DNA from: Escherichia phage vB_EcoM_CUA3
Sequence record: PP410321
Length of the DNA: 64,000 nt
Reading direction: 5' to 3' (one strand)
Shown: one piece after another, positions 1 through 64,000 of the stretch
Numbering within the stretch: the first letter of the stretch is position 1
Layout of the letters: every line of letters starts with the position of its first letter
Position numbers and translations under genes: made by a program
Notes under the pieces: generated by a model
The model's database searches: none
Seen by the model: only the letters and a program-made list of their open reading frames with translations
Told to the model about the DNA's origin: nothing

Positions 1-14
1 AATATTTCCTTAGA

Positions 15-2225
15 TTAAGCCGCTTCCACGGCTTTCATGAATTTAACGATTTGAGCTACGGAAGCCTCGGTAATGGATGTTCCACGACGATACATGTAGT
101 CCGAAACTAAATGGTAATCAGATTCAAACTGTACAGTCATTTTATCATTGTTACTTGAAGCATTATTGGTTAACGTATTGAACGTCGTATTACAGATTTT
201 CTTGATAACAGAAAGTTTGTCATCAGTGATATACCCATGGAAATTCATATAACGGAATATATCATAGAAATTGCTCAAACGAGTATATGCTTCAGACACC
301 GGCTTATCACTGAAATACTTAGTCATGAAACCAAGCTCAGGGAACTTAGCAATGATTTCAAGATAATATCTTGCACGGGTATTGCTACCAATATAATCAT
401 CAATATCTACAGCATCTAATGCTTCGGCATAAGCTTCTAACGTGGTTTCCATCAAGCATTCACATTGGCCTAACTTTTTAATCTTTTTGGCAATCTGAGG
501 GCGAATGATATGGAATTCAGTAGCACCAATCAAATTAGCCATACGACACATGGTAGTGGTGTTGATGTCAAAGATACCATAAGCTTCGTCCATTCCCATG
601 ATATCAGAACGACTACCAAACAGTACGTACCCTGTAATTTCTTCTGCTTCTGCTGCAGTTAAGTATAGGGTCTCTTGTTGCCAACGCCCATCTTTAATGA
701 ACCAACGATAAGCACTTGGTGTTTTAGGACGAGGTTCGGATGAACGAACGGTAACCGGAATCCACGGCTTAGCAATTTTATTCAGTTCAGAGACTTTATA
801 AAAATGAATTGTATCACCTTTAAAAAGGGCTTTAACCTTTTCAAGTTGTTGCATTTGCAACATTGAATTTGGGTCGACGAAAATAAGGTCGGTTCCGTAT
901 TTAGGAATATTGTGCTCTTTAACAATCTTCTTGGCCGAAGCACTGTTGTCCATTGCCAGAGCCCAAAGTCCTCGAACTAATGGCACACGACCCTTTTCAT
1001 CATCATAAACAACATGGATTTCTTTCTTATTAATGCCTAATAAACCACTAAGTCCTGCTACCGAAGAAGTATTACCACTCGGCTTAATTCGTTTCAAACG
1101 TGGGTCTGAAACGATTTCGTAAACCACACCTAAATTAATAAGGTCGTTTTGAAGTGTATAACGCTGGTATAATTTCTCATATGTCAATTTTTCTGTAGTA
1201 AACAGGCTAGTTCCACCTTTTTTGGTAAGATAGTCTCGAGCACTGTAACCAAGGTTAGAAAGGTCACGATAAACATGGCGTGGATTATCAGATTCCACCC
1301 ATTCCTGTGTATCATTTTTAAAGACCACTGCATCCAGTGCTTCGATACGGGTTGCAATATTTTCCATCGTACGTTTATCAAGAGACAACACTTCACGAGA
1401 CGGAGCAATATCCAGTGAACCCATAGGGAACTTAATATAAACTACATCATGGCGAGTACGCATCCATGTGCCTTTATTATAAGCAGAATCCAATGGATAA
1501 ACAATACCACCGTAAACAGCATAAAGTCCTGAACGTTCAAANCTGNNNTAACCGGTATCGGTTACCGGGTAGTAGTCTTCGAATTCAGGGAAATAATCAA
1601 CTTCAACCCCATCGACATCGCCAAGGCCAATGAAAGGACGCATGATATAACGAACTTCAGTTTCAAACTTACGGAAATCTTCTTCATCTACAGGAACCGT
1701 GATTTCGATACCTGTTTTATCACCTGGCTGCATAGGTTCGACGAAAGTAGGTTTAATCTGCGGGCCGTCGCCATCCATATAAGCTACATAACCACGAACT
1801 TCACCGTTATGCCACGAGGTAATATTAAACGTTTCGGTATAACTGAACGGAGATTTTGAACCAAGGCCAAAGCCGCCGATGAAATCGTTAGAAGCCGTTT
1901 TGGATGATGCGAAATAAGAGTTATATAACCCTGTTTCGTTTTCATCACCTCGAATTTGGAAATCACTCATGCCTGGCCCGAAATCACGGCATACGAAACG
2001 AGGGTCCAGTTTACCAGGAACCTGTACTTTCCAACGTTCTTTATTACCATTCAGAATATGAGCATCAATCATGTTGGTAATTAGTTCACGAACTACAGCA
2101 CGTACTTTATTACTATAAAGGTCTGATGAAAGAATTTTAAAGACCTTAGGAGAAGCCTGGATAGTAAATCCTGTAGACTTAGAGCCGTTACCAATGATTT
2201 GTTCTTTTTCGGTTTCAATAATCAT
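15..2225 (-). CDS. rIIA: rIIA protein (membrane-associated, GHKL ATPase-like N-terminal region)
   Basis: 736-aa ORF with ATG start; N-terminus resembles T4 rIIA as recalled; followed by rIIA.1 and topoisomerase gene in T4 order. Confidence 0.85.
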
Positions 2226-2232
2226 ATTTTTC

Positions 2233-2436
2233 TCAATTCAGGTTACGTTTAAAAATATCTGCCACTTCAAGGAGCTCTTCCTTAGTAGCGATGTCGTTGA
2301 GTATTTTATACCGTATTTCCTTAAAGCGTTCTTTAAAATCTTCAGCTGCATTGATATCAAAAAATCTCTGGATTAGCCGGAATTCTTTGTGGACCGCTTT
2401 ATCGAACAAATCAATGTTGACTTTAAAGTTTGTCAT
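2233..2436 (-). CDS. small protein in rIIA.1 position
   Basis: 67-aa ORF immediately upstream of rIIA, ATG start; position and size match T4 rIIA.1. Confidence 0.45.
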
Positions 2437-2746
2437 TTTTAACTACCTCATGTTGAACATATTCTCTGGTAGAACCCAGTTCGGCCAGAATTCTTCTCAT
2501 AGAACCCATTGTACTTTTGTGCTCTCTGTGGCGATACATTATCTCTAAAACCTTTTCCTGGACAACAGGAGAGAGCGCCTGGTTATCTTTAATCTTTAAG
2601 GCAATAGATTTTACAGCCTTAAGATATTCTAGTCCCTTACCGCTTGTAATCACTACTCCTTCATCTTTACAGTTACGAATAGCAGTTTCCATAAAAGATA
2701 AAGCCAAGTTGTCAGTGTTCACTATACTGTTATCTTGCATAATCAT
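2423..2746 (-). CDS. hypothetical protein
   Basis: 107-aa ORF, ATG start with GAGGTGA SD; overlaps rIIA.1 start by 14 nt. Confidence 0.4.
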   Translation of the reverse strand: MIMQDNSIVNTDNLALSFMETAIRNCKDEGVVITSGKGLEYLKAVKSIALKIKDNQALSPVVQEKVLEIMYRHREHKSTMGSMRRILAELGSTREYVQHEVVKNDKL

Positions 2747-2788
2747 ATTCTCACCTCTNAGATAATCCTATCATAGTTTTGTTATGTT

Positions 2789-2818
2789 GTAAACCCCGAA
2801 AAGGGCCCGTAGGCCCTT
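2789..2818 (-). terminator. rho-independent terminator (minus strand)
   Basis: 7-bp GC-rich stem AAGGGCC/GGCCCTT with 4-nt loop, then U-rich TTTCGGGGTTT on the minus-sense RNA. Confidence 0.5.
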
Positions 2819-3024
2819 AATTANNNNNNNNNNNNNNNNNNNNNNNNNNNNNNNNNNNNNNNNNNNNNNNNNNNNNNNNNNNNNNNNNNNNNNNNNNNNN
2901 NNNNNNNNNNNNNNNNNNNNNNNNNNNNNNNCCAGAGATATCCAAATTCACCGGTGGCTAGCGTTATCCAGTACTTTCTCATAAAGTCTCCTNNTNTANG
3001 GCACTCATGTACCATACATATTTA

Positions 3025-4842
3025 TTACGACATCCAGGCCTTACGGAGTTGAGGGTCATTTCCAAGGAGCATTTCGAACTGTTCTTTCCAATCTTCCGGC
3101 AGTTGAACTACATCAAATTTAGGGTCTTGAATCATTCGACGGTATTCAGCCTTCTCAAGAGAACCTAGTCCTTTGATATAACGAATAGAATGTTTTGGTA
3201 GAGAGTCCTTAGCTTTGGTATAACTAGGAACATCATAGAACCATTCTTGTTCTTTACCAACCTGGGCAATAATCACCGGAGTTTTACAGAATCGTACTCG
3301 GCCTTGTTCGAACAATTCAGGCCATTGACTAAAGAAGGCCAGCAATGATGGATAAATCGAACCAGTACCATCCACATCGGCATCGGTCATGATAGCAATA
3401 TTACGATAGTTAGTTTTCTCTGCAGGTTCGCCAATAACCAGTCCAGTGATTGCACAGATATCAAACAATTCTTTGTTCTTCATGATATCTGTTGCTGACA
3501 TTCCCCAGGTATTCATAACCTTACCACGTAGTGGATAACCGCCTTGAAGATCTTTATTACGGACTTCAATGAAAGGACCCATAGCAGAATCGCCTTCGGT
3601 TAAGAACAAAGTCGTATCAGCATCTTTGCCGTATAAGTTAGCTTTAATATGCTTATGGACCTTGGCTTTAGAAGCTTTCTTAGCGGCTTTAGTTTCAGCT
3701 GCCTTTTCAGCTGCTAATTTACGGGCTAAAGCAGCTTCGACGATAGGCATAATAAGCCCTTCGTCTTTAAGAATANNNNNNNNNATTTTCTTTGCATCAA
3801 TTTGAATATGATTACGAATTTCACCGAATGGTGACGTCAAACGCTCTTTAGTCTGGGAATCAAAACGCATATTACTCATATCACGAATGAACATTACCAT
3901 CGTAAGGCATTCTTTAACACGAGCCTTGGTTACTTCAATTCCACGATATTTCTTTTTAATACCAGGCAGAAGGTGCTCACAAATATCATCGAATACACAT
4001 TCAACGTGGTGGCCACCATTCTTGGTGTGGATATTGTTTACATAAGTCAGTTGACGGAAACCATCCGGAGATGTAGTAAATGCCATTGAGACATTATCGG
4101 TTTCTTGAATTACTACATCTTTACCAAATTGATTAGCATACTTTTTAAAGTTACCATCTACTTTTTTACCATTAAAAGTAAATTGGATACTAGGATAAAT
4201 TACAGCTAGGGTTTTAAGACGATCTAAAGTAATATCCAGATAAATTTGGGTCAAACTATTTTCTTCGAAATGGTTAAAGTCTGGAGTGAATATAACCGAA
4301 GTGCCTTTATCTTTGGATTTCTTAGTAGTCCAACCTTTGTTTTCCATTCCGTTAGAACAGTTAACAGTAATCTCATTCTCGCCATCAGAGGTGATGCCTG
4401 TGAACAAAACAGAGAAGATATTAGTTAAACTACTACCGACACCATTCATGCCGCCTGTCTTACGCTCTGCGTCATCTCCAAAGTTACCACCGGCCTTCGG
4501 AATAGTCCATGCAGCTACGGGACCCGGAATTTGTTCACCGTTTTGGTCAGTAACCATTGCTTGTGGAATACCACGACCATTATCAGAAACTGAAACCTGA
4601 TTATTCTTAATTCGGACATCAATTTTGTTTGCGAATTTAAAATTAGTACGAATAGCTTCATCGACAGAGTTATCAATGATTTCGTCAATTAATTTAACTA
4701 GTCCAGGAACATAGTTAACCTGTGTAAAATTACCGAACAGGAATCGACCATGGGCTTCATTAGCACTAGAGCCAATATACATCCCACTACGTTTTTTGAT
4801 ATGTTCAATGTCGGACAGTACTTTAATTTCATTCTTAATCAT
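3025..4842 (-). CDS. 39: DNA topoisomerase II large subunit (GyrB-like ATPase), contiguous 39+60 form
   Basis: 605-aa ORF; GHKL ATPase and TOPRIM-like motifs; ATG with GAGGAAA SD; single ORF covers what T4 splits into genes 39 and 60. Confidence 0.9.
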   Translation of the reverse strand: MIKNEIKVLSDIEHIKKRSGMYIGSSANEAHGRFLFGNFTQVNYVPGLVKLIDEIIDNSVDEAIRTNFKFANKIDVRIKNNQVSVSDNGRGIPQAMVTDQNGEQIPGPVAAWTIPKAGGNFGDDAERKTGGMNGVGSSLTNIFSVLFTGITSDGENEITVNCSNGMENKGWTTKKSKDKGTSVIFTPDFNHFEENSLTQIYLDITLDRLKTLAVIYPSIQFTFNGKKVDGNFKKYANQFGKDVVIQETDNVSMAFTTSPDGFRQLTYVNNIHTKNGGHHVECVFDDICEHLLPGIKKKYRGIEVTKARVKECLTMVMFIRDMSNMRFDSQTKERLTSPFGEIRNHIQIDAKKXXXXILKDEGLIMPIVEAALARKLAAEKAAETKAAKKASKAKVHKHIKANLYGKDADTTLFLTEGDSAMGPFIEVRNKDLQGGYPLRGKVMNTWGMSATDIMKNKELFDICAITGLVIGEPAEKTNYRNIAIMTDADVDGTGSIYPSLLAFFSQWPELFEQGRVRFCKTPVIIAQVGKEQEWFYDVPSYTKAKDSLPKHSIRYIKGLGSLEKAEYRRMIQDPKFDVVQLPEDWKEQFEMLLGNDPQLRKAWMS

Positions 4843-4866
4843 GTTATTTCCTCATGTAGTAGGAGA

Positions 4867-4890
4867 ATATTATCCCATTTCACTTAAAGC
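4867..4890 (-). promoter_or_regulatory. middle-type (MotA-box-like) promoter upstream of topoisomerase gene
   Basis: minus-sense GCTTTA, 12 nt, TAATAT; matches T4 middle promoter architecture (MotA box about 12 bp upstream of -10). Confidence 0.4.
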
Positions 4891-4910
4891 ATAAAAGGGC
4901 CGAAGCCCTT
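4881..4910 (-). terminator. rho-independent terminator (minus strand)
   Basis: stem AAGGGC/GCCCTT with loop UUCG on minus-sense RNA, then TTTTATGCTTT. Confidence 0.6.
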
Positions 4911-5169
4911 AATCAAATCGAATGGTCGACTTTTTAAAGAATAATCCAGAACAAACCGTTCCTTCAACCCTTTTACCTGTCGGCCCTACAGCAATAAAGC
5001 CTGTGCGTTGGAAATCATCTTCAGAACAACCGAATAGGTTGTATCCTGTGATTTGGATTTGTTCGTAGCCATTTGCATCCAATACACGGGTAGCATTATC
5101 AGCATCAGTACAACCAACCAACGAAACTGCTAGTACAAGAGCTGCAATAGAACGATTAACATATTTCAT
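4909..5169 (-). CDS. putative lipoprotein
   Basis: 86-aa ORF; N-terminal signal peptide with lipobox-like LVGC. Confidence 0.5.
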   Translation of the reverse strand: MKYVNRSIAALVLAVSLVGCTDADNATRVLDANGYEQIQITGYNLFGCSEDDFQRTGFIAVGPTGKRVEGTVCSGLFFKKSTIRFD

Positions 5170-5175
5170 AATTTC

Positions 5176-5352
5176 TCACTTAGTTAGCAGGTCATAGAAC
5201 CCGCCGTTAACATGTTTAGGGGCCGAGACTAACCGAACAGCCAGCCGATGGCAATCAGGACAAACATCGTTATCTCTTTCAGAGATTTTCTTGATTTTTT
5301 CATATTCTTTTGCACAATCATCGGATTGGCATTTGTAATCATAAAGTGGCAT
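5176..5352 (-). CDS. small zinc-ribbon protein (FmdB-like)
   Basis: 58-aa ORF below the 60-aa track cutoff: MPLYDYKCQSDDC...CPDCH, two Cys pairs; AAGGA SD 6 nt upstream of ATG. Confidence 0.45.
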   Translation of the reverse strand: MPLYDYKCQSDDCAKEYEKIKKISERDNDVCPDCHRLAVRLVSAPKHVNGGFYDLLTK

Positions 5353-5438
5353 ATTATTCCTTAAAGTGGGCTTTCAACATCTGGTAAACTGTCCAGGCTT
5401 CAGAATTATTAGAGATAGTGATTTTAGTCAAAGGGAAA

Positions 5439-5936
5439 TCACTCGGTTCGGANNNNNNNNNNNNNNNNNNNNNNNNNNNNNNNNNNNNNNNNNNNNNNNN
5501 NNNNNNNNNNNNNNNNNNNNNNNNNNNNNNNNNNNNNNNNNNNNNNNNNNNNNNNNNNNNNNNNNNNNNNNNNNNNNNNNNNNNNNNNNNNNNNNNNNNN
5601 NNNNNNNNNNNNNNNNNNNNNNNNNNNNNNNNNNNNNNNNNNNNNNNNNNNNNNNNNNNNNNNNNNNNNNNNNNNNNNNNNNNNNNNNNNNNNNNNNNNN
5701 NNNNNNNNNNNNNNNNNNNNNNCATTGTAAGTCTCCTTCCAGAAGTCGGTGCCTTCAGCAGTGATTTCACGGAACACTGCATAGATAGGGTTTTTATCGC
5801 CTTGATTTTCGTATACATAAACCGACGATAAATGAGAAAACGTATCAGAATGTTCCTTTTGAACCACGATTAAATCAGGGTTGAACAGAACATCTTCAAA
5901 TTCTTCACGAGTCGAGTTCACAGTAACTTTAGCCAT
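5439..5936 (-). CDS. hypothetical protein (C-terminal part N-masked)
   Basis: ORF with ATG start and GAGAGGAAAA SD; interior masked by an N run so the 3' end is uncertain. Confidence 0.35.
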
Positions 5937-5954
5937 TTTATTTTCCTCTCATTT

Positions 5955-5998
5955 GTTGATAGGGTAATCTTATCACTACCCTATCTTGTTGTACACTG
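5955..5998 (-). promoter_or_regulatory. early-promoter-like cassette with inverted repeat
   Basis: minus-sense GTGTAC, spacer, TAAGAT, then CCTATCAAC; 9-bp inverted repeat GATAGGGTA/TACCCTATC brackets the -10. Confidence 0.4.
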
Positions 5999-6009
5999 CT
6001 TTTTAAACT

Positions 6010-6621
6010 TTATGAACGATGAATATTAGCATACTCGACAATAAAGCTTTCAGGAACTACTTTAAAGGTTCCAAGGAACACGATGTTATAAAGCTTAACG
6101 CCTTCTTCAACCCACTGGTCTGTGATGTAACCAGACATGCTGGTGGTTTCATAAGTACCGAAAATTTCGTCATAGTATTCAAACGGTTTAGGGGAAACGA
6201 AAAAGACACCTTGACCTAATTTCCATTTGAAATCAACACCTACATGAGATTGGTCAATAGTTTCAACGTCTTGAGCTACTACGCCACGGATATCATTGCT
6301 TTCACATACATACCCATCATGGGATTCGACTTCTTCAACTACAGGNNNNNNNNNNNNNNNNNNNNNNNNNNNNNNNNNNNNNNNNNNNNNNNNNNNNNNN
6401 NNNNNNNNNNNNNNNNNNNNNNNNNNNNNNNNNNNNNNNNNNNNNNNNNNNNNNNNNNNNNNNNNNNNNNNNNNNNNNNNNNNNNNNNNNNNNNNNNNNN
6501 NNNNNNNNNNNNNNNNNNNNNNNNNNNNNNNNNNNNNNNNNNNNNNNNNNNNNNNNNNNNNNNNNNNNNNNNNNNNNNNNNNNNNNNNNNNNNNNNNAGG
6601 TTTATTCTCCATAAGAGCCAT
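6010..6621 (-). CDS. hypothetical protein, paralog of adjacent gene
   Basis: 203-aa ORF (N-masked middle); C-terminus ITDQWVEEGVKLYNIVFLGTFKVVP is paralogous to 6651..7199; start uncertain because a promoter motif overlaps the first ATG. Confidence 0.45.
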   Translation of the reverse strand: MALMENKPXXXXXXXXXXXXXXXXXXXXXXXXXXXXXXXXXXXXXXXXXXXXXXXXXXXXXXXXXXXXXXXXXXXXXXXXXXXXXXXXXXXXPVVEEVESHDGYVCESNDIRGVVAQDVETIDQSHVGVDFKWKLGQGVFFVSPKPFEYYDEIFGTYETTSMSGYITDQWVEEGVKLYNIVFLGTFKVVPESFIVEYANIHRS

Positions 6622-6648
6622 TATAACATGGCTCTCGATAAAGTAAAC
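6620..6648 (-). promoter_or_regulatory. early-type promoter
   Basis: minus-sense GTTTAC, 17 nt, TATAAT; 8-bp inverted repeat AGAGCCAT/ATGGCTCT flanks the -10 hexamer. Confidence 0.5.
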
Positions 6649-6650
6649 TA

Positions 6651-7199
6651 TTAATTCAATACGTTAACCACTGCACTACGAGGTACTACGCTAAAATCAC
6701 CAGCATGAACAACGTTCAGAAGCTCAACACCATCTTCAACCCACTGGTCTGTTACCCATCCACAGATAGGATTATCAAAAGGACGGCGGATAGACACAGC
6801 ACGAGTTAGAAGGTCGGTAGGGCCTTGTTCTTCAACTTCTTGGAACAGGATGAACTCATCTTCATAAACCAGGTTTTTCTCTATTTTGTTATTATCTAAC
6901 CGGCGACCGTGGATGACGTAAGATTTGTCAAACCACTCACTTTTGGCAAATTCTTCAACAATAAATTCGCCTTCGCCAAAAACATCAGTCAGAGTTTTAT
7001 GGCCGGAAATCAAGGCATTAGTTTTAATTTCAGGTTCAACCAGTTTGTAGGTTTTTCCGATTTCGATAGTNNNNGTAGTCATAGTGGTTTCCTTAATTTC
7101 TAATGGTTCAATAGGGGCTACATAAGTGCTTAAAACATCAAAATCAATCAATTTGGCCGCCGGGTTCGGTGTGTATTTGGGATTATAATTAAATTTCAT
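6651..7199 (-). CDS. hypothetical protein, paralog of adjacent gene
   Basis: 182-aa ORF; C-terminus VTDQWVEDGVELLNVVHAGDFSVVP is paralogous to 6010..6621. Confidence 0.5.
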   Translation of the reverse strand: MKFNYNPKYTPNPAAKLIDFDVLSTYVAPIEPLEIKETTMTXXTIEIGKTYKLVEPEIKTNALISGHKTLTDVFGEGEFIVEEFAKSEWFDKSYVIHGRRLDNNKIEKNLVYEDEFILFQEVEEQGPTDLLTRAVSIRRPFDNPICGWVTDQWVEDGVELLNVVHAGDFSVVPRSAVVNVLN

Positions 7200-7201
7200 A
7201 A

Positions 7202-7705
7202 TTATCTCATTTCAATAAAATCTACGAGTTCAGCATGGGACTTGCGGAACATTACTTGGCGGTCACCAATGACTACCTCATCTTCAGGGATTTCGTAAAC
7301 AGCAAGGTAGAATCCTTTAGAAGATAATTCTTCGCGCTCTTCACGAGTGAACCAGCGCATCATATCATACTCGCTGGCAAAAGCAAAATGGTAGAGATTA
7401 ACAAACCAACCGGGNATATNNNNNNNNNNNNNNNNNNNNNNNNNNNNNNNNNNNNNNNNNNNNNNNNNNNNATTAGAATTTTTAACCAACAATTCATCTT
7501 GACTTGGTAGTGGGATGTTTTTATTATTAGTATGATGGTGTCTAAAATTAGGTCTGTCGAAACCCACTTCTAATAACCAACCTTCACTCCATTCATCAAA
7601 TGAGCCTCTATACGGGGTTAATTGGCGACATTGTTGACGAGTGATTGTGATAACATCGCTGTTATCTAAGATACTGAACGATGACTCAACTCGATAAATT
7701 TTCAT
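7202..7705 (-). CDS. hypothetical protein
   Basis: 167-aa ORF; ATG with GAGGAG SD; promoter cassette immediately upstream. Confidence 0.45.
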   Translation of the reverse strand: MKIYRVESSFSILDNSDVITITRQQCRQLTPYRGSFDEWSEGWLLEVGFDRPNFRHHHTNNKNIPLPSQDELLVKNSNXXXXXXXXXXXXXXXXXXXPGWFVNLYHFAFASEYDMMRWFTREEREELSSKGFYLAVYEIPEDEVVIGDRQVMFRKSHAELVDFIEMR

Positions 7706-7732
7706 TTTGTTCTCCTCATGTTGATAGGGTAG

Positions 7733-7761
7733 ATAATATCATGTCATGAGGAGAAGTAAAC
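7733..7761 (-). promoter_or_regulatory. early-type promoter with SD-complementary spacer
   Basis: minus-sense GTTTAC, 17 nt, TATTAT; spacer TCTCCTCATG is the exact reverse complement of 5'UTR CATGAGGAGA containing the SD. Confidence 0.6.
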
Positions 7762-7765
7762 ACTT

Positions 7766-8440
7766 TTATCGATTTTTTATACTTAATGGGTCTGGGTTCT
7801 CAGGAACATCTTCCAGGTTTAAAGCATATCGTTGGGCATATTTCAGCATCAAGATATCCTTAGCACAGTCATGGATAGAGTCATGAGCAACAAAGCCATT
7901 CAAGGTTCCGTTAGGCAGAGGGCACATGCTCAATCCCCGCGTCAGTGAATAGGCTTCAATGGCCGTACGGATATCGCGTTGGTTCCAGAATTTAACCGGT
8001 TCCAACTTAGTTGTATCGATTTCATTCTCAGGAACACCTTCAGAACGATAAGCATCACGAATAAGGTCCACTAAGATTGGAAAGTCAAAGGACATTCCAC
8101 GGCACCACATCTGTGATTTCCATTGGTCCACTTCGTTTTTACGACAGTATTCCAGGAAATTACCAATGCCGATAGAAGTACTTACATCAATTTCGGACGG
8201 AGCCAGGTTTTTACGTGCTTCAGGTCCTTGTTCTTTCCACCACTGCAATGTGCTTTTAGAGAACAGACGTTTATCGCGTTGAGAAGCCAAATCGAATTTA
8301 ATACGAAGGCCACGTTGAGTAAGCTCTTCAAACGATTCTACTACCTCTGGATTAGGGTCATAAGCAATTACGGCGAGGTCGATAACTGCTGCATTTTGGG
8401 TAGTGGCAAAGGTTTCGAAGTCAATAATTATATCTTTCAT
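7766..8440 (-). CDS. dexA: exonuclease A (DEDD-type 3'-5' exonuclease)
   Basis: 224-aa ORF; N-terminal IIDFETF motif; strong similarity to T4 DexA as recalled; T4 position upstream of dda. Confidence 0.8.
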   Translation of the reverse strand: MKDIIIDFETFATTQNAAVIDLAVIAYDPNPEVVESFEELTQRGLRIKFDLASQRDKRLFSKSTLQWWKEQGPEARKNLAPSEIDVSTSIGIGNFLEYCRKNEVDQWKSQMWCRGMSFDFPILVDLIRDAYRSEGVPENEIDTTKLEPVKFWNQRDIRTAIEAYSLTRGLSMCPLPNGTLNGFVAHDSIHDCAKDILMLKYAQRYALNLEDVPENPDPLSIKNR

Positions 8441-8676
8441 TTAACGTACCTCATAAGGTCTCGGATTTGGCCAACAGTATAGTCTTCAATATAAACCGAA
8501 GAGATATTGTCGTCCATCAGTTTTTGCACTGCAATAAAATCACTTTCAATATCTTTAAGAGAATGCAAGACCTTATGAGCCTTGCCAAGGATATTTGTAT
8601 CGTCCTTATTGTCCTTAATAATGTATTCCGTCTCGAATTTCAACTTATAAAATTGGTCTTTAGTTACTTTAATCAT
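8437..8676 (-). CDS. hypothetical protein
   Basis: track ORF 8437..8727 trimmed to the internal ATG (MIKVTKDQ) with strong GAGGAAAA SD; the longer form would overlap the dda C-terminus. Confidence 0.45.
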   Translation of the reverse strand: MIKVTKDQFYKLKFETEYIIKDNKDDTNILGKAHKVLHSLKDIESDFIAVQKLMDDNISSVYIEDYTVGQIRDLMRYVK

Positions 8677-8683
8677 ATTTTCC

Positions 8684-10015
8684 TCAAACGTAGTAGGCAT
8701 CAGTACGAGCACGAGTAATACTAACATAAGCTAGCTGTGAAGCTAAATTCGCATCGGCCATATGCATGCATGGAGTATAGATGAAACTGTTCTGGACAGT
8801 AAGACCCTGTGATTTATGGACGGTGCTCACCGGAAGGGCTCGAACCTTAGTGAACATTCGCTTGGCTTTCCAGAAATCAGCCCACTTAGGTTTCTTACCA
8901 GTTCCGCGCATGGCCTTGTACTCAGTAGCCACCTTAGCCAAGAAATAATGGAACTTCTCAACTGAAGCCTCATCGATAACCTTTAAGTGTTCTACGTAGT
9001 ACTCATCGTCCTCATCAATAGATTCAACCTGGAGGTCCCAGTAATTAATCATTTGTCGAGTGCCTACATCTTTAGCAGACAAGAACAATGAGGTATGATT
9101 CACATCTAGAATACGAACCATTTGACCGTTATTAAAAATGGTTTCAGAGAATTTCTTACCGTCGTATTCGAGCTCCTTCATAAAAGGCTCTTGCATCACG
9201 AGGATTTCACCCTTGATATAAGGCGCATCGGTTTCATAAAGCTTTTTACGAATAATACTATTCAGTTTTTCAACTGATTTATTTGTATAAGCAAACATCC
9301 TGTTCTCAAACAAGGCATCGGCATCTTTTACGATGGAAAAATAATTCATCATAAAATCTTTTAAAGCCGTTTGAGATTTAAAACCATGGACACCATGGCC
9401 TTCGAATATACAATCTCGGAACCATCCACCATTACGGATTTCAGTAGCAACCTCAATGATAGGAGCATTACTACGCATTACTTCAGTAAGGTGCAGCTGT
9501 TTAATTTTAGGATGGGTAAAGAATGGAGACAACTGAGGACTACCATCACTTCCAGGTTCTACTGGCTGTAACTGAGCTCGGTCGCCAATCCCCAGTACAG
9601 TGCACCACGGAGGAACCGAAGCTTCGATAATCTTAAACAACTTACCGTCAATCATTGAGCCTTCGTCGACCACAAGAACATTACATTTACTCAAATCAGG
9701 AGCTTCGCGTTGTTCAAAAATATCCTGGTCTTCGTATGTAGTCGGGTTAATCTTTAAGATTCGGTGAATTGTCGATGCTTCTTGGCCTGCGAGTTTCGAC
9801 AATACCTTCTTGGCCGCGTGTGTAGGTGCGGTCAAAATAACTCCGAGTTCGCCATTCTTGACTAAGTGGTCAAGGATAAATTTAGTAAGGGTCGTTTTAC
9901 CTGTACCCGCAGGACCATTCAATGTAATCCATTCGCCCTTACGTCGTTTAATAGCTTCAATGATTTCTTTAAAGGCCGTCCGTTGCCCAATATTCAAGTC
10001 TTCAAATGTAATCAT
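8684..10015 (-). CDS. dda: Dda DNA helicase (SF1B)
   Basis: 443-aa ORF; Walker A GPAGTGKTT and SF1 motifs; collinear with T4 Dda as recalled. Confidence 0.9.
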   Translation of the reverse strand: MITFEDLNIGQRTAFKEIIEAIKRRKGEWITLNGPAGTGKTTLTKFILDHLVKNGELGVILTAPTHAAKKVLSKLAGQEASTIHRILKINPTTYEDQDIFEQREAPDLSKCNVLVVDEGSMIDGKLFKIIEASVPPWCTVLGIGDRAQLQPVEPGSDGSPQLSPFFTHPKIKQLHLTEVMRSNAPIIEVATEIRNGGWFRDCIFEGHGVHGFKSQTALKDFMMNYFSIVKDADALFENRMFAYTNKSVEKLNSIIRKKLYETDAPYIKGEILVMQEPFMKELEYDGKKFSETIFNNGQMVRILDVNHTSLFLSAKDVGTRQMINYWDLQVESIDEDDEYYVEHLKVIDEASVEKFHYFLAKVATEYKAMRGTGKKPKWADFWKAKRMFTKVRALPVSTVHKSQGLTVQNSFIYTPCMHMADANLASQLAYVSITRARTDAYYV

Positions 10016-10308
10016 GCCAATTTTACTCGCTTAACATATAAAGTGTCTAAAATCAATTTTAATTCTCGGGCCCGCTCTTTGGTAGGAAAAACTGTTTTGG
10101 TTTCCCACTTATCAAACCACCATTTTCTTGGTGTGCACACCGTTTCAAGGCGTCCAAGCCGAAGATATCTTTTTGTTGCTATCTCATAGGCCTCTAAAGC
10201 AGTGTCGGCACCGACCTTTGTCGAATACAAAGTCACTTCACCTGCATCTTCTAATGGGATTTCATACCCGTCCTTATCTTTATGGACCAATACGTATGCA
10301 TAGTACAT
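10012..10308 (-). CDS. hypothetical protein (dda.1 position)
   Basis: 98-aa ORF from the internal ATG with GAGGT SD; the track start is GTG one codon upstream. Confidence 0.45.
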   Translation of the reverse strand: MYYAYVLVHKDKDGYEIPLEDAGEVTLYSTKVGADTALEAYEIATKRYLRLGRLETVCTPRKWWFDKWETKTVFPTKERARELKLILDTLYVKRVKLA

Positions 10309-10312
10309 CACG

Positions 10313-11062
10313 TTAACCTCTAATCAGTGAAAAAATTGAAGCATTCAATGGAAGACCTTTTTTCAATTTCAATTTGTCAATAAAAGAAAGGTGTTCTAAA
10401 CGCTCCAGACCTTGAATGATTTTATCATACATATCGTAACGCATTTCTGCTTCAGATGATTTCATCTTAACACGCCAATCAGGTCCGCCCAATACAGATT
10501 TAAGGCCCTTTTCCATCTGGCCGATAGAGGCATTGGAACCATGGATACGAGCCTTGATAGCAATAACAGAAGGAGATTTATCGGTAGCTCCTGATTTAAT
10601 AAGGGCTTTAAGATGTTTTTCGCGTTTCTTTAGACCTTTTTGGGTATCTTTTATATTTTTAACGATTTTACGAATTTTATAATAATCGTCAGGAGTAACT
10701 TTAAAACTATTTGGCATTTTGGAACCGCCTGAAATACGAACCGCTAAACGGGTCTGAGCACGTTTCAGTTCATCAAGGGATAAATCCGCGCGTAAGCTGT
10801 TATACTTAACTTTAACTGGGATTACATTACCCTCGATATAACCGATATCGTTGTTAAAACGTTCAAACGAAATCTTATCATTAACTGAATTCTCATCAAA
10901 GTGCTCGCCTGAATATGCACACACTTTTTGTTCAAGAAGTCTACGAACGTACTTGCTAGATAGATTAAAGTCCTTACCACGTTTTTTGGCAGAGGCTTTG
11001 GTGTGTTCGCGACGTTTGTAAACCTTTGCNGCAAATTCATCGTTAGTTTTAATAGTAGGCAT
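10313..11062 (-). CDS. hypothetical protein in srd position
   Basis: 249-aa ORF; position and size match T4 srd; a weak degenerate HNH-like segment (CAYSGEHFD...NVIPV) was noted but not accepted. Confidence 0.4.
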   Translation of the reverse strand: MPTIKTNDEFXAKVYKRREHTKASAKKRGKDFNLSSKYVRRLLEQKVCAYSGEHFDENSVNDKISFERFNNDIGYIEGNVIPVKVKYNSLRADLSLDELKRAQTRLAVRISGGSKMPNSFKVTPDDYYKIRKIVKNIKDTQKGLKKREKHLKALIKSGATDKSPSVIAIKARIHGSNASIGQMEKGLKSVLGGPDWRVKMKSSEAEMRYDMYDKIIQGLERLEHLSFIDKLKLKKGLPLNASIFSLIRG

Positions 11063-11101
11063 AATATTTTCTCATCTTACAGACGATTAGTTGATAGGTC
11101 T

Positions 11102-11130
11102 ATAGTATCATGTGGCTCGATAAAGTAAAC
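11102..11130 (-). promoter_or_regulatory. early-type promoter
   Basis: minus-sense GTTTAC, 17 nt, (TGa)TACTAT, then AGACCTATCAAC. Confidence 0.6.
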
Positions 11131-11199
11131 ACTTTTTTGCTTTAAATTTTCGACGGTATAATGAATCAAGGACTTTGCCTTTCAATTAAACCGGGTGGT

Positions 11200-11814
11200 T
11201 CAGTAAGAAAGAACTGAAAGATTCCAAATGGTGTAATTATTCCATTTAGGATTTCTCTCAATAGAGTCTACGCGTAGCGTAGTTCCCGCAGGGAACATCA
11301 TCTCATCTTCATCATTAATTAATTGTAAGTTTGCTACACGGGTAGATTCAGGAAATGCGCCTGGGAACTCTTCAGGGGGCGCAGCACATAACATTTTAAA
11401 GATTTCTTCCTGATAATTGTACACAAATGGTGCATCATTAATACAAAAGATATTAAATGTGCCGTAGAAGTTATAAGATGCAAAATTCCTTGCCACGTTG
11501 AAGTCTTTAGAGAAGCTCATCACGCGGTCGAATTCAATTACCGCACCCACACACATTGTGGACTCTAGATACTTTAGGGTCTTTTTAGATATACCGCGAT
11601 AGAGCTTATCAGGCACTACAGAAGTCAGATTCTTACGAATGATTTTGTTCAAAGTTTCTTGGATAGAATCCGGTTTATTTTCCATACACTGCCAGAGCGT
11701 GCTCTGTTCTAAATCGGAATACACCTCATCAATTTCTATCTGAGTATTCTCACGGAAATCCTCGCATTTGGCATTGTCGATAAATTCTGCTAATTTATGG
11801 CTTGGGTATAACAT
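11200..11814 (-). CDS. modB: ADP-ribosyltransferase (ModB-like, R-S-E class)
   Basis: 204-aa ORF; LYRGIS (Arg), SFS (Ser-x-Ser) and acidic EDE motif in ART order; paralog of the adjacent ORF; T4 order dda-srd-modB-modA. Confidence 0.65.
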   Translation of the reverse strand: MLYPSHKLAEFIDNAKCEDFRENTQIEIDEVYSDLEQSTLWQCMENKPDSIQETLNKIIRKNLTSVVPDKLYRGISKKTLKYLESTMCVGAVIEFDRVMSFSKDFNVARNFASYNFYGTFNIFCINDAPFVYNYQEEIFKMLCAAPPEEFPGAFPESTRVANLQLINDEDEMMFPAGTTLRVDSIERNPKWNNYTIWNLSVLSY

Positions 11815-11868
11815 ATTATTCTCCTCAGTTGACAGAAAGATAGTAACATAAGCATCCTTGCCTGTAAA

Positions 11869-12438
11869 CTAAAAATCCAACATTTTTAAATGAATTGTTT
11901 TGTACTCGATTTCGTATGGGTCCCTTTTGATAGTTTCGATTTCCACAATCTCGAACCGTGATAGACTGGAGACCATAAACTCACATTCAGTTTCAACCAT
12001 ATCATAAAGGTCTATGCGAGTTTCATCTATTTCAAGTTCATCTACGTTCCCTGCAAGAACAAGGTCAATAGCGTGGTTGTAGTAGTCGAAAATGAAGGGC
12101 GCATTCCTGAGACTTAAAATGGTTTTTGTTCCATATTCCCATGCCCCTGCAAACTGACGAGCCTGAGAGTATTGTGTACTAAAAGAAGTAACCCGGCCAG
12201 GAGACCACTGACACCCTACAGAAAGAACTTCAAGTTGCTCAAGTTCTCTGGGGGTAATCCCACGATAAAGCTCTACCGGAACCACTGAAGTAACATGCTT
12301 ACGAACCAGTTTGTCAAGGTCGTAATGGAAGTTAGGGTCTTTTTTGGCGTCCAGACATTTCTCTAACAATGCCTGTTCAGATTTTGAAAATTTGGAATTG
12401 ATTCGGTCTTGATAAAGACATTTTTGTTCGATGTTCAT
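11869..12438 (-). CDS. modA: ADP-ribosyltransferase (ModA-like, R-S-E class)
   Basis: 189-aa ORF; VTSVVPVELYRGIT and SFSTQ motifs; N-terminal half paralogous to 11200..11814. Confidence 0.65.
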   Translation of the reverse strand: MNIEQKCLYQDRINSKFSKSEQALLEKCLDAKKDPNFHYDLDKLVRKHVTSVVPVELYRGITPRELEQLEVLSVGCQWSPGRVTSFSTQYSQARQFAGAWEYGTKTILSLRNAPFIFDYYNHAIDLVLAGNVDELEIDETRIDLYDMVETECEFMVSSLSRFEIVEIETIKRDPYEIEYKTIHLKMLDF

Positions 12439-12462
12439 ATGACCTCCGGTGATTTAGAGGTC

Positions 12463-12490
12463 ATTATAACATGAAGGGAAGGGATGTAAA
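12463..12490 (-). promoter_or_regulatory. promoter with extended -10 upstream of modA-like gene
   Basis: minus-sense TTTACA, 16 nt, TGtTATAAT; downstream inverted repeat GACCTC/GAGGTC covers the GGAGG SD. Confidence 0.5.
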
Positions 12491-12493
12491 ACT

Positions 12494-12682
12494 TTATTTT
12501 ACCCAAGGAGCCCAGGGTGGAGGGTCTAAGTAATAAGAAGCGAGGTCATTAAGAACGTCTTTAGGCAACTTAAAGCCGTGCTTCTGTATAATCATATCAA
12601 GTTCATTGACAAGGTCAATAGGCGGCTCCTGAGTTGTTTCAGGNNNNNNNNNNNNNNNNNCGAACATATCAAATAAGTCCAT
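12494..12682 (-). CDS. hypothetical protein (partly N-masked)
   Basis: 62-aa ORF, codon-coupled to the neighbouring gene. Confidence 0.3.
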   Translation of the reverse strand: MDLFDMFXXXXXXPETTQEPPIDLVNELDMIIQKHGFKLPKDVLNDLASYYLDPPPWAPWVK

Positions 12683-13173
12683 TAGTAACCACCGATAGGA
12701 CCGTAACCGTACATACGAGCCCGTAACTTAGCATCACGAATAGCTTCTTCGGTCGGGGTAAAGCGCAGGCCTATATCAAAGTGTTTCCAAATCTGACATT
12801 CTACTTCTATAAGGTCTTCGACGGTAGAAATCAGATAAGTACGACCTTTAAGACGTTCATTGGACATTCTATCAGTGTCTTTATAGAAAATATCCGTTGT
12901 TCCTTCAGCATACGGGTCCGCCGGATAACGATAGCCTTTGATATGCAAGGCTTGAGCCACACTAAAAGGGCATCCCTCAGCAACATCAACGTTTTGATTA
13001 TGGCGTACTTTCATCATAACATTTTCAGGAAGATTGATATCTTTTAAGCGCGATTCTAACTGGGTGATAGAATTCATGCCATTGTCAACAAGGATAAGAG
13101 CCGCCGTGGCATCATAAGGACGCGTTTGGCCGGATGAATCACGCACATGGAATTCGAGTTCATAGACTTTCAT
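12682..13173 (-). CDS. hypothetical protein
   Basis: 163-aa ORF; ATG with AGAGGAAAA SD. Confidence 0.45.
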
Positions 13174-13327
13174 TATGTTTTCCTCTTTTTAGTTTACCTA
13201 CTAAAGGGCCATCCGGAATTTTATTTTCCTGGATGTATTTCTCGTTTTCTTCCATCATTTTACTACCAATTTTAAGAAGCAAATCCATTGCCTCTTTAGT
13301 ACGTGCTTCAGCTTCTTCAATAGTCAT
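13174..13327 (-). CDS. hypothetical small protein
   Basis: 51-aa ORF below the track cutoff; ATGA overlap with upstream gene stop; GGGGA SD. Confidence 0.3.
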
Positions 13328-13524
13328 GATTTATCCCCATAGATATCACGCATAATCCTAAGGGCCTCGCGTTCTAATTTCTTTTCACGCTCTTCACGGA
13401 TACCTTTAAGAATCCATTCCTCAGATTCATGTTTCATTTCTGCGTTAGCTTGGTCTAACCAACCGTCATCAAGATAATCGCCAGGACGGTCTAGCCAATC
13501 TTTAAGCCATGATAAAGGTTTCAT
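13324..13524 (-). CDS. hypothetical small acidic protein
   Basis: 66-aa ORF with coupled start. Confidence 0.35.
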
Positions 13525-13837
13525 TAATCACACGAGCCTGACGAAGAGTCACAGCTTCCTGAGTNNNNATAAGACGAATCACCGGTCCAAGAACTAACGG
13601 CGGCAGCCACTGCAATAGGAGTGGTATCAATATNNNNNNNNNNNNNNNNNNNNNNNNNNNNNNNNNNNNNNNNNNNNNNNNNNNNNNNNNNNNNNNNNNN
13701 NACATTACCTGCTTTTTCAGGCTGTCGGATAACTTCTTCCATCATACCATCGCCCACATAAACATATTCCTTNNNNNNNNNNNNNNNNNNNNNNNNNNNN
13801 NNNNNNNNNNNNTTGAAAAAATTCTTAAGCCACTGAA

Positions 13838-14047
13838 TCATAGGAAACCTCTTTTAAATTCAACTTTATCAATATCATCAGTCTCGTGACGGATTTCGGC
13901 ATTAAATTCGATAGAGCCGTCTTCATGCATCATAAATGAATGGACAATAACTTCAGTATACCAAGGAGTATAGAAGTACTTTTTCAATACGTGATTAGCG
14001 ATAATTTCATCCAAAGTTTTATTTGGTTTAATCCAACGGTTTAACAT
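13838..14047 (-). CDS. hypothetical protein
   Basis: 69-aa ORF; ATG with GAGGAG SD; promoter cassette upstream. Confidence 0.4.
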   Translation of the reverse strand: MLNRWIKPNKTLDEIIANHVLKKYFYTPWYTEVIVHSFMMHEDGSIEFNAEIRHETDDIDKVEFKRGFL

Positions 14048-14073
14048 AGTGTTCTCCTCTATAAGATACGTCT

Positions 14074-14103
14074 ATCTTAACATGGTCTACTCGTAAAGTA
14101 AAC
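14074..14103 (-). promoter_or_regulatory. early-type promoter
   Basis: minus-sense GTTTAC, 18 nt, TGtTAAGAT; inverted repeat TAAGATA/TATCTTA overlaps the -10. Confidence 0.5.
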
Positions 14104-14104
14104 T

Positions 14105-14137
14105 ACTAAAACGAAAAAAGGAACCCGAAGGTTCCTT
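14105..14137 (-). terminator. rho-independent terminator (minus strand)
   Basis: 8-bp stem AAGGAACC/GGTTCCTT with UUCG loop on minus-sense RNA, then TTTTTCGTTTT. Confidence 0.6.
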
Positions 14138-14724
14138 ATAATTAANCNNNNNNNNNNNNNNNNNNNNNNNNNNNNNNNNNNNNNNNNNNNNNNNNNNNNN
14201 NNNNNNNNNNNNNNNNNNNNNNNNNNNNNNNNNNNNNNNNNNNNNNNNNNNNNNNNNNNNNNNNNNNNNNNNNNNNNNNNNNNNNNNNNNNNNNNNNNNN
14301 NNNNNNNNNNNNNNNNNNNNNNNNNNNNNNNNNNNNNNNNNNNNNNNNNNNNNNNNNNNNNNNNNNNNNNNNNNNNNNNNNNNNNNNNNNNNNNNNNNNN
14401 NNNNNNNNNNNNNNNNNNNNNNNNNNNNNNNNNNNNNNNNNNNNNNNNNNNNNNNNNNNNNNNNNNNNNNNNNNNNNNNNNNNNNNNNNNNNNNNNNNNN
14501 NNNNNNNNNNNNNNNNNNNNNNNNNNNNNNNNNNNNNNNNNNNNNNNNNNNNNNNNNNNNNNNNNNNNNNNNNNNNNNNNNNNNNNNNNNNNNNNNNNNN
14601 NNNNNNNNNNNNNNNNNNNNNNNNNNNNNNNNNNNNNNNNNNNNNNNNNNNNNNNNNNNNNNNNNNNNNNNNNNNNNNNNNNNNNNNNNNNNNNNNNNNN
14701 NNNNNNNNNNNNNNNNNNNNNNNA

Positions 14725-15246
14725 TTAATAACCTCGGTCCTGACGTGCAAAGTTCTCGGCATTTTTCAGGTAATACAGCTTAAAGATTTCTTCAGCAGTC
14801 AGACCAAGACCCTGGAACATATTCAGAACAAAGTGCAGAATATCAATCATTTCGAATTTAATTTCGAGCTGGTCTTCAGGAGACANNNNNNNNNNNNNNN
14901 NNNNNNNNNNNNNNNNNNNNNNNNNNNNNNNNNNNNNNNNNNNNNNNNNTGCATCTTTCTCACCGTTGCTCATACCACCAAGAGATGTCAGAAGTTCACG
15001 GAATTCGTCATCAATATAATCTTTCTGGTTGCGAAGCCAGTCGACAACTTGACCTGCAGTAGCTAATTCATCCGGATTAGCATTAAACTCTGATTTTTCA
15101 GTAGCCAGACGAACCTGTAATGATTTCTGCATATCAAGCATAACCTGCAGAGGGTCTTTATCTTCGTGAATCAGAGCATTAAAATAAGCTTCTTCAGCTT
15201 TATCAGCACCAGCAATCAGTTGAGAACATTCATTAAAATGAGCCAT
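14725..15246 (-). CDS. 56: dCTP pyrophosphatase (dCTPase, MazG-like all-alpha NTP-PPase)
   Basis: about 173 aa from MAHFNE; EIKFEMIDILHF-type helix; position next to primase as in T4; part of the interior N-masked. Confidence 0.75.
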   Translation of the reverse strand: MAHFNECSQLIAGADKAEEAYFNALIHEDKDPLQVMLDMQKSLQVRLATEKSEFNANPDELATAGQVVDWLRNQKDYIDDEFRELLTSLGGMSNGEKDAXXXXXXXXXXXXXXXXXXXXXXSPEDQLEIKFEMIDILHFVLNMFQGLGLTAEEIFKLYYLKNAENFARQDRGY

Positions 15247-15287
15247 TATNTTTTTCCTTNTCAATTCATTNNTTAGTAAGTTAGATA

Positions 15288-15310
15288 ATTATAAACTGTT
15301 AGATTAAAGC
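15288..15310 (-). promoter_or_regulatory. middle-type (MotA-box-like) promoter for gene 56
   Basis: minus-sense GCTTTA, 11 nt, TATAAT, located about 35 nt upstream of the gene 56 ATG. Confidence 0.45.
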
Positions 15311-15340
15311 GAATAAATATTAATTTAACAGGAGGATAAC

Positions 15341-15541
15341 ATGGGTAGTATTTTTTATCAAATCTGGAAATTGGCAGAAAAGAAAGACAAGAAAATGATG
15401 TTAGGTTTTCTTGCGCTAGACGTATTCCTTTGGAATCTTTTAGTAGTCCCTGTAGCCGCTAGCCAAGGGGTAATTTTACCAGCGGTTACAATGGAACATG
15501 TAATGAGCATTATAGGATTCTTTACCGGAATCCCTGCTTAA
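15341..15541 (+). CDS. hypothetical small hydrophobic protein on the plus strand
   Basis: 66-aa ORF with strong AGGAGG SD 5 nt upstream of ATG; hydrophobic; late-promoter-like AATAAATA about 22 nt upstream; sits in the divergent gap between 56 and 61. Confidence 0.35.
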   Translation: MGSIFYQIWKLAEKKDKKMMLGFLALDVFLWNLLVVPVAASQGVILPAVTMEHVMSIIGFFTGIPA

Positions 15542-16566
15542 ATCTTGGAATATTTTGAAAGTCTCATTTTTGCCATTAAACCTTGGGCTATATTAGCTTT
15601 CATATATGCCAATATATCATTTATATCAGCTTTATCTTTCATAACCATATCATTTATATCTTTAGAAGGCCATGGAGCCTTGTCCCAGAATAGAACCCTT
15701 TCGCCGGCATCAACTAGGCGTTGCATACGCTTAATTGTGTCAGGATGACGGGGTTCATTATCCATTACCCACGCTCTTGTTTCTTTACATGGAACTACTG
15801 ATAAGTCTAATGACCCGCCAGTAATTGCTATGGCATTAGGAACAAATAAAGAATCAATAGGCCCTTCCATAACCCATACCAATTGACGTTCGTCAACCGT
15901 ATCCATTCCATATATTTTTGTAGCTTGGTCATGAGCTTTTATTGTAATATATTTTTGTGGAGCATCTTTACGTAAGGCGCGACCCTGGAAACTTTCTATT
16001 TGTTTATCCTTATTGAAAATAGGAATAACCAAACGTGGTTCAGGCATTTCTTTAGAATAGGTTCCTGGATTCACTGAGTTAACCAATGCCGGCCATTCTT
16101 TAGTAAACCATAGTCGATTCCACTTGTTTTCAGGAATGCAACGCAACGTTACATATTTGATAATAGGATGGTCTTTCGGCATTCTATCTAATCGTTCACA
16201 GAAATTAAGCTTTTCGATGACCGGCATCTTAGCTTTAATTTTTTCAGATATCTCCACCTTAGGTGCAGCTTGTCTCCCGAACGATTGCTCTTTATGTTTC
16301 TCAAGAATATATTCCCGATATAAATCAGGCTCATATTCGTATAGATATTTCTTAATTCCTGCTGAATAGTCGCAGTTAAAACAATGCAACATAATGGAAC
16401 CATCATTGGCCGGATAAGCCCAAAAACGAGCTTTGTTCTCATCTTTTTGTGAGTCACCGCACACACGGCAACGACAGTTTAATTTAAAATCACTACCGGT
16501 TACTTGTCTGAATTTAGGTTGGTAATTCAAGGCACGTACAGCAAATTCTTTATCGACATATGACAT
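15538..16566 (-). CDS. 61: DNA primase
   Basis: 342-aa ORF; N-terminal zinc ribbon CRCRVCGDS...CFNC and TOPRIM-like region; length as T4 gp61. Confidence 0.9.
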   Translation of the reverse strand: MSYVDKEFAVRALNYQPKFRQVTGSDFKLNCRCRVCGDSQKDENKARFWAYPANDGSIMLHCFNCDYSAGIKKYLYEYEPDLYREYILEKHKEQSFGRQAAPKVEISEKIKAKMPVIEKLNFCERLDRMPKDHPIIKYVTLRCIPENKWNRLWFTKEWPALVNSVNPGTYSKEMPEPRLVIPIFNKDKQIESFQGRALRKDAPQKYITIKAHDQATKIYGMDTVDERQLVWVMEGPIDSLFVPNAIAITGGSLDLSVVPCKETRAWVMDNEPRHPDTIKRMQRLVDAGERVLFWDKAPWPSKDINDMVMKDKADINDILAYMKANIAQGLMAKMRLSKYSKI

Positions 16567-16604
16567 TATTTTTCCTTGGGCTCTAAATTAATAGAGCCAT
16601 TATA

Positions 16605-16766
16605 TCATTCGTTTTCGGATTTTTCTTTACGCTTTTTAGATGGGATTTGTTCAGGCCCTTTGTTGACGACTGCGCCTGAGGTAGTTCCGGAGGCAATATT
16701 AGATGGATTTCCACCTGCATCACCTGCGACCATATCTTCGTTCATAACTTCTTTAAAAGATTTCAT
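16605..16766 (-). CDS. hypothetical small protein with late-type promoter
   Basis: 53-aa ORF below the track cutoff (MKSFKEVMNED...); exact TATAAATA on the minus strand at 16788-16795, about 22 nt upstream of ATG. Confidence 0.35.
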   Translation of the reverse strand: MKSFKEVMNEDMVAGDAGGNPSNIASGTTSGAVVNKGPEQIPSKKRKEKSENE

Positions 16767-16782
16767 AGGCTCCTGGCCTTAT

Positions 16783-16974
16783 TTATATTACGAAAATAGC
16801 TTTATCACCATTCACATCAGTGACTTCATAAGTATCTTCGTGGTACAGTGGAATAATCCAAGTCACACCATCACCAGCGATAACATGGATAGCTTCTTGG
16901 TCTTTTGATACGATTTCATATTCTTCGAATAATTCGAATACAGAAATCTTAGAGCCCGTACACATTGCAGTCAT
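16783..16974 (-). CDS. hypothetical protein
   Basis: 63-aa ORF in the 61.x interval. Confidence 0.35.
   Translation of the reverse strand: MTAMCTGSKISVFELFEEYEIVSKDQEAIHVIAGDGVTWIIPLYHEDTYEVTDVNGDKAIFVI
16788..16795 (-). promoter_or_regulatory. late-type promoter motif (TATAAATA)
   Basis: exact T4 late consensus on the minus strand upstream of the 53-aa ORF. Confidence 0.4.
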
Positions 16975-16975
16975 A

Positions 16976-17458
16976 TCAACCTCGGTTCATAAAGGCATTA
17001 AAAATCTGGTCGTCGATTGAATAAACCGGAGCTTCCAGAATTTTCAACAGGCTGTTTTTGATATACTTGCTAGGGATATCCATATTAACAGCATCATTCA
17101 ATTCATTGTTCGGGTTGATGTCTTTAAATTCGAACCTTTCAAACTCAACCTTGTCGGGAAAGCCATCAGCGAAAAAATAAACCAATTGGTGTATTGTATT
17201 GCATGAGAATAATTTAGACTTCACTGCAATAAGTTCTTGCCAATGGTTTAATTCTTTGTTAAGAAGTTTATGAGCAAACGTAATTCTATTATCACTATCA
17301 ACAAGAAAATAACCCAGGTATTGGNGGTCGTCGCTCCAAAACATCCTGTATGCCTGGGCATTTGGGTTTTTGCAACGGAGTTTTTTGATAATCAAATTTC
17401 TGTTAATCTTATTCACCTGTAACCTCTTTAACGATATTTTTGTTATCGAAATTAGCAT
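16976..17458 (-). CDS. hypothetical protein (start uncertain)
   Basis: track ORF begins with GTG and overlaps sp; internal ATG starts are possible; contains an N. Confidence 0.35.
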   Translation of the reverse strand: MLISITKISLKRLQVNKINRNLIIKKLRCKNPNAQAYRMFWSDDXQYLGYFLVDSDNRITFAHKLLNKELNHWQELIAVKSKLFSCNTIHQLVYFFADGFPDKVEFERFEFKDINPNNELNDAVNMDIPSKYIKNSLLKILEAPVYSIDDQIFNAFMNRG

Positions 17459-17702
17459 CGCAGTACAGAACATAGTTATACTGCATAACACCACTGGAAG
17501 CCAATTGGTCGGATACTTCTTTAACCATATCAGGACGGTCGCGTTTAGTGATGTTCATGATATCAGCATAAATCTGATGTTCAACTGATTCTTGGTCTGC
17601 AGTCATTGACCATTCACAAAGGTCTTTATCCAATCCGGCTGTAACTGGAGCCGTACCACATGATGCTACTGTAAGGATTGCTGCGATTAATAACTTTTTC
17701 AT
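17409..17702 (-). CDS. sp: Spackle periplasmic protein (superinfection exclusion, lysozyme inhibitor)
   Basis: true start MKKLLIAAILTVASCG (signal peptide, lipobox-like VASC); mature region DKDLCEWSMTADQ...VMQYNYVLYCD matches T4 Sp as recalled. Confidence 0.7.
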   Translation of the reverse strand: MKKLLIAAILTVASCGTAPVTAGLDKDLCEWSMTADQESVEHQIYADIMNITKRDRPDMVKEVSDQLASSGVMQYNYVLYCDANFDNKNIVKEVTGE

Positions 17703-17730
17703 TTTTAACTCCTCATTAGTTGATAGGTCT

Positions 17731-17760
17731 ATAGTATCACTACCATAGACCGATGTAAAC
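17731..17760 (-). promoter_or_regulatory. early-type promoter upstream of sp
   Basis: minus-sense GTTTAC, 18 nt, TACTAT, then AGACCTATCAAC; GGTCTAT/ATAGACC inverted repeat. Confidence 0.6.
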
Positions 17761-17761
17761 A

Positions 17762-18001
17762 CTATTTTAAAGAATCTTCTAAATAAATTTTACGGAATTT
17801 ACGTTTCGTCTGACGAATCTGACGTTTAGTAGGCTTCACAGGAAATTCGAAGAACTCTACGTATTCCTGTTCATAATCATTATGACCCACTGAAAGAACC
17901 AGTTCCCAGCTGCTTACGGTGCGTTGGATAAACATATTATGCTTACCAAAAGATTTATTCCAAAAAGAACTAGGAGTTGGCTTCATTAGTACAATATTCA
18001 T
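17762..18001 (-). CDS. hypothetical protein
   Basis: 79-aa ORF, ATG start. Confidence 0.4.
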   Translation of the reverse strand: MNIVLMKPTPSSFWNKSFGKHNMFIQRTVSSWELVLSVGHNDYEQEYVEFFEFPVKPTKRQIRQTKRKFRKIYLEDSLK

Positions 18002-18142
18002 TTATTCCTCGTCTTCATGTTTATGAGCAATTTCTTCGTATTCGCTGTCGCAATCTAAACAGGTCGCGTTATCCCAAACATCAAATACTGCCTGGTCTTC
18101 ATATACCGAACAACCACATACTACACATTCTACTTCTTCCAT
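18002..18142 (-). CDS. small C4 zinc-ribbon protein
   Basis: 46-aa ORF below the track cutoff: MEEVECVVCGCSVYED...CLDCDSEYEE, two Cys pairs, acidic tail. Confidence 0.35.
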   Translation of the reverse strand: MEEVECVVCGCSVYEDQAVFDVWDNATCLDCDSEYEEIAHKHEDEE

Positions 18143-18346
18143 TTAGATTTCCTCAATGCGGGCATCATATTCAAAAACTTTATTGTCATTAACAAAGGCT
18201 TTCACCAGTGCATTATTCACTTCTGCATACTGCACTGTAACCCATTCAATCATTTTTTGGTCACTAACATCCAGCGCAGTTTCTTTGGTAAACATATTAC
18301 CGTTTTCAAACCAACCAATAAATACTACGATCTCTAATTTAAACAT
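18143..18346 (-). CDS. possible Dmd-like antitoxin (by position and size)
   Basis: 67-aa ORF adjacent to gene 41 as T4 dmd; sequence resemblance is recalled only loosely. Confidence 0.35.
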   Translation of the reverse strand: MFKLEIVVFIGWFENGNMFTKETALDVSDQKMIEWVTVQYAEVNNALVKAFVNDNKVFEYDARIEEI

Positions 18347-18664
18347 TTAGATTTCCTCGCAGAAGGCCCATTCAGCATGATAAACCGTAGCGCCTTTAGT
18401 ATCATTTAAACAAACCACATCCACCGGAGCAATTACACGATAAAGACGAGGTTCTCCTCCCACTGAACGAGCAGCTCGTCCAGCATAAATCTTAGCCAAA
18501 CCGATGTCCTCAGTAAAGAATACACGATTCAGGTTTTTCTTACGACCAGTTTCAGACAGAACTCCTGTTTCCTCAGGAGGACAAAGCATATTACCAATAT
18601 TAGCAACACTACAACTTCCGTGATAATACACTTTATATTCTGCTTTACAGTCGATGGTTTCCAT
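18347..18664 (-). CDS. hypothetical protein with Arr-like ADP-ribosyltransferase signature
   Basis: about 105 aa from METID; YYHGSCSVANIGNML resembles the HGT motif region of rifampin ADP-ribosyltransferase Arr (H-Y-E class) as recalled; GGAGAA SD; no T4 counterpart at this position. Confidence 0.4.
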   Translation of the reverse strand: METIDCKAEYKVYYHGSCSVANIGNMLCPPEETGVLSETGRKKNLNRVFFTEDIGLAKIYAGRAARSVGGEPRLYRVIAPVDVVCLNDTKGATVYHAEWAFCEEI

Positions 18665-18688
18665 TTTATTCTCCAAGTTGATAGGTCT

Positions 18689-18717
18689 ATAATAACATAA
18701 CTAAAGGAGAAGTAAAC
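18689..18717 (-). promoter_or_regulatory. early-type promoter
   Basis: minus-sense GTTTAC, 17 nt, TGtTATTAT, then AGACCTATCAAC. Confidence 0.6.
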
Positions 18718-18718
18718 C

Positions 18719-18748
18719 CTTAAAACAAAAAAGGAGCCGAAGCTCCTT
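18719..18748 (-). terminator. rho-independent terminator after gene 41
   Basis: stem AAGGAGC/GCTCCTT with UUCG loop on minus-sense RNA, then TTTTGTTTT; stem overlaps the gene 41 stop codon. Confidence 0.6.
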
Positions 18749-20186
18749 AAAATTTGATAGATGCTGCTAAATCATCTAAATCGCTTCTATTAACACGCGA
18801 CTGGCGATTGACCTCTGCTTGGCGGTTCATTTCACCTGAGGCCTCACGAACGGTGTTCACTGGACCTGGGTTAGAATCGTCTTCAACTTCATACCAACGC
18901 TGATTTCCTTTCTTAACACCAATCTTAAATTTGTTGTAGTAGCTCTTATCACCATAACGAGATTTAAGCTGCTTAATCATCTGCATACCCATCTGAGCAA
19001 ACTCTTCTGTCTCGACCACACCTAACATGAAGTCTGCAGTATGTGCAATACCAAAGGATTCAGCGATATCAGCCATATCGATTTCGGCGGCAACGTTCGC
19101 ACCACGAGTAGTCTGGGCTGCAGTCCACAACAATAATTTCTTCTCTACTGCAAGACCACGTAATTCTTCGGCAACCATCTTAATCAATCCATAACTGTTT
19201 TCAGAGAAAACTTTCGTACGGGATGAAGCACAGATAGCCAAGTAGTCGACGATAACGACCTGTGGAACAAAGTTTTGTTTGAGCTTGTATTCATTTAATA
19301 ATGCACGGAATGTATCGGCATTAGCACCACCGGTAGGATACTGTTTAATCTTTAAACGACCTAAAGTAGCAGTTGAACGCCACTTATCCATCTTAGCTTT
19401 ATATTCAGGCCATGAGACGTGACCATCATCAATATCATCCAGTGATACATCCAGAAGGTTAGCATCGATACGCTTAGCACATACTTCCTCTGCCATCTCC
19501 ATGGAGATATAAAGAACATCATAACCGGATTGAAGGTAATCAGCAGCCAATGAACACAGTCCAAGAGACTTACCTACGTTTGTTCCTGCCAACAATACGT
19601 TTTCAGTACCAAACTCTGCGCCACCCTTAGTAATCTTGTTCAGAATATTAAGACGGAATGGAACCTTACGTGCTTTATCAGAATAACTTTTAAAACGTTC
19701 TTCATAGTCATCCATCCAGTCATGGCCTAATTCAGAATCGAAACAAATCGATAATGCATCACGCATGATATCTGGAATAGCACCGATACCTGGGAGTTTT
19801 CTATTTTGTTGCTCAACCGGAAGGTCGGCATTAGTTTGAATTTCAATAATTTTTGAAGTGGCATTATACATCGCTGCCTTCTGAACGTATTTCTCTGTCT
19901 CTTTAACCAACCATTCTTGGTCTTCAGGGCCAGCGTTCAGTGAACTTAAAAGCTCTTTAGCTCCTTGGTGTTCGACTTCTGAAAGGGTGCTGTTATCTAA
20001 TGCAATACTCAAAGCATTTTTAGAAGGCACCGCATTATATTCATTGACGTGTTTTTTGATTTCTTTGAAAAGGGTCTTTGCCGGACCCTGGTCAAAATAA
20101 GAATCATTCATATAAGGCCAGACCTTAGTGAAATAATCACTATTGCCTAGCAGTTGAGCCAAAATAGTTTCTACCACTTCCACCAC
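18747..20186 (-). CDS. 41: replicative DNA helicase (DnaB-like)
   Basis: 479-aa ORF; Walker A GTNVGKS; N-terminus MVEVVE aligns with T4 gp41; start codon is GTG. Confidence 0.9.
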   Translation of the reverse strand: MVEVVETILAQLLGNSDYFTKVWPYMNDSYFDQGPAKTLFKEIKKHVNEYNAVPSKNALSIALDNSTLSEVEHQGAKELLSSLNAGPEDQEWLVKETEKYVQKAAMYNATSKIIEIQTNADLPVEQQNRKLPGIGAIPDIMRDALSICFDSELGHDWMDDYEERFKSYSDKARKVPFRLNILNKITKGGAEFGTENVLLAGTNVGKSLGLCSLAADYLQSGYDVLYISMEMAEEVCAKRIDANLLDVSLDDIDDGHVSWPEYKAKMDKWRSTATLGRLKIKQYPTGGANADTFRALLNEYKLKQNFVPQVVIVDYLAICASSRTKVFSENSYGLIKMVAEELRGLAVEKKLLLWTAAQTTRGANVAAEIDMADIAESFGIAHTADFMLGVVETEEFAQMGMQMIKQLKSRYGDKSYYNKFKIGVKKGNQRWYEVEDDSNPGPVNTVREASGEMNRQAEVNRQSRVNRSDLDDLAASIKF

Positions 20187-20500
20187 CTCTTAGATTTAAT
20201 TTTATCCAGTTCTTCTTGTATTTGCATTGTAACACATTTTTCTACATGAAGCGCTAGCTCTTCTTTTCGGTCTTCGGAAGGCGTTCCGAAATCAACCGAC
20301 ACTTTTCCATCTTTCTCAATAACAATATTCATCACATAAACGATGTGAGCAGTGCCATCAGGTAATGTAAGCATAATTTCCTGCTTAACAGTCCCCATTG
20401 ACTTACGGATTATATCTAACGATTTCTCATAATAGCGAGGGTCACTAGGACCCTCTTCAGTATCTTTAACAAAATTATCTAAATCAGATAAATCAGTCAT
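20171..20500 (-). CDS. 40: protein in gene 40 position (head vertex assembly chaperone-like)
   Basis: 109-aa ORF between uvsX and 41 as in T4; called by position and size only. Confidence 0.45.
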   Translation of the reverse strand: MTDLSDLDNFVKDTEEGPSDPRYYEKSLDIIRKSMGTVKQEIMLTLPDGTAHIVYVMNIVIEKDGKVSVDFGTPSEDRKEELALHVEKCVTMQIQEELDKIKSKRWWKW

Positions 20501-21665
20501 NNAAATTCATGTTTTCTAAATCGTTTTCGATATCAGCAGCGCTTTGAGTATCACCACCTAATTTAACTGCAACGTTCTTAGAGACACGAGAGTTGATAAG
20601 GTCATTCACTGCATCATCGACTTCTTTAATAGAATTAATTGCACCAAGCTTATACTTATTCTCGATTGCTTCACGGAACGGAGCGTGTTTAAACAGAGGT
20701 CCCCAGAACTCGACACAATCAGTAGCTTTAGCACGCCATGATTTTTCTTCTTGAACCATTTCACCCGTGGTTTCGTCAAGGAATGCACGATTATACCAGC
20801 CAGCTTTAGGTTTCACGACAAAACCGATATCTGTAGCCATTTCAAGCAGACCACTAAACGGGTCGATACCGCCTTCAAAGTTCACAGTAATTGGGAACGT
20901 TGATTTCTCTTTAACAGTACGAGATTTCTCTGCCTTCAGGGTGAAGTCATAACCAGTGAGCTCAGTACCATCTTTAACCTGACGTTTAGAGATAAAGAAC
21001 ACGGTAGAAGCAGAGTACAGAATACCAGTACCACCACCCATAATCTCTTTAGGATACATTCCACCAATTTCCATAGCCGTATGGTTAATTGCTACACAAG
21101 GAATATCCTTGATAGTCAGATAAGGCGTTACGATACGGAACAGAGATTTAAGAGACTTAGCACGAGTCATATCACCTACAACTTTCTCGTTCAAAGCATC
21201 TTCGGTTTCTTTCTTAGAAGCGGTGTTACCGATGGAGTCGATAAAGATAATAACCTTTTCGCCACGAGTAATTTCTTCTAATTGGTTGGTCATGTCAACC
21301 TTCAGTTGTTCAACTGACTGGATTGGCGTATGAACTACACGTTCCAGGTCAACACCCATTGAACGGAAATAAGATTCTGAAGCACCGAACTCAGAGTCAT
21401 AGAACAAGCAAATTGCGTCTGGATATTTCTTCATATATGCCGCAACCATAGTTAATCCAAACAACGTTTTAAAGTGTTTAGACGGCGCAGCAAAGATTGT
21501 CAAACCTGATTGTAAGCCTGCATTCAACGCACCACCCAATGCAATATTAAGCATAGGAATACGAGTAGGAACTTCGTCACGACCATTAAACAATTTAGAT
21601 TTGGTCAGGTCGGCAGTCATTTTAGAAGTAGAAGCTTTAATCAAACGGGATTTTAAATCGGACAT
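20493..21665 (-). CDS. uvsX: UvsX recombinase (RecA-like)
   Basis: 390-aa ORF; RecA-fold motifs; length and position as T4 UvsX. Confidence 0.9.
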   Translation of the reverse strand: MSDLKSRLIKASTSKMTADLTKSKLFNGRDEVPTRIPMLNIALGGALNAGLQSGLTIFAAPSKHFKTLFGLTMVAAYMKKYPDAICLFYDSEFGASESYFRSMGVDLERVVHTPIQSVEQLKVDMTNQLEEITRGEKVIIFIDSIGNTASKKETEDALNEKVVGDMTRAKSLKSLFRIVTPYLTIKDIPCVAINHTAMEIGGMYPKEIMGGGTGILYSASTVFFISKRQVKDGTELTGYDFTLKAEKSRTVKEKSTFPITVNFEGGIDPFSGLLEMATDIGFVVKPKAGWYNRAFLDETTGEMVQEEKSWRAKATDCVEFWGPLFKHAPFREAIENKYKLGAINSIKEVDDAVNDLINSRVSKNVAVKLGGDTQSAADIENDLENMNXXD

Positions 21666-22761
21666 TATATTTTTCCATAGGCACCATTATATTTTTCTCA
21701 CGTTTTAAGATAGGGTAATTATAACACTTCACAATTACAGCATTANNNNNNNNNNNNNNNNNNNNNNNNNNNNNNNNNNNNNNNNNNNNNNNNNNNNNNN
21801 NNNNNNNNNNNNNNNNNNNNNNNNNNNNNNNNNNNNNNNNNNNNNNNNNNNNNNNNNNNNNNNNNNNNNNNNNNACCACGTCCTCATAACTTGGCATTTC
21901 GTGCTCAGAATGGATATGGGCACCGAAATAAATGAATTCAGCCAGACCCGGATGGAATACTAAACCCGGGTTCTCATGATAAATGATATGTGGTCTTGAT
22001 TTCAGAATCTGATAATATTCAACCTTACTCGGTTTGAATTTAACAATCTCTACATCAGGACGATAGTCTTCACGTTTAAATGAATCGTTAGGGTCAGTGA
22101 TATAAAGACGAGCACCTTCAGCCGCAGCTTGGTCTACAACTCTTTCGAATTGATAACACTTATCCGAAATACGGAATGGATGGAAAATACCATCAATTTT
22201 AATAGGCGCTAGACCTTCAGAGTAACGCTCAATTACTACCGGATTAATTACCTTTTGATCTACAAAAATCTTATCAGAGGATGCACCTCGTGACACCAGG
22301 ACGTCTTTCTGACATTGGTTCAGGACCGTGGTATAAAGTGAACGTTCAACTGAAGCCACATCAATATCAATGAACTCGTCAATATAATAACGAGGAACTT
22401 CAGGGTCCATTGTGATATTAAAGTTGAATTGTACAGTCTGAGCACCATCATAACCTGTGATATCGGTTACCAGTCCTGAGCAATCATAGTATTCGATTAG
22501 CGAATCGACCACAAACTCGTTTTCAGACCAGAAATGTTTACGGGTTTCATAAGCATTTTCTTTATACCAAAGCGGCACAAAATTCAGTTCAGGAAATAAT
22601 TCAATGCATTCTTTGATATCGCTCGAATTTCTAGGATAAGCCAGATAATCACCTGGACGAGCACGATTTAAATGGAGTTGAAAATTACCGTCCTTAAGGA
22701 CGGCATATTCACCTGTTTCGTAACTACGCATACTGAAAATAGGAACGATAAACAGACTCAT
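21637..22761 (-). CDS. hypothetical protein in the beta-glucosyltransferase slot (candidate DNA sugar transferase); 3' end uncertain
   Basis: 374-aa track ORF between gene 42 and uvsX; no resemblance to T4 beta-gt as recalled; C-terminal part is N-masked and the ORF reads through a promoter-like region, so the true stop is probably upstream of 21700. Confidence 0.35.
   Translation of the reverse strand: MSLFIVPIFSMRSYETGEYAVLKDGNFQLHLNRARPGDYLAYPRNSSDIKECIELFPELNFVPLWYKENAYETRKHFWSENEFVVDSLIEYYDCSGLVTDITGYDGAQTVQFNFNITMDPEVPRYYIDEFIDIDVASVERSLYTTVLNQCQKDVLVSRGASSDKIFVDQKVINPVVIERYSEGLAPIKIDGIFHPFRISDKCYQFERVVDQAAAEGARLYITDPNDSFKREDYRPDVEIVKFKPSKVEYYQILKSRPHIIYHENPGLVFHPGLAEFIYFGAHIHSEHEMPSYEDVXXXXXXXXXXXXXXXXXXXXXXXXXXXXXXXXXXXXXXXXXXXXNAVIVKCYNYPILKREKNIMVPMEKYNVRFKIPFD
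21718..21745 (-). promoter_or_regulatory. possible middle promoter upstream of uvsX
   Basis: minus-sense GCTGTA, 12 nt, TGtTATAAT; CCCTATC follows; the -35 side abuts an N run. Confidence 0.3.
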
Positions 22762-23456
22762 TTCAGAAAACCTCGGACGTAGTCAAAATCACGTTCAAAC
22801 ACGTGTGCACTTACCATGGTATGAGAATATGTACCCAAACCAACACCACACTGTTCAGCAATAAAGGCCATCAGTTTACCTTGCAGATAAAAATCCAGCT
22901 GCATAACAACAGCACAGTTCTGTGAACGCATATGAGTGTGTGCATACAAACGACCATCACGAATATAATACGTTACTGAATCAGTGCATGGATATTCTAA
23001 GGATTCATCAGAATCAAGGAGGGCTTGGTCTTGTTCTTGGAGAATCTGGAATACAACTCTTCGGGAGTTAGGCTTTTCTTTAAGCTCTTTAAGTAGGGCT
23101 GGGAGTTGGGCCACAATTCGAGGTCCATAGAAAGTGTTGAAGTTTGCAGGCAATACGTCACTTTTCGGCTTATCAATGAACTTAGCAACATTAGGGTATT
23201 CCTTAAATGCTTCGGCAGCGTCAGTACCGCCAGAAATCATAAATTTCCAAAAGGATTCGGCATATTCGTAACTAATACGATTAATACGTGGGTCGGTGAA
23301 TTTATAGGTGCTTGCATCCAGTACTTCTACCGAAGCAGAACCAATTTCATAGCAACGTCCGATACGAGAATCAACTGCAAACTGTGGAGCTTCCAGGATT
23401 TCTTCGTTCATTTGTTTAAATGCGTTTTCAAAACTAACAGCGGTAATGTGTTTCAT
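22758..23456 (-). CDS. 42: deoxycytidylate 5-hydroxymethyltransferase (thymidylate-synthase fold)
   Basis: 232-aa ORF; catalytic-Cys context EYPCTDSVTYYIRD and MRSQNCAVVMQLDFY align with T4 gp42 FMCTNTVQYLIRD...MRSNDVVFGFRNDY, including the Asp equivalent to T4 Asp179 that marks cytosine rather than uracil specificity. Confidence 0.7.
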   Translation of the reverse strand: MKHITAVSFENAFKQMNEEILEAPQFAVDSRIGRCYEIGSASVEVLDASTYKFTDPRINRISYEYAESFWKFMISGGTDAAEAFKEYPNVAKFIDKPKSDVLPANFNTFYGPRIVAQLPALLKELKEKPNSRRVVFQILQEQDQALLDSDESLEYPCTDSVTYYIRDGRLYAHTHMRSQNCAVVMQLDFYLQGKLMAFIAEQCGVGLGTYSHTMVSAHVFERDFDYVRGFLK

Positions 23457-23989
23457 TTATTCACCTTATTTTCAATATATCCATTCAGACGTTTTAATTC
23501 TACCATATCAACATTAAGCAAATTATTATGGCCGTCGTGGTTTAAGATTTTAAACACGTTTTCAAAACATGTTTCGTATTGCCGGATAGTTAGGTTGAAC
23601 TCATCTTTGGTTAATTTAATAAGGTCGTCTTCAAAGTCTTCATCTAATGGATTACGAGTTAAAATAACCTCGATAACGTTAAATTCAGATTTAAACCCTT
23701 TCCAATCTTCCAGTTCTACATAAGGGTCCATTTCACCACGAAGGAATCCGGAGTAAACAATATTACTAGGGTATCCACGGTCTAAGATATAGACAAAATT
23801 AGGGTCTAAAAACTTATACAAGGTTTCAACCAAAGCCTTGTCATTATCAGTTCCTAATGAAATACATTTACCATTAATCTTTTTAGGAAAATCAATAAGA
23901 CGATATTTCTTATCAGATAAAAGGGTTTCGATTAAAGTAGACTTCCCGGAATTATCCGGGCCGTCTATAACAATGATTTTTGGATTCAT
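23453..23989 (-). CDS. P-loop nucleoside-monophosphate-kinase-like protein
   Basis: 178-aa ORF; Walker A GPDNSGKST; DRGYPSNIVYSG resembles the thymidylate-kinase DRY motif; no T4 gene at this position. Confidence 0.55.
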   Translation of the reverse strand: MNPKIIVIDGPDNSGKSTLIETLLSDKKYRLIDFPKKINGKCISLGTDNDKALVETLYKFLDPNFVYILDRGYPSNIVYSGFLRGEMDPYVELEDWKGFKSEFNVIEVILTRNPLDEDFEDDLIKLTKDEFNLTIRQYETCFENVFKILNHDGHNNLLNVDMVELKRLNGYIENKVNK

Positions 23990-24384
23990 GGATGATAGGC
24001 CTTATAACTATCAAGAGTTCCTTCACGAACCATTTCTTTAAAGTGGTCAGGACGGATTGCTCGGTCATCGATGATAAAAGTATAACTCGGCTTGTGTGTA
24101 AGCAAATTGTGATATTTCAATCCAATTTTTTCAAGGTTCTTAACCAATGCAGGAACTACTTCAACCAAGATTCGACCTGGGCCACATGAAGTCATACCAC
24201 GGGCAGTGAACAATGTAATCTCATGACCTTCATCGTACAGCTTATTAATCATGGACACCATTTCGGTGTCCGGTTTAAAGTTTTCATAATCACGGTCATG
24301 GTTCCAAATCGTGATTGTGTTATCGATGTCAAAGCACAANNNNNNNNNNNNNNNNNNNNNNNNNNNCATTAAATTTTCTTCCAT
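23986..24384 (-). CDS. HAD-superfamily phosphatase
   Basis: 132-aa ORF; HAD motif I LCFDIDNTIT; N-terminus partly N-masked. Confidence 0.55.
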   Translation of the reverse strand: MEENLMXXXXXXXXXLCFDIDNTITIWNHDRDYENFKPDTEMVSMINKLYDEGHEITLFTARGMTSCGPGRILVEVVPALVKNLEKIGLKYHNLLTHKPSYTFIIDDRAIRPDHFKEMVREGTLDSYKAYHP

Positions 24385-26042
24385 TGTTTGTGGAGTTCAG
24401 TAGAACCTGTAGGTTTATATTTTACACCAGTTTCCTGGTCAAGCAAAACCCACTTATCAGGGCAACGAGTAATAATTTGTGCCGTAATAGGGTCACGAAC
24501 TTCATCAACGAATTCACCTGTAATAAGCTTACGCTTACGAGGATGCCGCTTCAGCAGCACACTCAATTGATACAAACCGTTATAATAAGCGCCCAGAGCT
24601 TTCAGAGGATTATTCTTAAAGTAACCTGCCAGTGCCATCCAGATAACAGCAATCCAGAGCTTGTGCTTAAATGTGCACATAGGAATATCGTCTAAAGGCA
24701 TAACCTTTTCAATATCAACGAATACACGAGTTCCGTTACGAGTTAAGCCGCCCCATAGAGGGTCTGAGTTAAATTTGTCATAGCCATCGATAGAATAAAG
24801 CACCTTGGCTTCGTCATAAATCGCAGGGCCTTTAGAACTATTGCCGAAATAACCTCGTGGGTCGATGATTTTAATATCACCTTCGTCCGACAACATAATA
24901 TTGCTATAGTGCGGGTCGCCGTGAATAAGTTGGTATGGTTCTTTATGTTCGGACAGAATTTCTAAGGCATGACGTAGAAGTTTTTCAGGGTCGCCTACCT
25001 TGAAATCGTTAACATGGGTAATGCCCTGTGGAGCAAAGCCTTCAATCAATCCAGCAATAGAAGCATTACGAATCAGGACCTTATCCAATACTTCTTTCTT
25101 AACATCAGAATACCATTGCTCATCAGTCGGATTATCAATAGTTCCACCGAATGAACGTAATGCACTAATGACCTTATAAACCATGAGGACTTTAGTTTCT
25201 TTAGACATGAACCGGTAGGCATCTGCCATGGTACGACCAAAGATACGTTCCATTTTAATGAATTCGCCCGGAGCAAAGTCTACAATGCTCGGAACGAATT
25301 CAGAATCAATAGAATTATACCAATTGATTTCTTTAGATTGGATTTCTTTACCTAATTCGTTGGTTGGTACTTTAATAGCCAGATTCTCAGTGAATTCTAA
25401 TTTATTAAATTCACGGTTAATTTCAGATTCTTCATGAGCCTTGGCCAGTTTCAGTTTATCACCGACATCAACTACAAAGTCTAGTTTACGTTCGGTCAAA
25501 TAGACCATTGAATCCAGGTTATCAGCAAGGTCTTCACCGTAATTGGAACGGTCGAAACCTGTCCAATTAGCCACCTGATACAAACCAACTACGCCGCCAC
25601 CGGTACCAATTTCGCGCAAGTACGGTTCTTCAAATGTAAAACGACAATCGGTTCCATAGGTATAACAGTAGTCGTTACCCCATTCAACTTTATGGCCGAT
25701 AGGAATAATATCACACCAGTTAAACAGGACGTTATGCCCGATAATATCTTCAGCAATGCAATCGATAGCATGAGCTGAACCATTAGCAACATCAACGTTA
25801 CGAATAGTAAACTTAGGCTTATCGCCCGTAATCATGTTAATGGATTTAATATAGCCTTTAACGAGGTCGTTAAATTTGCTATGGATTACCAAAATGATTT
25901 CGTCGGATTGGTTACTGTACAAATCATACAAATGCTTTAATACCGTATGTTGTTTGTAGTTAACCAATACCTTAGGAATTTCGTTAGTAATTGGATACAA
26001 CCGTGAGCCAAGACCTGCGCCTAAAATAACAACCTTTTTCAT
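24369..26042 (-). CDS. bifunctional sugar-1-phosphate nucleotidyltransferase / sugar kinase (APH/choline-kinase fold)
   Basis: N-terminal KVVILGAGLGSRLYPIT...PKVLV is the G-x-G-x-R-L NTP-transferase signature; C-terminal LIHGDPHYSNIM...IKIIDPRG is the APH/ChoK catalytic HGD...N...D motif; start set at the internal ATG (MKKVVIL) with GAGGAA SD. Confidence 0.7.
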   Translation of the reverse strand: MKKVVILGAGLGSRLYPITNEIPKVLVNYKQHTVLKHLYDLYSNQSDEIILVIHSKFNDLVKGYIKSINMITGDKPKFTIRNVDVANGSAHAIDCIAEDIIGHNVLFNWCDIIPIGHKVEWGNDYCYTYGTDCRFTFEEPYLREIGTGGGVVGLYQVANWTGFDRSNYGEDLADNLDSMVYLTERKLDFVVDVGDKLKLAKAHEESEINREFNKLEFTENLAIKVPTNELGKEIQSKEINWYNSIDSEFVPSIVDFAPGEFIKMERIFGRTMADAYRFMSKETKVLMVYKVISALRSFGGTIDNPTDEQWYSDVKKEVLDKVLIRNASIAGLIEGFAPQGITHVNDFKVGDPEKLLRHALEILSEHKEPYQLIHGDPHYSNIMLSDEGDIKIIDPRGYFGNSSKGPAIYDEAKVLYSIDGYDKFNSDPLWGGLTRNGTRVFVDIEKVMPLDDIPMCTFKHKLWIAVIWMALAGYFKNNPLKALGAYYNGLYQLSVLLKRHPRKRKLITGEFVDEVRDPITAQIITRCPDKWVLLDQETGVKYKPTGSTELHKQWKKI

Positions 26043-26102
26043 TATCTGTTCCTCAAGTGAATGTAGGTACATTATACACTATTTTTAATAAATTTCTACT
26101 GC

Positions 26103-26603
26103 TTAAATCTTATCTTTACCGTATTCCATGCACTGTTCTACTGCAGCAGGCACTTTGGTCTTAAGCTTGTTGATTTGTTTCTTATAATCACGAGCCTTAT
26201 CGAAGCTCTCGGTTTCGAGCATTTCGTAATAACGGGCCTCATGGATAGAAACCTGTAAATTGATATGGTTTACACACATCGCATACAGCTTCTGCTTTTT
26301 GTACAAATCATCTTGGCGCTTCATTTCTGCCTGGTGTTTGGCTAGTACCGCTTCACGCTTAGACTCTTGCTCACGTTGGAATTCAATTTCTCGTTGTGCG
26401 TATTTGGCACAGTTATTACCGCACTGATTATTAGCCCGGGTATACACAAGTCCAGAACCTGCACGGAATTTCATTTCACCGTCATATTGTTTCTGCTCAG
26501 CAGCAATACGAGCTTTACCAACTTCATCCGCCGAAACTGCATCACCGTATTGGACTGCGCAACCTGAAAGGAGCATACTCATTGCGATAATTAACTTTTT
26601 CAT
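26103..26603 (-). CDS. putative lipoprotein
   Basis: 166-aa ORF; signal peptide MKKLIIAMSMLLSGC with lipobox. Confidence 0.5.
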   Translation of the reverse strand: MKKLIIAMSMLLSGCAVQYGDAVSADEVGKARIAAEQKQYDGEMKFRAGSGLVYTRANNQCGNNCAKYAQREIEFQREQESKREAVLAKHQAEMKRQDDLYKKQKLYAMCVNHINLQVSIHEARYYEMLETESFDKARDYKKQINKLKTKVPAAVEQCMEYGKDKI

Positions 26604-26610
26604 GATATCC

Positions 26611-26748
26611 TCAATTAAAACAGTTATACTTAATTTGTGCTATAAGAATAATCCATCCCATGATTAATGTTGGAATCATTGGTGGAATAGCCACTGCCCA
26701 ATAAACGGTAAAGGCAGTCATTATAAGAAATAAAATAATTATTTTCAT
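26611..26748 (-). CDS. small hydrophobic peptide (imm.1-like position)
   Basis: 45-aa ORF below the track cutoff, overlapping the imm stop. Confidence 0.3.
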   Translation of the reverse strand: MKIIILFLIMTAFTVYWAVAIPPMIPTLIMGWIILIAQIKYNCFN

Positions 26749-26981
26749 TGTTTAACAATAATGATTTGTGCGTTTGATTTACGTTCAGCGGCGATAGCCC
26801 AGATTAAAGCCACTACCCAACCAATCATTGTCCACCCTAACAAGAGATTAAGGAAGAAGATTCCGACATTACTACGGGTGCCTCGCAGAAGAGCTAAAAT
26901 CCATGGTAAGAAGTAAGCGACGAACATCATAACCAGAGAACCGAATCCTAAAACACCAGCACTAACGATTAAAGCTTCCAT
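26745..26981 (-). CDS. imm: superinfection immunity membrane protein
   Basis: 78-aa ORF with two predicted TM helices; position between 43 and 42 as T4 imm. Confidence 0.6.
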   Translation of the reverse strand: MEALIVSAGVLGFGSLVMMFVAYFLPWILALLRGTRSNVGIFFLNLLLGWTMIGWVVALIWAIAAERKSNAQIIIVKQ

Positions 26982-27011
26982 TGTAATTTCCTCANGTAGT
27001 TGTTAGGATGG

Positions 27012-27041
27012 ATAATACCACGTTCCATGTGGTATGTAAAC
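27012..27041 (-). promoter_or_regulatory. early-type promoter upstream of imm
   Basis: minus-sense GTTTAC, 18 nt, TGgTATTAT; inverted repeat ATACCAC/GTGGTAT overlaps the -10. Confidence 0.55.
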
Positions 27042-27043
27042 AC

Positions 27044-29755
27044 TTAAAAGTCAAACATGTCAAATAATGTTGCTTTTTTCTCGTAGTCGATTTTAGCAGA
27101 CTCGGTAAAACCAGTCAGAGGTTTGATAAAGGTCTTTTGGAACAGTACGTTGTAGTCCATCCAACGGAGAACTTGGTCACGAATCTGAATCGGAAGCTCA
27201 ATACCTGACGGCCATGCCATACAAGCTTCACCGAACGGGTTGCCTTCTTTAAGCGGTAGTACATATACCTTTTCACCATCAACGATACGAGGCATAGTCA
27301 AATCACCTGCAGAAGCACGCATGTAAGCTAAGCAACCTTTGATGTGGTATGGGCATTTGGAACCAGGGAATCCGCCTTCATTATATTTCTCGATGTTGTT
27401 AGCACTGGATACTGCAGCAATGCTTACATAGTCTAATTCGTTAAATTCCTTATTAAACTGTTTGAAATACTCTTGCAAAGAGGCCTCGCCTTCTTGAAGC
27501 ATACGACGGATACATTCTTTCAGTGCTTTCTGAACCGCTTTAGGTGTACTTGATTTCTGGGTTTCGAGACCCATGATTTTCAAGTGTGGTTCGGCATAAC
27601 GGGTACCTTCCATGTCCCAAACGTTCAGTGCATAACGTTTCTTGCCTGTCCAGAATCCACCAAGACCTTTAGAACCAAGTGGAGGACCAGCGATAGCTTC
27701 TCGGTCCATGAACATCAAGTGCTGTTTATTGTTCATGTATTCACACATCTCACGGAAGCCTGCATCAATAGCTGGTTCCATACGTTCACGTGCAAATTTA
27801 TCTAAGAAGTCAACCCAGTGGTTAGTATCACGGAATTTGTCTTCGCCTACTTTATTGATGATTGCATCAGCCTTAACATAAATGGAGTCGGTATCACCAT
27901 AGAGCACGAACTTCTGGTTTTCAGTCTTGCACACGCCATTCAAATATTCGTTAACCTTACGTTCAATCCATTGGAGGGCCATTTGACCAAACAATGTGAT
28001 TGCAGTTGCGTTCCTGAGGTCATAGTAACGGAACCATACGTTACCAAGTGCACCATAAAGGGAGTTGATAAGCAACTTACGGTTAATCTGAGCAGTCATA
28101 CCTGCGACTTCAGTACGTTCGGCTTTGAACAACATTTCTTTTAAAGAAGATGCTGACAATTTTTTAATCTGAGCTTTGATTTCGTCAGAGAAGTCGAAAC
28201 GATAATCGATATCCAGTGGACTATCAACAGACAGATTAGGATTTTCTAATGCTTCTTTAATTAACTCACCATTACGTTGAGCTGCAAGCATATAACCTTT
28301 ATGTTCTTTACGCTGTAAGAACACCTTCGTGATTTCTGTAGGAATAACACCATCACGGTCTTTATAGTACATCATGCCGTTAGGAGAGCAACTGTAGGTG
28401 TCGCTAGGACGCGGAGCAGTTCCGGCAATATATTCATGTATCGGTGCGTTGGCGAATGTCCCTGCGATGGTCTCTGGGCTTATATTCACTTGTCGAATGA
28501 TACTCGGGTACAGAGATGTAAGGTCGAAACTCATTACATATTTGTATGCATTAGGAATAGGTTCCTTAACGAAAGCACCTGGATAAGGTTGAACAGCATG
28601 CGATTTGGCCTGAGGAATAACTTTACCCTGTTCTTTAAGGCTATTAAAGATAATAGCATCCCAAGTCTTAATTGGACTGAACACCGACTGAATTTGCATT
28701 TTGGCATAGTAACCCATGTCCAAACTCAGAAGAATGAACTGGCGCTTCATATCAATCTGCACAACACGATATACGTCGATAATGTTATAGGAAATATATC
28801 GTTGGTGGTCCGTCTCACGTAACTTGGAGATAGGGCCATCATATTTCAACTTACCTACTTTCAATTCATATTCAGAAACATAATCCAGAGAATAAGAAGG
28901 CTGGTTGGTAAAGCTGAATTTTTTATAAAGGTCGATATAATCCAGAACAGAGATACCGAACAATGTAATAATTTCACGAACACCGTACATATTCTCGATA
29001 ACTTTAACACGAGTCTTACGATGCGGGCTTAATCGCTTAGCAGTGTTCTCACCAAACAGATTTTTCAGACGGTTATAAACGTATGGTACGTCAAATGATT
29101 CAACGTTCCATCCAGTCAAAATCACAGGAGTTTTCTGTTGCCAGAAATTCAGATACTCAAGCATCATTTCTTCTTCAGAATTAAACGGAAGATAAACGAT
29201 TTTGTCAATGATTTCTTGTGGAACTTCGTCACCACCTTCGTCTTGGAGTTTCTCAGCGATTTTAATCGACCACTCTTCGACCGTACCATAAGGTGAAACT
29301 AAAAGGTCAAATACATAGAATTTATCATCAATCGAGTCGTAGTGAGTAATGGCATCGATAGGATGTTTAGCCTGGGCAGGTTCAGGGAATCCATCAGGAG
29401 ATGTTACCTCGATGTCGAAGTTAGCAATACGAATCTTGGAAGAATCATACTTGATTTCTTTACGATAGGTATCAGACAAATAGGCTAATTTGTAGTCGTC
29501 CATACCAAGGGCTTCGAGACCCATATCGTCCATGCGCTTCATCCACTGAGAAGCATCGCGCATTGAATCAAATTCTTTCTTAACACAGCCCTTACCGTAG
29601 ATGTCAATATATTTTACGGCTTGCTCTGGGTTAGCATGCATAAACATTGTAGGCTTGTATGGAACTTCACGACTACGTTCGTTACCATTTTTATCGATGT
29701 AACGTTCGAGAATATTATCACCGATTTGTTCGACTGTCAAATAGAATTCTTGCAT
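27044..29755 (-). CDS. 43: DNA polymerase (family B, 3'-5' exonuclease proofreading)
   Basis: 903 aa from the ATG at 29755 (MQEFYLTVEQIG); Exo I FDIEV and Pol motif YGDTDS; very similar to RB69-type gp43 as recalled; the track ORF begins at an upstream TTG. Confidence 0.95.
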   Translation of the reverse strand: MQEFYLTVEQIGDNILERYIDKNGNERSREVPYKPTMFMHANPEQAVKYIDIYGKGCVKKEFDSMRDASQWMKRMDDMGLEALGMDDYKLAYLSDTYRKEIKYDSSKIRIANFDIEVTSPDGFPEPAQAKHPIDAITHYDSIDDKFYVFDLLVSPYGTVEEWSIKIAEKLQDEGGDEVPQEIIDKIVYLPFNSEEEMMLEYLNFWQQKTPVILTGWNVESFDVPYVYNRLKNLFGENTAKRLSPHRKTRVKVIENMYGVREIITLFGISVLDYIDLYKKFSFTNQPSYSLDYVSEYELKVGKLKYDGPISKLRETDHQRYISYNIIDVYRVVQIDMKRQFILLSLDMGYYAKMQIQSVFSPIKTWDAIIFNSLKEQGKVIPQAKSHAVQPYPGAFVKEPIPNAYKYVMSFDLTSLYPSIIRQVNISPETIAGTFANAPIHEYIAGTAPRPSDTYSCSPNGMMYYKDRDGVIPTEITKVFLQRKEHKGYMLAAQRNGELIKEALENPNLSVDSPLDIDYRFDFSDEIKAQIKKLSASSLKEMLFKAERTEVAGMTAQINRKLLINSLYGALGNVWFRYYDLRNATAITLFGQMALQWIERKVNEYLNGVCKTENQKFVLYGDTDSIYVKADAIINKVGEDKFRDTNHWVDFLDKFARERMEPAIDAGFREMCEYMNNKQHLMFMDREAIAGPPLGSKGLGGFWTGKKRYALNVWDMEGTRYAEPHLKIMGLETQKSSTPKAVQKALKECIRRMLQEGEASLQEYFKQFNKEFNELDYVSIAAVSSANNIEKYNEGGFPGSKCPYHIKGCLAYMRASAGDLTMPRIVDGEKVYVLPLKEGNPFGEACMAWPSGIELPIQIRDQVLRWMDYNVLFQKTFIKPLTGFTESAKIDYEKKATLFDMFDF

Positions 29756-29810
29756 TTCATTTCCTTTATAGACGAGTGATTGTCTTTTGTTTGTTGGTGA
29801 ATCATTATAC

Positions 29811-29834
29811 TCCAAAAAGGGACCGAAGTCCCTT
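29811..29834 (-). terminator. rho-independent terminator upstream of gene 43
   Basis: stem AAGGGAC/GTCCCTT with UUCG loop on minus-sense RNA, then TTTTTGG. Confidence 0.5.
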
Positions 29835-30054
29835 TGCTTAAATTTCCATNNNNNNNNNNNNNNNNNNNNNNNNNNNNNNNNNNNNNNNNNNNNNNNNNNN
29901 NNNNNNNNNNNNNNNNNNNNNNNNNNNNNNNNNNNNNNNNNNNNNNNNNNNNNNNNNNNNNNNNNNNNNNNNNNNNNNNNNNNNNNNNNNNNNNNNNNNN
30001 NNNNNNNNNNNNNNNNNNNNNNNNNNNNNNNNNNNNNNNNNNNNNNNNNTCATA

Positions 30055-30417
30055 TTAATTACCAATGGTATACTTAGACAATAGTTCCCAGTCATTTTTC
30101 TGTTTAAAGGAAATGACACGGAAGTTATTGGTGATTTCGAACAATTCGGAATCGTCTACAATATCAATAAGTCCCCAATCCTTAAGAAGCTGGGCTATGG
30201 AATCACGGCGTTGGTAGTCTTCACCATCGATATCTACCTGGCGACCGTCCATACGCAACATCTCTTTAAAGTGGACAATATAATACCGTCCTTGCTTTTG
30301 CAAAATGTGACAGGATTGATATAATTTCTTTTCTTTATTATTAGCGATACCCATACGAGTCAGGGTCTCTTTCACTTTTAGGAAGTCTTCAGGTTGCTTC
30401 AGAGTAATTTCAATCAT
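30055..30417 (-). CDS. regA: RegA translational repressor
   Basis: 120-aa ORF; MIEITLKQPEDFLKVKETLTRMGIANN... collinear with T4 RegA. Confidence 0.9.
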   Translation of the reverse strand: MIEITLKQPEDFLKVKETLTRMGIANNKEKKLYQSCHILQKQGRYYIVHFKEMLRMDGRQVDIDGEDYQRRDSIAQLLKDWGLIDIVDDSELFEITNNFRVISFKQKNDWELLSKYTIGN

Positions 30418-30423
30418 TTTAAT

Positions 30424-30996
30424 TTACCATTCCAATGCTTTCTTTTTCAATTCTTTTTGTTCTTTCACATTTTTGGTTACGGATTTCAAGAACTCGTCCG
30501 TAACCAACCCTTTCATCTTCTTAAGCATTGCCGGAAGATGGCCTTTAATTTTATAAGTCTCGAGATAACGATAAGCGTCATCATTATTAATTGAATGGTA
30601 TTTCATCAATAAACGAGTAATAAAAACTACACTAACTTCATCATCATGGGCCTTAGCCCATTTACCAAATCTCTTACCCTTAGGAACAGCATGTAAAAGA
30701 TAATTGAAGTGGCTTTGGTCGTCAAGTTTAAGACAGTTAACCATTGCCGCTTGCATAATGCAATCTACATGTTGGCTCAAACTATTATCTAGCCAGAATT
30801 GATTATAGTTTTCCGATTGCGCTAAGTTACGTTGTTTCTTACCATACGTGATGTCGTTCATAATGGCGAACAATTCATTTTCAGCCTTTTCTTTAAATGA
30901 ATCGGCTAAGGCTTGAATAGCAGCGTCGTTACGTTGTTTCCAAGCAACTTCATGTTCATTCAGTTCAACGTCATCATCAAAAAGACTTATAGCCAT
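30424..30996 (-). CDS. 62: clamp loader small subunit
   Basis: 190-aa ORF; similarity to T4 gp62 (FNYLLHAVPKGKRFGKWAK). Confidence 0.85.
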   Translation of the reverse strand: MAISLFDDDVELNEHEVAWKQRNDAAIQALADSFKEKAENELFAIMNDITYGKKQRNLAQSENYNQFWLDNSLSQHVDCIMQAAMVNCLKLDDQSHFNYLLHAVPKGKRFGKWAKAHDDEVSVVFITRLLMKYHSINNDDAYRYLETYKIKGHLPAMLKKMKGLVTDEFLKSVTKNVKEQKELKKKALEW

Positions 30997-31946
30997 TGGA
31001 GCTCCAGAGCAAGTTGGATAAACAGATAAGTCAAGTGAATTTCTGGGTTAGCAGCAATACCATGGTATTGGTTATTTTCACCGACGATTTCATACATTCT
31101 AACAATGCTTGGCCCAGGCAATTTACCGTAGAGTTCGTTAGCCAATGTCATAATAAAGTTGGCATAATCATTGACATGACGTGGAGCTAATGCACGGAGT
31201 TCTTTAAAGTTTTTATCTTTCAGTGCAGCCACTACTTCATCAATAGGCGAATTGGTATTCATTACAATACTCAAAATGCCTGTATCGATTTTACCACTTG
31301 AGGAATAACGGTCTAGTTGGTTAACTGTTTTACGGAAGTCAGGGAAGTTTTGTTTAACTAATGCAGCAATAACTTTAAGGTCTTCGACTTCGATATTTTC
31401 GTTTTTACAAATTGCTACTGCACGATGAATCATTTCTTTCATCATGGCTGTTTGGTCAGCTGGAGTGGCTTCACCAAATTTAATTACACGACAACGAGAT
31501 TGAAGTGGACCGATGATACCATCAATATTGTTTGCTGTAATAATTACAGAACAGTTTGAGGAATAGGCCTCTAAGAATGAACGAAGGTGGCGTTGAGCTT
31601 CGGCAACACCAGCACGGTCGAATTCGTCAATAACAATTACCTTACGTTTACCTTCGATAGATTTAGAAGATGCAAAACGAGTAAGTTCGTTACGAACGAA
31701 ATCAATACGACAGTCGGAACCGTTAACAAACAACATGTCTGAATTTGTATCAGCACACAATGCTTTAGCCACGGTAGTTTTACCTGTGCCTGGTGAAGCA
31801 GAGACTAGGATAATGTTAGGGATTAGGCCCTTATTAACAATGGCTTGGAGAGTTTCTTTATCATGGGCAGGCAGAATACATTCAGATAAAGTACCTGGAC
31901 GATATTTCTGTTCCCACATGAATTCATTATTATTTACTGTAAGCAT
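30987..31946 (-). CDS. 44: clamp loader ATPase subunit (AAA+)
   Basis: 319-aa ORF; Walker A GTGKTT, Walker B VIVIDEFD. Confidence 0.9.
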   Translation of the reverse strand: MLTVNNNEFMWEQKYRPGTLSECILPAHDKETLQAIVNKGLIPNIILVSASPGTGKTTVAKALCADTNSDMLFVNGSDCRIDFVRNELTRFASSKSIEGKRKVIVIDEFDRAGVAEAQRHLRSFLEAYSSNCSVIITANNIDGIIGPLQSRCRVIKFGEATPADQTAMMKEMIHRAVAICKNENIEVEDLKVIAALVKQNFPDFRKTVNQLDRYSSSGKIDTGILSIVMNTNSPIDEVVAALKDKNFKELRALAPRHVNDYANFIMTLANELYGKLPGPSIVRMYEIVGENNQYHGIAANPEIHLTYLFIQLALELQWL

Positions 31947-32007
31947 ATTAATTTCCTCAGGTTTGTTTTTACATTATACTCCAAGGGAGGAATTTCCTCC
32001 CTATGCT

Positions 32008-32706
32008 TTAGAACGAGTGGCTTGAGCCTGCTTCCATAGCTAATACATAAGAAGCTTGTGTACCTTCAAACTTAGCTGCAAATCGAGCATCTTGACCTTC
32101 ACCGCGTGCCCATAACAACACATGATAATCGGCTGGCATCATTTTCATATTGGTTTTGTTAATGATGAACTTAAAGTCAGGACCATCATGGTCGGCTACT
32201 ACCAAAGAATACAGTGGACGAGTTAATTCTTTATCGTCGACTTGTTTATAACCGTTGATAACAATTTTACCATCGTCTACAGTGATTGCAAATGTATCAA
32301 TACTCAGACCAGAGGACACACGCATCAACTGTTGATAATCTTCGGCTTTCAGGTCGAAAATAACTTCAGCCACAGGGAACGGAATAGCTTTACTTGGGAA
32401 TGCGATTGTGCTTGGGTCAGCAATAGGCCACTTAATTGTTGAACGTTGGTCTTTAATAATTAATGTGGTTTGGTCTTCACTTACCGAAACTTCAGCACTT
32501 TCTGATACCAAAGACAGAATACTTAAGAAGCCATTCAAATCATAGATTGCCGCTTCGATATCGAATGTATCACTTACAGTAGCTTCACCATAACTTGCAC
32601 CGGTAACAGATCGGGTCAGAATGGTGTTACCTGGTTTAAGCATAATGCCTGGGTTAATACCGGAGAAGTTTTTAAGAATGTTCAGGGTTTCTTTAGAGAA
32701 TTTCAT
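32008..32706 (-). CDS. 45: sliding clamp (processivity factor)
   Basis: 232-aa ORF collinear with T4 gp45 (MKFSKETLNILKNF...FEGTQASYVLAMEAGSSHSF). Confidence 0.9.
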   Translation of the reverse strand: MKFSKETLNILKNFSGINPGIMLKPGNTILTRSVTGASYGEATVSDTFDIEAAIYDLNGFLSILSLVSESAEVSVSEDQTTLIIKDQRSTIKWPIADPSTIAFPSKAIPFPVAEVIFDLKAEDYQQLMRVSSGLSIDTFAITVDDGKIVINGYKQVDDKELTRPLYSLVVADHDGPDFKFIINKTNMKMMPADYHVLLWARGEGQDARFAAKFEGTQASYVLAMEAGSSHSF

Positions 32707-32731
32707 AATGTTTCCTTATCAAGTCAAATTA

Positions 32732-33193
32732 TTAAGCAATAACGATCATTTGTTTACGAATGGATTCAGGCAGAGATTCAATATACTCTGGAATCTGGGA
32801 AGCAACAATAGCACCGGCTTCAAGCAACTGCTCATCAGGGTCGACGCAATAATCATCTTCTAAACGTTCAGAACCGTCGCGGTCGATAACAAGTTTAGCA
32901 CCTGCAGCCAGTGAATCATTATAATGGCGACGCATGATTTCTACCCACTTATCAGATACGTCGTTATCAATAATACCGTAGAGCATGAACTTAGTTTCTT
33001 GTGGAAGAGACTGCAATCGACGTGCGGAGTTGGTATCAATATTCAGTACCCATGATTTACGGATACGGTTCTGATTATGTGGGTTGGAATCAGTACGGAT
33101 GGTTTTAACTTGGATATCTTTAACGGTAACGCCATTAGAAGTAGCAAACATAATATTTTCTCTCATTTGGTTGGTAAATGTATTATAAATCAA
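32732..33193 (-). CDS. hypothetical protein in rpbA position
   Basis: 153-aa ORF downstream of gene 45, where T4 has rpbA. Confidence 0.4.
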   Translation of the reverse strand: MIYNTFTNQMRENIMFATSNGVTVKDIQVKTIRTDSNPHNQNRIRKSWVLNIDTNSARRLQSLPQETKFMLYGIIDNDVSDKWVEIMRRHYNDSLAAGAKLVIDRDGSERLEDDYCVDPDEQLLEAGAIVASQIPEYIESLPESIRKQMIVIA

Positions 33194-33207
33194 TATTTTA
33201 AAGCAAT

Positions 33208-33399
33208 TTAATCAAAGTACTCGTAGACAAACCATGCTGGATTTCTATTTGACATGATTTTATCATATTCTGACTTAAAAGCATTTTGGAGATATTCTTC
33301 AGTAACAAGATGTTCATCCCCAGAGAAGTTGTTAACTAAAACATATCTCTTTATTTCCGGAACGGCCAACAAATGCTGGCCCGTTATAAAATTACTCAT
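33208..33399 (-). CDS. hypothetical small protein
   Basis: 63-aa ORF coupled to gene 46. Confidence 0.35.
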   Translation of the reverse strand: MSNFITGQHLLAVPEIKRYVLVNNFSGDEHLVTEEYLQNAFKSEYDKIMSNRNPAWFVYEYFD

Positions 33400-35081
33400 T
33401 CCATCACCGTGAATCGTCCAACTTTCTTCATTTGAAGATGTTGGCCGTAAGCTTGTGGGTCATGGTCTCGGTGAGAGATAATGAACACGTTCGTATCCTC
33501 AAGGCTATTCAAGATGGTTGCAATGCTCTTAACGCCTTCAGCGTCAGTTGCACTGTCAAATACCTCATCAAGAATCAGTGTGGATATATTAACACCCGAT
33601 ACCTTAGAAGCAATATCACGCCATGTAAAAAGAAGTGCGATATCAATACGTGCTTTCTCACCCTGTGAAAATGAAGCATAACTAAAGTCTTCACGTCCAC
33701 GTGATTTAATCGTCTCATTGAATTCTTCGTCTAGGGTAAAGACGTAGTCCGCTTCCATAATCTTCAAATAAGAATTAATCTGCTTATTAAAGATAGGAAT
33801 GTATTTCTTAATAATGGAACCTTTAATACCAGTATCCTTTAACATTTCTGTCAGAATTCCACGATGATATTTTTCCATTACCAAGGACGATTTGGTAGAG
33901 ACGATTTTATCAAGCTCTGCTTGAAGCGCAGCAATCTCTTCAGCATTACTTACGAACTCAGCTGCTGCCTGGTCAATTAATACCTTAACCTTTTTGGCTT
34001 TCTCGACAGCAGTAATAGCTTGCTGCTTATGAGTAGCTATCTGAGATTTAATAGCCAATGCTTTATTGCGTTGTTCGGTTACTTGGTCTTTAATGAGCTT
34101 GAGTTCTTGGTATTGCTCATTAATCTTATCCAAAGATTTTTGAAGCTCAAAGTTTTTATCCTTAATTTTAGTAAGGATGTTTCCATGCTCTTCTAACCCT
34201 TGCATACACGTAGGGCAGTGGCCACCTGTTTCGTATAACTTAACTACCTTTGTAAAGGTTGCCATATCATTTTTGATTGCAAATCCTTTATTACTCAGGT
34301 CACTCATGGAGTTGCTAGGGTCATCATCTACAATAACATTGAGTAATTCATCAGTCAGGGATTCTATGCTCGCCTTCGCAGTCCTGGCTTCTTTAACGAG
34401 CTCATCGTACATTAATTGCAGACGGGCAGCGTTCTCGCCGGATAATTTACGTTGACGTTCTTCGTTGTCATTATAAATTTTAATTTGTTGGGTAATAGAA
34501 TCCTGTTTAACGTCTATCACCTGGATTTGGCTATTAGTCTCACGAATCAAAGATTTGTTCAACTTATCCATATCCGCTAATACGGAAACCTCTAAAAGGT
34601 CTTCCACCAGCTTTCNNNNNNNNNNNNNNNNNNNNCCCATGAAAGGGGTGTACCCTGCCGTGCCAAGAACGACAATCTGTTTGAAGCTGGCGTAGGACAT
34701 TCCGATAAGCTGTTCAAATTCCGCTTGGAAGTCTTTACTGCTGGCAGATTCATCAAGACGTTCACCGCCACAGGAGATTTCGAAAACATTAGGTTTTTGC
34801 CCACGTTTGATATAGTATTCTTTGCCATCATATTCCATCCACAGTTCGACCAAAAGGTCTTTCTTATTACTTGAGTTAATTAATTGCCCTTTCTTAACAT
34901 CGCGAAAAGGCTTACCAAATAGAGCAAATGTAACGGCTTCAAGGAATGTTGATTTACCTGCACCATTCTTACCTGTGACTAAGGTCTTTTGGACCTTATC
35001 AAGTTGGATTGTGATGGGCTGTTGGCCTACCGACATAATATTTTTATACGTTACTTTCTTTAACTTAAAAGTCTTCATCAT
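33396..35081 (-). CDS. 46: recombination endonuclease subunit (Rad50/SbcC-like ATPase)
   Basis: Walker A GKNGAGKST, coiled-coil middle, C-terminal signature/D-loop; collinear with T4 gp46; start trimmed to MMKTFKL. Confidence 0.9.
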   Translation of the reverse strand: MMKTFKLKKVTYKNIMSVGQQPITIQLDKVQKTLVTGKNGAGKSTFLEAVTFALFGKPFRDVKKGQLINSSNKKDLLVELWMEYDGKEYYIKRGQKPNVFEISCGGERLDESASSKDFQAEFEQLIGMSYASFKQIVVLGTAGYTPFMXXXXXXXXKLVEDLLEVSVLADMDKLNKSLIRETNSQIQVIDVKQDSITQQIKIYNDNEERQRKLSGENAARLQLMYDELVKEARTAKASIESLTDELLNVIVDDDPSNSMSDLSNKGFAIKNDMATFTKVVKLYETGGHCPTCMQGLEEHGNILTKIKDKNFELQKSLDKINEQYQELKLIKDQVTEQRNKALAIKSQIATHKQQAITAVEKAKKVKVLIDQAAAEFVSNAEEIAALQAELDKIVSTKSSLVMEKYHRGILTEMLKDTGIKGSIIKKYIPIFNKQINSYLKIMEADYVFTLDEEFNETIKSRGREDFSYASFSQGEKARIDIALLFTWRDIASKVSGVNISTLILDEVFDSATDAEGVKSIATILNSLEDTNVFIISHRDHDPQAYGQHLQMKKVGRFTVME

Positions 35082-35328
35082 TATAAGCATCCTTGATGCA
35101 TGATTCAGCCATATGAATTAATGTTTCTGGAGTATCATCTACCATTACATTAAAGCTAAATTCCACAGCCCAATCAGTAGCAACATAGACTTTAATAAGC
35201 TCGTTGGTGTCACGAGTGCTCACAGCTTCAAACCAGAACTTAATTGTATTAGGTTGGCCGTCGTCATCAATAACTATACAGTCGTGTTCCAGTTCAAGTC
35301 CTGATTTTTTGAATTCATCTAAAGTCAT
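35065..35328 (-). CDS. hypothetical protein
   Basis: 87-aa ORF between 47 and 46. Confidence 0.4.
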   Translation of the reverse strand: MTLDEFKKSGLELEHDCIVIDDDGQPNTIKFWFEAVSTRDTNELIKVYVATDWAVEFSFNVMVDDTPETLIHMAESCIKDAYNDEDF

Positions 35329-36347
35329 CGTGTAACCTCATTATAAAGTTGCGCAGCCATAGTCTTAAGGGCTTTAACATCGTCTTCAGTGTGGCCATCA
35401 GGAAGGGCATCGATATAATCATACATCATATCCAAGAGGGATTTAACTTCATCTTCCTCTTCAGAATCATCGATATCAACACTATTATCTACCTTAGACA
35501 CAATACGTAAAGAGTGAACAACCTTTTCAAGCTCTGATTCGAACTTAGTAAGACCGTCATCAATTTTATCGACTATAACACGAACTGCGATATTTGTAAA
35601 ATCTTTGTAATCGATAGTCGCGTTAGGATAATGAATCTTACGATGCCAACAGGTTTCATTAATGATGAAATCCATTTTATGAGTTTCGGTATCGAAAATC
35701 CAGAAACCACGAGGGTCGTTCTCATCACCTGCAGTAAGGGTCCATGGAGTACCAATGTACTTAACGTTTGCTGCATCAGAAATAGTGTGGAAGTGGCCTG
35801 ACCAAACTTGCTTATACTTTTTAAGGAAATCAGGTTCTAAACCATGGGATTTCATTCCTTTATAGAAATAGAAACCATTTAATTCCCAGTGGCCGATACA
35901 GAAATCTGCTGTAGTATTTTTGATATGGTCCATGATATCGGTCGTGTTTTCTTCACACATCCATGGAATCAAATCAATTTCGGTGCCATCAAAGTTAACC
36001 GTAGTAGGTTTTTCAATAACCTTGATATGGTCATATTTACCCAGAACTTCAGAAGCAGCGTTAGGAGTCAAGGTATTTTTGTAGTGCATATCATGATTAC
36101 CAACAACGGTATACATGGTAATGCCATTAGCTTTAAGCAAATCAGAGATTTCGCGAGCGAATTCCATACACTTATGGGTAATTGCTTTACGAACATCAAA
36201 AATATCACCGTATTGAATCCATACAGTAATACCGTTTGCTTTAGAATAATTAATAGCGTCTTGGATACCTTGACGTTGGATATTCTGTACCCATACATCA
36301 TCGGCCTTAACTCCAAGGTGCCAGTCACCTGTGTTTAATATTTTCAT
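35325..36347 (-). CDS. 47: recombination endonuclease subunit (Mre11/SbcD-like phosphoesterase)
   Basis: 340-aa ORF; metallophosphatase motifs DWHLG, GNHD, GHWE. Confidence 0.9.
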   Translation of the reverse strand: MKILNTGDWHLGVKADDVWVQNIQRQGIQDAINYSKANGITVWIQYGDIFDVRKAITHKCMEFAREISDLLKANGITMYTVVGNHDMHYKNTLTPNAASEVLGKYDHIKVIEKPTTVNFDGTEIDLIPWMCEENTTDIMDHIKNTTADFCIGHWELNGFYFYKGMKSHGLEPDFLKKYKQVWSGHFHTISDAANVKYIGTPWTLTAGDENDPRGFWIFDTETHKMDFIINETCWHRKIHYPNATIDYKDFTNIAVRVIVDKIDDGLTKFESELEKVVHSLRIVSKVDNSVDIDDSEEEDEVKSLLDMMYDYIDALPDGHTEDDVKALKTMAAQLYNEVTR

Positions 36348-36525
36348 AANNNNNNNNNNNNNNNNNNNNNNNNNNNNNNNNNNNNNNNNNNNNNNNNNNN
36401 NNNNNNNNNNNNNNNNNNNNNNNNNNNNNNNNNNNNNNNNNNNNNNNNNNNNNNNNNNNNNNNNNNNNNNNNNNNNNNNNNNNNNNNNNNNNNNNNNNNN
36501 NNNNNNNNNNNNNNNNNNNNNNNNN

Positions 36526-36552
36526 AAAGCNAAAAAGGAGCCTAAGCTCCTT
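36526..36552 (-). terminator. rho-independent terminator
   Basis: stem AGGAGC/GCTCCT with CUAA-type loop, then T-tract on the minus-sense RNA. Confidence 0.45.
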
Positions 36553-36750
36553 TACCAATTAATATGCCATACAGAGGTTCGCGATTAGACGTGAACTTGA
36601 TTTTCTTATAAGTAATGGTACCTTCATTTTCCGCTTTAATACGAGCAGCTTCAAATTTAAGTATCATCTCATTTTTGTCAGATTTAATCTTATCAAAATC
36701 CATCGAATTCGTCATTCATAAAACCTCTTAAACTTTTTCGTATTCATCAT

Positions 36751-37005
36751 TCATAAGCTTAAAAATCCGGGTGTTCGTCTTNCGTTANNCANNNNNNNNN
36801 NNNANCATCGTTTCCACCATTTCTTAAGTTGATGAGAATCCACCCAAACCTTGGCTACAGGCTCAATCCGAAAAATTTCATCGGAATATTGCCCAACCAT
36901 TTTATATTCGGTTTCGGTCTGCTTAATACAGATATTACCGTATGAGCGAAGTCTAAAGGCGGCTCCAATAAGAAGCCGTTTAAAGGGTTTATTTACCAGA
37001 GCCAT
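36751..37005 (-). CDS. hypothetical protein (N-terminus masked)
   Basis: 84-aa track ORF with Ns near the start. Confidence 0.3.
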   Translation of the reverse strand: MALVNKPFKRLLIGAAFRLRSYGNICIKQTETEYKMVGQYSDEIFRIEPVAKVWVDSHQLKKWWKRXXXXXXXNXRRTPGFLSL

Positions 37006-37300
37006 TGACGATTTCCCAAATTTGTTTGCGGGTGGATTCCCACATCAATTGAACAAGTTCATCAGTAACAGGTTGACGGTAAATACCACGTAATTTAATT
37101 AAAGCGTACTTATATGCTTCAAAGTTGTTTTCAAGTACAGCGCCTTGGGCATGNNNNNNNNNNNNNNNNATTTCACGAGCATTCTTCTTAAGAATCTTAG
37201 CCGCTTGCGAATTAGCTTCTTTAATATTATGCTCTTCTAAACGTTGCTGGGCTTCTTCAATTTGCTCATCAGTCAATTGAGAAATGTCATGGCTTTGCAT
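36989..37300 (-). CDS. hypothetical protein
   Basis: 103-aa ORF; ATG with AAGGA SD. Confidence 0.4.
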   Translation of the reverse strand: MQSHDISQLTDEQIEEAQQRLEEHNIKEANSQAAKILKKNAREXXXXXXHAQGAVLENNFEAYKYALIKLRGIYRQPVTDELVQLMWESTRKQIWEIVNGSGK

Positions 37301-37499
37301 ATTAATCCTTNNNNNNNNNNNNNNNNNNNNNNNNNNNNNNNNNNNNNNNNNNNNNNNNNNNNNNNNNNNNNNNNNNNNNNNNNNNNNNNNNNNNNNNNNN
37401 NNNNNNNNNNNNNNNNNNNNNNNNNNNNNNNNNNNNNNNNNNNNNNNNNNNNNNNNNNNNNNNNNNNNNNNNNNNNNNNNNNNNNNNNNNNNNNNNNNN

Positions 37500-38070
37500 N
37501 NNNNNNNNNNNNNNNNNNNTGAGTTCCATATAAAAAATCCAGTTCACCGACTTTAGGTTCGGCACTCTTATCAGACCCTGGTGCTTTAGTTAAAGAGGTT
37601 TCATACTGTGTCATTTTGTCGTAGATATCTTGGATAAAGGTTTCATCTGCAATACCTACCATGTCGTCATCATTACTGTCGTAGACATTATGGACGAAGT
37701 AGCTATATTTCTTTGCCATTTCTTTACGTTCTTTCTTGATACGCTGAACAAAGGCATTAAAACAAGCCATAGTGATATATGCATGTGGGTTGTCGTATTT
37801 TGTTTCGTCGAAGTTGTGAAGGCCTTTAATAGAAGCTTCGATTCCATCAGCAATCATTTCTTGCTTCCAGGATTGGGTATACCCGGAGAAGTTGAAACGC
37901 TTAGAAAGGCCTTCAGCAATGAGCATAATAGCCAAGCCGATAACATCGTTCTGACGAACTATTTTATTAGGGTCGGTATTTTCTCTGAGTTCCGTTTTCC
38001 ACTGGGTAATGGCTTTCAGAAGCTCCTTATTATTTACATAGTTATTTTTAGTCAGTTTAATTTCGGTCAT
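37500..38070 (-). CDS. 55: late-transcription sigma factor
   Basis: N-terminal 183 aa collinear with T4 gp55 ([17 protein letters not shown]); C-terminus falls in an N run, so the end is approximate; the track ORF runs on artificially to 37273. Confidence 0.8.
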
Positions 38071-38396
38071 TGTTACCTCAGATAACTCAAAACATAGGTC
38101 TATTATATCATAGTATTTGGAGACCCGTTTAAAGCATCAACGGAGTAAGCAATAAGCCTGAAATACTGTTTCAAGAATTTTTTTGAACTCNNNNNNNNNN
38201 NNNNNNNNNNNNNNNNNNNNNNNNNNNNNNNNNNNNNNNNNNNNNNNNNNNNNNNNNNNNNNNNNNNNNTGGTTGTATTTGGAAATATGAGACTTCCACA
38301 CTTCAGAAGTCTCTCCACAAATAAACTCAACATTCATATAACTATCTATTAAGAAAAATCCTAAGCCTTCATAAGCTAATGTTATGGATACTGGCG

Positions 38397-38663
38397 TCAT
38401 TGTAGGAATCTGGCTCCTTCTAGTGCATCATCAAGATTATCAAACTCGTCAACGTAATCAATACCGCCGACCTCATCTTTAGCGTATAGCCAGTACTGTT
38501 TAAATTCATATTCGATAATAAAGTGGTCACCCTCAATCTGGAGAACCGCATCACTATTAAATTGAACTGCATAACCAGTAAAGCGAACATCATTCAGGAG
38601 TTCTTCTTTCATAGCAATCATTTCCAAGTTTTTATCGTAATTAGAGAGTTTTATTTTAATCAT
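38397..38663 (-). CDS. hypothetical protein
   Basis: 88-aa ORF. Confidence 0.4.
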   Translation of the reverse strand: MIKIKLSNYDKNLEMIAMKEELLNDVRFTGYAVQFNSDAVLQIEGDHFIIEYEFKQYWLYAKDEVGGIDYVDEFDNLDDALEGARFLQ

Positions 38664-38989
38664 TTCGCAGCCTTAACAATTTTAAGGTCAACGAATTTTT
38701 TCTTACGTTGATTCTTCATACGACGGATGGTTTTGTCTGTGATTTCACCTGGGTGCCAAGCTTTAGATTCGACACCAAAAGCGGCAACATCAAACTCATC
38801 AAGGATATATTGGACCAGGATTTCACGAATACCATTCTTACCGATTTTCTGGTCTTTAGAATGCATAATTGGTAACAGTTCAGCAACCCATTGGTCAAGA
38901 ACCTGAGGAGTTACAAAGCCAGTTTTCATCAGTTCGTTTACTTTATCGAAAGCGAAAGAGTTCAGTACGTTTTTAATAGCTTGTGACAT
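38660..38989 (-). CDS. hypothetical protein sharing its start module with 45642..46484
   Basis: true start MSQAIKNV with GAGGAAA SD; the first 5 codons and about 25 nt of 5'UTR are near-identical to the gene at 46484. Confidence 0.45.
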   Translation of the reverse strand: MSQAIKNVLNSFAFDKVNELMKTGFVTPQVLDQWVAELLPIMHSKDQKIGKNGIREILVQYILDEFDVAAFGVESKAWHPGEITDKTIRRMKNQRKKKFVDLKIVKAAK

Positions 38990-39029
38990 AATAATTTCCT
39001 CAGTTNNNNAATTTATAATCCGTAGGACC

Positions 39030-39059
39030 ATTATACTCCGGTCCCAAGAGTTTGTAAAC
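39030..39059 (-). promoter_or_regulatory. early-type promoter
   Basis: minus-sense GTTTAC, 18 nt, TATAAT; inverted repeat GGACC/GGTCC flanks the -10. Confidence 0.55.
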
Positions 39060-39259
39060 TATTTTTGTGCTAATGCACCTTTCCAACCTTCGTACATCGC
39101 CGCAGCCGATATTAATATTGCTCCTGCGCATTTTGAATATTTGTTATTCCAAAACCAGTTTAGAAAAACTTCGTCATCAATACCTTGGGCTATCATATTT
39201 TCAAAGAATTGACGACGGGCTTCAGCAACACGTTGTGATAATTTAGATTCAGGATTCAT
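39059..39259 (-). CDS. hypothetical protein
   Basis: 66-aa ORF, ATG start. Confidence 0.4.
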   Translation of the reverse strand: MNPESKLSQRVAEARRQFFENMIAQGIDDEVFLNWFWNNKYSKCAGAILISAAAMYEGWKGALAQK

Positions 39260-39391
39260 TTAAATTTTCCAGTTACCGTTTTCATCAATAAATTTAATCC
39301 AGTCATTTACTGACCACTTAGTCGTATCGCCTTTTGGAGCAACATTTAAAGTGTATAATCCTTGTTTAAAAAGCATACGTTTGATATTCAT
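39260..39391 (-). CDS. hypothetical small protein
   Basis: track ORF trimmed to the ATG (MNIKRMLFKQG) with GAGGAAAA SD. Confidence 0.3.
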   Translation of the reverse strand: MNIKRMLFKQGLYTLNVAPKGDTTKWSVNDWIKFIDENGNWKI

Positions 39392-39694
39392 ATTTTCCTC
39401 AGCTATAGTAATAACAGGTATTAGCTTTACGTTTGGCTGTTCGATGTGAAGTATTGTAATCCGGTTCGTCATCCATGTAAACATCTTTTTTCAGCTTTCT
39501 CACTTCNNNNNNNNNNNNNNNNNNNNNNNNNNNNNNNNNNNNNNNNNNNNNNNNNNNCATACGTTTCCATTTGTCTGAACGGAAGATATTTTCNNNNNNN
39601 NNNNNNNNNNNNNNNNNNNNNNNNNNNNNNNNNNNNNNNNNNNNNNNNNNNNNNNNNNNNNNNAATTCTTTACGACGGATAGTTTTACCCATAG

Positions 39695-39949
39695 TTACCT
39701 CAGCAGTTTGTATCCAATAAGATTTTTAATGTACTGGACATCTTTGACATCCAAATCCAACTTAATATCTTTCAGGCGTTCAGCCAGAGTAAGAAATGTT
39801 ACGCGTTTCCAATTCTTAACAGGACAGCAATACGTCTTAGGACCGTTGGCGATTTCAATATTTTTATCTGTGACGGTGAGAAAAACCAGACGCTCATCAT
39901 CAAGATTAAGGGTGATGACACTTTTGGTTGAATGTAGTTTCAGGCTCAT
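39695..39949 (-). CDS. hypothetical protein
   Basis: 84-aa ORF; AAGGAAA SD. Confidence 0.4.
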   Translation of the reverse strand: MSLKLHSTKSVITLNLDDERLVFLTVTDKNIEIANGPKTYCCPVKNWKRVTFLTLAERLKDIKLDLDVKDVQYIKNLIGYKLLR

Positions 39950-40122
39950 AATTCAATTTCCTTGGCTATCGAACAAAATATGGCGCGGTCACAAATCATT
40001 TTAATATTAAGTTCAATTATGGTATACCACACGTCCAGGCTAGATATTTCAGTTACTAGAACAGCTTTGCCGTTGATTGAATAATACTGGTCGGCTTTAA
40101 TTTCTTTATCTTGGATAGTCAT
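39946..40122 (-). CDS. hypothetical small protein
   Basis: 58-aa ORF below the track cutoff; GAGGAG SD; ATGA coupling to the downstream gene; promoter cassette upstream. Confidence 0.4.
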   Translation of the reverse strand: MTIQDKEIKADQYYSINGKAVLVTEISSLDVWYTIIELNIKMICDRAIFCSIAKEIEL

Positions 40123-40151
40123 AATGTTCTCCTCATGTGTTGATAGGATAG

Positions 40152-40180
40152 ACTATACCACGTGAGGAGAGGAAGTAAAC
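40152..40180 (-). promoter_or_regulatory. early-type promoter with SD-complementary spacer
   Basis: minus-sense GTTTAC, 17 nt, TGgTATAGT; spacer TCTCCTCACGTG pairs with 5'UTR CACATGAGGAGA (11 of 12). Confidence 0.6.
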
Positions 40181-40181
40181 A

Positions 40182-40499
40182 CTAATCTTCAATTAAATCT
40201 CGGTCATAACCAAGTTCAATCAAAAGTGCTTTAAAAGCAGGAATATTTTCTATTTTCTTATTATCAACAAAGATGACAGGATAGCGTATCGCTAAGCTCT
40301 TGAAGCCGGCCCGTTTGGCCAATGATACTATAAGAAGCTTGTCATATACTGCGCCTGACGGCGTCTGATTAATCACAGGATAGAAAGTATGTGGGATAGA
40401 AAGGGAATTTAGGAGCGATAGAACAGCAATGCACCCTGGACAGCGCATGACTGTCTCAGGGATACCGTAAATCTCAATTTTAGTTAACTTTTGGTCCAC
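40182..40499 (-). CDS. glutaredoxin/thioredoxin-like protein (CPGC active site)
   Basis: 105-aa ORF; KIEIYG...RCPGC redox motif; GTG start with AAGGAG SD. Confidence 0.5.
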   Translation of the reverse strand: MDQKLTKIEIYGIPETVMRCPGCIAVLSLLNSLSIPHTFYPVINQTPSGAVYDKLLIVSLAKRAGFKSLAIRYPVIFVDNKKIENIPAFKALLIELGYDRDLIED

Positions 40500-40776
40500 A
40501 GGAAATAACTCCTTGGTAGTCCCAAGTTTTTAGAACTTCGTCCTCATTAGTTCCATATGGAACGTAAATCTGGATAAGGAACCCGGTATCATCAAAAGAG
40601 AAGTAGACAGTAGGTTTAATACCATGAATCTCTGACAGAGCGTAGATGTCCTTGAGGTCGTCTTCCTTATCGACAAAGAATTCCGGGTTCAGGTCGCAGT
40701 CATGGAAGTACCAATCATCACCGAACTTGTCCCATGCGGTCCAATTCAAAGCTACATACTCTTCAAAACGTTTCAT
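40480..40776 (-). CDS. hypothetical protein
   Basis: 98-aa ORF; ATG with GAAGGTGA SD. Confidence 0.4.
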   Translation of the reverse strand: MKRFEEYVALNWTAWDKFGDDWYFHDCDLNPEFFVDKEDDLKDIYALSEIHGIKPTVYFSFDDTGFLIQIYVPYGTNEDEVLKTWDYQGVISCGPKVN

Positions 40777-40988
40777 TCTTTCACCTTCAGCATTTTTGCG
40801 ATAACACTATGAACAGACTGGATTCGTTTGTCGAACTCAGACCCTTCAAGACCCTTTTCAGTACTCAATGCGCCAATAATCATGAACAGCAATCCAAACG
40901 GAATAGCCAGGATTAAAAGGCATACGATAAACAGAACTAATGTAATATTGGCCAGGATATCAGAAACAGCATTACGAAATTTATTCAT
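40773..40988 (-). CDS. hypothetical membrane protein
   Basis: about 71 aa from MNKFRN; one to two predicted TM helices. Confidence 0.35.
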   Translation of the reverse strand: MNKFRNAVSDILANITLVLFIVCLLILAIPFGLLFMIIGALSTEKGLEGSEFDKRIQSVHSVIAKMLKVKE

Positions 40989-41094
40989 TAAAGAACCCAC
41001 ATGTTAGTTACAACAAATAACCATTGAGCTGGATACTCAACACCCATNNNNNNNNNNNNNNNNNNNNNNNNNNNNNNNNAGCCATAAAAATTAA

Positions 41095-41568
41095 TCATTT
41101 AAGCGATTTCCTCAGTTGTTTTTTAAATGAATCCACCATTTGTTTCTTAGTGGCAGATTCATTATAAGTCATTCCATGTGAAAGCATTTCAGCAATCATT
41201 TCTTCCTTACCCAACCTGCTGAACTCTTTGGTTTTATCAGGAACGAAATTAGGATGAATATTGTTTTCAGTATAATCGGTTTTCAGATAGACCAGCAAAT
41301 TCTCTAACCATTCGAGGTAGTCAACGTTTTGACCTTTCAAACCGGAACGGTTGAACTTATGCTTCATTTGTCCTTCTGCAGCATTGCACAGATTACATAG
41401 TAAACCACGAACCTTACCTGCTTTTGGCCCGTTCAATTCATGGTCGTGGTCAAGGTGGTTACTTTGAACATCAGGGTTTAATTCGCGCTTACAAATCAAA
41501 CACTTACCATGTTGTGCATCATAAAGTTTTTGTTTTTCTTCTTTGTATAATTTGCCACTCAGCAACAT
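41095..41568 (-). CDS. 49: endonuclease VII (Holliday junction resolvase)
   Basis: 157-aa ORF collinear with T4 endo VII (zinc-binding CLICKRELNP...HLDHDHELNGPKAGKVRGLLCNLCN). Confidence 0.9.
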   Translation of the reverse strand: MLLSGKLYKEEKQKLYDAQHGKCLICKRELNPDVQSNHLDHDHELNGPKAGKVRGLLCNLCNAAEGQMKHKFNRSGLKGQNVDYLEWLENLLVYLKTDYTENNIHPNFVPDKTKEFSRLGKEEMIAEMLSHGMTYNESATKKQMVDSFKKQLRKSLK

Positions 41569-41573
41569 AATAA

Positions 41574-41604
41574 ACCCTTACCATTATTAGATAAGGGTAT
41601 TTAT
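41574..41604 (-). promoter_or_regulatory. RBS-sequestering hairpin with late-promoter-like motif upstream of gene 49
   Basis: minus-sense TAATAAATA followed by ACCCTTA-(11 nt)-TAAGGGT then TTATT-ATG; the 3' arm contains the AAGGG SD. Confidence 0.4.
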
Positions 41605-42377
41605 TANNNNNNNNNNNNNNNATAGAACGAACGGTGCAACCGTTTAAATTGACGAATCATCTTTTTGGTAGGACGGGTATACAACCCTATACAAGTGGCC
41701 ATAAACTGGTCAGTAGGACTTCCTTTGATAAGAAGTTTCCAGACCTTGTCACCGTTAAACTTTTCGGTATANNNNNNNNNNNNNNNNNNNNNNNNNNNNN
41801 NNNNNNNNNNNNNNNNNNNNNNNNNNNNNNNNNNNNNNNNNNNNNNNNNNNNNNNNNNNNNNNNNNNNNNNNNNNNNNNNNNNNNNNNNNNNNNNNNNNN
41901 NNNNNNNNNNNNNNNNNNNNNNNNNNNNNNNNNNNNNNNNNNNNNNNNNNNNNNNNNNNNNNNNNNNNNNNNNNNNNNNNNNNNNNNNNNNNNNNNNNNN
42001 NNNNNNNNNNNNNNNNNNNNNNNNNNNNNNNNNNNNNNNNNNNNNNNNNNNNNNNNNNNNNNNNNNNNNNNNNNNNNNNNNNNTTCATCAGAACGCCTTA
42101 TCAGCAAAGCGAAGTTGAGCTTCAAGCCAATGGATATAATCAGCTGCAGCNNNNNNNNNNNNNNNNNNNNNNNNNNNNNNNNNNNNNNNNNNNNNNNNNT
42201 CGTAAAGTGAATGTTCAATCAGACGGCCTTTATGTCGGCCAACTTCAATTTTGGTACTCATATCCAAACTCCATATCGATTAAATCATTGTTTGAAGGTT
42301 CATTATACTCTATTTCGGAATCGTTGTAAACCGGTTCCTCTGGCTCGGTAGTTTCCCACCGAGCGACATACCATGGC

Positions 42378-42686
42378 TTAACGGTCACACCACCAACTAC
42401 TTACTTCAAAATCAGGCTCGCCGTTTTCCCAATACCAAGGGCCAACTGGATGCCAATCGCCATGTTCATCTTCTTCAAATTCTTCAGATTCAAGCCCAAC
42501 GTATTGCCATTGGACTTCATAAGCGGTGCCACCGATTACAACAGTGTTCTCGCCATATGGATGGGCTACAGCAAAGTCTATACCTTCTGCTTTGGCTAAC
42601 CAAACCATATATTCGTATAGCTTATATTCCAGGTCATCTTCGGTGCCATCACCTAGAAAAATGGTTTGTTCGTTTAATTCAATCAT
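42378..42686 (-). CDS. hypothetical acidic protein
   Basis: 102-aa ORF; ATGA coupling with the nrdC stop. Confidence 0.4.
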   Translation of the reverse strand: MIELNEQTIFLGDGTEDDLEYKLYEYMVWLAKAEGIDFAVAHPYGENTVVIGGTAYEVQWQYVGLESEEFEEDEHGDWHPVGPWYWENGEPDFEVSSWWCDR

Positions 42687-42946
42687 TTGAAATACGCTCG
42701 CAGTTGGTCAAACCCACCGATAGAAGTTCCGTCCGGAGCAAATACCTGAGGCATGGTCAAACCTACTTGAGATTCACGACCAAGAGCAGCCAGGAGTTCA
42801 GCAATCTTCTCATCATCAAATACGCCTTTTTCCGGCATCACGTTAATGAATTCGTAAGGTTGTTTCTTAACATCAAGCAGACGTTTGGCATTATCACAGA
42901 AAACACAACGGTGAATATTTGAATCGTAACCATAAACTTTAAACAT
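42683..42946 (-). CDS. nrdC: thioredoxin/glutaredoxin
   Basis: 87-aa ORF collinear with T4 NrdC (MFKVYGYDSNIHRCVFCDNAK...). Confidence 0.85.
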   Translation of the reverse strand: MFKVYGYDSNIHRCVFCDNAKRLLDVKKQPYEFINVMPEKGVFDDEKIAELLAALGRESQVGLTMPQVFAPDGTSIGGFDQLRAYFK

Positions 42947-43388
42947 TTTAAATTCCTAATACTTGTTTGAATGCCTCAGAACGGTCAAGTTCTGTTCCAT
43001 ATTTTTCCATGTGCTCATATTTTAAATCATACACATCAGATAGTATATTATTATACGAGCGAGTTAAAGCAGATTTCAATACCGAATAACTGTCCGGGAA
43101 TTTACCGTGCTCTTTATAATAAGCTAGAGTAAGTTCGCGGACTGCCTTATCGGCAGCCTCTACATATTCTTTACGCTTTGCCATTTTCAACTCTATCAAA
43201 TTTATGTTTACAATGGCGACATTTNNNNNNNNNNNNNNNNNNNNNNNNNNNNNNNNNNNNNNNNNNNNNNNNNNNNNNNNNNNNNNNNNNNNNNNNNNNN
43301 NNNNNNNNNNNNNNNNNNNNNNNNNNNNNNNNNNNNNNNNNNNNNNNNNNNNNNNNNNNNNNNNCAATATCTTCAGCTAAACGTTGTT

Positions 43389-44399
43389 TCATTTCAACAG
43401 CTCCAGAGCTTGTTCAAGACGGTCTAAACGATTGGTAGACTCTTCCCAAAGTTTCTTGGCGGCAGTATATTGACCGGTAAGTTTTTTGTTAATAGCAAGG
43501 GCATCTTTATACGCTTTTTCCAAAGCAACTATTTCTGGCAACTTAGATTTAGTAATTGGCGTAGGAGCCATGATAGGGCTATTCAAGTCATTAATCAAGT
43601 CTTCTAATGTAGCAGGCTCTTTATCAATGTTCACAATTTCCTCACATTTTTCTTGGTAAATTTCGGCATCAGTTTTTGGAACACGGCATTTGATTTCACG
43701 GACTGTTACTAAGACCTCATATCCTTTCCAGCCTAAGTGGTGTTTAACTTCTTGGGTCTCATATTTCTCTACTGTATCCATCAGAGCTAAAGCTTGTTCG
43801 ATAGTATTCAAGGTATCATAAGCAATATCTTGATACTTTACAACTTCCGCGTCATCTTTAGGTTTCCTATTAGGTGACCAAATAACAGAAATAATTGCTT
43901 TTCCTTTATAACTATTTGTTTTAATCATGCAATTCGCCATAGGGTGAATAGTACGGGAACCACCGGAAACTATGGTTTTAGAGGCCGCTTTGAGAATTAA
44001 TGCAGAGTTAGCCTTGAATTCGGTAACCCAACGTTGTGGAAATAAACTACTAGGGTCCATACCTTTAATTTTGATATAACTTTTTATGGTATCACCAAAC
44101 CATTTGTAGCTAACAGCATGGCTAGAACCCGGATATTTCTCTTTACCGAACTCAGAAAGGATGTCCTTATTGACCAGTCGCGAAAGCAGTCGAGAACCTT
44201 TAAATGTATTTACGATATCAGGAATAAACAAGCGACCCGCGATCTTTTCGATTTCGGCTTTGAAACAGCGCGATAATGCATCATCAATTTGGTCGACCCA
44301 TTTATTGATATTAGAAACTATTACCACATATGGGGTTAATGGAGGGGTGTTGGCAGTGATATACGTAGTAAAGGCATTGATGTATTCAGTACGAGTCAT
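43389..44399 (-). CDS. hypothetical protein
   Basis: track ORF trimmed to the ATG (MTRTEY) with GAGGAG SD downstream of a promoter cassette; about 336 aa. Confidence 0.45.
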   Translation of the reverse strand: MTRTEYINAFTTYITANTPPLTPYVVIVSNINKWVDQIDDALSRCFKAEIEKIAGRLFIPDIVNTFKGSRLLSRLVNKDILSEFGKEKYPGSSHAVSYKWFGDTIKSYIKIKGMDPSSLFPQRWVTEFKANSALILKAASKTIVSGGSRTIHPMANCMIKTNSYKGKAIISVIWSPNRKPKDDAEVVKYQDIAYDTLNTIEQALALMDTVEKYETQEVKHHLGWKGYEVLVTVREIKCRVPKTDAEIYQEKCEEIVNIDKEPATLEDLINDLNSPIMAPTPITKSKLPEIVALEKAYKDALAINKKLTGQYTAAKKLWEESTNRLDRLEQALELLK

Positions 44400-44427
44400 G
44401 ATATTCTCCTCANNAGTTGATAGAAAG

Positions 44428-44457
44428 ATTATACTCCATCCATCCTTGGATGTAAAC
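44428..44457 (-). promoter_or_regulatory. early-type promoter
   Basis: minus-sense GTTTAC, 18 nt, TATAAT, then CTTTCTATCAAC. Confidence 0.55.
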
Positions 44458-44458
44458 A

Positions 44459-45364
44459 TTATTTTAGAGCTAATACTGCGGCGCGGAGCTTGTCACGCTG
44501 GAGTTCCATGTTCTTGATGCGAATCAATACGTCTTGAATACTCTTTTTCTCATCTTCGATCTGACCGTTTAAACGGTGGATTGATTCCTGGAGGTGGTCC
44601 TCATGATACTTCTCGATAGGTTTCATCGTAGGGTTAGTAACCACCATAGAATTATCAGGTGTAATTTTCCAATGATACGGTTTGGAATTGAATGGACTAG
44701 GCACCGCGGTGGTTTTGAATTTGTCATAGGCTGCATATTGGCCTACGCTATCACATGATACCGCAGAGGTAGAGATAGAGATACGTCGTTCCATTTGTGG
44801 GTCCTTTTGTTGGGATTGATAAGGGGCATAAGACAAAAGATATTCGCGAGTTAGTTTAACTCTGATATAAACTGCATCAGCTCGCCCAGAACAATCAGCA
44901 TATTCATCGGTTGTAACTTTATATGATTCTACTGCCTTAATACGAGTCATTGCTTCCCTGAATAAGGTTTCGAATGCTTCACGAAGGGCCTTATTGCCTT
45001 TTGAGGTGGGACGGAAACGAACTTGGATACCGTCAGGCAGAATATTAATGACTAGGTTACGAGCCGTAAAATTAATATTCTTGATATTAACAGGAACAGT
45101 AGCAATGCGTCCTGCAGTAGCCAAGAGGTCTTTGATATTAGCTCGCAATGTTGCACCAAACAGTTGGGCTGGGCTACGGCAATAGTCATTCAAAGAGCTG
45201 ATGTAAGTTCCTTTACGGCCTACACCATAAGTATAATTACCATTACAAATATGGCCAAAGTCTGCCAGCCGATCGATAGCGATACGACGTGTGGTATCAA
45301 AATCATATCGGGAATATTCTTTACGTGTTTTAATGTTCATATTAAAGTCCAAATAATTTTTCAT
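44459..45364 (-). CDS. hypothetical protein (start uncertain)
   Basis: about 300-aa ORF; track start is TTG; candidate ATG starts at 45364 or 45340. Confidence 0.4.
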   Translation of the reverse strand: MKNYLDFNMNIKTRKEYSRYDFDTTRRIAIDRLADFGHICNGNYTYGVGRKGTYISSLNDYCRSPAQLFGATLRANIKDLLATAGRIATVPVNIKNINFTARNLVINILPDGIQVRFRPTSKGNKALREAFETLFREAMTRIKAVESYKVTTDEYADCSGRADAVYIRVKLTREYLLSYAPYQSQQKDPQMERRISISTSAVSCDSVGQYAAYDKFKTTAVPSPFNSKPYHWKITPDNSMVVTNPTMKPIEKYHEDHLQESIHRLNGQIEDEKKSIQDVLIRIKNMELQRDKLRAAVLALK

Positions 45365-45557
45365 AGAATTTAGCAATAGGCCANNNNAAACANATCATAA
45401 NNNNNNCNAAGCAAAACAGAGGCCATACTAGTGTAATGAATACTGCATCATAGCTTGATTCAATTTCGATTGGATTCCAATCACCTGATTTATGAATGAT
45501 AAAGGTCGTCACGAATCCTAGCACAAAGTAAAGGAGAATAAAACCTACAATTTCCAT
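45342..45557 (-). CDS. hypothetical membrane protein
   Basis: 71-aa ORF with N-terminal TM helix. Confidence 0.4.
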   Translation of the reverse strand: MEIVGFILLYFVLGFVTTFIIHKSGDWNPIEIESSYDAVFITLVWPLFCXXXXMXCXXWPIAKFYEKLFGL

Positions 45558-45641
45558 ATTAACCTATAATGTTTGAGAAAATTAGCCACAGAACACCCGT
45601 GGCCACGATTACATATCCAAGAACGGCGAGCCATTCCATAA

Positions 45642-46484
45642 TTAATCCTTAAGAAGATTTAGGATATCGATATATTTTTGACGTTCAGCCTTAGCTTTAG
45701 CATTCAGACCAGAGAGTCGGAAAATCTCATCATCTTGTTGTTGGATTGTAACATTCAAGCAAGTAAGCAAATTGCTAAAATACTCGATTTGAGATTGATG
45801 CTTCTCATTGCTGCGCACTGGTACAGGTTCCGGTTTAGGAGCTTCTGAATGCTCTTNNNNNNNNNNNNNNNNNNNNNNNNNNNNNNNNNNNNNNNNNNNN
45901 NNNNNNNNNNNNNNNNNNNNNNNNNNNNNNNNNNNNNGTTCTAGTTCAGACAAAGCCAATCGAAGATGGAATTTCCAGTTGTCATATTGACAACCACTAA
46001 AAGTTGAAGTAAGATACTCGTTTTCGTTACCTGGTTGGTTGACAATATTAAAGATAATCCAATCGCCTGAACCATTAGTCTTAAATGGCATTTGCTTATC
46101 TTGACCTTTTGCAAGGCGAGCACCCAGTGCTAGTAAACGACGTTGGTTAGTACGAAGGTCTTTAACAACTTCATCAAATGACATCGCCGGGATTAAACGA
46201 CCGTAGAGGTCATAGCCTTTGTTATAATTTCTAAGAATAATTCTGGCGTTAGCACGAGTCAACATACCTGTCCTGTGAAGAGATTTCATGACTCGGTCTT
46301 CTAACGTAAACAAACCTTTAGTCTTGTCAAAGATTTTAGTGAATTCATCTNNNACAGTACAAACTTCAAACTTTTCCCACATCATNNNNNNNACCTTTTC
46401 AACCACTTCTTTATNNNTCGGAATACGACCAAATTTAATAACTTTTTTAACTTCAGAACGAATTTGATTAATTGCTTGTGACAT
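45642..46484 (-). CDS. hypothetical protein sharing its start module with 38660..38989
   Basis: 280-aa ORF starting MSQAINQ; upstream ACTGAGGAAATTATTATGTCACAAGC is shared with the gene at 38989. Confidence 0.45.
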   Translation of the reverse strand: MSQAINQIRSEVKKVIKFGRIPXXKEVVEKXXXMMWEKFEVCTXXDEFTKIFDKTKGLFTLEDRVMKSLHRTGMLTRANARIILRNYNKGYDLYGRLIPAMSFDEVVKDLRTNQRRLLALGARLAKGQDKQMPFKTNGSGDWIIFNIVNQPGNENEYLTSTFSGCQYDNWKFHLRLALSELEXXXXXXXXXXXXXXXXXXXXXXXXXXXXEHSEAPKPEPVPVRSNEKHQSQIEYFSNLLTCLNVTIQQQDDEIFRLSGLNAKAKAERQKYIDILNLLKD

Positions 46485-46521
46485 AATAATTTCCTCAGTA
46501 AGTAATTAAGAACCTAGAACC

Positions 46522-46546
46522 ATTATACCATCCTTGGTATAAAGCG
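46522..46546 (-). promoter_or_regulatory. middle-type (MotA-box-like) promoter
   Basis: minus-sense GCTTTA, 12 nt, TATAAT. Confidence 0.45.
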
Positions 46547-46547
46547 T

Positions 46548-47072
46548 TTATGCGAGAACCGTCTTTAAACGCTCTTCAAATTTCTGAAGCAGAGCTTGGC
46601 GTTCAGCTCGTTGTGATTTGTACTGCTCGATACGACCTGAAGTGAGGGCGTACTGTTCGTTTACTGATTCCCGCATAAATTCAGGAATCTCTTTACAAGC
46701 TTTGATTTCGTCAAACTTATCAATAACCGCTTGTTCCTCGGCAATCAGATTATCGAAATAAGCGATATCCGATTTAACGTTTGCCAGGTCAGATTCAGTA
46801 GGCATTAAACGTTTGTTACGTTCAGCTTGATAAGCCTGGTTGGTTTCACGACTCCAGTGGAGAGTACGTTTTTTGTTAGTGTTTTTATAGAGCTCTACAA
46901 TACCAACTGAATCGATGATAGCAATCCAGTTCCAACGGCTTTTGTAAATCTCTCCTCCAGATACGGTAATCTCATTACCACAAGCAACGTCGTTAAAGAA
47001 CTTGCTTTGTTTTTCAGATTTGAAATTACCGTTGTTAAAATTAATCAGTGAAAAAATATCTTTAGCGTTCAT
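46548..47072 (-). CDS. hypothetical protein
   Basis: 174-aa ORF; promoter cassette upstream. Confidence 0.45.
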   Translation of the reverse strand: MNAKDIFSLINFNNGNFKSEKQSKFFNDVACGNEITVSGGEIYKSRWNWIAIIDSVGIVELYKNTNKKRTLHWSRETNQAYQAERNKRLMPTESDLANVKSDIAYFDNLIAEEQAVIDKFDEIKACKEIPEFMRESVNEQYALTSGRIEQYKSQRAERQALLQKFEERLKTVLA

Positions 47073-47098
47073 GATAACCTCCAGTAGTTGATAGGTCT

Positions 47099-47127
47099 AT
47101 AGTATCATTTCTACTGGAGATGTAAAC
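47099..47127 (-). promoter_or_regulatory. early-type promoter with SD-complementary spacer
   Basis: minus-sense GTTTAC, 17 nt, TGaTACTAT; spacer CTCCAGTAG pairs with 5'UTR CTACTGGAG. Confidence 0.6.
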
Positions 47128-47471
47128 TACTNNNNNNNNNNNNNNNNNNNNNNNNNNNNNNNNNNNNNNNNNNNNNNNNNNNNNNNTTTCCGTTGGTGTT
47201 TAATACGAATAAGGTATTCATTCCTGATGGCGCAGAGTTCATCTCTGAAGTCGCCTGCCAACTTAACCTGCTTACGGTCTAGATTTATTAAGGCCTGGGT
47301 CTTCGCGGCCAAGGCCAGTCTCTTGTAGTCTCCTTCTTCACAATCGGTTTTATAAACCTTCTCAGCGAATTGGTACTTAAATTCATTATCATAGTCTTCG
47401 ATAGACTGTTTCATGGCATTAGAGTATTTCAACTCTGCTTTTATAAGGTCGTAACTAAATTGTTCGAACAT
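47127..47471 (-). CDS. hypothetical protein (C-terminus masked)
   Basis: 114-aa ORF, ATG start. Confidence 0.4.
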   Translation of the reverse strand: MFEQFSYDLIKAELKYSNAMKQSIEDYDNEFKYQFAEKVYKTDCEEGDYKRLALAAKTQALINLDRKQVKLAGDFRDELCAIRNEYLIRIKHQRKXXXXXXXXXXXXXXXXXXX

Positions 47472-47481
47472 AATTTCACCT

Positions 47482-48462
47482 TTATTTCAGAAGTGTAACT
47501 TCAGCGATTTCGCTCCAGTCATTTTTATCGGTGGCAATGAAGTCCGCCAGATAAAGAGCTGTACGTAATGATACGTTACGAAGGCGAGATACATTAGCCT
47601 TCATCCATGCTAAAGCTTGATAAGTCTCGGCATCGTTCAGACCACGGTTTTGCATCATATCAGTGGACAAGATAACGTCTTCAACACGAACCATAATCTC
47701 TTCGTTTGAGTGAACACCCAAGTCGAGATAAACGGAACGAGATACTAAAGCCTGGAGGTGTGGAGCAAGTTTAGTACCACGTTCTAATTCACGGTCAATA
47801 TCAACGTTGGTGATGAACACGATGGTGCCTTCGTATTCGAATTCTTTATCGATGTTTTTATCATCGAGATAAGAACTTGAAGTGCTCCAACATACCTTAC
47901 GTTTCTCGCCTGTATCCAATGCCGCTTTCAGAAGGTTCAGGATATCCATGTCAGAGAATACATCAACATCATCGATAAGAAGAACACTATTAGGGCCGCG
48001 GTTATTCCAAAGCTGCTCGTAAAGACCGATTCCACTAATCTTTCCGTTGATTGATTTATATTCGATAGTTTCATTTTCGTGGGCATTCTGTAATGCTTTA
48101 TCCAAAGAGTATGTTTTACCAATACCGGCGGCACCAGAGATGATAAGGGAACGAATTTTACCATCGATGATTCCGTTAGTCATCATGTTCATTACTTTAA
48201 AACGTTTGTTGATGCGGTGTTTCATTTCTTCGGCGGATTCGGTAATCGCTACAGGAGCTTCAGCACCTTCCATTTCGATGTCACATTTAAACACCCATAC
48301 ACCACGTTCAACACCATCAATCTGTACAAATACCTTACCATCACCGAGATGAGCTTCAGATTCATGAATTTTATTAGGAAACCAGGTTTTACCTGAACTC
48401 ATGAACGTACCAGAGATTTCATTACCGCGATAGATGCCTTTGTTGATTTTGATAGTTAACAT
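47482..48462 (-). CDS. P-loop NTPase (AAA-like ATPase)
   Basis: Walker A ISGAAGIGKTYSL, Walker B VLLIDDVD; start trimmed to ATG (MLTIKINKG) with GAAGGAGAA SD. Confidence 0.55.
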   Translation of the reverse strand: MLTIKINKGIYRGNEISGTFMSSGKTWFPNKIHESEAHLGDGKVFVQIDGVERGVWVFKCDIEMEGAEAPVAITESAEEMKHRINKRFKVMNMMTNGIIDGKIRSLIISGAAGIGKTYSLDKALQNAHENETIEYKSINGKISGIGLYEQLWNNRGPNSVLLIDDVDVFSDMDILNLLKAALDTGEKRKVCWSTSSSYLDDKNIDKEFEYEGTIVFITNVDIDRELERGTKLAPHLQALVSRSVYLDLGVHSNEEIMVRVEDVILSTDMMQNRGLNDAETYQALAWMKANVSRLRNVSLRTALYLADFIATDKNDWSEIAEVTLLK

Positions 48463-48477
48463 TTTATTCTCCTTCAC

Positions 48478-48508
48478 TCAGTAGATTTGATAGGTCCATA
48501 ATAACATG
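48478..48508 (-). promoter_or_regulatory. promoter cassette fragment (-10 and CCTATCAA box; -35 masked)
   Basis: minus-sense TGtTATTAT GGACCTATCAAATC; upstream half lies in an N run. Confidence 0.35.
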
Positions 48509-48799
48509 NNNNNNNNNNNNNNNNNNNNNNNNNNNNNNNNNNNNNNNNNNNNNNNNNNNNNNNNNNNNNNNNNNNNNNNNNNNNNNNNNNNNNNNNNNNN
48601 NNNNNNNNNNNNNNNNNNNNNNNNNNNNNNNNNNNNNNNNNNNNNNNNNNNNNNNNNNNNNNNNNNNNNNNNNNNNNNNNNNNNNNNNNNNNNNNNNNNN
48701 NNNNNNNNNNNNNNNNNNNNNNNNNNNNNNNNNNNNNNNNNNNNNNNNNNNNNNNNNNNNNNNNNNNNNNNNNNNNNNNNNNNNNNNNNNNNNNNNNNN

Positions 48800-48817
48800 T
48801 GATAGGTCTATAATAAC
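48800..48817 (-). repeat. promoter cassette fragment flanked by N runs
   Basis: GTTATTATAGACCTATCA on the minus strand, identical to the cassette core; implies an intergenic region and a masked small gene between 48509 and 48799. Confidence 0.35.
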
Positions 48818-48921
48818 NNNNNNNNNNNNNNNNNNNNNNACTTTTTTGCACTAAACCCAAAAAAGGNNNNNNNNNNNNNNNNNNNNNNNNNNNNNNNNNN
48901 NNNNNNNNNNNNNNNNNNNNN

Positions 48922-49892
48922 TCGACGAACTTGTCCCAGAACTTCATGTCCACCTTCGCAGGCATACCATTCTTAGCTGCCCAGATGGCATTGGTTTCGA
49001 CTTCATCAACTATAGCTTCGAGCTCAGCCTGTACATCTTTAAAAGCATGTAGCCCTTGTTTGATTTCAAGGATAAATGGTGCTGTTCGTAAAGGATATTG
49101 AAGGTCACCAGTTTGATAGATTTCCTTCAACTGGTATCCAGCCCGATAAGCATGGCTCAGAGCTTTCCAGTCAATACCTTCATTGGCTTCTGCCTTACGA
49201 GCGCGCTCGCCATATTCAGCATCAAGTTTATTCAGGGATTGCTTGAGCTCTGTAATTGATAACGTTGTTTGGTACTTACGTCCGAGAACAGTATAGAACG
49301 TTTGTGGACCTGTTTTCTCATGGTTATGGAATACCCATTCACAGAACTCGTTTTCAGGGAGTCTGTGTTTGATATCTTCTACCTTAGTACGACGNNNNNN
49401 NNNNNNNNNNNCTTCTTGATAGTCGACCCACTGTTCAGGAATCTGGTTAACGATTGCCAGTACACCACGCAGTGCAGCCAATCGAGAACCTTTAACACCA
49501 TATTTGGAAGCTTGCTTACGGACATACCCTAAATAGGCTTTCATGTTAGTTGTATAGAACCGAGAACGGTTGTCTTGGATAAACTTCCACACATCCGGTA
49601 AATCAGATTTGACTACCAGTTCAGGAGGGGTATGAATCATGTCTAGAGCAACAGTTTCACCTTCAGCGGCCAGTTTAAAGAAATATTTCAGACTATAAAG
49701 CTCATGGTCAATATCGTCTTTTGTATTTTTGGATGCAGTGTTATTCGTGTTCAGGTTGGTATGGTTCATTGCCGTACCCAACAGAATATCACGCGGATGA
49801 GGAACAAAGATTTCTTTAAAATCGACATCAGATTCTGGAGTACTTGTTCCATAAAGATGGCTACCGAAGTAGCCTTTCATAACTGTTCTCAT
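48922..49892 (-). CDS. Pol-beta-superfamily nucleotidyltransferase-like protein (3' end masked)
   Basis: N-terminal YFGSHLYGTSTPESDVDFKEIFVP matches the GS-x9-13-D-x-D minimal nucleotidyltransferase signature; the 472-aa track ORF is artificially extended through N runs and promoter fragments. Confidence 0.45.
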
Positions 49893-50351
49893 TTCTTAGC
49901 CTCAAAATGGATTACCGGACACATCTTAGATTTACGAGCTTTAATATATTGNNNNNNNNNNNNNNNNNNNNNNNNNNNNNNNNNNNNNNNNNNNNNNNNN
50001 NNNNNNNNNNNNNNNNNNNNNNNNNNNNNNNNNNNNNNNNNNNNNNNNNNNNNNNNNNNNNNNNNNNNNNNNNNNNNNNNNNNNNNNNNNNNNNNNNNNN
50101 NNNNNNNNNNNNNNNNNNNNNNNNNNNNNNNNNNAACAGGAGTACTCAATACAAAGAACTGCTCCAATATACCGGCACCTGCAACAGTTAAGCCGAAAAT
50201 AGTACTACCTGCAANNNNNNNNNNNNNNNNNNNNNCCCAAACCATTTTCCAGAAGTATGCNNNNNNNNNNNNNNNNNNNNNNNNNNNGNCATAAAAGCGG
50301 TCATGTAATTTAACATGCCAAGAGTTTTCATTGATAATCATAATATTTNCC

Positions 50352-50912
50352 TTAAGGGTTCATAGTTGGGATAACAGAGTTCAGATAAGATACTAAAACT
50401 TTTAGCTCGTCCTTCGTAAATACAACTTCATTTTCACCGTCGTGTCTTTGGACCAAGGATAGCAAATCACGGCCCTGGTGTTGATACACGGTTAGTTCGG
50501 TATCATAATCCATTTCTTCTTCATCACCTTCAAAGGTTTCACTAGAACGAATTACGGCATCTTGACCAGGGACTTTCCATTCAACTTCCGGCTTGCATTC
50601 TTCCTGGAACAGTTTAAAAATACATTTAAAGAAATTACTAGAATCGCTAATGCTCAGACATTCNNNNNNNNNNNNNNNNNNNNNNNNNNNNNNNNNNNNN
50701 NNNNNNNNNNNNNNNNNNNNNNNNNNNNNNNNNNNNNNNNNNNNNNNNNNNNNNNNNNNNNNNNNNTGTTTGTCCAAAACCTTTAAATCATAAAGCGGCT
50801 TGATATCTTGGATAGTCAGTACGATTTTATCGTCTTCTTGTGAAAGCACAATTGCATTATCAACTACTTCAGCAGTCAGGTCACCAAACAGCCCAGATGT
50901 TTCAATAATCAT
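50352..50912 (-). CDS. hypothetical acidic protein
   Basis: 186-aa ORF, partly N-masked. Confidence 0.4.
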   Translation of the reverse strand: MIIETSGLFGDLTAEVVDNAIVLSQEDDKIVLTIQDIKPLYDLKVLDKXXXXXXXXXXXXXXXXXXXXXXXXXXXXXXXXXXXECLSISDSSNFFKCIFKLFQEECKPEVEWKVPGQDAVIRSSETFEGDEEEMDYDTELTVYQHQGRDLLSLVQRHDGENEVVFTKDELKVLVSYLNSVIPTMNP

Positions 50913-50922
50913 TTTCCGTTCC

Positions 50923-51120
50923 TCACCGGTTATGTTTTAAAATACTATAAAGCTCTTCGACTTGGCTTGCATTCAGACAAATCATATCATTTTCTTGTTG
51001 GAGCGTGATTCCGCCTTTTTCTTCCCAATCTTTAACAAAGATGTCATCGTCAGACTCTTCGACATCTGCCAAAAGGACAATAATACCATCTTCAGAACAA
51101 CCGTTTGGATCGTATAACAT
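50923..51120 (-). CDS. hypothetical small acidic protein
   Basis: track ORF trimmed to the ATG (MLYDPNG) with GAGGAAA SD; the track start is TTG. Confidence 0.35.
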   Translation of the reverse strand: MLYDPNGCSEDGIIVLLADVEESDDDIFVKDWEEKGGITLQQENDMICLNASQVEELYSILKHNR

Positions 51121-51211
51121 TACAGTTTCCTCGCTAACCATGAAAAGAATAAACCTATTAAAACTGGACCAATAAGCATTGTAAGCCAAGCCCAAGGTTC
51201 AAGATAGTAAA

Positions 51212-51469
51212 TCATCTCATGCTCCTATGCCAGCAGTTACGTGGCTCACGTTTAAAAATTTCATCATGCATTGACTGACAACCTATACAGTATATCACAC
51301 CTTTGATAGCTTGACGTCGTGCTTCAGGAATCTCTTCATCACAATCAAAACAATATTTAGCCGATTCACGTTCAACTGCTACTTGCTTACGGGCGTGTAC
51401 TATAGCGGCCTGAACGACCGCTTCCATTTCTAGCTGTTCAGCTCCGTCCTTAGCAAATCCAACGGCCAT
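51212..51469 (-). CDS. DksA/TraR-type C4 zinc-finger protein
   Basis: 85-aa ORF; CFDCDEEIPEARRQAIKGVIYCIGC. Confidence 0.5.
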   Translation of the reverse strand: MAVGFAKDGAEQLEMEAVVQAAIVHARKQVAVERESAKYCFDCDEEIPEARRQAIKGVIYCIGCQSMHDEIFKREPRNCWHRSMR

Positions 51470-51920
51470 TATGCTTTCAACTCATTAAGATACTCAACCA
51501 AGGCTGCTTTAGAGTTAGCCAAATCCCGTTTACACTGCTCTATTCCGGAATACGAATAGCCTTCGCAATATTCAACAGCTAGGTCATTGGATGCGTTTTC
51601 AATGTGCTGGGCGAGTTTGATAATTTTCTCAATCTGTTCAGTAGTTAACATAANNNNNNNNNNNNNNNNNNNNNNNNNNNNNNNNNNNNNNNNNNNNNNN
51701 NNNNNNNNNNNNNNNNNNNNNNNNNNNNNNNNNNNNNNNNNNNNNNNNNNNNNNNNNNNNNNNNNNNNNNNNNNNNNNNNNNNNNNNNNNNNNNNNNNNN
51801 NNNNNNNNNNNNNNNNNNNNNNNNNNNNNNNNNNNNNNNNNNNNNNNNNNNNNNNNNNNNNNNNNNNNNNNNNNNNNNNNNNNNNNNNNNNNACTNTTCT
51901 CCTCATTAGTTGATAGGTCT

Positions 51921-51949
51921 ATAGTATCACGTTCCTAGAGGATGTAAAC
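51921..51949 (-). promoter_or_regulatory. early-type promoter
   Basis: minus-sense GTTTAC, 17 nt, TGaTACTAT, then AGACCTATCAACTAATGAGGAG. Confidence 0.6.
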
Positions 51950-51987
51950 ACCAAAACGAAAAAAGGTCCCACCGAAGTGAGACCTTT
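51950..51987 (-). terminator. rho-independent terminator
   Basis: 9-bp stem with one mismatch and UUCG loop, then TTTTTTCGTTTT on the minus-sense RNA; directly upstream of a promoter cassette. Confidence 0.55.
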
Positions 51988-51989
51988 GA

Positions 51990-52373
51990 TTATTCTAACG
52001 TTAACAAATACTTAGTTTGGTAAAAGACACCAGTGATGTCGTCCAAAGTCGATTGGATGGCCTTAGGAAGATTTTTGTAGATTTTATCAGACGCTTTAAT
52101 AAGTTCATCAAGAAAATCTATGGGGTCTTTAGGCAGTTCTGAAGCGGATGGGAGTGATGCTTTATATTCTTTGCCACTAAATCCTAGATACTGCTCACTG
52201 AACTGGTCTAGTGGTCCTTGAACTTCTGTATAATAGAAGTCATATGCTTTGTGTCTTGCATAGCTTTTGGTTTCCAAATGGGCTGACTTAAAATAGGCTA
52301 AAGAAACCAACAGCCAACCAATATAAGAATCCACTTCAGTCCCTCGACTAAGTACGAAATCATTGAATTTCAT
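51990..52373 (-). CDS. hypothetical protein
   Basis: 127-aa ORF, ATG start. Confidence 0.4.
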   Translation of the reverse strand: MKFNDFVLSRGTEVDSYIGWLLVSLAYFKSAHLETKSYARHKAYDFYYTEVQGPLDQFSEQYLGFSGKEYKASLPSASELPKDPIDFLDELIKASDKIYKNLPKAIQSTLDDITGVFYQTKYLLTLE

Positions 52374-52653
52374 TATCTACCTTCATTAGTTTCGCGTATC
52401 GTTCTCCGATAGCCCGACCTTCAATCGAGCAAGACTCTATTGTATTGCAATTTGAAATTTTCCAAGAAGCAGTTACATAAGCCCAGTAGTCTTCGGAGGC
52501 CTTTACACTAGGTTTACTCATTTGCGCATAAACTGGCATCGCACTACTAGCAAAGGCATCCATCAATTTAGGATCGGTTTTGTTTGCTAGTGAAGATGTC
52601 GGGCTTAAACATCCAATCATAAGGATACAAGCCACTGTACGGAAAATACCCAT
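52360..52653 (-). CDS. putative secreted protein/lipoprotein
   Basis: 97-aa ORF; signal peptide MGIFRTVACILMIGC. Confidence 0.4.
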   Translation of the reverse strand: MGIFRTVACILMIGCLSPTSSLANKTDPKLMDAFASSAMPVYAQMSKPSVKASEDYWAYVTASWKISNCNTIESCSIEGRAIGERYAKLMKVDNEIQ

Positions 52654-52746
52654 ACAAAAGTCCTTTGTTATTTTATACGAATTTGCCTTTCGGCCTTAAC
52701 CGATAGCGATTACCAAAAGCTAAAGCTCTACGGTTAGTATTACTAT

Positions 52747-53025
52747 TTATAGCTTTTTAAGCTTACGACAATACGAATAGAACACGTCGTTAAAATTATA
52801 TTCAACCCAATTCCTCTGTATAGGCGAGGTAATGGAAAGCATATAATGGGCTTTAATTAAATCCATTCCATTTTTATTAGGACATTCTTTATTATTAGCA
52901 TTATACGTCGCTGCTACAACTTCTATCTCTCTTTTGTAAGCCGCATCATCCATGATGGGCGAAAGAACAATATAAGAGATGGCCACAGCGAACGCTAGAA
53001 TTAAAATCTTTGAATTTAGGTCCAT
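52747..53025 (-). CDS. hypothetical membrane/secreted protein
   Basis: 92-aa ORF with N-terminal hydrophobic segment. Confidence 0.4.
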   Translation of the reverse strand: MDLNSKILILAFAVAISYIVLSPIMDDAAYKREIEVVAATYNANNKECPNKNGMDLIKAHYMLSITSPIQRNWVEYNFNDVFYSYCRKLKKL

Positions 53026-53032
53026 AGTACCC

Positions 53033-53605
53033 TCAACTCGTTATTTCTATCCAGTGCTTCCTGCACAATGACACGTAAGAATCGTTGCCACCTATAGAAA
53101 CTTGGGCTCCGTCCTTAATTGCGACACCATCTTGGACCCTAGCAGTCATAGTAGCTTTACGGCCGCAATGGCACACACCTTTGTACTCAACGAGTTTATC
53201 TGCCGTAGCGAGTAATTCAGCAGAACCAGGAAACAGTTTACCCTGAAAATCAGTTCTTAGCCCATAGCACATAACTGGAACATTATAATTGTCTACTATC
53301 TTTGCCAGTTGTTTTATCTGTGCAGGTTCTAAGAACTGTGCTTCATCCACAAATACACAGTGGATATCTTTTTGGGATTCAGCCCAACGATAGAACTCGT
53401 ATAGGTCCATATCCGGAGTCACTGCATTAGCCTCTTGACTAATCCCTATACGAGACGAAATGGTATGGCTTGATTCTCTATTGTCTATCGCAGGCTTTAA
53501 AAGGAGCACGCCCATACCACGTTCTTTGTAGTTATGGGCCGCTGTTAGCAATGAAGCGGTCTTACCTGAGTTCATTGCCGCATAATGAAAATAAAGTTGA
53601 GCCAT
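53033..53605 (-). CDS. tk: thymidine kinase
   Basis: 190-aa ORF; P-loop YAAMNSGKT, Walker B VFVDEAQF and C-terminal zinc ribbon CxxC...CxxH typical of type II TK. Confidence 0.85.
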   Translation of the reverse strand: MAQLYFHYAAMNSGKTASLLTAAHNYKERGMGVLLLKPAIDNRESSHTISSRIGISQEANAVTPDMDLYEFYRWAESQKDIHCVFVDEAQFLEPAQIKQLAKIVDNYNVPVMCYGLRTDFQGKLFPGSAELLATADKLVEYKGVCHCGRKATMTARVQDGVAIKDGAQVSIGGNDSYVSLCRKHWIEITS

Positions 53606-53614
53606 ATTACCTTC

Positions 53615-53800
53615 TTAAAGACTATTTACATAAGCAATTAATTCGTTTTCTTTCTCATCAAATCGATTAGCAAATTCTTCCAGATGGTCGGCATCTATCG
53701 GGCCATATTCATCGTAAAAAGCGTTTGCTTCGGCATGTTCATCCAAAAGCTCGTGGATAAGCTCAAACAATTTGTCTTTCTGTTCTTTACTCAAACTCAT
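53615..53800 (-). CDS. hypothetical small acidic protein
   Basis: 61-aa ORF. Confidence 0.35.
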   Translation of the reverse strand: MSLSKEQKDKLFELIHELLDEHAEANAFYDEYGPIDADHLEEFANRFDEKENELIAYVNSL

Positions 53801-54651
53801 TTAGGTTCACCATATCGCACAAATTTAGGATGTTCGCACCCACCAGAATAAAGGCCTTCGCCTTTATGGTTAATGCACCCTTTATTGGAACAGTACCACC
53901 AGTAATCATATTCGCAATTCATTTCATCATTGCATAAAGCTGCGATTACCGGCCATTCACATTTTTCACATTTAGCCGTTTTAAGAATTCTAGCTTGGCT
54001 CATAACCANNNNNNNNNNNNNNNNNNNNNNNNNNNNNNNNNNNNNNNNNNNNNNNNNNNNNNNNNNNNNNNNNNNNNNNNNNNNNNNNNNNNNNNNNNNN
54101 NNNNNNNNNNNNNNNNNNNNNNNNNNNNNNNNNNNNNNNNNNNNNNNNNNNNNNNNNNNNNNNNNNNNNNNNNNNNNNNNNNNNNNNNNNNNNNNNNNNN
54201 NNNNNNNNNNNNNNNNNNNNNNNNNNNNNNNNNNNNNNNNNNNNNNNNNNNNNNNNAATTTAGAAACCTTGTCCCAATCACCGCCAGCAATACCACAACC
54301 TATGCGCGGAATATAAATTCTTGGTTTAAACAAAAGGGTTTCTGCTTGTAGATTTAATTCTATCATACAGTTTACTAAAGCACCGTAATCAAGATTAGGG
54401 CCTGGTTCGTATTGGGTGTATAAATTATAGCANNNNNNNNNNNNNNNNNNNNNNNNNNNNNNNNNNNNNNNNNNNNNNNNNNNNNNNNNNNNNNNNNNNN
54501 NNNNNNNNNNNNNNNNNNNNNNNNNNNNNNNNNNNGCTAATTGACCCGCTACACCTGAACCCATAGTGTGAAAACAATTACACCCATGTGCAATAATATT
54601 ACCTTGGAGAAACAGGGCGACGATATCGCCCTTAATATAATTAATAATCAT
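53797..54651 (-). CDS. macro-domain protein with Cys-rich C-terminal region (two N-masked segments)
   Basis: N-terminal IKGDIVALFLQGNIIAHGCNCFHTMGSGVAGQL resembles the macro-domain ADP-ribose-binding core; C-terminus has 9 Cys (CEKCEW...CNDEMNC...CSNKGC...CEH); continuity across the Ns is unverified. Confidence 0.45.
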   Translation of the reverse strand: MIINYIKGDIVALFLQGNIIAHGCNCFHTMGSGVAGQLXXXXXXXXXXXXXXXXXXXXXXXXXXXXXXXXXXXCYNLYTQYEPGPNLDYGALVNCMIELNLQAETLLFKPRIYIPRIGCGIAGGDWDKVSKXXXXXXXXXXXXXXXXXXXXXXXXXXXXXXXXXXXXXXXXXXXXXXXXXXXXXXXXXXXXXXXXXXXXXXXXXXXXXXXXXXXXVMSQARILKTAKCEKCEWPVIAALCNDEMNCEYDYWWYCSNKGCINHKGEGLYSGGCEHPKFVRYGEPK

Positions 54652-55004
54652 TTAGAGTTTAGCCCTCGATTGTAAGAGTCAACGAGTCTGTCTACCATAG
54701 ACGCGCACATTTCTTTGTACTTTTTATCAGACGGAACACATTCAGTAACGTTTAGACGTTGCTCGTATCTTTTAGAAAGAGTTTTCTCTTTCATTCGGCG
54801 ATGCTCGACGTCGTTCTGCCCATCTTTAAAAGCAGCTGTTATTTTTGAACTGAATTCAATAACACATTCAGTATTACTCGGATGACAATAATCTTTTGCT
54901 GTACGGGTGGCATACTCGACAATTGAATTATTTGTATCATCAACCTGTGACGCTAATACTCCCGGAGCAATCAACATAAGCGCTATAGTCATCTGTTTAA
55001 TCAT
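54648..55004 (-). CDS. putative secreted protein
   Basis: 118-aa ORF; signal peptide MIKQMTIALMLIAPGVLA. Confidence 0.4.
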   Translation of the reverse strand: MIKQMTIALMLIAPGVLASQVDDTNNSIVEYATRTAKDYCHPSNTECVIEFSSKITAAFKDGQNDVEHRRMKEKTLSKRYEQRLNVTECVPSDKKYKEMCASMVDRLVDSYNRGLNSK

Positions 55005-55544
55005 TTAATATACCGCCTCAAACATCTTTTTAGATTTTAGGTAATTGGCCTTTTCTAGAACTTCAGAAGCATATTTACTACCTGCTTTGACATTCCAGCC
55101 CGCATTATAAGAAGCAATCGCTTTTCTCAGGTCACCTTTGTGAACATCAATCCAATAAGACAGTTCAATGTAGGCCCAAGAGGCACTGTTCTGTCGTTTT
55201 TGGACCATACGAATTATTTCTTTGTCTGACATCTTCCAACCTACCTGTTGAACACGACTTCTTAACGTAGGCAAGTAATTTTGGAACATGCCATAAGCAT
55301 GGTGCTTATCTTTATTTAAACCCTGATTAATTCCGGCAGATGATTCCTGCCATAACAATCCGGCCATTATATATCCTAATCCTTTTTGATTAGGGTTTTC
55401 TTTGAACTTTCCCGACTTTTGGTATTGTTCACCGAAAGCATACGCATAATGTAAATTATCGAGTTGTTCATTACTGAAAGTAGGCTCTACGCTATGGGCA
55501 GACATACTAACTGTCAATAGTAAAGTGGCTAATACTTTTTTCAT
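55005..55544 (-). CDS. secreted lytic transglycosylase (SLT domain)
   Basis: 179-aa ORF; signal peptide; WQESSAG (catalytic Glu-Ser), AYGMFQ and YNAGWN in SLT-domain order. Confidence 0.55.
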   Translation of the reverse strand: MKKVLATLLLTVSMSAHSVEPTFSNEQLDNLHYAYAFGEQYQKSGKFKENPNQKGLGYIMAGLLWQESSAGINQGLNKDKHHAYGMFQNYLPTLRSRVQQVGWKMSDKEIIRMVQKRQNSASWAYIELSYWIDVHKGDLRKAIASYNAGWNVKAGSKYASEVLEKANYLKSKKMFEAVY

Positions 55545-55556
55545 GAGACCTCATTA

Positions 55557-56015
55557 TTAAAGATAGATTACTTTCGTGCTGGTTTTACCTTCTAAACGTT
55601 TAGAGTTAACAAATGCCATACGGCATTTTAATGAATATCCTTTATCAGGATGTTTACGGTCTACGGTCATACCCAACCATAAGGTTTTATCGGTAATCTC
55701 GAGACGCAGTGGTCGATACACTTTACCTGGGACAATTTCAGATTCTACATCAGGAAGAGGCTCCTGGATTAAAAATTCATGGATTTCTTTAACATGATTG
55801 TGGAGCTTCTTGAACAAAGAGAAAACATATTTTTCGTCAATTTCACGTTGGATAGCACGGTCCAACAGGTGATTAGAGTACTTAATAAAGAAAGCTGGGA
55901 CACCGCTCTTGACGGCGGCTTTTTTGATGGACGCGTTAAGTTCACGAAATTCGGTTTCGAACTGTCGACGTAATTTGTTGCGGCGGATGAATACTTCTGA
56001 ATTAATTTCTGACAT
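55557..56015 (-). CDS. regB: RegB sequence-specific endoribonuclease
   Basis: 152-aa ORF collinear with T4 RegB (EVFIRRNKLRR...HLLDRAIQREIDE). Confidence 0.8.
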   Translation of the reverse strand: MSEINSEVFIRRNKLRRQFETEFRELNASIKKAAVKSGVPAFFIKYSNHLLDRAIQREIDEKYVFSLFKKLHNHVKEIHEFLIQEPLPDVESEIVPGKVYRPLRLEITDKTLWLGMTVDRKHPDKGYSLKCRMAFVNSKRLEGKTSTKVIYL

Positions 56016-56043
56016 TTTGTAATCTCCTGTAGTTGATAGGTCT

Positions 56044-56072
56044 ATAGTACCACGCCTACAGGAGATGTAAAC
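56044..56072 (-). promoter_or_regulatory. early-type promoter with SD-complementary spacer (regB)
   Basis: minus-sense GTTTAC, 17 nt, TGgTACTAT; spacer ATCTCCTGTAGG pairs with 5'UTR CTACAGGAGAT. Confidence 0.6.
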
Positions 56073-56077
56073 TGCTT

Positions 56078-56356
56078 TTAGTATTTCTCTTCAGGTTGGA
56101 AAACACCACGACAAGCCCACATAGAAGCTTCTTTCAANNNNNNNNNNNNNNNNNNNNNNNNNNNNNNNNNNNNNNNNNNNNNNNNNNNNNNNNNNNNNNN
56201 NNNNNNNNNNNNNNNNNNNNNNNNNNNNNNNNNNNNNNNNNCNTCTTCAAGCGCTTTAAAGATTAATCCCAATCGAACTTCAGCATCTTTGATGGCATTC
56301 ACTTTACCGATTTTATCGTCGGTATGTGGCTTGTAACCTTTGATATCTTCAATCAT
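56078..56356 (-). CDS. hypothetical protein (partly masked)
   Basis: 92-aa ORF. Confidence 0.3.
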   Translation of the reverse strand: MIEDIKGYKPHTDDKIGKVNAIKDAEVRLGLIFKALEXXXXXXXXXXXXXXXXXXXXXXXXXXXXXXXXXXXXLKEASMWACRGVFQPEEKY

Positions 56357-56571
56357 TTCACTTCCTCGCCAGTTGCGATATCATATTCTACCAAACGAAG
56401 GCCTTCANNTCCANCNCTNACCGAGATATACGTAGTCGGGTAAACCATTTCTTTACCATTCCACTGACCACCATCCCAGACTTCCAGAAAGTCTTGTTCN
56501 NNNNNNNNNNNNNNNNNNNNNNNNNNNNNNNNNNNNNCTGCATCAGAGCCTTCAATTGTCAATTTAGACAT
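56353..56571 (-). CDS. hypothetical protein (partly masked)
   Basis: 72-aa ORF. Confidence 0.3.
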   Translation of the reverse strand: MSKLTIEGSDAXXXXXXXXXXXXXEQDFLEVWDGGQWNGKEMVYPTTYISXXXGXEGLRLVEYDIATGEEVK

Positions 56572-56860
56572 ATTTTTTCCAGTCAGAAATCATACGAATC
56601 TCTTGGTCATAAGTCAAGAGACTACGAGTAATAATACCCTTACAAGGCCCTGAGATGAACTCGAGAGTGAAGTAAGGAACCAATTTCATTAATCGGATGC
56701 TTGGGGCATGGCATCTAAAACGAGAGCCCTTAAAGGGCCCTGTCATGAATACATATTCCAATGGATAGAAATAAGCATATTCGAAATTTGTAGTAAGGTC
56801 CTCTCTTCGAACCTTACGTGAGAAATAACAGAACTCAAAAAGCTCTTCATCAGTCATCAT
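56564..56860 (-). CDS. hypothetical protein
   Basis: 98-aa ORF. Confidence 0.35.
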   Translation of the reverse strand: MMTDEELFEFCYFSRKVRREDLTTNFEYAYFYPLEYVFMTGPFKGSRFRCHAPSIRLMKLVPYFTLEFISGPCKGIITRSLLTYDQEIRMISDWKKYV

Positions 56861-57384
56861 TGCATTCCTATCACAAAGAACAGCGGCAGAGGTTTAGAAC
56901 CCTGGCACATAAATTTATTAATCATTACCTGGTAAGCTTCATAAAACTTATCCATCGCCGGAAGGCGCATTGGCTCTTCGATAATAATCAATAATCGAGT
57001 AACAGATAGTCCACGATACTTATGGAAATTGTCTTCATCNAANANTGNNCGTACAGTATCATACACAACAAACCCAGGACCTTCTACTTGAAGGTGTGGT
57101 TGGGCCTTAGAAACCCTTTTTATTATATTACAGATTTCTCGTGAGCGATGTGAAGAACTTGACATAACAATTACATCATTACCCTTGGAAACCCAATCAG
57201 CTGCGAACTGGGCAAGGGCGCTTGTTTTACCTGTTTGCCTTCCCCCGTCAAGTCGAAGAGTACCAAACTCTTGCATTCTTGAAGCGGGTTCGTACCAGGT
57301 GTATTGGTCTGAATCTAAGCGTTCAATGGCGCGTTCAGCGAAGGCGTGCATTAAGGTTAGATAAATGGGAGTTAAAAATTTCAT
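56857..57384 (-). CDS. hypothetical P-loop protein
   Basis: 175-aa ORF; Walker-A-like GGRQTGKTSA. Confidence 0.4.
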   Translation of the reverse strand: MKFLTPIYLTLMHAFAERAIERLDSDQYTWYEPASRMQEFGTLRLDGGRQTGKTSALAQFAADWVSKGNDVIVMSSSSHRSREICNIIKRVSKAQPHLQVEGPGFVVYDTVXXXXDEDNFHKYRGLSVTRLLIIIEEPMRLPAMDKFYEAYQVMINKFMCQGSKPLPLFFVIGMQ

Positions 57385-57475
57385 AATTGTCTCTTAGTTG
57401 AGGGGCCGTTCCTTGGCACATAATTCATCCCTTTCTCNGNATTTNNACCCATTACCGCACTTGGGCTCGACCTTA

Positions 57476-57844
57476 TTACAGGTTGGNNNNNNNNNNNNNN
57501 NNNNNNNNNNNNNNNNNNNNNNNNNNNNNNNNNNNNNNNNNNNNNNNNNNNNNNNNNNNNNNNNNNNNNNNNNNNNNNNNNNNNNNNNNNNNNNNNNNNN
57601 NNNNNNNNNNNNNNNNNNNNNNNNNNNNNNNNNNNNNNNNNNNNNNNNNNNNNNNNNNNNNNNNNNNNNNNNNNNNNNNNNNNNNNNNNNNNNNNNNNNN
57701 NNNNNNNNNNNNNNNNNNNNNNNNNNNNNNNNNNNNNNNNNNNNNNNNNNNNNNNNNNNNNNNNNNNNNNNNNNNNNNNNNNNNNNNNNNNNNNNNNNNN
57801 NNNNNNNNNNNNGATTCTGTAATAAATTGTTGATAAGTTTTCAT
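57476..57844 (-). CDS. internal-protein-like gene (capsid-targeting N-terminus; body N-masked)
   Basis: starts MKTYQQFITE, matching the T4 internal-protein capsid targeting sequence (MKTYQEFIAE) as recalled; lies next to denV as ipII/ipIII do in T4. Confidence 0.45.
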   Translation of the reverse strand: MKTYQQFITEXXXXXXXXXXXXXXXXXXXXXXXXXXXXXXXXXXXXXXXXXXXXXXXXXXXXXXXXXXXXXXXXXXXXXXXXXXXXXXXXXXXXXXXXXXXXXXXXXXXXXXXXXXXXXXNL

Positions 57845-57886
57845 ATTATTCCTTAAGTTGATAGAAGTATTCTATCACGGATTTAA

Positions 57887-58303
57887 TTAAGCGTAAATAG
57901 CCTTACCATAATGTTTGTACCAGGTAGGGCGTTGTGCAATTTTTTCATCCAAACGGGCTTGTGAAATAGCGATAGAAGCTTCGTGAGGAACATAATCACC
58001 ACGGAATTCCTGAGGAATGTCGCTAATATCCTGGACCGTAGTATCCTTGATATTAAAACCACGTTTTAAACATTCGGCTATAAGCTCAATTTGGCGTTTA
58101 CGTAAGAACTCTAGCTTATCGTAAAAGAACGTAACATGACCTGTGCCAAGGATAAAAGTAGGACTGATTTTGAAATCACGAACACGTTTACCATTAGCCA
58201 CATGCTTACGAACTGCACCGAAAACACGGGGTAATTCACGATATTCGGCCATAAGATGTTGGTCAGCCAATTCAGATACTAAGGTAAGGTTGATACGAGT
58301 CAT
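57887..58303 (-). CDS. denV: endonuclease V (pyrimidine-dimer DNA glycosylase/AP lyase)
   Basis: 138-aa ORF, near-collinear with T4 DenV ([26 protein letters not shown]...). Confidence 0.9.
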
Positions 58304-58305
58304 TT

Positions 58306-58758
58306 TTAATCTCCTGTAGTTGATAGGTTTATAGTATCATGCCTACAGGAGATGTAAACNNNNNNNNNNNNNNNNNNNNNNNNNNNNNNNNNNNNNNNNN
58401 NNNNNNNNNNNNNNNNNNNNNNNNNNNNNNNNNNNNNNNNNNNNNNNNNNNNNNNNNNNNNNNNNNNNNNNNNNNNNNNNNNNNNNNNNNNNNNNNNNNN
58501 NNNNNNNNNNNNNNNNNNNNNNNNNNNNNNNNNNNNNNNNNNNNNNNNNNNNNNNNNNNNNNNNNNNNNNNNNNNNNNNNNNNNNNNNNNNNNNNNNNNN
58601 NNNNNNNNNNNNNNNNNNNNNNNNNNNNNNNNNNNNNNNNNNNNNNNNNNNNNNNNNNNNNNNNNNNNNNNNNNNNNNNNNNNNNNNNNNNNNNNNNNNN
58701 NNNNNNNNNNNNNNNNNNNNNNNNNNNNNNNNNNNNNAAATTCATTGTAAGTTTTCAT
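58306..58758 (-). CDS. internal-protein-like gene (capsid-targeting N-terminus; body N-masked)
   Basis: starts MKTYNEF; the rest is masked; position between denV and lysozyme as T4 ipII/ipIII. Confidence 0.45.
58331..58359 (-). promoter_or_regulatory. early-type promoter with SD-complementary spacer (denV)
   Basis: minus-sense GTTTAC, 17 nt, TGaTACTAT; spacer ATCTCCTGTAGG pairs with 5'UTR CTACAGGAGAT. Confidence 0.6.
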
Positions 58759-59480
58759 NNNNNNNNNNNNNNNNNNNNNNNNNNNNNNNNNNNNNNNNNN
58801 NNNNNNNNNNNNNNNNNNNNNNNNNNNNNNNNNNNNNNNNNNNNNNNNNNNNNNNNNNNNNNNNNNNNNNNNNNNNNNNNNNNNNNNNNNNNNNNNNNNN
58901 NNNNNNNNNNNNNNNNNNNNNNNNNNNNNNNNNNNNNNNNNNNNNNNNNNNNNNNNNNNNNNNNNNNNNNNNNNNNNNNNNNNNNNNNNNNNNNNNNNNN
59001 NNNNNNNNNNNNNNNNNNNNNNNNNNNNNNNNNNNNNNNNNNNNNNNNNNNNNNNNNNNNNNNNNNNNNNNNNNNNNNNNNNNNNNNNNNNNNNNNNNNN
59101 NNNNNNNNNNNNNNNNNNNNNNNNNNNNNNNNNNNNNNNNNNNNNNNNNNNNNNNNNNNNNNNNNNNNNNNNNNNNNNNNNNNNNNNNNNNNNNNNNNNN
59201 NNNNNNNNNNNNNNNNNNNNNNNNNNNNNNNNNNNNNNNNNNNNNNNNNNNNNNNNNNNNNNNNNNNNNNNNNNNNNNNNNNNNNNNNNNNNNNNNNNNN
59301 NNNNNNNNNNNNNNNNNNNNNNNNNNNNNNNNNNNNNNNNNNNNNNNNNNNNNNNNNNNNNNNNNNNNNNNNNNNNNNNNNNNNNNNNNNNNNNNNNNNN
59401 NNNNNNNNNNNNNNNNNNNNNNNNNNNNNNNNNNNNNNNNNNNNNNNNNNNNNNNNNNNNNNAGGAGATGTAAACNNNTT

Positions 59481-59969
59481 TTATCTATAAGCGGCCCAAG
59501 TGCCGGTTTTAAAGGTAGAGATAACTCGCTTAGCTCGGTTAGGGGTTTGCTTGTACCAACGAGACTGGGCCAGGTTAACTGCTGCATCGTCCCAACGTTT
59601 TTGCTGAAGCATACGCAGAGAGTTAGTGAACCCTGCTACACCCGCTTCACCCATTTGGAAGACCATATTAATCAATGCACAACGACGAACTTCGTCCAGC
59701 ACATCATAAACAGGTTTCAATTTAGGATTACGCAATATAGCTCTACGAGCATTTTCCACTGAACGATTAAAGAGTTGTTCAGCCTCAGCCATAGTAATAC
59801 GACCATTGCAAACTCGACCCATAAGTTTGTCAAGTTCAGCACGAGCAACATCTTTAGATGGGTTCTTGGTAACTAACTGACCGATACCAATAGTCCAATA
59901 ACCTTCAGTATCTTTATAAAGATTTAAATCAAGACCTTCGTCTTGACGTAACATATCAAAAATATCCAT
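59481..59969 (-). CDS. e: lysozyme (endolysin, T4 e family)
   Basis: 162-aa ORF collinear with T4 lysozyme ([13 protein letters not shown]...[13 protein letters not shown], catalytic Glu11/Asp20 context). Confidence 0.9.
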
Positions 59970-60000
59970 AATTACCTCCTGAGTATAGGAGGTATTTATA

Positions 60001-60450
60001 TTAGAATAACGAACTTAAAACCTTATACATCGATGGACCCATGACATATTCCCATTGCGAACGTTTAATCAAGGCAAAAGCATCGAATTCAGGAATAGTA
60101 CGACCATCAGGGAACGTATGGTAAGCTGTACATTTGCAATCCTTGAACTGCTCGTGTTCCACAGGCACAGTGTATAAGAACAGATGTAGATTCTTATTGC
60201 TTGAGTATTTGAACTCACCTAGGTCTTTCAGGAACGCAGGATCGTATGCAGTGAATCCAATCTCTTCTTCAGTTTCACGCATAGCGGCTTGAATAGGCTC
60301 TTCACCCGGTTCGACATGACCTTTAGGGATGTCCCATTTATGACGCATATTCTCTGGATTACGAGAGCCTGTTACACGACCCATAACCAATTCTTTATCG
60401 GCAGTCATGAACAAAATACCAGCAGATAATTCTTTAACTTTCTTACTCAT
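60001..60450 (-). CDS. nudE: Nudix hydrolase
   Basis: Nudix box [22 protein letters not shown]; start trimmed to MSKKVKEL; position after e as in T4. Confidence 0.7.
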
Positions 60451-60679
60451 CGTCTCGTTTCCATGATTGGTTAAAAATATCTTGCATAATAATTTGAAGT
60501 CTATTTTCTGATGATGGACTTTCACTATCAGACACTTGAAGCATATAGTCACCAATAGGACAGAACATATCCATATCGCTTTCTAAGTCTTCTTTAATTT
60601 TCTCTTCTGATGTTCCGGTATCATAGGAATACAGATAAGAATCACACGACTCAGATTTAATATAAATTGCAATACTCAT
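60443..60679 (-). CDS. hypothetical acidic protein
   Basis: 78-aa ORF. Confidence 0.35.
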   Translation of the reverse strand: MSIAIYIKSESCDSYLYSYDTGTSEEKIKEDLESDMDMFCPIGDYMLQVSDSESPSSENRLQIIMQDIFNQSWKRDDE

Positions 60680-61263
60680 TTACGGCATTCCTCAATAAAA
60701 GAGTTTAATGTATTTTTCTTGGTTATATCGTCATACACCTTTTTAACTTTAGAAATACGAAAAGGTACTTCGATAACAGAGGTCCATAAAAATGATGCAA
60801 TAAGACCTAAGATAGCCGCAGACATCGCTGAAGCGAATACAGTAACAGGCAGCTCATTATCTGTTGTCAGGAAAAACCCTAGGAGCGGGAAAAATAATAT
60901 ACCCATCCAAACATAGAACCTAGAACTCACCAATTTGTCGTATTCATCACTCCATGCACGAAAGCCATATTTTTTGCTATAACAAATCAATGGGTCCGGG
61001 GTCTGTTCTTTATTAGGTTCTGCTTGCCAACCATTTACGATATAACCCATTTTATATTCCTCAATTAAAAGCTGTTTCATTTCAGCGGTACAACCCGACC
61101 AATCTATTGTACTGGCTGAAATTCCTTCATCACCATCATCAATATTTCGCCAGGACTTTTTAATAACCATATTCTCACCACTTGGGATAATAATTCCAGC
61201 ATTTTCTGACCGACGGATGAAGTTTACATCAACACCCATACAACCCGGTTCGTAAAGGGCCAT
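60676..61263 (-). CDS. hypothetical membrane protein
   Basis: 195-aa ORF with two predicted TM helices in the C-terminal half. Confidence 0.4.
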   Translation of the reverse strand: MALYEPGCMGVDVNFIRRSENAGIIIPSGENMVIKKSWRNIDDGDEGISASTIDWSGCTAEMKQLLIEEYKMGYIVNGWQAEPNKEQTPDPLICYSKKYGFRAWSDEYDKLVSSRFYVWMGILFFPLLGFFLTTDNELPVTVFASAMSAAILGLIASFLWTSVIEVPFRISKVKKVYDDITKKNTLNSFIEECRK

Positions 61264-61949
61264 TACCAGCCCTCCATAGGAAATTCCAGATATACTTGAG
61301 CATTAACGCGGATTTCATTAGTAATCTTTTTAACACGGTCTGTATTACGAGACACACGACCAAACCAACGCCAACCATTACTTACTGCACGGGAACCTGT
61401 ATGCCATGTCTGCCAATCGAACTGGAGCAACGTGCGGTCAGGAGCATCCCACTTGGTTAATTCATTAGACTCAATTTTTTCCAGAACTTCTTTATGCCAC
61501 TGGCGATAGATAAGTTCGCCTTCAGGAATCTGACTGAACTGTGCAGTTCCGGTTGCAAAATGAGTAGGACACACATCAGCGTTAACAAGACCAAGAATAT
61601 GTTCAGAATGGTATCGAGGATTATCATAATCAGGTTGCCCTGCGGTAATAAAGTGTTGACCTACCGGAATATCCGGGCGTGGTACATCATCATGGTGGAA
61701 GCCTGGAATTGCAGGGTACCAACCGGGCATTAACATGTGTACACGGGAATCAAATACAANNNNNNNNNNNNNNNNNNNNNNNNNNNNNNNNNNNNNNNNN
61801 NNNNNNNNNNNNNNNNNNNNNNNNNNNNNNNNNNNNNNNNNNNNNNNNNNNNNNNNNNNNNNNNNNNNNNNNNNNNNNNNNNNNNNNNNNNNNNNNNNNN
61901 NNNNNNNNNNNNNNNNAGCTTTAGAATTAAAAGTTTTTGGACCGTTCAT
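61263..61949 (-). CDS. hypothetical protein (N-terminal part masked)
   Basis: 228-aa track ORF. Confidence 0.35.
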   Translation of the reverse strand: MNGPKTFNSKAXXXXXXXXXXXXXXXXXXXXXXXXXXXXXXXXXXXXXXXXXXXXXXXXXXXXXVFDSRVHMLMPGWYPAIPGFHHDDVPRPDIPVGQHFITAGQPDYDNPRYHSEHILGLVNADVCPTHFATGTAQFSQIPEGELIYRQWHKEVLEKIESNELTKWDAPDRTLLQFDWQTWHTGSRAVSNGWRWFGRVSRNTDRVKKITNEIRVNAQVYLEFPMEGW

Positions 61950-61963
61950 AATATTTTCCTCAC

Positions 61964-62188
61964 TTACTTTTTGTTGAAAAAGTACATTTTACCTTTAGGG
62001 GATAAGGATACACGAAGTGCGTTACCAATACCAACTGAACATTTAACCAGGTCAGCAGATTTCAATTCACCAAATGCTTGACGAAGGTCACCGTCACGAG
62101 TGTTAACCATCAGGCATTTAGCACCAGCTGCACGAACTTCGTTTAACATGTTGATTGCTTGGTTAGAAAGTTTCATTTTATTCTCCAT
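61964..62188 (-). CDS. hypothetical protein
   Basis: track ORF trimmed to MENKMKLS, downstream of the promoter cassette that the longer ORF would span. Confidence 0.4.
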   Translation of the reverse strand: MENKMKLSNQAINMLNEVRAAGAKCLMVNTRDGDLRQAFGELKSADLVKCSVGIGNALRVSLSPKGKMYFFNKK

Positions 62189-62213
62189 TTCACTCTGTTG
62201 TTTTGATAGGTCT

Positions 62214-62242
62214 ATAGTATCACACCTATAGACCTTGTACAC
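62214..62242 (-). promoter_or_regulatory. early-type promoter variant
   Basis: minus-sense GTGTAC, 17 nt, TGaTACTAT; perfect 9-bp inverted repeat GGTCTATAG/CTATAGACC around the -10. Confidence 0.5.
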
Positions 62243-62254
62243 TGTTTTATGCAA

Positions 62255-63214
62255 TTATTTTTCGAAAGGGCGAATTAAATGATGGTTATCTTGGAACCGC
62301 TTGATGTAGTCTTCNNNACCTAACGTCTTATACATATTCACTACAGCTTGGTAGTTTTCCCAGGCATACTCACGGAACCACCCGGAAGTAATTGAGGTGC
62401 ACACTTTCTCAAGAGCNNNNNNNNNNNNNNNNNATGGTGAAATATTAAAGTCATTAGGAACCTGCGAACGTTCTAGTGCCAACACACAGGTTTCTTCATA
62501 TACACCAGCTAGTTTAATAGCTTCAGGCAAAGCTTCAAACTTCTCACGAGAGGTCATGACTTCAGAACCATCTTTCATATAAAAGGTATATGCAGGGCGG
62601 CCTGCCAATGCCACGGCTTCATGAATAGAGTCATGGTCCAGCGTATAAATGGTATCGTTAAAGAATGACGATTTATTAACATCCAATTTAGGATGAGAAT
62701 AGCTCAACGTTTCTTTCTGACGTTGCAGCATGATTTCTTGGAGCTCTTCGTTCAAGGTTACACCTTTATTACGAAGGTATTTGATGTGAGACATCGTCTT
62801 CAGAAAGAACGGGTTGTTCTTCAAATAACGATGGCTCATTTTGATGGCCAGACAGATATCAGGAGTAGCCCAATAGAAACCTGTAAGACGGTCTTTCTTA
62901 ATATGGTTTTCAGCATATTTCAAGAGACGATAGCTTGAAGTGAAATCCTCATCTTGAAGTTCGCCAGTAATTTCACGGACATTAGTCAGAGCACGAACGA
63001 TATAAGCTTCAAAATAGGTTTCTTTACCATTGTGCATGCATTTAAAGGCCTGGACATCAGGGTTGTCTACATGTACATGGGCGCCGAACATCCGAGCTTT
63101 AAATTGATTCCATGACCCCTGGTCGGCAATAAAATCCCAATCAGAATTTTCGATATATTTACTTTCAATCAAACCAGCGTGGTGCAGTGCACGAGAACCA
63201 ATAACTAGCATCAT
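62255..63214 (-). CDS. hypothetical protein
   Basis: 319-aa ORF; ATG with GAGGAAAA SD. Confidence 0.45.
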   Translation of the reverse strand: MMLVIGSRALHHAGLIESKYIENSDWDFIADQGSWNQFKARMFGAHVHVDNPDVQAFKCMHNGKETYFEAYIVRALTNVREITGELQDEDFTSSYRLLKYAENHIKKDRLTGFYWATPDICLAIKMSHRYLKNNPFFLKTMSHIKYLRNKGVTLNEELQEIMLQRQKETLSYSHPKLDVNKSSFFNDTIYTLDHDSIHEAVALAGRPAYTFYMKDGSEVMTSREKFEALPEAIKLAGVYEETCVLALERSQVPNDFNISPXXXXXXALEKVCTSITSGWFREYAWENYQAVVNMYKTLGXEDYIKRFQDNHHLIRPFEK

Positions 63215-63241
63215 AATATTTTCCTCATTAATAAAGACGAG

Positions 63242-63394
63242 TTACTTCATATTTACCCAGTTCAGATTTTTTGCTTCAATACGCGTTGCGGCTAGATTAG
63301 CAGCCTCTAGTGAAGAAAATTGGACCACTTGGGAAGTATTCTGCCTTACGCCACCTTGTGGGTGAGTAACAAAAACAATAAGAACATTATACAT
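63242..63394 (-). CDS. hypothetical small protein
   Basis: 50-aa ORF below the track cutoff with GAGGAAAA SD. Confidence 0.3.
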   Translation of the reverse strand: MYNVLIVFVTHPQGGVRQNTSQVVQFSSLEAANLAATRIEAKNLNWVNMK

Positions 63395-63415
63395 AATATT
63401 TTCCTCAGAGTAAAC

Positions 63416-63664
63416 TTAAATTTCAGCAACGTAATCGTTATGCAATTCCCACATATCATCAGAATTATTCTTAATGATAGGAATTATCTCATTAGAGATT
63501 TCTTCTGCATAAGGGTCATTGATACAGTGAGCATCTTCAAAACGAACACCGTAATCAGACTTCTTATAGGCAAAGCCATAAATCTTTTTAAACTTGGCAC
63601 GACTAATGCGCACCGGCTCATCAGACTTATCAGACTTATCAGACAGTGGAGAGTAATACCACAT
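63416..63664 (-). CDS. hypothetical protein
   Basis: 82-aa ORF; GAGGAG SD; promoter-like motif upstream. Confidence 0.4.
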   Translation of the reverse strand: MWYYSPLSDKSDKSDEPVRISRAKFKKIYGFAYKKSDYGVRFEDAHCINDPYAEEISNEIIPIIKNNSDDMWELHNDYVAEI

Positions 63665-63692
63665 AATGTTCTCCTCATGTTTGTGTAAGGTA

Positions 63693-63722
63693 ATAGTAAC
63701 ACAAGTTTTTAGAGTTGTACAT
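63693..63722 (-). promoter_or_regulatory. early-type promoter variant
   Basis: minus-sense TGTACA, about 18 nt, TGtgTTACTAT. Confidence 0.4.
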
Positions 63723-63984
63723 CACTTCTGCAATATTCTAAAAATAATTTATCGCTGTCTACTGTATCCCAACGCCGCCAAGATGGATTCCAGACCAAAG
63801 CGTTGTCACCACAATCATTGAGCTTAAAATGGTCATAGTACATAGCTATGTGTCTAGTCTCGTCACCAGAGAACCCTAGTATAGGCTCGCCATGGGTATG
63901 ATACATATGATGGTGCATTGAGAGGTCGCATTTATAAAACATCTCACGTTTACCACGAACGAACAAGAAAGCTTGCCCGTTCAT
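63709..63984 (-). CDS. hypothetical protein
   Basis: 91-aa track ORF near the window edge. Confidence 0.3.
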   Translation of the reverse strand: MNGQAFLFVRGKREMFYKCDLSMHHHMYHTHGEPILGFSGDETRHIAMYYDHFKLNDCGDNALVWNPSWRRWDTVDSDKLFLEYCRSDVQL

Positions 63985-64000
63985 ATAGAATTCTTTATCT

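Follow-up and report, generated by a model that had tools for sequence, protein, structure and literature searches.

Immediately upstream of the primase gene of Escherichia phage vB_EcoM_CUA3, in a region of early replication genes, a 53-aa ORF lies behind an exact copy of the T4-type late promoter box. The question raised by this locus is whether the ORF is a gene, when it would be expressed, and what its product might do. The window discussed here is the whole stretch of DNA that was analyzed, 64,000 nt from record PP410321, and coordinates refer to it unless another phage is named.

Gene 61.1 and its surroundings

The ORF is found on the minus strand at 16605-16766 (53 codons and a TGA stop; MKSFKEVMNEDMVAGDAGGNPSNIASGTTSGAVVNKGPEQIPSKKRKEKSENE), and the primase gene (15538..16566, minus strand) starts 38 nt past its stop, which agrees with an earlier note on this sequence that placed a 53-aa ORF directly upstream of primase. 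The same note described the product as Gly/Ser/Lys-rich, a fair description of a composition with seven Lys, six Ser, six Glu, six Gly and five Asn. Its statement that the gene is unannotated has to be withdrawn, as both the JS10 and the T4 records carry gene 61.1. The window and Escherichia phage JS10 (Dhakavirus, Tevenvirinae) are collinear in the same coordinates at ~96% identity, and the JS10 annotation lists at exactly these coordinates gene 61.1 (EpJS10_0028, 'gp61.1 hypothetical protein'); in T4 the ortholog is located at 18966-19130. The protein matches PHROG 1823 with an E value of 5e-32, over positions 1-53 of the 54-position profile. Synteny is likewise preserved, with 61.1 directly upstream of primase gene 61 and downstream of 41, dmd, 61.4, sp and 61.2.

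The coding and intergenic features of the locus are:

16605-16766, minus strand: gene 61.1 CDS (JS10 EpJS10_0028; PHROG 1823; pN/pS)
16783-16974, minus strand: upstream 63-aa ORF, PHROG 3249, with its stop codon inside the late box (ORF list, PHROG)
16599-16607, minus strand: extended -10-like TGATATAAT overlapping the 61.1 stop, a possible promoter of primase gene 61 (sequence)
16579-16598, minus strand: hairpin GGCTCTA-TTAATT-TAGAGCC between 61.1 and gene 61 (fold calculation)

The 61.1 ORF is a real and strongly conserved protein-coding gene of JS10/JS98-like T4-type phages (Dhakavirus). Its core is under purifying selection, with pN/pS of 0.04-0.19 against relatives at which pS reaches 0.5-0.77, and of 27 representative loci that were checked, 24 have primase as the next ORF. 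The gene is kept beside primase across the T4 superfamily, KVP40-type vibriophages included, and Nolan et al. (2006) placed it in the small set of ORFs that T4-like genomes share and to which no function is assigned (PMC1524935). The family falls into 56 clusters at 50% identity, in which the protein takes a short (50-70 aa) or a long (120-250 aa) form, apart from one exception of 624 aa. The long form corresponds to PHROG 2086, and in many lineages the 61.1 module forms the C-terminus of a ~155-aa protein.

The closest well-known counterpart is 61.1 of T4 (NP_049649, UniProt P39228), an ortholog of 72-79% identity that occupies the same place before gene 61 and belongs to the same length class. 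The arrangement around it differs: in T4 the 63-aa ORF of PHROG 3249 is absent between 61.2 and 61.1, the 61.1 start is translationally coupled to the 61.2 stop, and primase begins 2 nt past the 61.1 stop, whereas the window has a late box ahead of the gene, and an intergenic hairpin and TGATATAAT behind it, all three of which are missing from T4. The hairpin has a calculated RNA dG of -11.2 kcal/mol (z -3.1); most lineages have a hairpin at the same site, in five of them with a T-run that makes it an intrinsic terminator. A T(G/A)ATATAATGG sequence is kept in many lineages as well, and TGATATAAT, which is not scored by the -35/-10 scan, is a possible candidate promoter for primase gene 61. 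The conserved arrangement of -10-like sequence and hairpin, together with the predicted terminators that flank 61.1 of Aeh1 on both sides (Nolan et al. 2006), suggests that 61.1 is often a small transcription unit of its own. The neighbors on the other side include the counter-defence and exclusion genes dmd, 61.4 and sp, and an ORF similar to 61.2 that weakly matches AdfA.

A late promoter box ahead of 61.1

An exact TATAAATA begins on the minus strand 21 nt before the 61.1 ATG, in agreement with the distance of about 22 nt given in the earlier note. Its last base is separated from the ATG by 13 nt, and the stop codon of the upstream 63-aa ORF (TAA, 16783-16785) lies within the box. With T4 geometry, the predicted late 5' UTR of 61.1 is 8 nt long, and the elements are arranged as follows:

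16780-16787, minus strand: exact T4-type late promoter box TATAAATA, positions -13 to -6 (exact match)
16774, minus strand: predicted late transcription start, the A of AGGAG, 6 nt past the box (T4 geometry, PMC2988020)
16770-16773, minus strand: Shine-Dalgarno core GGAG, 3 nt ahead of the ATG (sequence)

Geiduschek and Kassavetis describe the 8-bp box, about one helical turn ahead of the start, as the whole of the T4 late promoter, perfect at 32 of 50 sites and with A at -13 as the commonest variant (PMC2988020). The other components of such a system are in place: the JS10 annotation has genes for gp55 and the gp45 clamp at window-equivalent coordinates, and 11 boxes are found in 20 kb of the JS10 head/tail region, where they precede 19, 20, 22, 24, 26, 51, uvsW and inh. 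JS10 soc and e are likewise preceded by TATAAATA, and the comparison with soc drawn in the earlier note is an apt one: soc lies ~2 kb downstream with its own TATAAATA, and the two are small genes on the early-gene strand within the same ~3-kb neighborhood. They differ in that no sequence kinship exists between them and the soc leader is ~25 nt long in comparison to 8 nt for 61.1; furthermore, Soc is a proven structural protein of the head, whereas gp61.1 is only predicted to be head-related.

In the window TATAAATA occurs 3 times against an expectation of 6.0 +/- 2.3 from shuffles, all three copies being on the gene-coding strand (the other two lie before lysozyme gene e and ~90 nt before rI); this count alone is not above chance, and the above-chance signal, with it the decisive evidence, comes from conservation. 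For this comparison, 58 loci encoding 61.1 relatives were reduced to 29 lineage representatives, of which 6 carry an exact TATAAATA 21-32 nt upstream of the 61.1 homolog and 11 carry NATAAATA, in which the first base is free. Neither sequence precedes any of the 159 other same-strand ORFs in the same loci (Fisher p = 8e-6 for the exact box and 2e-10 for NATAAATA, without correction for the ancestry that the lineages share; the counts are not phylogenetically independent). The underlying NTA-TAA-ATA junction is kept in at least five lineages in which the last sense codon is ATA, GTA, CTA or TTA, the TA always being retained.

These numbers bear on the reading in which 61.1 is an ordinary early gene and TATAAATA an incidental by-product of the A+T-rich ATA-TAA-ATA junction, with little or no late transcription and with expression solely by an early polycistronic transcript that begins past gene 41 and extends into primase, as in T4. 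The low motif count in the window agrees with such an origin, and several lineages have only xTTAAATA at the box position, so that part of the conservation is just that of TAA-ATA. It is harder to reconcile with the exact-box lineages, at least five in number, in which the full 8-mer persists despite differences in the upstream ORF, the last codon and the spacer, or with the complete absence of the box from the control ORFs. Moreover, the 8-bp box is sufficient for gp55-dependent initiation in T4 (PMC2988020), so an exact copy before 61.1 is unlikely to be silent.

The sequence following the box speaks in part for an incidental origin. An AT preponderance between the box and +1 is known for T4 late promoters (PMC2988020), and the other JS10 late promoters have A+T-rich sequence after the box with 18-60 nt from box to ATG; positions -5 to -1 before the predicted late start of 61.1 read AGGCC, and this G+C-rich segment and the 8-nt leader are atypical in comparison. 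The gene e box in the window is also followed by a segment that is not A+T-rich, CCTCC, and the AGGCC segment at 61.1 is therefore not disqualifying. At gene e a hairpin comes after the box, and its 3' arm is formed by GGAGG, the ribosome-binding site of e; a similar sequestering of the Shine-Dalgarno sequence at 61.1 was considered and rejected, as shuffled sequences fold just as well as AGGCC-AGGA-GCCT (z 0.09).

Early transcription of 61.1 is supported by the region upstream of the cluster and by T4. A terminator and a TG-extended sigma-70-like promoter lie between gene 41 and the cluster, close to the end of gene 41, and a scan for sigma-70-type -35/-10 elements found no convincing early promoter immediately before 61.1; the early-type promoter and terminator indicate that 61.1 is probably also transcribed early, and they also fit the reading of the box as incidental. 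In T4, where 61.1 has no box, its transcript belongs to the early class and a time-resolved proteome did not detect the protein (PMC9697503 Table S2). None of the late promoters that Nolan et al. (2006) list for RB69, RB49, RB43 and Aeh1 is directly upstream of 61.1; an RB43 late site lies between 61.1 and primase, and a 44RR late site falls inside the 5' end of the 61.1 ORF.

When these observations are combined, a late promoter before 61.1 in the window is likely, one which is specific to certain lineages, and dual early and late expression of the gene is likewise likely. The proposal that 61.1 is a late gene nested among early genes thus stands in part: the exact box, its conservation and the presence of genes for gp55 and gp45 speak for it, and the box-less T4 gene with its early classification speaks against it. 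We regard an incidental box with purely early expression as rather unlikely. As the box is conserved in several T4-like lineages and missing in T4 itself, its absence from the model phage may explain why 61.1 has been treated solely as an early ORF.

A CTS-like leader and a capsid-protein segment in gp61.1

gp61.1 has a net charge of zero and a pI of 6.2, and Pfam and NCBIfam scans of the short protein, the long form and the two upstream ORFs returned nothing for 61.1. An AF2 monomer model of the short form is disordered (pLDDT 61, pTM 0.16). Comparison with orthologs and with other proteins of the same phages divides the sequence into three parts:

16737-16766, minus strand: codons 1-10, MKSFKEVMNE, resembling a capsid-targeting sequence (CTS) and ending in an invariant Glu (CTS/ortholog comparison)
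16647-16736, minus strand: codons 11-40, DMVAGDAGGNPSNIASGTTSGAVVNKGPEQ, homolog of the gp23* N-fist (66-91) and the start of the N-arm (BLASTP, profile)
16608-16646, minus strand: codons 41-53, IPSKKRKEKSENE, a Lys/Arg-rich tail of mixed charge (family alignment)

The N-terminal part resembles the CTS of T4 internal proteins, a sequence of ~10 aa (MKTYQEFIAE) that is enough to bring whatever protein is fused to it into the core of the prohead, and that gp21 takes off in one cut (PMC8442874, PMC3012670, PMC9958956). In JS10 the three internal proteins start with MKTYQEFITE, MKTYNEFIAE and MKTYKEFITE, giving the pattern MKTY(Q/N/K)EFI(T/A)E, and short forms of 61.1 start in a closely similar manner with MKTYKEFIKE (T4-type), MKTYKEFVNE (VR5 type) or MKTFKDFINE (another lineage). 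The 61.1 orthologs are identical to the CTS at 6-8 of 10 positions. Of ~2400 ORFs that begin with Met in the window and in 30 loci, N-termini with at least 6 of 10 identities to the CTS were confined to the internal-protein gene of the window and the 61.1 orthologs. The window sequence MKSFKEVMNE is the most degenerate of the family, with 4/10 identity to the T4 CTS and 5/10 to that of JS10 ipIII, the other changes being conservative; T4 61.1 (MKTFKEFIKE) is nearer to the CTS. The resemblance does not extend to the rest of the protein, as internal proteins of T4 are highly basic and hypervariable whereas gp61.1 is net neutral, highly conserved and far smaller, with 43 aa in its predicted mature form (six Lys and Arg, six Asp and Glu, pI 6.4), and its gene adjoins primase, outside the internal-protein loci.

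The prohead protease gp21 has the consensus (L/I)-x-E. All members of the 61.1 family have a Glu directly ahead of (D/E)MVAGD, with Leu, Ile, Met or Val two positions before that Glu; the window has Met there, not Leu or Ile. This fits cleavage C-terminal to Glu (PMC5694885), and a single gp21 cut of gp61.1 after Glu10 is predicted, resembling the one cut made in T4 internal proteins. T4 and window 61.1 share the core EDMVAGD.GG..NI..GTTSGAVVNKGPEQIP.KK, and a KKRK(R) core of the tail is conserved across the family.

The central part of gp61.1 is homologous to the N-terminus of the major capsid protein. Residues 2-46 of gp61.1 align with residues 55-99 of JS10 gp23 at 38% identity (BLASTP, E 1e-8), and the only PDB matches of the 61.1 family profile are T4 gp23 chains, over residues 59-94 with an E value of 6e-7. 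A tblastn search with gp61.1 gives a second match in many phage genomes, in some of which it is annotated as major capsid protein, and gp23 shares almost every residue that is invariant in 61.1 (GD, NIA.G.T.GA, GP). With gp24 the E value is 17, which rules it out as the homologous partner. The similarity is missed in domain scans since the Pfam Gp23 model starts at residue 86. In comparison with gp23 (PDB 6UZC, 7VS5, 5VF3), gp61.1 retains the segment with the Glu of the cleavage site and is free-standing, with a KKRK tail and without the HK97-fold body.

The gp23 segment concerned includes the site of maturation cleavage by gp21 (LTE|A, after residue 65) together with the N-fist, a 25-residue element (66-91) of mature gp23* that touches four subunits in two capsomers and, with the I-domain linkers, builds the Soc binding site (PMC9546572, PMC9958956, PMC7136217). 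In the unexpanded shell, gp23 residues 66-105 lie disordered on the inner side, probably on the scaffold; the head-length mutations A66D, A94V and G97S map to this region (PMC9546572, PMC9958956, PMC7136217). The gp61.1 peptide, which AF2 predicts to be disordered on its own, is in this respect like the gp23 N-terminus in unexpanded heads.

Possible roles of gp61.1

The best explanation of these features, to which we assign a probability of roughly 45%, is that gp61.1 is a prohead-targeted and processed N-fist-like peptide with its own late promoter in the Dhakavirus lineage. Here, this lineage would have acquired or kept a gp55-type late promoter, TATAAATA, for 61.1, giving a short late mRNA from ~16774 through the gene to the hairpin at 16579-16598 or beyond, in addition to early transcription that reads through from the promoter past gene 41. 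The CTS-like leader, with its hydrophobic-x-Glu end, would target gp61.1 to the assembling prohead, where gp21 would cut after Glu10; the semi-tryptic peptide DMVAGDAGGNPSNIASGTTSGAVVNK (in T4, DMVAGDSGGNPENISIGTTSGAVVNK) would report such cleavage. The gp23 N-fist lies beside the scaffold inside the unexpanded prohead and, after expansion, locks capsomers together and forms part of the Soc site; the N-fist-like gp61.1 peptide would use the same contacts as the gp23 N-terminus. It may be a minor peptide of the core or interior, or it may compete with or modulate the interactions made by gp23 N-termini. Against this reading stand the neutral charge of the peptide, the degenerate leader of the window, the ~155-aa proteins of many lineages that have no CTS at the N-terminus, the failure of T4 proteomics to detect gp61.1 and its absence from the T4 core proteins listed in reviews.

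A broader form of this proposal can be formulated for T4-type phages in general, though we hold it to be doubtful: they may encode a free-standing gp23 cleavage junction and N-fist, released by gp21 as a peptide of ~43 aa that acts on capsid maturation. Delivery to the prohead would be by the CTS in short forms and by a ~105-aa helical propeptide in long forms, which lack an N-terminal CTS; the N-domain of the long form has no similarity to the gp23 propeptide. The released peptide might, for example, compete with or replace gp23 N-termini at scaffold contacts, N-fist docking sites or Soc sites, and in JS98/JS10-like and several other lineages 61.1 would have become a dedicated late gene.

Several observations would also agree with a role outside the head. 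Capsid proteins are known to trigger abortive-infection systems, as in the case of the Gol peptide of gp23 and Lit. gp61.1 could on this basis be a cytoplasmic anti-defence or host-takeover decoy that copies the capsid N-terminal segment and occupies a host immune sensor or protease. The position of 61.1 within the counter-defence and exclusion cluster, its early class in T4 and the disordered, peptide-like nature of the predicted protein are all compatible with this; however, the core is near-invariant across phages of Escherichia, Klebsiella, Acinetobacter, Aeromonas, Serratia and Erwinia, which points to a conserved phage partner rather than to variable host sensors. The Gol region of T4, which we take to be gp23 residues 93-122, lies outside the homologous segment 59-94, and a decoy would give no role to the CTS-like N-terminus and the invariant Glu. 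Such a function is, in our view, distinctly unlikely.

A regulatory function at the protease, to which we give a slim chance, would have gp61.1 act as a substrate mimic that competes with gp23 for gp21 and so times the maturation cleavage, with no stable place in the head. The homology does span the gp23 cleavage site LTE|AEIGGD and its P' side, the P1 Glu is invariant, and the separate protease inhibitor inh that T4-type phages already carry, JS10 among them, implies that gp21 is regulated. However, gp21 is not known to recognize P' residues, and the conserved KKRK tail would be left unexplained; in other respects the substrate mimic largely overlaps with the prohead-targeted peptide and is inseparable from it by sequence. 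Finally, a decaying and functionless fragment of a gene 23 duplication, as could be imagined from homology to only 36-45 residues of gp23, is extremely improbable, being contradicted by the selection analysis, in which the low pN/pS accompanies near-saturated synonymous change, and by the constant position beside primase as far as the KVP40-type vibriophages.

As a gene call, 61.1 was already known; its architecture of CTS-like leader and N-fist homolog is a new lead that is absent from the searchable literature. Searches there on gp61.1, the N-fist and the CTS gave only annotation tables and no link of 61.1 to the capsid. The gene is one of the few small ORFs conserved across the T4 superfamily that have been assigned no function (PMC1524935), and its N-fist copy, in combination with the leader resembling a CTS and the invariant Glu at the protease site, provides a concrete hypothesis by which it can be tied to head assembly. 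If true, this would add a previously unrecognized, near-universal small component to the well-studied T4 head assembly pathway, and would provide a natural short peptide for N-fist and Soc-site contacts that is possibly useful in T4 capsid engineering.

Junction between 61.1 and primase

Two features mark the junction between 61.1 and gene 61:

16579-16607 (-), extended -10-like TGATATAAT, which shares bases with the 61.1 stop codon, and a hairpin

The hairpin is stable (GGCTCTA-TTAATT-TAGAGCC, dG -11.2) and lies 3' of TGATATAAT and directly 5' of the primase SD. Many T4-like lineages keep this pairing of T(G/A)ATATAATGG with a hairpin between 61.1 and primase, and in some of them the hairpin is accompanied by a T-run and constitutes a terminator; T4 itself, however, is without the arrangement, of which the window has both parts. 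The hairpin may be a stop for transcripts coming from upstream, while those initiated at TATAAT may start within its 5' arm and continue into primase.

Other late-promoter boxes and masked sequence

Apart from the copy before 61.1, the late-promoter box occurs twice in the window:

59993-60000 (-), TATAAATA before lysozyme gene e
52744-52751 (-), third TATAAATA, overlapping the stop of ORF 52747-53025

A CCTCC...GGAGG hairpin is found at 59969-59992, just after the gene e box, and it would sequester the SD of the lysozyme gene. This is the classic T4 arrangement, where translation is limited to late transcripts, which start inside the hairpin. The third box is located ~90 nt 5' of the lysis-inhibition gene rI (52360-52653).

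The window holds 93 runs of N (6250 bases), such as 14148-14723 and ~57.5-59.4 kb, and these masked stretches hide, among others, both soc genes and the internal-protein genes. As the phage's own copies are masked, the late soc promoter and the CTS sequences were taken from the JS10 record. In JS10 (L001 and L004), soc is present as two tandem genes, and gene 24, for the vertex protein, as two tandem copies.

Relatives of gp61.1

The long-form 61.1 of RB69 (L065 3818-4284, RB69 17317-17783) is annotated as two overlapping ORFs, a 92-aa 'gp61.1' and the 63-aa ORF032c, where close relatives have a single 155-aa protein; the cause may be a frameshift or an error in the sequencing, or the gene may really be split. 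The gp61.1 of a Pectobacterium phage PM2-type locus (L025 1501-1671) contains GDGGYDADNIASG, which is nearer to gp23 (GGDHGYDATNIAAG) than is the corresponding part of other 61.1 proteins, a hint that gene conversion may have taken place between genes 61.1 and 23. At the N-terminus, MKSFKEVMNED of the window protein and MKSFKEVIYEA of JS10 uvsW.1 (L004 17215-17442) are 8/10 identical, which may be coincidence or a common leader.

ORFs upstream of 61.1

Two ORFs precede 61.1:

16783-16974 (-), 63-aa ORF, PHROG 3249
16976-17416 (-), 146-aa 61.2-like ORF, C-terminus identical to T4 gp61.2 (IDDQIFNAFMNRG)

In comparison to T4, the 63-aa ORF is an insertion that separates 61.1 from the 61.2-like gene. 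RB69- and S16-type loci have this ORF too, 5' of their long-form 61.1; its C-terminus reads ...GDKAIFVI/D. The 146-aa ORF has a weak match, below the cut-off, to Pfam AdfA (anti-DarT factor A; E 0.005). With dmd, 61.4, sp and the 61.2-like gene, the gene 41-61 cluster looks like an island of anti-defence and exclusion functions.

Follow-up and report, generated by a model that had tools for sequence, protein, structure and literature searches.

The window analysed here is the whole stretch of 64,000 nucleotides from Escherichia phage vB_EcoM_CUA3 (sequence record PP410321). Its minus strand carries an ORF for a protein of 105 aa, which extends from an ATG at 18664 to a TAA stop codon at 18347-18349 and contains no N-masked bases. 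The features of the locus are summarized in Table 1. A TTG at 18676 was considered as an alternative start and rejected, since it would overlap the ribosome-binding site and since the orthologues are annotated as 105 aa. The 1.3 kb around the ORF are 95-96% identical to the Dhakavirus phages dhaeg, CLB_P2, JS98 and JS10. In JS98 the orthologue is orf34 (YP_001595163.1), annotated as 'similar to RB69 orf040c, hypothetical protein', and it is likewise flanked by dmd downstream and the helicase gene 41 upstream. Many small anti-defence proteins are encoded at this locus, e.g. dmd and spackle.

Table 1. Features of the 105-aa ORF and its surroundings (positions within the window).
Feature	Position	Strand	Remarks
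105-aa ORF	18347..18664	minus	one-domain protein of the ADP-ribosyltransferase fold; orthologue of JS98 orf34 / RB69 ORF040c; PHROG 2110
Shine-Dalgarno GGAG	18671..18674	minus	6 nt 5' of the ATG of the ORF; read from the sequence
T4-early-type promoter-like site, GTTTAC ... TG-n-TATTAT	18689..18716	minus	directly 5' of the ORF
Terminator-like hairpin with T-run	18731..18748	minus	end of gene 41; would set the ORF apart from the helicase transcript
dmd (67 aa)	18143..18346	minus	downstream neighbour; its ATG abuts the TAA of the ORF (TAAATG); same operon
Gene 41 helicase	18747..20186	minus	upstream neighbour of the ORF
Strand 1 motif Y13-Y14-H15-G16-S17	18614..18628	minus	putative His-Gly motif of the NAD+ pocket; aligns with Arr-ms Y17-L-H19-G-T21
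Basic loop S37-E38-T-G40-R41-K-K43-N44-L45	18530..18556	minus	before strand 2; E-x-G-R common to Arr (E40-A-G-R43)
Strand 2 V48-F49-F50-T51	18512..18523	minus	aligned to Arr-ms I48-Y49-I50-T51; F49 at Arr Y49 (the 'Y' of H-Y-E/D)
Helix A57-K-I-Y60-A61-G-R63	18476..18496	minus	A57, Y60 and A61 near-invariant; position 63 is R or K
G91-A92-T93-V94	18383..18394	minus	entry to strand 5; Thr at the usual site of the catalytic Glu
ModA	11203..11814		also encoded in the window
ModB	11872..12438		also encoded in the window

The ORF is the first in a string of genes, followed by dmd, a 46-aa ORF and 61.4, with a TAAATG at each junction. The ORF and dmd are thus adjacent genes which share the promoter-like site. 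In a consensus scan this site gave a 9/12 match with an extended -10 and may act as an early promoter; both promoter and terminator are consensus matches. An earlier note, made from the sequence alone, had placed a small ORF of about 105 aa between a dmd-like gene and helicase 41, had stated that T4 has no gene here and had taken the product for an ADP-ribosyltransferase (ART) besides the enzymes of the R-S-E class. The location holds, and so do the other two points. The gene is absent from T4 and T4-type phages (Tequatrovirus), for which the locus of phage Ozark was compared: just 58 bp lie between gene 41 and dmd there, and no ART gene is found. Moreover, ModA and ModB are both present in the window. 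The idea that the 105-aa ORF substitutes for a missing ModA or ModB is ruled out by this, and the small ART is an addition rather than a replacement.

The distribution of the protein was evaluated using tblastn. It was found in 609 phage records, among them phages of Escherichia (215), Klebsiella (116), Acinetobacter (68) and Aeromonas (62); further hosts are Enterobacter, Cronobacter, Vibrio and others. PHROG 2110, a family of unknown function, is matched end to end. Some of the orthologues carry the label 'putative ADP-ribosyl transferase', namely those in the Acinetobacter phages Berthold, Kimel and Konradin and in Pantoea phage Phynn, as well as in Escherichia phage 348Ecol098PP and one Vibrio phage. 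Bacterial genomes are nearly devoid of the domain. A search of 185,579 species genomes with a profile of the close family (A1) yielded 5 loci, two of which are located on contigs of 167-178 kb, the size of a T4-like phage, and one on a 3-kb MAG contig. The remaining two are uninformative single genes in Patescibacteria.

Conservation of the 105-aa protein is unusually strong. The orthologues of this E. coli phage and of the Acinetobacter Lazarusvirus Berthold are 74.7% identical, whereas the same pair of phages shows identities of 58% for the helicase gp41, 54.5% for the primase gp61 and 48% for gp40. The protein thus exceeds the replicative helicase in conservation between distant phage genera, which is unusual for a small accessory gene. 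Recent exchange between phages, instead of constraint by the target, could in part be the source of this high conservation.

A homology search with the single 105-aa sequence returned Pfam Arr-ms (E 0.026) and NCBIfam rifampin_ARR (E 0.07) as sole matches, both of them sub-threshold. The respective scores are 15.1 bits for PF12120 (cut-off 25) and 12.9 bits for NF033144 (equivalog cut-off 130). Neither the single sequence nor profile A1 found a match in the PDB by sequence search. Matches of a divergent family member (P0120) to gamma-glutamyl hydrolase in the PDB were regarded as spurious. The family was then represented by a broader profile of 43 diverse domains (A2), which recovered only Arr chains from the PDB, with Arr-ms (2HW2/9IAF) at E 7.6e-4 and Arr-2 as second match at E 0.064. 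HHalign of the family profile against the Arr alignment gave a probability of 95.3% (E 2.4e-8, 71 columns). Hence the resemblance to Arr, which had been suspected from a short motif, goes beyond chance. When 1.84 billion cluster representatives were scanned in full with the family profile (HMMER), 247 relatives were obtained. Pfam Arr-ms is matched by 34 of 56 multidomain relatives (best E 1.8e-9), several of which pass the gathering score at 27-31 bits.

The structure of the protein was predicted using AlphaFold2 with 61 homologues as input (pLDDT 89, pTM 0.79). A Foldseek search of the PDB with this model placed Arr first (9iaf, probability 1.0, TM 0.62), followed by Tpt1 and cholera toxin. 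Model and fold search agree on the split beta-sheet of the ART fold. The model shows a helix at residues 54-68 and a strand at 94-97; strand 6 is the last element before the C-terminus at residue 105, and no helix follows it. Fold matches in BFVD were restricted to orthologues, a viral protein named Arr, a PcfJ-like protein and a putative phage Tpt1. In terms of structure, the NAD+-binding core of Arr and the NAD+ lobe of Tpt1 are equally close to the 105-aa protein. In terms of sequence, Arr is its closest relative. Taken together, these results leave hardly any doubt about the ART fold and about a specific relationship to Arr.

The residues of the presumed pocket were compared over 218 homologous domains. 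At least 98% of these keep H15, G16, E38, R41, F49, T51, A57, Y60, G69 and G70, and the near-invariant set further includes P30, A61, R/K63 and G91. H15 is kept in 217 domains and G16 in all 218, E38 in 216, R41 in 215 and T51 in 215. Position 49 is Phe in 216 domains and Tyr in the other two. In PARP1 and diphtheria toxin, the two tyrosines that stack on nicotinamide are 11 residues apart. F49 and Y60 are spaced by 11 residues as well and may, by analogy, take the same places.

ARTs of the H-Y-E and R-S-E type normally carry a catalytic Glu at the entry to strand 5. This site fails to show a canonical Glu, Asp or Gln in the 105-aa protein: T93 takes its place, and among 114 close homologues 112 have Thr or Ser at this position, so that the triad reads H15-F49-T93 (H-F-T). 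Glu occupies position 93 only in a subset of distant relatives, among them 9 of the 11 within proteins of more than 1000 aa, the giant polyvalent proteins. Several other residues were considered as catalytic alternatives and rejected. E98 is variable already in close homologues, conservation of H96 and E103 is confined to the T4-like subfamily, and D82 and D88 are conserved only in part.

These data bear on what had been read from the sequence alone. The motif quoted in the earlier note, YYHGSCSVANIGNML, is present as residues 13-27. An ART fold was to be looked for by profile search and predicted structure, and both led to ART-fold proteins with Arr first. Loss of the His among homologues, which had been named as speaking against the reading, concerns a single domain in 218. 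The label 'H-Y-E class' is not supported in detail, however, as the position of the Tyr is taken by the near-invariant F49 and that of the Glu by Thr or Ser.

Arr (PF12120; PDB 2HW2, 9IAF, 9IBA) shares with the phage protein the motifs [FY]-x-H-G-[TS], L-x-P, E-x-G-R and [VI]-[YF]-x-T of strands 1 to 3, the helix that follows the last of them, a G-x-G and [IV]-[YF]-x-V-x-P. In the alignment to Arr-ms, H15-G16-S17 pairs with H19-G20-T21, E38 with E40, R41 with R43, F49 with Y49 and T51 with T51. The inter-strand loop of Arr has been proposed as NAD+ site (PMC6092378). Both proteins lack the catalytic Glu in strand 5. In contrast to these similarities, the HGT of Arr is HGS and its Tyr49, which is 87% conserved among Arr proteins (PMC6092378), is Phe in the phage protein. 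The DPN[VL] motif of Arr with its catalytic Asp84 shows 100% conservation (PMC6092378). Both alignments, by HHalign and by hmmsearch, end one residue before this motif; no DPN motif is found in the 105-aa protein, and positions 85-90 are variable. The rifampin cleft of Arr is formed by helix alpha-1, a C-terminal alpha-2 cap (M[RK][DE]xL) and the beta5-beta6 loop. Cap and cleft are missing in the phage protein, which is ~40 residues shorter than Arr with its 140-150 aa. Furthermore, Arr resides on bacterial chromosomes and integrons, whereas the 105-aa protein is found in lytic T4-type phages and in polyvalent proteins. It is hence not an orthologue of Arr.

Tpt1/KptA (PDB 9LD3, 7KW9, 8TFI) consists of two lobes, while the phage protein has a single domain without the N-terminal RNA-binding lobe and matches the C-lobe only (residues ~90-175 of Tpt1). 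Three of the four residues of the Arg-His-Arg-Arg tetrad of Tpt1 are missing. The first His of the H-H-h signature is present, but the second one (VHLS motif) is Phe49. HHalign against a Tpt1 C-lobe alignment gave a probability of 17%, the template being shallow with four sequences. AcrIF11, an anti-CRISPR mono-ADP-ribosyltransferase of Pseudomonas phage (PDB 6KYF), is an example of a small phage ART which serves counter-defence (PMC8120803). It possesses an H-H-D triad with the catalytic Asp115; such a triad is lacking in the 105-aa protein, and no sequence similarity between the two was detected. Alt, ModA and ModB of T4 are likewise ADP-ribosyltransferases of T4-type phages that act in host takeover. 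They belong, however, to the R-S-E clade and comprise ~200-680 aa, whereas the 105-aa protein falls on the His-type (Arr/Tpt1-like) side and is half the size.

Among the best 150 representatives of the family, 60 exceed 150 aa and 11 exceed 1000 aa in length. The large relatives are proteins of 1000-3900 aa. Partner domains are ART-PolyVal (6), NUDIX (3), DUF7178 (3), GNAT (2), Toprim (2), ddrB-ParB and LPD23, and one relative contains a PcfJ-like region that scores below the Pfam gathering score. Another relative joins a lambda-type portal, the Arr-like domain and a 2H/Acb1-like phosphoesterase. For the remaining parts of the fusion proteins, PHROGs likewise gave matches to phage families. 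The domain thus recurs in giant multidomain proteins of phages and mobile elements together with hallmark partners, as a polyvalent effector domain does, and the protein in the window represents its solo form. For polyvalent proteins, Iyer et al. (2017, PMC5512222) predicted packaging and injection, with a function as early effectors. While these relatives are virion-packaged fusions, the protein in the window is encoded by a solo gene with proposed expression after infection. ART-PolyVal (PF18760) is a neighbour of the Arr-like domain in the same giant proteins but constitutes a different ART family, of the H-Y-D type (PMC5512222).

Based on this analysis, we consider it rather probable that the 105-aa protein is an early NAD+-using effector which mono-ADP-ribosylates its target in the course of host takeover or counter-defence; we infer NAD+ binding, catalysis, timing, target class and role alike. 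In the proposed mechanism, a free-standing minimal ART-fold protein, whose core of ~95 residues is homologous to the NAD+-binding core of Arr, would be produced from its own T4-early-type promoter, its gene leading a string of translationally coupled cistrons. The pocket for NAD+ would be built by H15-G16 (strand 1), F49-x-T51 (strand 2), Y60 (helix) and the E38-x-G-R41-K-K loop. Nicotinamide would be expelled and one ADP-ribose moved to a target conserved across gamma-proteobacteria. The protein would act early in infection, as an effector of host takeover or counter-defence, and would represent in solo form a domain which in other phages is delivered as part of giant virion proteins, either polyvalent or fused to a portal. 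As acceptor, RNA, DNA or a small molecule may offer a phosphate or hydroxyl (as with Tpt1 and Arr), or a side chain may be modified with substrate assistance. Since the catalytic Glu is replaced by Thr/Ser (H-F-T), the acceptor is probably one needing little activation.

If active, the protein would provide T4-type phages of Escherichia, Klebsiella, Acinetobacter, Aeromonas and Vibrio with an ART beyond ModA and ModB (and Alt of T4). It would belong to a different clade than ModA and ModB and possess an atypical H-F-T active site. With its 105 aa, a conservation above that of the helicase and its recurrence in injected polyvalent proteins, it lends itself to biochemistry and phage genetics as an inexpensive and clearly defined target, and it may reveal a new acceptor or a new mechanism of counter-defence. 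The value of the gene lies in the question of its function rather than in the detection of the fold.

Arr (H-Y-D) and Tpt1 (H-H-h) are both Glu-less and active (PMC8120803), and therefore the missing Glu need not mean an inactive protein. On the other hand, as there is no conserved acid at the canonical site and the Asp84 motif of Arr is missing, the 105-aa protein could be a non-catalytic binder of NAD+ or ADP-ribose. Such a pseudoenzyme might serve as a sponge for NAD+, ADP-ribose or an ADP-ribose-derived immune signal, or might inhibit a host protein. It would agree with pocket residues which are conserved while the catalytic Glu/Asp is not, and with a very small protein in a locus rich in small anti-defence proteins (dmd, spackle). 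However, the hydroxyl at position 93 is itself conserved (T/S in 112/114) and not free to vary, Glu-less ARTs are commonly active, and the Glu in 9/11 of the giant polyvalent proteins points to enzymatic ancestry, so that we hold a pure binder to be quite unlikely. A Tpt1-like enzyme would instead ADP-ribosylate a phosphate on RNA or DNA, such as a 2'-phosphate or a 5'-monophosphate end, and thereby cap, mark or repair RNA, tied to the RNA protection by Dmd. The missing catalytic Glu suits a phosphate nucleophile, as in the H-H-h clade. Consistent with this are also the conserved basic residues R41, K43 and R/K63, the speculation of Iyer et al. on RNA substrates (PMC9503650) and the fusions of one relative with a 2H phosphoesterase and of three with NUDIX, both enzymes of ADP-ribose-phosphate metabolism. 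Yet the RNA lobe, most of the tetrad and the second His of Tpt1 are absent, the HHalign probability against the shallow C-lobe alignment is low as given above, and the protein is mildly acidic (pI 5.7), with a wider family that is basic (median pI 9.3). A function of this kind is therefore unlikely in our opinion.

The kinship to Arr raises the question of a true Arr-type enzyme, which would inactivate an antibiotic (rifamycin-like or another small molecule) or else a chemical compound directed against phages. By sequence no family is closer than Arr, and genuine Arr genes do occur in some actinophages according to Iyer et al. (PMC9503650). The score of 12.9 versus 130 bits is, however, far below the Arr equivalog cut-off. 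Asp84/DPN, the C-terminal alpha-2 cap helix and the rifampin-cleft loop are absent from a protein that is shorter by ~40 residues, and a module of injected polyvalent proteins does not suit antibiotic resistance. This makes an Arr-type function very improbable. In a more speculative reading, which we regard as improbable at present, a Glu-less minimal ART would use NAD+ to ADP-ribosylate a phosphate or hydroxyl of a nucleic acid, e.g. at 5'-monophosphate or 2'-phosphate ends of RNA, or an immune signalling nucleotide, and would form, together with Dmd, an early module that shields phage RNA from RNase-based defences of the host. If true, hundreds of T4-type phages would possess an enzymatic chemistry that is new to counter-defence.

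The ART-fold call for this gene family is not new, as it has been published in silico and is contained in some GenBank annotations. [quoted passage not shown] By the description of its locus, the p0068 family is probably the gene family of the 105-aa ORF. Our literature search for experimental work on any family member found none, only in silico prediction; the HIDEN-SEQ preprint does not cover the gene, and PADLOC returned no match for the ORF or for Dmd.

In the toxin-antitoxin proposal, the ART would be a toxin checked by the downstream Dmd in a type II TA module. Besides having been published already, this proposal can draw on Dmd being a known antitoxin mimic, directed against RnlA/LsoA (PMC9503650), and on the abutting of the two genes (TAAATG) in one early operon, here as well as in related Dhakavirus and Mosigvirus phages. 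The ART and Dmd are, however, distributed independently, and a consistent co-occurrence across genomes fails. Dmd was found in 797 phage records, almost all of them from Escherichia, Shigella, Yersinia or Salmonella, whereas the 609 records with the ART include 116 from Klebsiella, 68 from Acinetobacter and 62 from Aeromonas. Dmd homologues were looked for within 2.5 kb of the ART in phages of Acinetobacter, Aeromonas, Klebsiella and Vibrio and within 5 kb on a metagenomic phage contig, and none was found. The ART of these four groups of phages is located at different loci with unrelated small neighbours. Conversely, dmd occurs without the ART in Tequatroviruses. The tight stop-start junctions are typical of the whole gene string and not special to the pair. 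The gene distributions argue against an obligate ART-Dmd pair, and a toxin held in check by Dmd is decidedly unlikely. A better explanation of their adjacency is that both genes happen to reside in the plastic early region that extends between genes 41 and 61.

The residue at alignment position 93 of the ADP-ribosyltransferase (ART) family, the canonical catalytic position, divides by protein architecture. It is Glu in 9 of the 11 giant polyvalent proteins (>1000 aa), whereas nearly all solo and mid-size members of the family have Thr or Ser. This division suggests two functional subtypes within the family. Coordinates of all features are compiled in the table.

Features in the window and at related loci (L003, L004, L012 and L013: loci with ART relatives in other genomes)
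Feature	Position	Strand	Remark
ART alignment position 93	window 18386..18388		canonical catalytic position
46-aa ORF	window 18002..18142	-	between dmd and 61.4
ModA orthologue	window 11203..11814	-	99% identity to JS98
ModB orthologue	window 11872..12438	-	95% identity to JS98
Berthold_066 homologue	window 62291..62869	-	50% identity over 194 aa
ORF171c, Aeromonas phage 44RR (253 aa)	L003:1680-2441		immediately precedes ART gene
gp124, Klebsiella phage Miro (291 aa)	L004:1593-2468		immediately precedes ART gene
ART version, Patescibacteria chromosome	L012:5902-6348
ART version, Patescibacteria chromosome	L013:5899-6330

The metagenomic representative P0186, a multidomain relative of 954 aa, unites a lambda-type portal, the ART domain of this family and a 2H/Acb1-like phosphoesterase in one polypeptide. 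This fusion implies that P0186 is delivered with the virion. It also couples the ART domain with an enzyme class acting on cyclic phosphates, among them ADP-ribose cyclic phosphate, which Tpt1 generates.

44RR ORF171c and Miro gp124 are homologous (26% identity, E 3e-13) and stem from phages of two different genera. Neither of them matches a Pfam family and no counterpart is found in the window. These proteins may represent a functional partner.

In the window itself, the presence of ModA and ModB orthologues brings the number of ART-fold genes within 64 kb to at least three. The 46-aa ORF is tied to dmd as well as to 61.4 by TAAATG junctions and harbors two CxxC pairs (MEEVECVVCGC...TCLDCD), by which it looks like a zinc ribbon. 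It is kept in 57 phage records, and those of JS98, JS10 and IME08 carry no annotation for it. Berthold_066 of Acinetobacter phage Berthold, annotated as 'putative nucleotidyltransferase', lies two genes upstream of ART in that phage, whereas its homologue in the window is far from ART. N bases account for 6250 of the 64000 nt (about 10%) and are spread over many blocks, which break several genes near ART (e.g. at 17325 and 20501-20502). The ART ORF (18347..18664) is free of them.

The two Patescibacteria versions reside on contigs of 993 kb (L012) and 463 kb (L013), far larger than a phage genome. They are 143-148 aa long and extended at both the N- and the C-terminus. At L012 the gene is adjoined by a 347-aa ORF which, judged by eye, looks like a retroviral-type integrase/transposase.

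Follow-up and report, generated by a model that had tools for sequence, protein, structure and literature searches.

What does Escherichia phage vB_EcoM_CUA3 (PP410321) build with the enzymes encoded between uvsX and gene 43, a region in which T4 has beta-gt and segA between gene 42 and uvsX and an empty interval between gene 42 and imm? A sequence-only reading of the whole 64,000-nucleotide stretch analysed here (the window) had described a hydroxymethylcytosine locus and left the relationship to the RB69 system as undecidable from sequence. We find instead that the cluster is an already known system, in the reduced five-gene form carried by JS98/JS10-type (Dhakavirus) coliphages, and we put the probability that the block at 21868-26042 is the Dhakavirus copy of the arabinosyl-5-hydroxycytosine DNA pathway of Straboviridae at about 85%. 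This phage pathway, in which cytosine is replaced by 5-hydroxycytosine carrying arabinose, was described previously (PMC13326640), and the route of cytosine arabinosylation was elucidated in 2025-2026 by Mahler, He and Lee. In RB69-type DNA the arabinose is ether-linked to 5-hydroxycytosine (PMC13326640; PMC13390438), and Lee et al. grouped Dhakaviruses and Marfaviruses among the arabinosylation carriers (PMC13326640). A literature search found no chemical analysis of JS98/JS10-type (Dhakavirus) DNA, and we infer the modification in this genus from homology.

The gene block and its RB69 counterparts

The window is a consensus in JS10 coordinates, colinear with Dhakavirus JS10 at 94.8% identity, and contains 6250 N; insertions relative to JS10 could be hidden. 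The five genes of the block (Table 1) are co-oriented, with neighbours overlapping by 4-16 nt as an operon would predict, and are flanked by uvsX (20493-21665) on one side and by imm (26745-26981) and gene 43 (27044-) on the other. The three ORFs previously placed between gene 42 and imm were recovered at the same minus-strand coordinates, and the gene-42-like ORF at 22758-23456. The cluster genes are genuine and evolve under purifying selection: relative to JS10, third codon positions account for 80 of the 90 nucleotide differences in the fusion gene, with just 4 amino-acid changes. For the ThyA homologue the figures are 25 of 26, with 1 amino-acid change, and for the transferase gene 32 of 38. 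The promoter match directly upstream of the fusion gene hints at an early promoter for the block, with sigma-70-like sites in the region not above chance (19 found, 16 +/- 4 expected).

Table 1. Features of the arabinosylation locus and one accessory gene
Feature	Position	Strand	Remarks
DNA arabinosyltransferase 1 (GT-B fold), RB69 gp46:47 homologue (predicted)	21868..22761	-	297 aa
5-hydroxy-dCMP synthase (predicted)	22758..23456	-	flavin/O2-dependent, thymidylate synthase superfamily; Pfam Thymidylat_synt
Thymidylate-kinase-like P-loop nucleotide kinase, RB69 gp45 homologue	23453..23989	-	P-loop GPDNSGKST
HAD-type phosphatase, AfhF / RB69 gp51 homologue	23986..24384	-	DxDxT motif FDIDNT
Bifunctional AfhE / RB69 gp52:53 homologue	24369..26042	-	N-domain sugar-1-phosphate nucleotidyltransferase, C-domain APH/choline-kinase-like sugar kinase
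Sigma-70-like promoter match TAGAAA-16-TATAAT	26071..26098	-	consensus scan, 10/12 matches
gp56 dCTPase/dUTPase	14725..15246	-	accessory, outside cluster; JS10 gene 56 annotated at same coordinates

All five proteins are homologous to RB69 proteins (gp46:47, gp48, gp45, gp51 and gp52:53) encoded in the same uvsX-gene 43 interval. RB69 was the right comparison, and the question of whether this is the RB69 system can be decided from sequence after all. The earlier proposal of a module producing an activated NDP-sugar to decorate DNA holds as well, and we judge correct the suggestion that the sugar is other than UDP-glucose-derived glucose. Outside the cluster, gp56, translated from the partly masked window, matched Pfam dUTPase_2 (E 9e-7), and the JS10 genome also has gene 1, alc, denA and denB.

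Predicted arabinose activation and transfer

The beta-glucosyltransferase slot had been assigned a 374-aa ORF (21637..22761), which proved to be an artefact of a run of 129 N (21746-21874) read through by the ORF finder; the true length is about 297 aa. The gene is visible at 21875-22761, with its last two codons and stop inside the N run, and its end was taken from JS10 (21868-22761, 297 aa); the best database homologue is also 297 aa, at 98% identity. Adjoining the synthase, it is a member of the arabinosyltransferase 1 family of gp46:47 and DLP3 gp79, with 65-70% identity to RB69 gp46:47. Pfam was silent, as the whole transferase-1 family is invisible to it. A structure model (pLDDT 94.4) shows a pair of Rossmann-like domains that superpose on GT4 enzymes, and on this model the protein is a GT-B glycosyltransferase with a GT4-like fold. 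No sequence similarity to the T4 alpha- or beta-glucosyltransferase was detected. The slot does hold a non-T4 gene, and its description as unrelated to the glucosyltransferase is right for sequence but not for the modelled fold.

The fusion enzyme, of the bifunctional AfhE / gp52:53 type of about 560 aa, aligns over its full length with RB69 gp53 and gp52 (44% and 41% identity) and matches phrog_4098 (E 4e-268). Both of its proposed domains were found by HMM search (Pfam NTP_transferase, residues 13-110; APH, 356-427), and the quoted motifs occur in the translations, those of the fusion being GAGLGSRLYPIT..PKVLV (nucleotidyltransferase) and HGDPHYSN..IDPRG (kinase). Translation begins with the ATG at 26042 rather than at 26072, since a Shine-Dalgarno GAGGAA precedes that ATG and the RB69 alignment opens there. 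Its gene overlaps by 16 nt that of the HAD phosphatase, which has 9 N-terminal codons masked by an N run (24340-24366), is 62-63% identical to RB69 gp51 and matches PDB entries 9iqw (E 5e-51) and 1xpj (E 3e-11). By analogy with AfhF, the function of which is relayed in PMC13326640, we predict that it is an arabinose-1,5-bisphosphate 5-phosphatase. The P-loop protein belongs with the cluster kinases RB69 gp45 and DLP3 gp78; it is 38% identical to RB69 gp45 (E 1e-30) and matches phrog_761 'thymidylate kinase' (E 1e-38), with YorR and thymidylate kinase as weak hits in the PDB. In the earlier logic of kinase plus phosphatase plus nucleotidyltransferase, the sugar kinase is the APH-like domain of the fusion, and the P-loop protein is thymidylate-kinase-like. 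Homologues of the fusion enzyme occur in 367 phage records and those of the P-loop kinase in 343, with the same host breakdown.

Neither the window nor the complete JS10 genome yielded a homologue of RB69 gp55, gp50, gp49 or gp3. [quoted passage not shown] RB69, DLP3-like and Serratia phages carry the isomerase, which was not found in the Marfa and Thanatos loci examined; because of this, and because it occurs in fewer records (276) than the fusion enzyme, we treat it as accessory rather than defining. With the RB69-type isomerase missing, the donor pathway appears to be only partly phage-encoded here, and not throughout as previously supposed. As for a second arabinosyltransferase, neither a gp3 homologue (JS10, window) nor, by profile search, a second member of the transferase-1 family was found, and the larger hypothetical ORFs have no glycosyltransferase Pfam domain. 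Since the transferase-1 family itself escapes Pfam, another transferase, from a family not yet recognised, could still be present. Extra transferases vary within the family (RB69 gp3, DLP3 gp76/77, with di- or tri-arabinosylation), and Thanatos has one. From the lack of isomerase, U32-like protein and second transferase, the predicted product is mono-arabinosyl-5-hydroxycytosine made from host arabinose-5-phosphate.

The window and Klebsiella phage Marfa have in common unusually diverged alleles of the fusion enzyme and P-loop kinase, with just 38-46% identity to any version studied by experiment; the studied versions are 53-72% (fusion) and 39-68% (kinase) identical among themselves. It is conceivable, though unlikely, that 5-hydroxycytosine carries a sugar other than D-arabinofuranose, with the donor module of Dhakaviruses and Marfaviruses using a different host sugar phosphate. 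In favour of this, the window and Marfa proteins form an outgroup (42-46% identity for the fusion, 38-44% for the kinase) to those of RB69 and of the Serratia, Shewanella and Acinetobacter phages, which resemble each other more, and this clade has no phage isomerase; 5hoC also carries hexoses in Rhizobium phage RL38J1. However, the transferase has to accept the donor, and it shares 67% identity with that of RB69, more than do the transferases of Thanatos and the Acinetobacter phages (46-52%), which are proven arabinosylators. The HAD phosphatase is likewise 63% identical to its RB69 counterpart, every catalytic motif is invariant in both domains of the fusion (aligned with Marfa, Thanatos, Berthold and CBH8), and Lee et al. 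placed both genera with the arabinosylators. The isomerase would also be dispensable, as E. coli and Klebsiella themselves produce arabinose-5-phosphate (KdsD/GutQ, Kdo pathway).

Predicted hydroxylation of the base

The gene-42-like ORF had been read as a diverged dCMP hydroxymethylase. Its product is 80% identical to RB69 gp48 and 25% identical to T4 gp42, and its PDB matches agree (9iqu, 9iqc and 9ir2 at E about 1e-126, 1.7e-126 for 9iqu, versus only E 1e-5 for T4 gp42, 1b49). In alignment with ThyA, the catalytic Cys is kept (YPC), L143 is replaced by E, N177 by D and D169 by N. The D169 position is Asn in the window protein (RSQN) and Asp in T4 gp42 (RSND), and D169N is the published diagnostic of a 5hodCMP synthase, an activity verified experimentally for RB69 gp48 (PMC13326640). 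By homology and signature residue, the ORF is assigned as a 5hodCMP synthase. A gp42 orthologue was considered and rejected on the 25% identity, the Asn and the poor 1b49 match.

The cytosine-specifying Asp seen in the sequence-only reading is indeed present, at the position of N177 in E. coli ThyA. Together with the acidic residue at the L143 position it resembles hmC synthases, and one could still suppose that a diverged gp42 makes hydroxymethylcytosine with arabinose or another sugar on the hydroxymethyl group, in keeping with the ara-hmC reported for RB69 by Thomas et al. in 2018 (PMC6024577) and with database records that label the gene dCMP hydroxymethylase. We regard this as very improbable, given the gp48-like sequence and D169N described above. 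Moreover, the RB69 structure was revised by NMR/MS to ether-linked arabinosyl-5-hydroxycytosine, and gp48 was shown to produce 5hodCMP with incorporation of 18O2 (PMC13326640), while a further study confirmed ether-linked 5-ara-dC, correcting the earlier ara-hmC and calling the hmC assignment erroneous (PMC13390438). Least probable of all is a non-DNA target (host envelope or capsule remodelling) with bare 5-hydroxycytosine in the DNA, as suggested by a below-cutoff match of the HAD protein to capsule biosynthesis phosphatases (TIGR01689), the similarity of the nucleotidyltransferase to MurU/GlmU-type enzymes and database names such as 'capsule biosynthesis protein', because the genes overlap those of the 5hodCMP synthase and the GT-B transferase within one block, co-occur with them in about 340-370 phage genomes, have homologous clusters that lead to arabinosylated DNA in RB69, DLP3, HY126, Serratia phages and Thanatos, and include a transferase under purifying selection.

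On the arabinosyl-5-hydroxycytosine reading, gp56 would supply dCMP and remove dCTP so that the modified base takes the place of cytosine. The ThyA homologue would then hydroxylate dCMP at C5 with flavin and O2, a reaction shown for RB69 gp48 and the HY126 enzyme. A T4-type dNMP kinase (gp1), possibly with the thymidylate-kinase-like protein of the cluster, and host NDP kinase would convert 5-hydroxy-dCMP to the triphosphate, to be placed in DNA by the polymerase instead of dC. As there is no phage isomerase, D-arabinose-5-phosphate would be drawn from the host Kdo pathway. The APH-like domain of the fusion would phosphorylate it at C1, the HAD phosphatase would take off the 5-phosphate, and the N-domain would join arabinofuranose-1-phosphate and UTP to give UDP-arabinofuranose; Lee et al. 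relay that these kinase, phosphatase and nucleotidyltransferase steps have been demonstrated for HY126 AfhE/AfhF. The GT-B enzyme would finally transfer arabinofuranose to the 5-OH group, once only if it is the sole transferase. Lee et al. were unable to demonstrate the first arabinosyl transfer in vitro or to tell whether its acceptor is DNA or the mononucleotide. If the scheme is true, then, judging from RB69, DLP3 and Serratia phages, the modification would shield the DNA against restriction and CRISPR nucleases.

Comparison with known systems

The cluster of RB69 and HY126 (Mosigvirus) comprises gp45-gp55 and gp3 (Thomas 2018, Mahler 2025, Lee 2026), termed Afh proteins in He et al. 2026. 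RB69 and the window agree in the interval, the five protein families and the D169N signature, and also have a small gp54-like ORF in common. The window and JS10 differ in lacking the isomerase gp55, the Peptidase_U32-like gp50, gp49 and the second transferase gp3. In addition, the kinase lies between the HAD and synthase genes in the window, whereas that of RB69 adjoins uvsX, and RB69 DNA is mono- and di-arabinosylated, in contrast to the single transferase here. Klebsiella phage Marfa (Marfavirus) has the closest organisation (pol, fusion, HAD, kinase, ..., synthase, transferase, uvsX), with identities to the window of 81% (fusion), 85% (kinase), 85% (HAD), 87% (synthase) and 68% (transferase). 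Its locus also has no isomerase, but carries between kinase and synthase a U32-like gene, 89% identical to RB69 gp50, that is not in the window.

Shewanella phage Thanatos (TH1_060-065) resembles the window in its single arabinosyltransferase adjoining the synthase and in having no isomerase in the 13.7-kb locus examined. According to Lee et al., it is mono-arabinosylated (PMC13326640), the same product as predicted for the window. Thanatos differs in having a U32-like protein and an RB69-type order (kinase after transferase), and its proteins are 41-72% identical to those of the window. The glucosyl-hmC system of T4 (gp42, alpha-gt, beta-gt, gp56, gp1) follows the same logic, in that a ThyA-family enzyme modifies dCMP before replication, a dCTPase keeps dCTP out and a UDP-sugar serves as donor for a GT-B transferase; the transferase gene takes up the same position on the chromosome, beside that of the ThyA homologue. 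However, the window system would use flavin and O2 for hydroxylation where T4 uses methylene-tetrahydrofolate for hydroxymethylation, and its sugar would be attached directly to C5 through an ether oxygen. T4 takes UDP-glucose from the host, whereas the UDP-arabinofuranose donor needs phage enzymes.

Layout of the locus

The window is colinear with positions 1-64000 of the Dhakavirus phage JS10 (NC_012741), with zero indels and 94.8% identity at non-N positions, and the JS10 annotation can therefore be transferred to it directly. It contains 6250 N, spread over about 90 runs, and has the character of a consensus mapped to JS10 coordinates, so that any sequence inserted relative to JS10 would go unseen and ORF lengths across N runs are unreliable. 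Of these runs, one (21746-21874, 129 nt) falls within the "374-aa ORF" that the sequence-only reading had placed in the beta-glucosyltransferase slot, and another (24340-24366) lies inside the N-terminus of the HAD phosphatase. Since the transferase gene of JS10 encodes 297 aa, and the closest database protein (98% identity) is also 297 aa long, the greater length is an artefact of translation through the N run, and the orphan annotation is replaced by a 297-aa GT-B transferase.

The five cluster ORFs are co-oriented, and each overlaps the next by 4 to 16 nt. The ATG at 26042 is preceded by a GAGGAA Shine-Dalgarno sequence and agrees with the RB69 N-terminus, so the fusion product is likely to be 557 aa. 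The upstream ATG at 26072 from the mechanical ORF list (567 aa) overlaps a TATAAT box and was rejected as the start; a promoter scan of the region returned a number of sites not above chance. The cluster genes are functional and under purifying selection. The fusion gene differs from that of JS10 at 90 positions (80 at third codon positions, 4 amino-acid changes), and 25 of the 26 differences in the ThyA homologue fall at third codon positions (1 amino-acid change). As for supporting genes, the gp56 dCTPase is encoded within the window, and gene 1 dNMP kinase, alc, denA and denB are found elsewhere in JS10.

Two ORFs separate the cluster from imm. The lipoprotein-like ORF (signal MKKLIIAMSMLLSGC) belongs to phrog_1754, of unknown function; it has no family in Pfam or NCBIfam and no counterpart within the RB69 interval. 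The other is a hydrophobic membrane ORF with 53% identity to RB69 gp54 ('42-imm intercistronic region'), which adjoins the cluster in RB69 as well.

Coordinates of the cluster, its surroundings and related features (window positions unless a locus is named)
Feature	Coordinates	Strand	RB69 homologue (identity)	Remark
uvsX	20493-21665			Flanks cluster on one side
GT-B transferase gene	21637/21868-22761	minus	gp47+gp46 (65-70%)	Left end 21637 in ORF list, 21868 in JS10
ThyA homologue	22758-23456	minus	gp48 (80%)	ORF
P-loop TMK-like kinase	23453-23989	minus	gp45 (38%)	ORF
HAD phosphatase	23986-24384	minus	gp51 (63%)	ORF
Fusion enzyme	24369-26042	minus	gp53+gp52 (44% / 41%)	ORF
Fusion-HAD-kinase block	23453-26042			Contiguous
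Lipoprotein-like ORF	26103-26603	minus		166 aa
Small membrane ORF	26611-26721	minus	gp54	36 codons
imm	26745-26981			Flanks cluster on other side
DNA polymerase (gene 43)	27044-			Beside imm
RB69 second-transferase slot (rIIA.1-gene 39)	2437-3024			N-masked at 2824-2931
T4 alpha-gt slot (after 47.1)	36350-36525			N-masked at 36350-36525
U32-like gene, locus L002	4493-5662			RB69 gp50
U32-like gene, locus L009	10428-11561
U32-like gene, locus L010	7784-8944

A predicted 5-hydroxycytosine pathway

Proteins of the interval between uvsX and gene 43 of RB69, a Mosigvirus prototype of the cytosine arabinosylation cluster, were used as tblastn queries against the window and JS10, with the same outcome. 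Each of the five window genes has an RB69 homologue (see table); gp47+gp46 represent one gene split through a sequencing error, and gp53+gp52 are one gene.

The ThyA homologue shares 80% identity with RB69 gp48 but only 25% with the T4 hydroxymethylase gp42, and it matches PDB entries 9iqu, 9iqc and 9ir2 at E values of about 1e-126, compared with 1e-5 for T4 gp42 (1b49). The accession codes of these three entries run consecutively with an entry explicitly labelled as phage HY126, also a Mosigvirus. When aligned to E. coli ThyA, the protein keeps the catalytic Cys, and the positions of L143 and N177 are taken by Glu and Asp, respectively, the latter bearing out the cytosine-specifying Asp noted earlier. 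At the D169 position it carries Asn (RSQN) where T4 gp42 has Asp (RSND). Lee et al. (NAR 2026, PMC13326640) showed by in vivo incorporation, 18O2 labelling and bound flavin that RB69 gp48 and DLP3 gp80 produce 5-hydroxy-dCMP, and validated D169N as the residue marking 5hodCMP synthases on nine further homologues. The window "hydroxymethylase" is thus predicted to be a 5hodCMP synthase, that is, a hydroxylase, and the hydroxymethylcytosine base assumed in the sequence-only reading is outdated. The 2018 assignment of "arabinosyl-hmC" to RB69 (PMC6024577) has likewise been judged wrong, the arabinose being joined directly to C5 via an ether oxygen (PMC13326640, PMC13390438).

Domain searches support the identity of the remaining enzymes. 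The fusion enzyme contains Pfam NTP_transferase (residues 13-110) and APH (356-427) domains, and its catalytic motifs (GAGLxxRLxPIT, PKVLVNYK, NWCD, HGDPxxSN and IDPRGYFG) are invariant in Klebsiella phage Marfa, Shewanella phage Thanatos, Acinetobacter phage Berthold and phage CBH8. The HAD protein has a DxDxT motif and matches PDB entries 9iqw (E 5e-51) and 1xpj (3e-11), and the P-loop protein is assigned to phrog_761, "thymidylate kinase". None of the five cluster proteins matched an NCBIfam model above its curated cutoff.

According to He et al. (Nat Chem Biol 2026), as relayed in PMC13326640, the bifunctional AfhE adds a phosphate to C1 of arabinose-5-phosphate, AfhF, a HAD phosphatase, then removes the 5-phosphate, and the nucleotidyltransferase domain of AfhE forms UDP-arabinofuranose. 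The GT-B enzyme encoded beside the synthase is proposed to attach the first, alpha-linked arabinose, with a second and third added by further transferases (PMC13326640). By homology, the window fusion enzyme, HAD phosphatase and GT-B transferase would carry out the corresponding steps. The sugar kinase of the pathway would be the C-terminal domain of the fusion enzyme and not the P-loop protein, to which that role had been given in error. The P-loop protein goes by the name "nucleotide kinase" in the literature and may belong to either the nucleotide or the sugar branch. It is found alongside the fusion enzyme in the same groups of phages, and tblastn searches with it do not reach as far as the hexose-type Rhizobium phages.

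Missing genes and a diverged donor module

Four RB69 genes have no tblastn homologue in the window or in the whole reassembled JS10 genome: gp55 (arabinose-5-phosphate isomerase, SIS domain), gp50 (Peptidase_U32-like), gp49 and gp3 (second transferase). A transferase-family profile search found one copy and no second member, and no glycosyltransferase domain was detected by Pfam in the larger hypothetical ORFs. The slots that hold a second transferase in RB69 and alpha-gt in T4 correspond in JS10 to short stretches that are intergenic or carry small ORFs; an insertion is possible at both in the window, as it is partly N-masked there. Within the phage collection, 367 records contain the fusion enzyme, 343 contain the kinase and 276 contain the isomerase, and the deficit lies mostly among Escherichia (Dhakavirus) and Klebsiella (Marfavirus) phages. 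The Dhakavirus cluster is the smallest version observed, with five genes, one transferase, no isomerase and no U32-like gene, and yields two predictions that can be tested: mono-arabinosylation and reliance on host KdsD/GutQ. Production of arabinose-5-phosphate by KdsD and GutQ, of the host Kdo pathway, is established E. coli biochemistry. Thomas et al. (PMC6024577) also cite these enzymes as its source.

The U32-like protein is 79-89% identical among RB69, Thanatos and Marfa, exceeding even the 5hodCMP synthase in conservation. Its gene is missing from JS10 and the window, and also from the Berthold locus. The U32-family proteins RlhA and TrhP are required for hydroxylating C and U of rRNA and tRNA at the 5 position, and the phage protein might by the same token help with hydroxylation, for instance when O2 is absent.

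Pairwise comparison of the proteins of six phages gave two contrasting patterns of identity. The synthase and transferase follow phage relatedness (80% and 67%, respectively, for the window vs. RB69; 70-72% and 46-48% for the Shewanella and Acinetobacter phages vs. RB69). For the fusion enzyme and kinase, the window and Marfa instead form an outgroup to all others (42-46% and 38-44%), whereas the versions of RB69 and the Serratia, Shewanella and Acinetobacter phages share 53-72% and 39-68% among themselves. The HAD phosphatase, sited between the two, shows a borderline pattern. From this contrast, the contiguous fusion-HAD-kinase block resembles either an allele that has diverged deeply or a module exchanged long ago, and the divergence of the donor module suggests either such an exchange or fast evolution. 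The divergence goes together with the missing isomerase and the relocated kinase.

Only this divergence would allow for a sugar other than arabinose. If the Dhakavirus/Marfavirus module were a functionally shifted allele, specific for another sugar than D-arabinofuranose or fed by another host precursor, the DNA of these phages would contain a glycosyl-5-hydroxycytosine not yet described. However, the good conservation of the transferase and the invariance of the catalytic motifs argue against a different sugar. As a single lineage event, the divergence proves nothing about function, and the co-divergence of kinase and fusion enzyme could equally well follow from their physical linkage within a single recombination block. 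We consider a functional shift very improbable.

Relation to known systems

The observations of the sequence-only reading largely stand, and its interpretation does so in part; the corrected annotation adds a 5hodCMP synthase, a 297-aa GT-B transferase and a fusion start at 26042. The finding itself is already known, the pathway, enzymes and Dhakavirus presence having been published in 2025-2026: Lee et al. name Dhakaviruses explicitly as one of the genera that carry the syntenic cytosine-arabinosylation cluster (PMC13326640), and JS98, with homologues of genes 42 and 56 but no glucosyltransferase, was flagged as early as 2010 (PMC2993671). A literature search found no chemical analysis of Dhakavirus (JS98/JS10-type) DNA. 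Arabinosyl-5-hydroxycytosine protects phage DNA against restriction and CRISPR nucleases, and also exposes it to type IV and glycosylase defences. Dhakaviruses are phage therapy candidates, so knowledge of their DNA chemistry bears on host range, sequencing and engineering.

The window cluster does not show the features that define the T4 glucosyl-hmC system. In contrast, every testable defining feature of the Straboviridae arabinosyl-5-hydroxycytosine system is present; the isomerase and extra transferases of RB69-type systems are absent, and both vary within the family. Given the missing isomerase and the lone transferase, and by comparison with Marfa and Thanatos, the product would be mono-arabinosyl-5-hydroxycytosine, with arabinose-5-phosphate supplied by host KdsD/GutQ. 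Marfa has the same gene order and no isomerase in the locus but, unlike the window, keeps the U32-like gene. Thanatos, like the window, has a single transferase, and its DNA is reported to be mono-arabinosylated (PMC13326640).

Follow-up and report, generated by a model that had tools for sequence, protein, structure and literature searches.

Introduction

The T4 glucosyl-hydroxymethylcytosine system comprises gp42, alpha-glucosyltransferase (a-gt) and beta-glucosyltransferase (b-gt). A different system, arabinosyl-5-hydroxycytosine, is encoded by gp45-gp55 and gp3 in RB69 and the Mosigviruses and by the Afh pathway of phage HY126. Compared with T4, its product carries a 5-hydroxyl in place of a 5-hydroxymethyl group, formation of this product depends on O2 and flavin, and arabinose takes the place of glucose as the sugar (PMC13326640). 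RB69 gp48 has been shown experimentally to be a 5-hydroxy-dCMP (5hodCMP) synthase (PMC13326640, section 24), an activity for which D169N in ThyA numbering is the diagnostic criterion (PMC13326640, section 28), and AfhF-type enzymes convert arabinose-1,5-bisphosphate to arabinose-1-phosphate (PMC13326640, section 27). Among phages of the JS98 type, JS98 itself has homologues of 42 and 56 and no glucosyltransferases (Petrov 2010, PMC2993671), and an HMM survey assigned only class I ribonucleotide reductase to JS98, JS10 and IME08, but classes I and III to T4 and RB69 (Dwivedi 2013, PMC3653736, Additional file 1). The Dhakaviruses are also among the groups with a syntenic arabinosylation cluster (Lee et al. 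2026, PMC13326640).

Results

By megablast the window, by which we mean the whole 64,000-nucleotide stretch that was analyzed, matches JS10, JS98, dhaeg and further Dhakaviruses at 92-94% identity; 48 records cover 80% or more of its length. Full synteny with JS98/JS10 accompanies this high nucleotide identity, the combination that marks membership of Dhakavirus. In JS10, JS98 and dhaeg (Dhakavirus, Tevenvirinae) gene order and content are the same across the whole window at ∼95% nucleotide identity over unmasked positions, and the ∼5% substitutions that separate the window from each of them are mostly synonymous. The window is very probably the first 64 kb (left arm) of a Dhakavirus, a T4 relative of the JS98/JS10 type without a T4-type glucosyl-hydroxymethylcytosine system.

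Relative to JS10 the window runs base for base in the same coordinates, with 94.8% identity at unmasked positions (2,992 mismatches in 57,750 compared bases, or 5.2% substitutions) and 678 synonymous against 63 nonsynonymous codon changes. The number of indels, despite these substitutions, is zero, and the window is therefore probably a reference-guided consensus built on JS10, which would hide any insertion that JS10 lacks. Dhaeg is collinear with the window, but its alignment needs many gaps. Some segments of the window are moreover identical to dhaeg and others nearer JS10, a segment-wise likeness that would suit either a distinct strain or species-level variant as the source or a mixed consensus. 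In total it holds 6,250 N in 93 runs.

We examined the three intervals in which T4 carries a-gt, nrdG/nrdD and dam. The first is bounded on the left by gene 47 (35325..36347, minus strand; JS10 annotation), an SbcD-like recombination nuclease subunit 71% identical to T4 gp47 (339 aa, E = 6e-163), and on the right by gene 55 (37513..38070, minus strand), the late sigma factor, 80% identical to T4 gp55 (E = 5e-96). The interval between them (36348-37512) measures 1165 nt compared with 3152 nt in T4, and the difference of 1987 nt approximates the combined length of a-gt (1203) and mobB (795). Neither of these genes is present in 36348-37512, where we found solely the small ORFs 47.1, a-gt.2, a-gt.3, a-gt.4 and a-gt.5 (36344..37529, minus strand; JS10 annotation), in the same order as in RB69 and dhaeg and each matching a PHROG family of unknown function (E = 1e-29 to 5e-41). 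Two of the five, 47.1 and a-gt.5, are mostly N-masked in the window, and a 265-aa ORF at gene 55 is an artefact of an N run that fuses gene 55 with a-gt.5.

The second interval, between genes 55 and 49, spans 3024 nt (38071-41094) compared with 6224 nt in T4 and 5721 nt in RB69, and contains 11 small ORFs together with a CPGC protein that resembles NrdH; both the T4 and the RB69 counterparts carry nrdG and nrdD. Eight of the small ORFs are conserved (EpJS10_0063, 55.1, 55.2, 55.3, 55.4, 55.5, EpJS10_0069 and 55.6; 38137..40122, minus strand; JS10 annotation) and match PHROG families of unknown function (E = 1e-28 to 8e-54). They are followed by the glutaredoxin/thioredoxin-fold protein with the CPGC motif (40182..40499, minus strand), which falls in a thioredoxin-domain PHROG and shares 60% identity with T4 NrdH, starting at residue 2 (E = 2e-36), and 64% with RB69 NrdH. 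Its start is likely the GTG at 40499, giving 105 aa, compared with 40448 in the JS10 annotation; the dhaeg homolog is annotated as 318 nt. Beyond an EpJS10_0072-like ORF and the 55.8 membrane protein (40480..41000, minus strand; JS10 annotation and PHROG), only 94 nt separate 55.8 from gene 49, endonuclease VII (41095..41568, minus strand; 87% identical to T4 gp49, E = 2e-93), the right boundary. At this junction T4 and RB69 have nrdG and nrdD, and T4 also mobC; in the window it holds no remnant of nrdD or nrdG.

The third interval follows gene 56 (14725..15246, minus strand), a dCTPase/dUTPase whose identity to T4 gp56 is 61% for the window sequence and 68% in unmasked JS10 (E = 2e-65). This dCTPase of the T-even glucosyl-hydroxymethylcytosine system is a feature shared with the arabinosyl system. 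The gap from gene 56 to gene 61 (15247..15537) is 291 nt in the window, compared with 1149 nt in T4, where dam takes up 780 nt, and 282 nt in RB69, which has no dam. A 66-aa hydrophobic ORF lies within it on the plus strand (15341-15541), and RB69 and dhaeg likewise have a small opposite-strand ORF there.

Searches for the missing genes covered the window and the complete genomes of JS10 (171,451 bp) and dhaeg (170,817 bp), with T4 a-gt, b-gt, Dam and NrdG and RB69 NrdD and NrdG as tblastn queries. The best E values were 0.027 in the window, 0.07 in JS10 and 0.05 in dhaeg, whereas the positive controls (gp47, gp55, gp49, gp56, NrdH, Imm and 55.8) gave E = 1e-12 to 1e-163; phmmer against 3,956 six-frame segments likewise returned no a-gt, b-gt, Dam, NrdG or NrdD. 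The values of 0.027 in the window and 0.07 in JS10 belong to T4 a-gt, whose best match is a 36-aa chance match within another gene, and a-gt had no match in dhaeg or by phmmer. For beta-glucosyltransferase, queried with the T4 protein, E was at least 2.8 in JS10 and the window with no match in dhaeg or by phmmer. RB69 NrdD (605 aa) and the RB69 and T4 NrdG returned nothing below E = 0.05 from the window, JS10 or dhaeg, and a phmmer match of 43 aa and 10.7 bits for NrdD/NrdG is noise. T4 Dam gave E of at least 0.8 by tblastn and no match by phmmer, a result that covers homologs of T4 Dam. The annotations of JS10 and dhaeg list nrdA and nrdB, and not a-gt, b-gt, dam, nrdD or nrdG. Beyond the 64-kb window, absence rests on these two complete relatives, ∼95% identical to the source.

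Given a consensus without indels relative to JS10 over 57,750 bases and at 5.2% substitutions, 93 N runs, and a window alignable to dhaeg only with many gaps, the absences might be an artefact, the genes lying under N or having been dropped when the consensus was built on the JS10 reference. Some relatives, IME281 and UP19, do carry an extra homing endonuclease within the 33000-43500 stretch. Nevertheless, the N in 36348-41094 total 654 nt with a longest run of 209 nt, which in JS10 correspond to 47.1, a-gt.5 and portions of small ORFs, and this 10.5-kb stretch spans 10.4-11.8 kb in 18 distinct relatives among the matches listed, so that neither nrdD nor a-gt would fit in. Both complete genomes of the genus, JS10 and dhaeg, lack the genes throughout, and the published surveys agree (PMC2993671, PMC3653736), so that we consider an artefact extremely unlikely. 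An earlier note on this DNA had described the first two intervals as holding small ORFs, with a CPGC redoxin in the second, in place of a-gt and nrdH/nrdG/nrdD, and the third as having no Dam-like gene; it had judged the N runs too short for nrdD or a-gt and had proposed a genome-wide search for agt, bgt, dam, nrdD and nrdG. All three absences are borne out, and the outcome that the note named as refuting them, presence of these genes elsewhere in the genome, was not seen in the two complete genomes from its nearest relatives.

The note had further suggested that the lack of both glucosyltransferases would suit another DNA modification chemistry, and the genes at 21.9-26.0 kb, in the place of T4 segA/beta-gt/42, agree with it. 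Collinear orthologs of RB69 gp48, gp46:47, gp45, gp51 and gp52:53 are all found there, supporting the prediction from sequence that this block encodes an RB69-type arabinosyl-5-hydroxycytosine pathway. Adjoining uvsX, where T4 has segA and beta-gt, is the RB69 gp46:47 ortholog (21868..22761, minus strand), a putative DNA arabinosyltransferase 1 with 65-70% identity to the RB69 protein. Its structure model (pLDDT 94) has a GT-B fold, and its sequence has no similarity to alpha-gt or beta-gt. The earlier picture is refined in this respect: a putative DNA sugar transferase is present, at the place of T4 beta-gt. A 374-aa ORF seen at this gene is false, the stop codon being masked in the window.

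The neighboring gene (22758..23456, minus strand) encodes a protein of the thymidylate synthase family (Pfam Thymidylat_synt) that shares 80% identity with RB69 gp48 and matches the solved phage enzymes PDB 9iqu/9iqc at E = 2e-126. The catalytic Cys146 is kept, and L143E, N177D and the diagnostic D169N are present, with ...MRSQNCAVVMQLD... and ...LEYPC... in the alignment forming the same pattern as in RB69 gp48. These are the residues of a 5hodCMP synthase. A dCMP hydroxymethylase of the gp42 type, with Asp at ThyA position 169, was not found in the window, where the sole homolog is this protein. Petrov 2010 gives JS98-type phages a gene 42 allele and leaves further modification of hydroxymethylcytosine open (PMC2993671), and T4 gp42 does match the ORF weakly (25% identity, E = 2e-9), so that the synthase could be read as a divergent gp42 that makes plain 5-hydroxymethylcytosine without a sugar, its neighbors having nothing to do with DNA. 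The far closer relationship to an enzyme known to make 5hodCMP, the Asn at position 169 and the presence of a GT-B transferase and UDP-sugar enzymes within the same operon-like block make this highly improbable.

The predicted 5hodCMP synthase is followed by three more members of the block. A P-loop nucleotide kinase (23453..23989, minus strand) is homologous to RB69 gp45 (RB69p045; 38% identity, E = 1e-30) and matches the thymidylate kinase PHROG (E = 1e-38), and an AfhF-like HAD phosphatase (23986..24384, minus strand) is 62-63% identical to RB69p051, the gp51 protein (PDB 9iqw, E = 5e-54; 1xpj, E = 5e-12). The third (24369..26042, minus strand) is an AfhE-like bifunctional sugar kinase/nucleotidyltransferase of 557 aa, a homolog of RB69 gp52:53 predicted to form UDP-arabinose. 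It is 41-44% identical over its full length to RB69p052 and p053 and combines Pfam NTP_transferase (residues 3-100) with an APH kinase (residues 346-417), with weak PDB nucleotidyltransferase matches, the makeup of an AfhE-type arabinose-5-phosphate kinase/UDP-arabinose pyrophosphorylase. In the place of the RB69 arabinose-5-phosphate isomerase is an unrelated ORF (26103..26603, minus strand; PHROG 1754, unknown function) for a predicted lipoprotein of 166 aa with the N-terminus MKKLIIAMSMLLSGC; it passes the curated cut-off for no Pfam family, and the first 50 kb of T4 and of RB69 contain nothing that matches it.

That isomerase, RB69 gp55, has no match in the window, JS10 or dhaeg, and the same is true of the U32-like protein gp50. 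RB69 gp3, the second (beta) arabinosyltransferase responsible for di-arabinosylation, has no match anywhere in JS10 or dhaeg, and the rIIA.1-39 gap, its site in RB69, holds small ORFs only. With these three genes missing and the AfhE-like protein only 41-44% identical, the sugar or its number could differ from RB69, and other 5-hydroxycytosine phages, such as RL38J1, attach hexoses (PMC13326640, section 28). A sugar other than arabinose, or more than one arabinose, on 5-hydroxycytosine is nonetheless rather unlikely, given the phosphatase (62% identity to gp51, 9iqw at E = 5e-54) and the transferase (65-70% identity to gp46:47). In addition, E. coli makes its own arabinose-5-phosphate via KdsD and GutQ for Kdo synthesis, and a phage isomerase is therefore probably not essential.

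Discussion

Judged from its genes, the source phage would carry arabinose on 5-hydroxycytosine in its DNA; our literature search found no chemical analysis of Dhakavirus virion DNA. The cytosine modification genes would be those placed between imm/43 and uvsX. In the proposed pathway, gp56 would remove dCTP and leave only modified dC for entry into DNA, the thymidylate synthase homolog would make 5hodCMP, and the gp1 dNMP kinase, perhaps together with the P-loop kinase of the cluster, would phosphorylate this nucleotide for incorporation. The AfhE-like kinase/uridylyltransferase and the AfhF-like phosphatase would convert arabinose-5-phosphate to UDP-arabinose, from which the single GT-B transferase would add arabinose to the 5-hydroxyl of cytosine in DNA. 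Because the isomerase gp55 is absent, we infer that host KdsD/GutQ supply the arabinose-5-phosphate and, because the second transferase gp3 is absent, each cytosine would receive one arabinose only. The lineage is without the T-even glucosyl-hydroxymethylcytosine system and so lacks alpha-gt and beta-gt. It retains the aerobic NrdAB, NrdH and NrdC, with no class III (anaerobic) ribonucleotide reductase and no Dam methylase.

Both the absences and the arabinosylation cluster are already documented for the group, and neither is new (PMC2993671, PMC3653736, PMC13326640). In JS10, JS98 and dhaeg the same three intervals are "empty" and the same modification cluster is present. From the T4 glucosyl-hydroxymethylcytosine system the window differs in that neither alpha-gt nor beta-gt has a sequence homolog in it, and in its synthase, which is ∼25% identical to T4 gp42 and carries Asn instead of Asp at ThyA position 169. 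RB69, like the window phage, is without a-gt, b-gt and dam, but keeps nrdG and nrdD, both of which the window phage lacks. Relative to the RB69 cluster, the window is without gp55, gp50, gp49 and gp3, with the lipoprotein ORF at the place of gp55. What it has in common with the RB69/Mosigvirus arabinosyl-5-hydroxycytosine system is the set of five cluster enzymes, between gene 43 and uvsX.

The window as a consensus on JS10

In a megablast search, the region 33000-43500 matched 1,021 phage records, the best of them Dhakaviruses (dhaeg, JS98, CLB_P2 and JS10, at 92-94% identity), with dhaeg, a separate species, as the top match. The JS10 alignment ran over identical coordinates, from 33000 to 43500, and the window itself, set directly against JS10 1-64000, had mismatches at 2,992 of 57,750 unmasked positions (5.2%) with no shift of register; many gaps were required when the same window was aligned to dhaeg. 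The mismatches comprise 2,111 transitions and 881 transversions, and within 13 genes they fall at codon positions 3, 1 and 2 in 682, 78 and 20 cases, respectively, giving 678 synonymous and 63 non-synonymous codon changes. Judged from the sequence, this pattern of substitution is that of natural divergence, but natural divergence of 5% would not leave a sequence without a single indel. Given also that the window holds 93 runs of N (6,250 nt in total), the simplest reading is that the sequence of a JS10 relative was called as a consensus against the JS10 reference, a procedure that would hide any insertion relative to JS10. Overall, the window has the appearance of a consensus guided by a reference and drawn from a related or mixed Dhakavirus population, rather than of a de novo assembly.

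Identity to dhaeg rises to 99-100% over short stretches, of which 50135-50925 is one. Two ORFs on the minus strand are too long where an N run intervenes: that of 374 aa at 21637-22761, whose stop codon (21868) is masked, corresponds to a JS10 product of 297 aa, and that of 265 aa at 37273-38070, in which the a-gt.5/55 boundary is masked, to one of 185 aa. At 14150-14694 (minus strand) the JS10 annotation has two soc genes (small outer capsid) in tandem; the window is masked here (N at 14148-14723), dhaeg apparently has a single soc gene, and the source phage may differ from JS10 in this stretch.

Three intervals without the T4 genes

All genes in the region from 47 to 49 lie on the minus strand. 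Between 47 and 55 the window has 1,165 nt, with 47.1 and a-gt.2 to a-gt.5, compared with 3,152 nt in T4, and the difference in length is accounted for by the α-glucosyltransferase gene (a-gt) and the homing endonuclease gene mobB. Between 55 and 49 it has 3,024 nt, with eleven small ORFs and an NrdH-like protein, compared with 6,224 nt in T4 and 5,721 nt in RB69, both of which carry the anaerobic ribonucleotide reductase (RNR) genes nrdG and nrdD. The interval from 56 to 61 (15247-15537) measures 291 nt, against 1,149 nt including dam in T4 and 282 nt without dam in RB69. An earlier note had claimed that a-gt, nrdG/nrdD and a Dam-like gene are missing from these respective intervals, and all three absences are borne out.

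The small ORFs of 36344-41000 all match PHROG families of unknown function (E 1e-28 to 1e-54) and are therefore ordinary conserved small genes of T4-type phages, and the protein previously described as a CPGC redoxin is the NrdH ortholog (60% identity to T4 NrdH). The 10.5 kb of 33000-43500 span 10.4-11.8 kb in 18 distinct relatives among the 25 matches listed, which leaves none of these 18 enough space at these loci for nrdD or a-gt.

For the NrdH-like gene (40182-40499, minus strand) the probable start codon is the GTG at 40499 (105 aa), in agreement with T4 and dhaeg; the start annotated in JS10, at 40448, immediately precedes the CPGC motif and removes the first β-strand of the thioredoxin fold. 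The 55.8-49 junction is filled by a tiny ORF (40988-41098, minus strand; 36 aa in the window, 37 in JS10 and 41 in dhaeg). It shares 4 nt with the stop of gene 49, an arrangement also seen for nrdD in T4; Dhakaviruses conserve the ORF, and it has no relationship to NrdD or NrdG. A deletion scar at this junction was rejected, as comparison of this ORF and the junction DNA with NrdD, NrdG and flanks of T4 and RB69 matched only the 55.8 gene. On the opposite strand of the 56-61 gap lies a hydrophobic 66-aa ORF (15341-15541, plus strand) without counterpart in the JS10 annotation; RB69 (ORF029w) and dhaeg (dhaeg_231) have a small same-strand ORF at this place, and the window ORF resembles ORF029w only weakly (23% identity, pairwise E 5e-6).

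Whole-genome searches

The complete JS10 and dhaeg genomes were searched with T4 α-gt, β-gt (β-glucosyltransferase), Dam and NrdG, and with RB69 NrdD (intronless, 605 aa) and NrdG. For α-gt, β-gt, Dam, NrdG and NrdD no tblastn match went below E = 0.07 in JS10 or below E = 0.05 in dhaeg, and the positive controls (gp47, gp55, gp49, gp56, NrdH, Imm and 55.8) gave E 1e-12 to 1e-163. The genome-wide check that the earlier note had called for hence recovered none of these genes from either relative. A phmmer search of 3,956 six-frame segments from JS10, dhaeg and the window returned as its sole match 43 aa of noise at 10.7 bits. The aerobic nrdA and nrdB are present in both genomes. A T4 α-gt match at 24112-24219 (E 0.03-0.07), covering only 36 aa within the gene of the AfhF-like HAD phosphatase, was judged to be chance.

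Synthase, sugar-nucleotide genes and a candidate transferase

Six ORFs (21868-26603, minus strand) lie between uvsX and imm/43, where T4 has segA, β-gt and 42. The cluster has collinear orthologs of RB69 gp48 (80% identity), gp46 and gp47 (65-70%), gp51 (62%), gp54 (53%), gp52 and gp53 (41-44%) and gp45 (38%). Lee et al. (NAR 2026, PMC13326640) identified the modified base of RB69 DNA as arabinosylated 5-hydroxycytosine (5hoC), not arabinosyl-hmC. In the same study gp48 proved to be an O2- and flavin-dependent 5-hydroxy-dCMP synthase, an activity whose diagnostic residue is Asn in place of Asp169 of E. coli ThyA. The 232-aa ORF (22758-23456) has a Pfam thymidylate-synthase domain, and in an alignment of five proteins (E. 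coli ThyA, JS10 Td, T4 gp42, RB69 gp48 and the window protein) it shows Cys146, L143E, N177D and D169N, all as in gp48, whereas T4 gp42 retains Asp169. A phage enzyme present in PDB as 9iqu, 9iqc and 9ir2 matches it at E 2e-126, the 132-aa AfhF-like protein (23986-24384) matches 9iqw (E 5e-54), and the 557-aa ORF (24369-26042) has NTP_transferase and APH kinase domains in Pfam.

The 297-aa ORF that adjoins uvsX (21868-22761, minus strand) has no Pfam domain and no PDB sequence match. Its 117 homologs in public data, all called hypothetical, are from T4-type phages of Edwardsiella, Yersinia, Acinetobacter, Serratia and others, including Serratia phage 92A1, which is reported to carry arabinosylated 5hoC (PMC13326640). 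An AlphaFold2 model from a 44-sequence alignment (mean pLDDT 94.1, pTM 0.88) matched in Foldseek only GT-B enzymes of UDP-sugars, such as MshA (3c4q) and UDP-GlcNAc 2-epimerases, a fold visible only from the predicted structure and not from the PDB sequence search. The top structural matches, 6kih and 3c4q, are those published for RB69 gp46:47. These shared GT-B matches point to a candidate DNA sugar transferase at the β-gt locus, with no sequence homology to the T4 enzymes. Together, the RB69-type collinear orthologs, the D169N synthase and this candidate uphold the suggestion that the missing glucosyltransferases fit a different modification chemistry.

Between the UDP-arabinose enzyme gene and imm, a 166-aa predicted lipoprotein (26103-26603, minus strand; MKKLIIAMSMLLSGC...) occupies the place of RB69 gp55 without an enzyme signature. 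The ORF is conserved in dhaeg, its PHROG family (1754) is one of unknown function, and comparison with the first 50 kb of T4 and of RB69 gave no match. [quoted passage not shown]

Relation to previous work

The absences and the modification interpretation are both correct and both already documented: genes 42 and 56 have homologues in RB69 and JS98, which lack glucosyltransferases (Petrov et al. 2010, PMC2993671), and Dhakaviruses are among the groups with a syntenic arabinosylation cluster (Lee et al. 2026, PMC13326640). In the accessible literature, which did not include Mahler 2025 or He 2026, no paper was found that analyzes the chemistry of Dhakavirus DNA directly. The gene absences are expected for the genus and raise no new question. 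The use lies in annotation, as the uvsX-to-43 ORFs of JS98-type phages, currently labeled "hypothetical protein", "thymidylate kinase", "phosphoheptose isomerase" or, in dhaeg, "putative thymidylate synthase", are DNA hypermodification genes. Modification decides which restriction, CRISPR and type IV systems a phage escapes or triggers, which is relevant given that JS98-type phages have been studied as phage therapy candidates.

Comparison with RB69 and T4

Both JS10 and dhaeg lack counterparts of RB69 gp3 (the second transferase), gp49, gp50 and gp55 (the isomerase). Between rIIA.1 and 39, where RB69 has the second arabinosyltransferase and T4 has gene 60, 60.1 and mobA, there are small ORFs only and no remnant of such a transferase. 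A 107-aa ORF here (2423-2746, minus strand) is unannotated in JS10 and hypothetical in dhaeg (dhaeg_258). From this gene content we infer that modification would be mono-arabinosylation, relying on host arabinose-5-phosphate.

The loss of nrdD and nrdG might perhaps be tied to this chemistry. The synthase would need O2, and a phage that also breaks down dCTP would be unable to replicate without oxygen, regardless of its RNR, which we propose would leave nrdD and nrdG without selective value. Taken jointly, a stripped-down one-transferase pathway making mono-arabinosyl-5hoC from host arabinose-5-phosphate, with the RNR loss linked to it, seems to us improbable. Dwivedi et al. (2013, PMC3653736) had already assigned only class I RNR to JS98, JS10 and IME08, and both class I and class III to T4 and RB69. 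RB69 keeps nrdG and nrdD alongside its arabinosyl system, which makes loss of the anaerobic RNR a Dhakavirus trait rather than something that accompanies the arabinosyl system in general.
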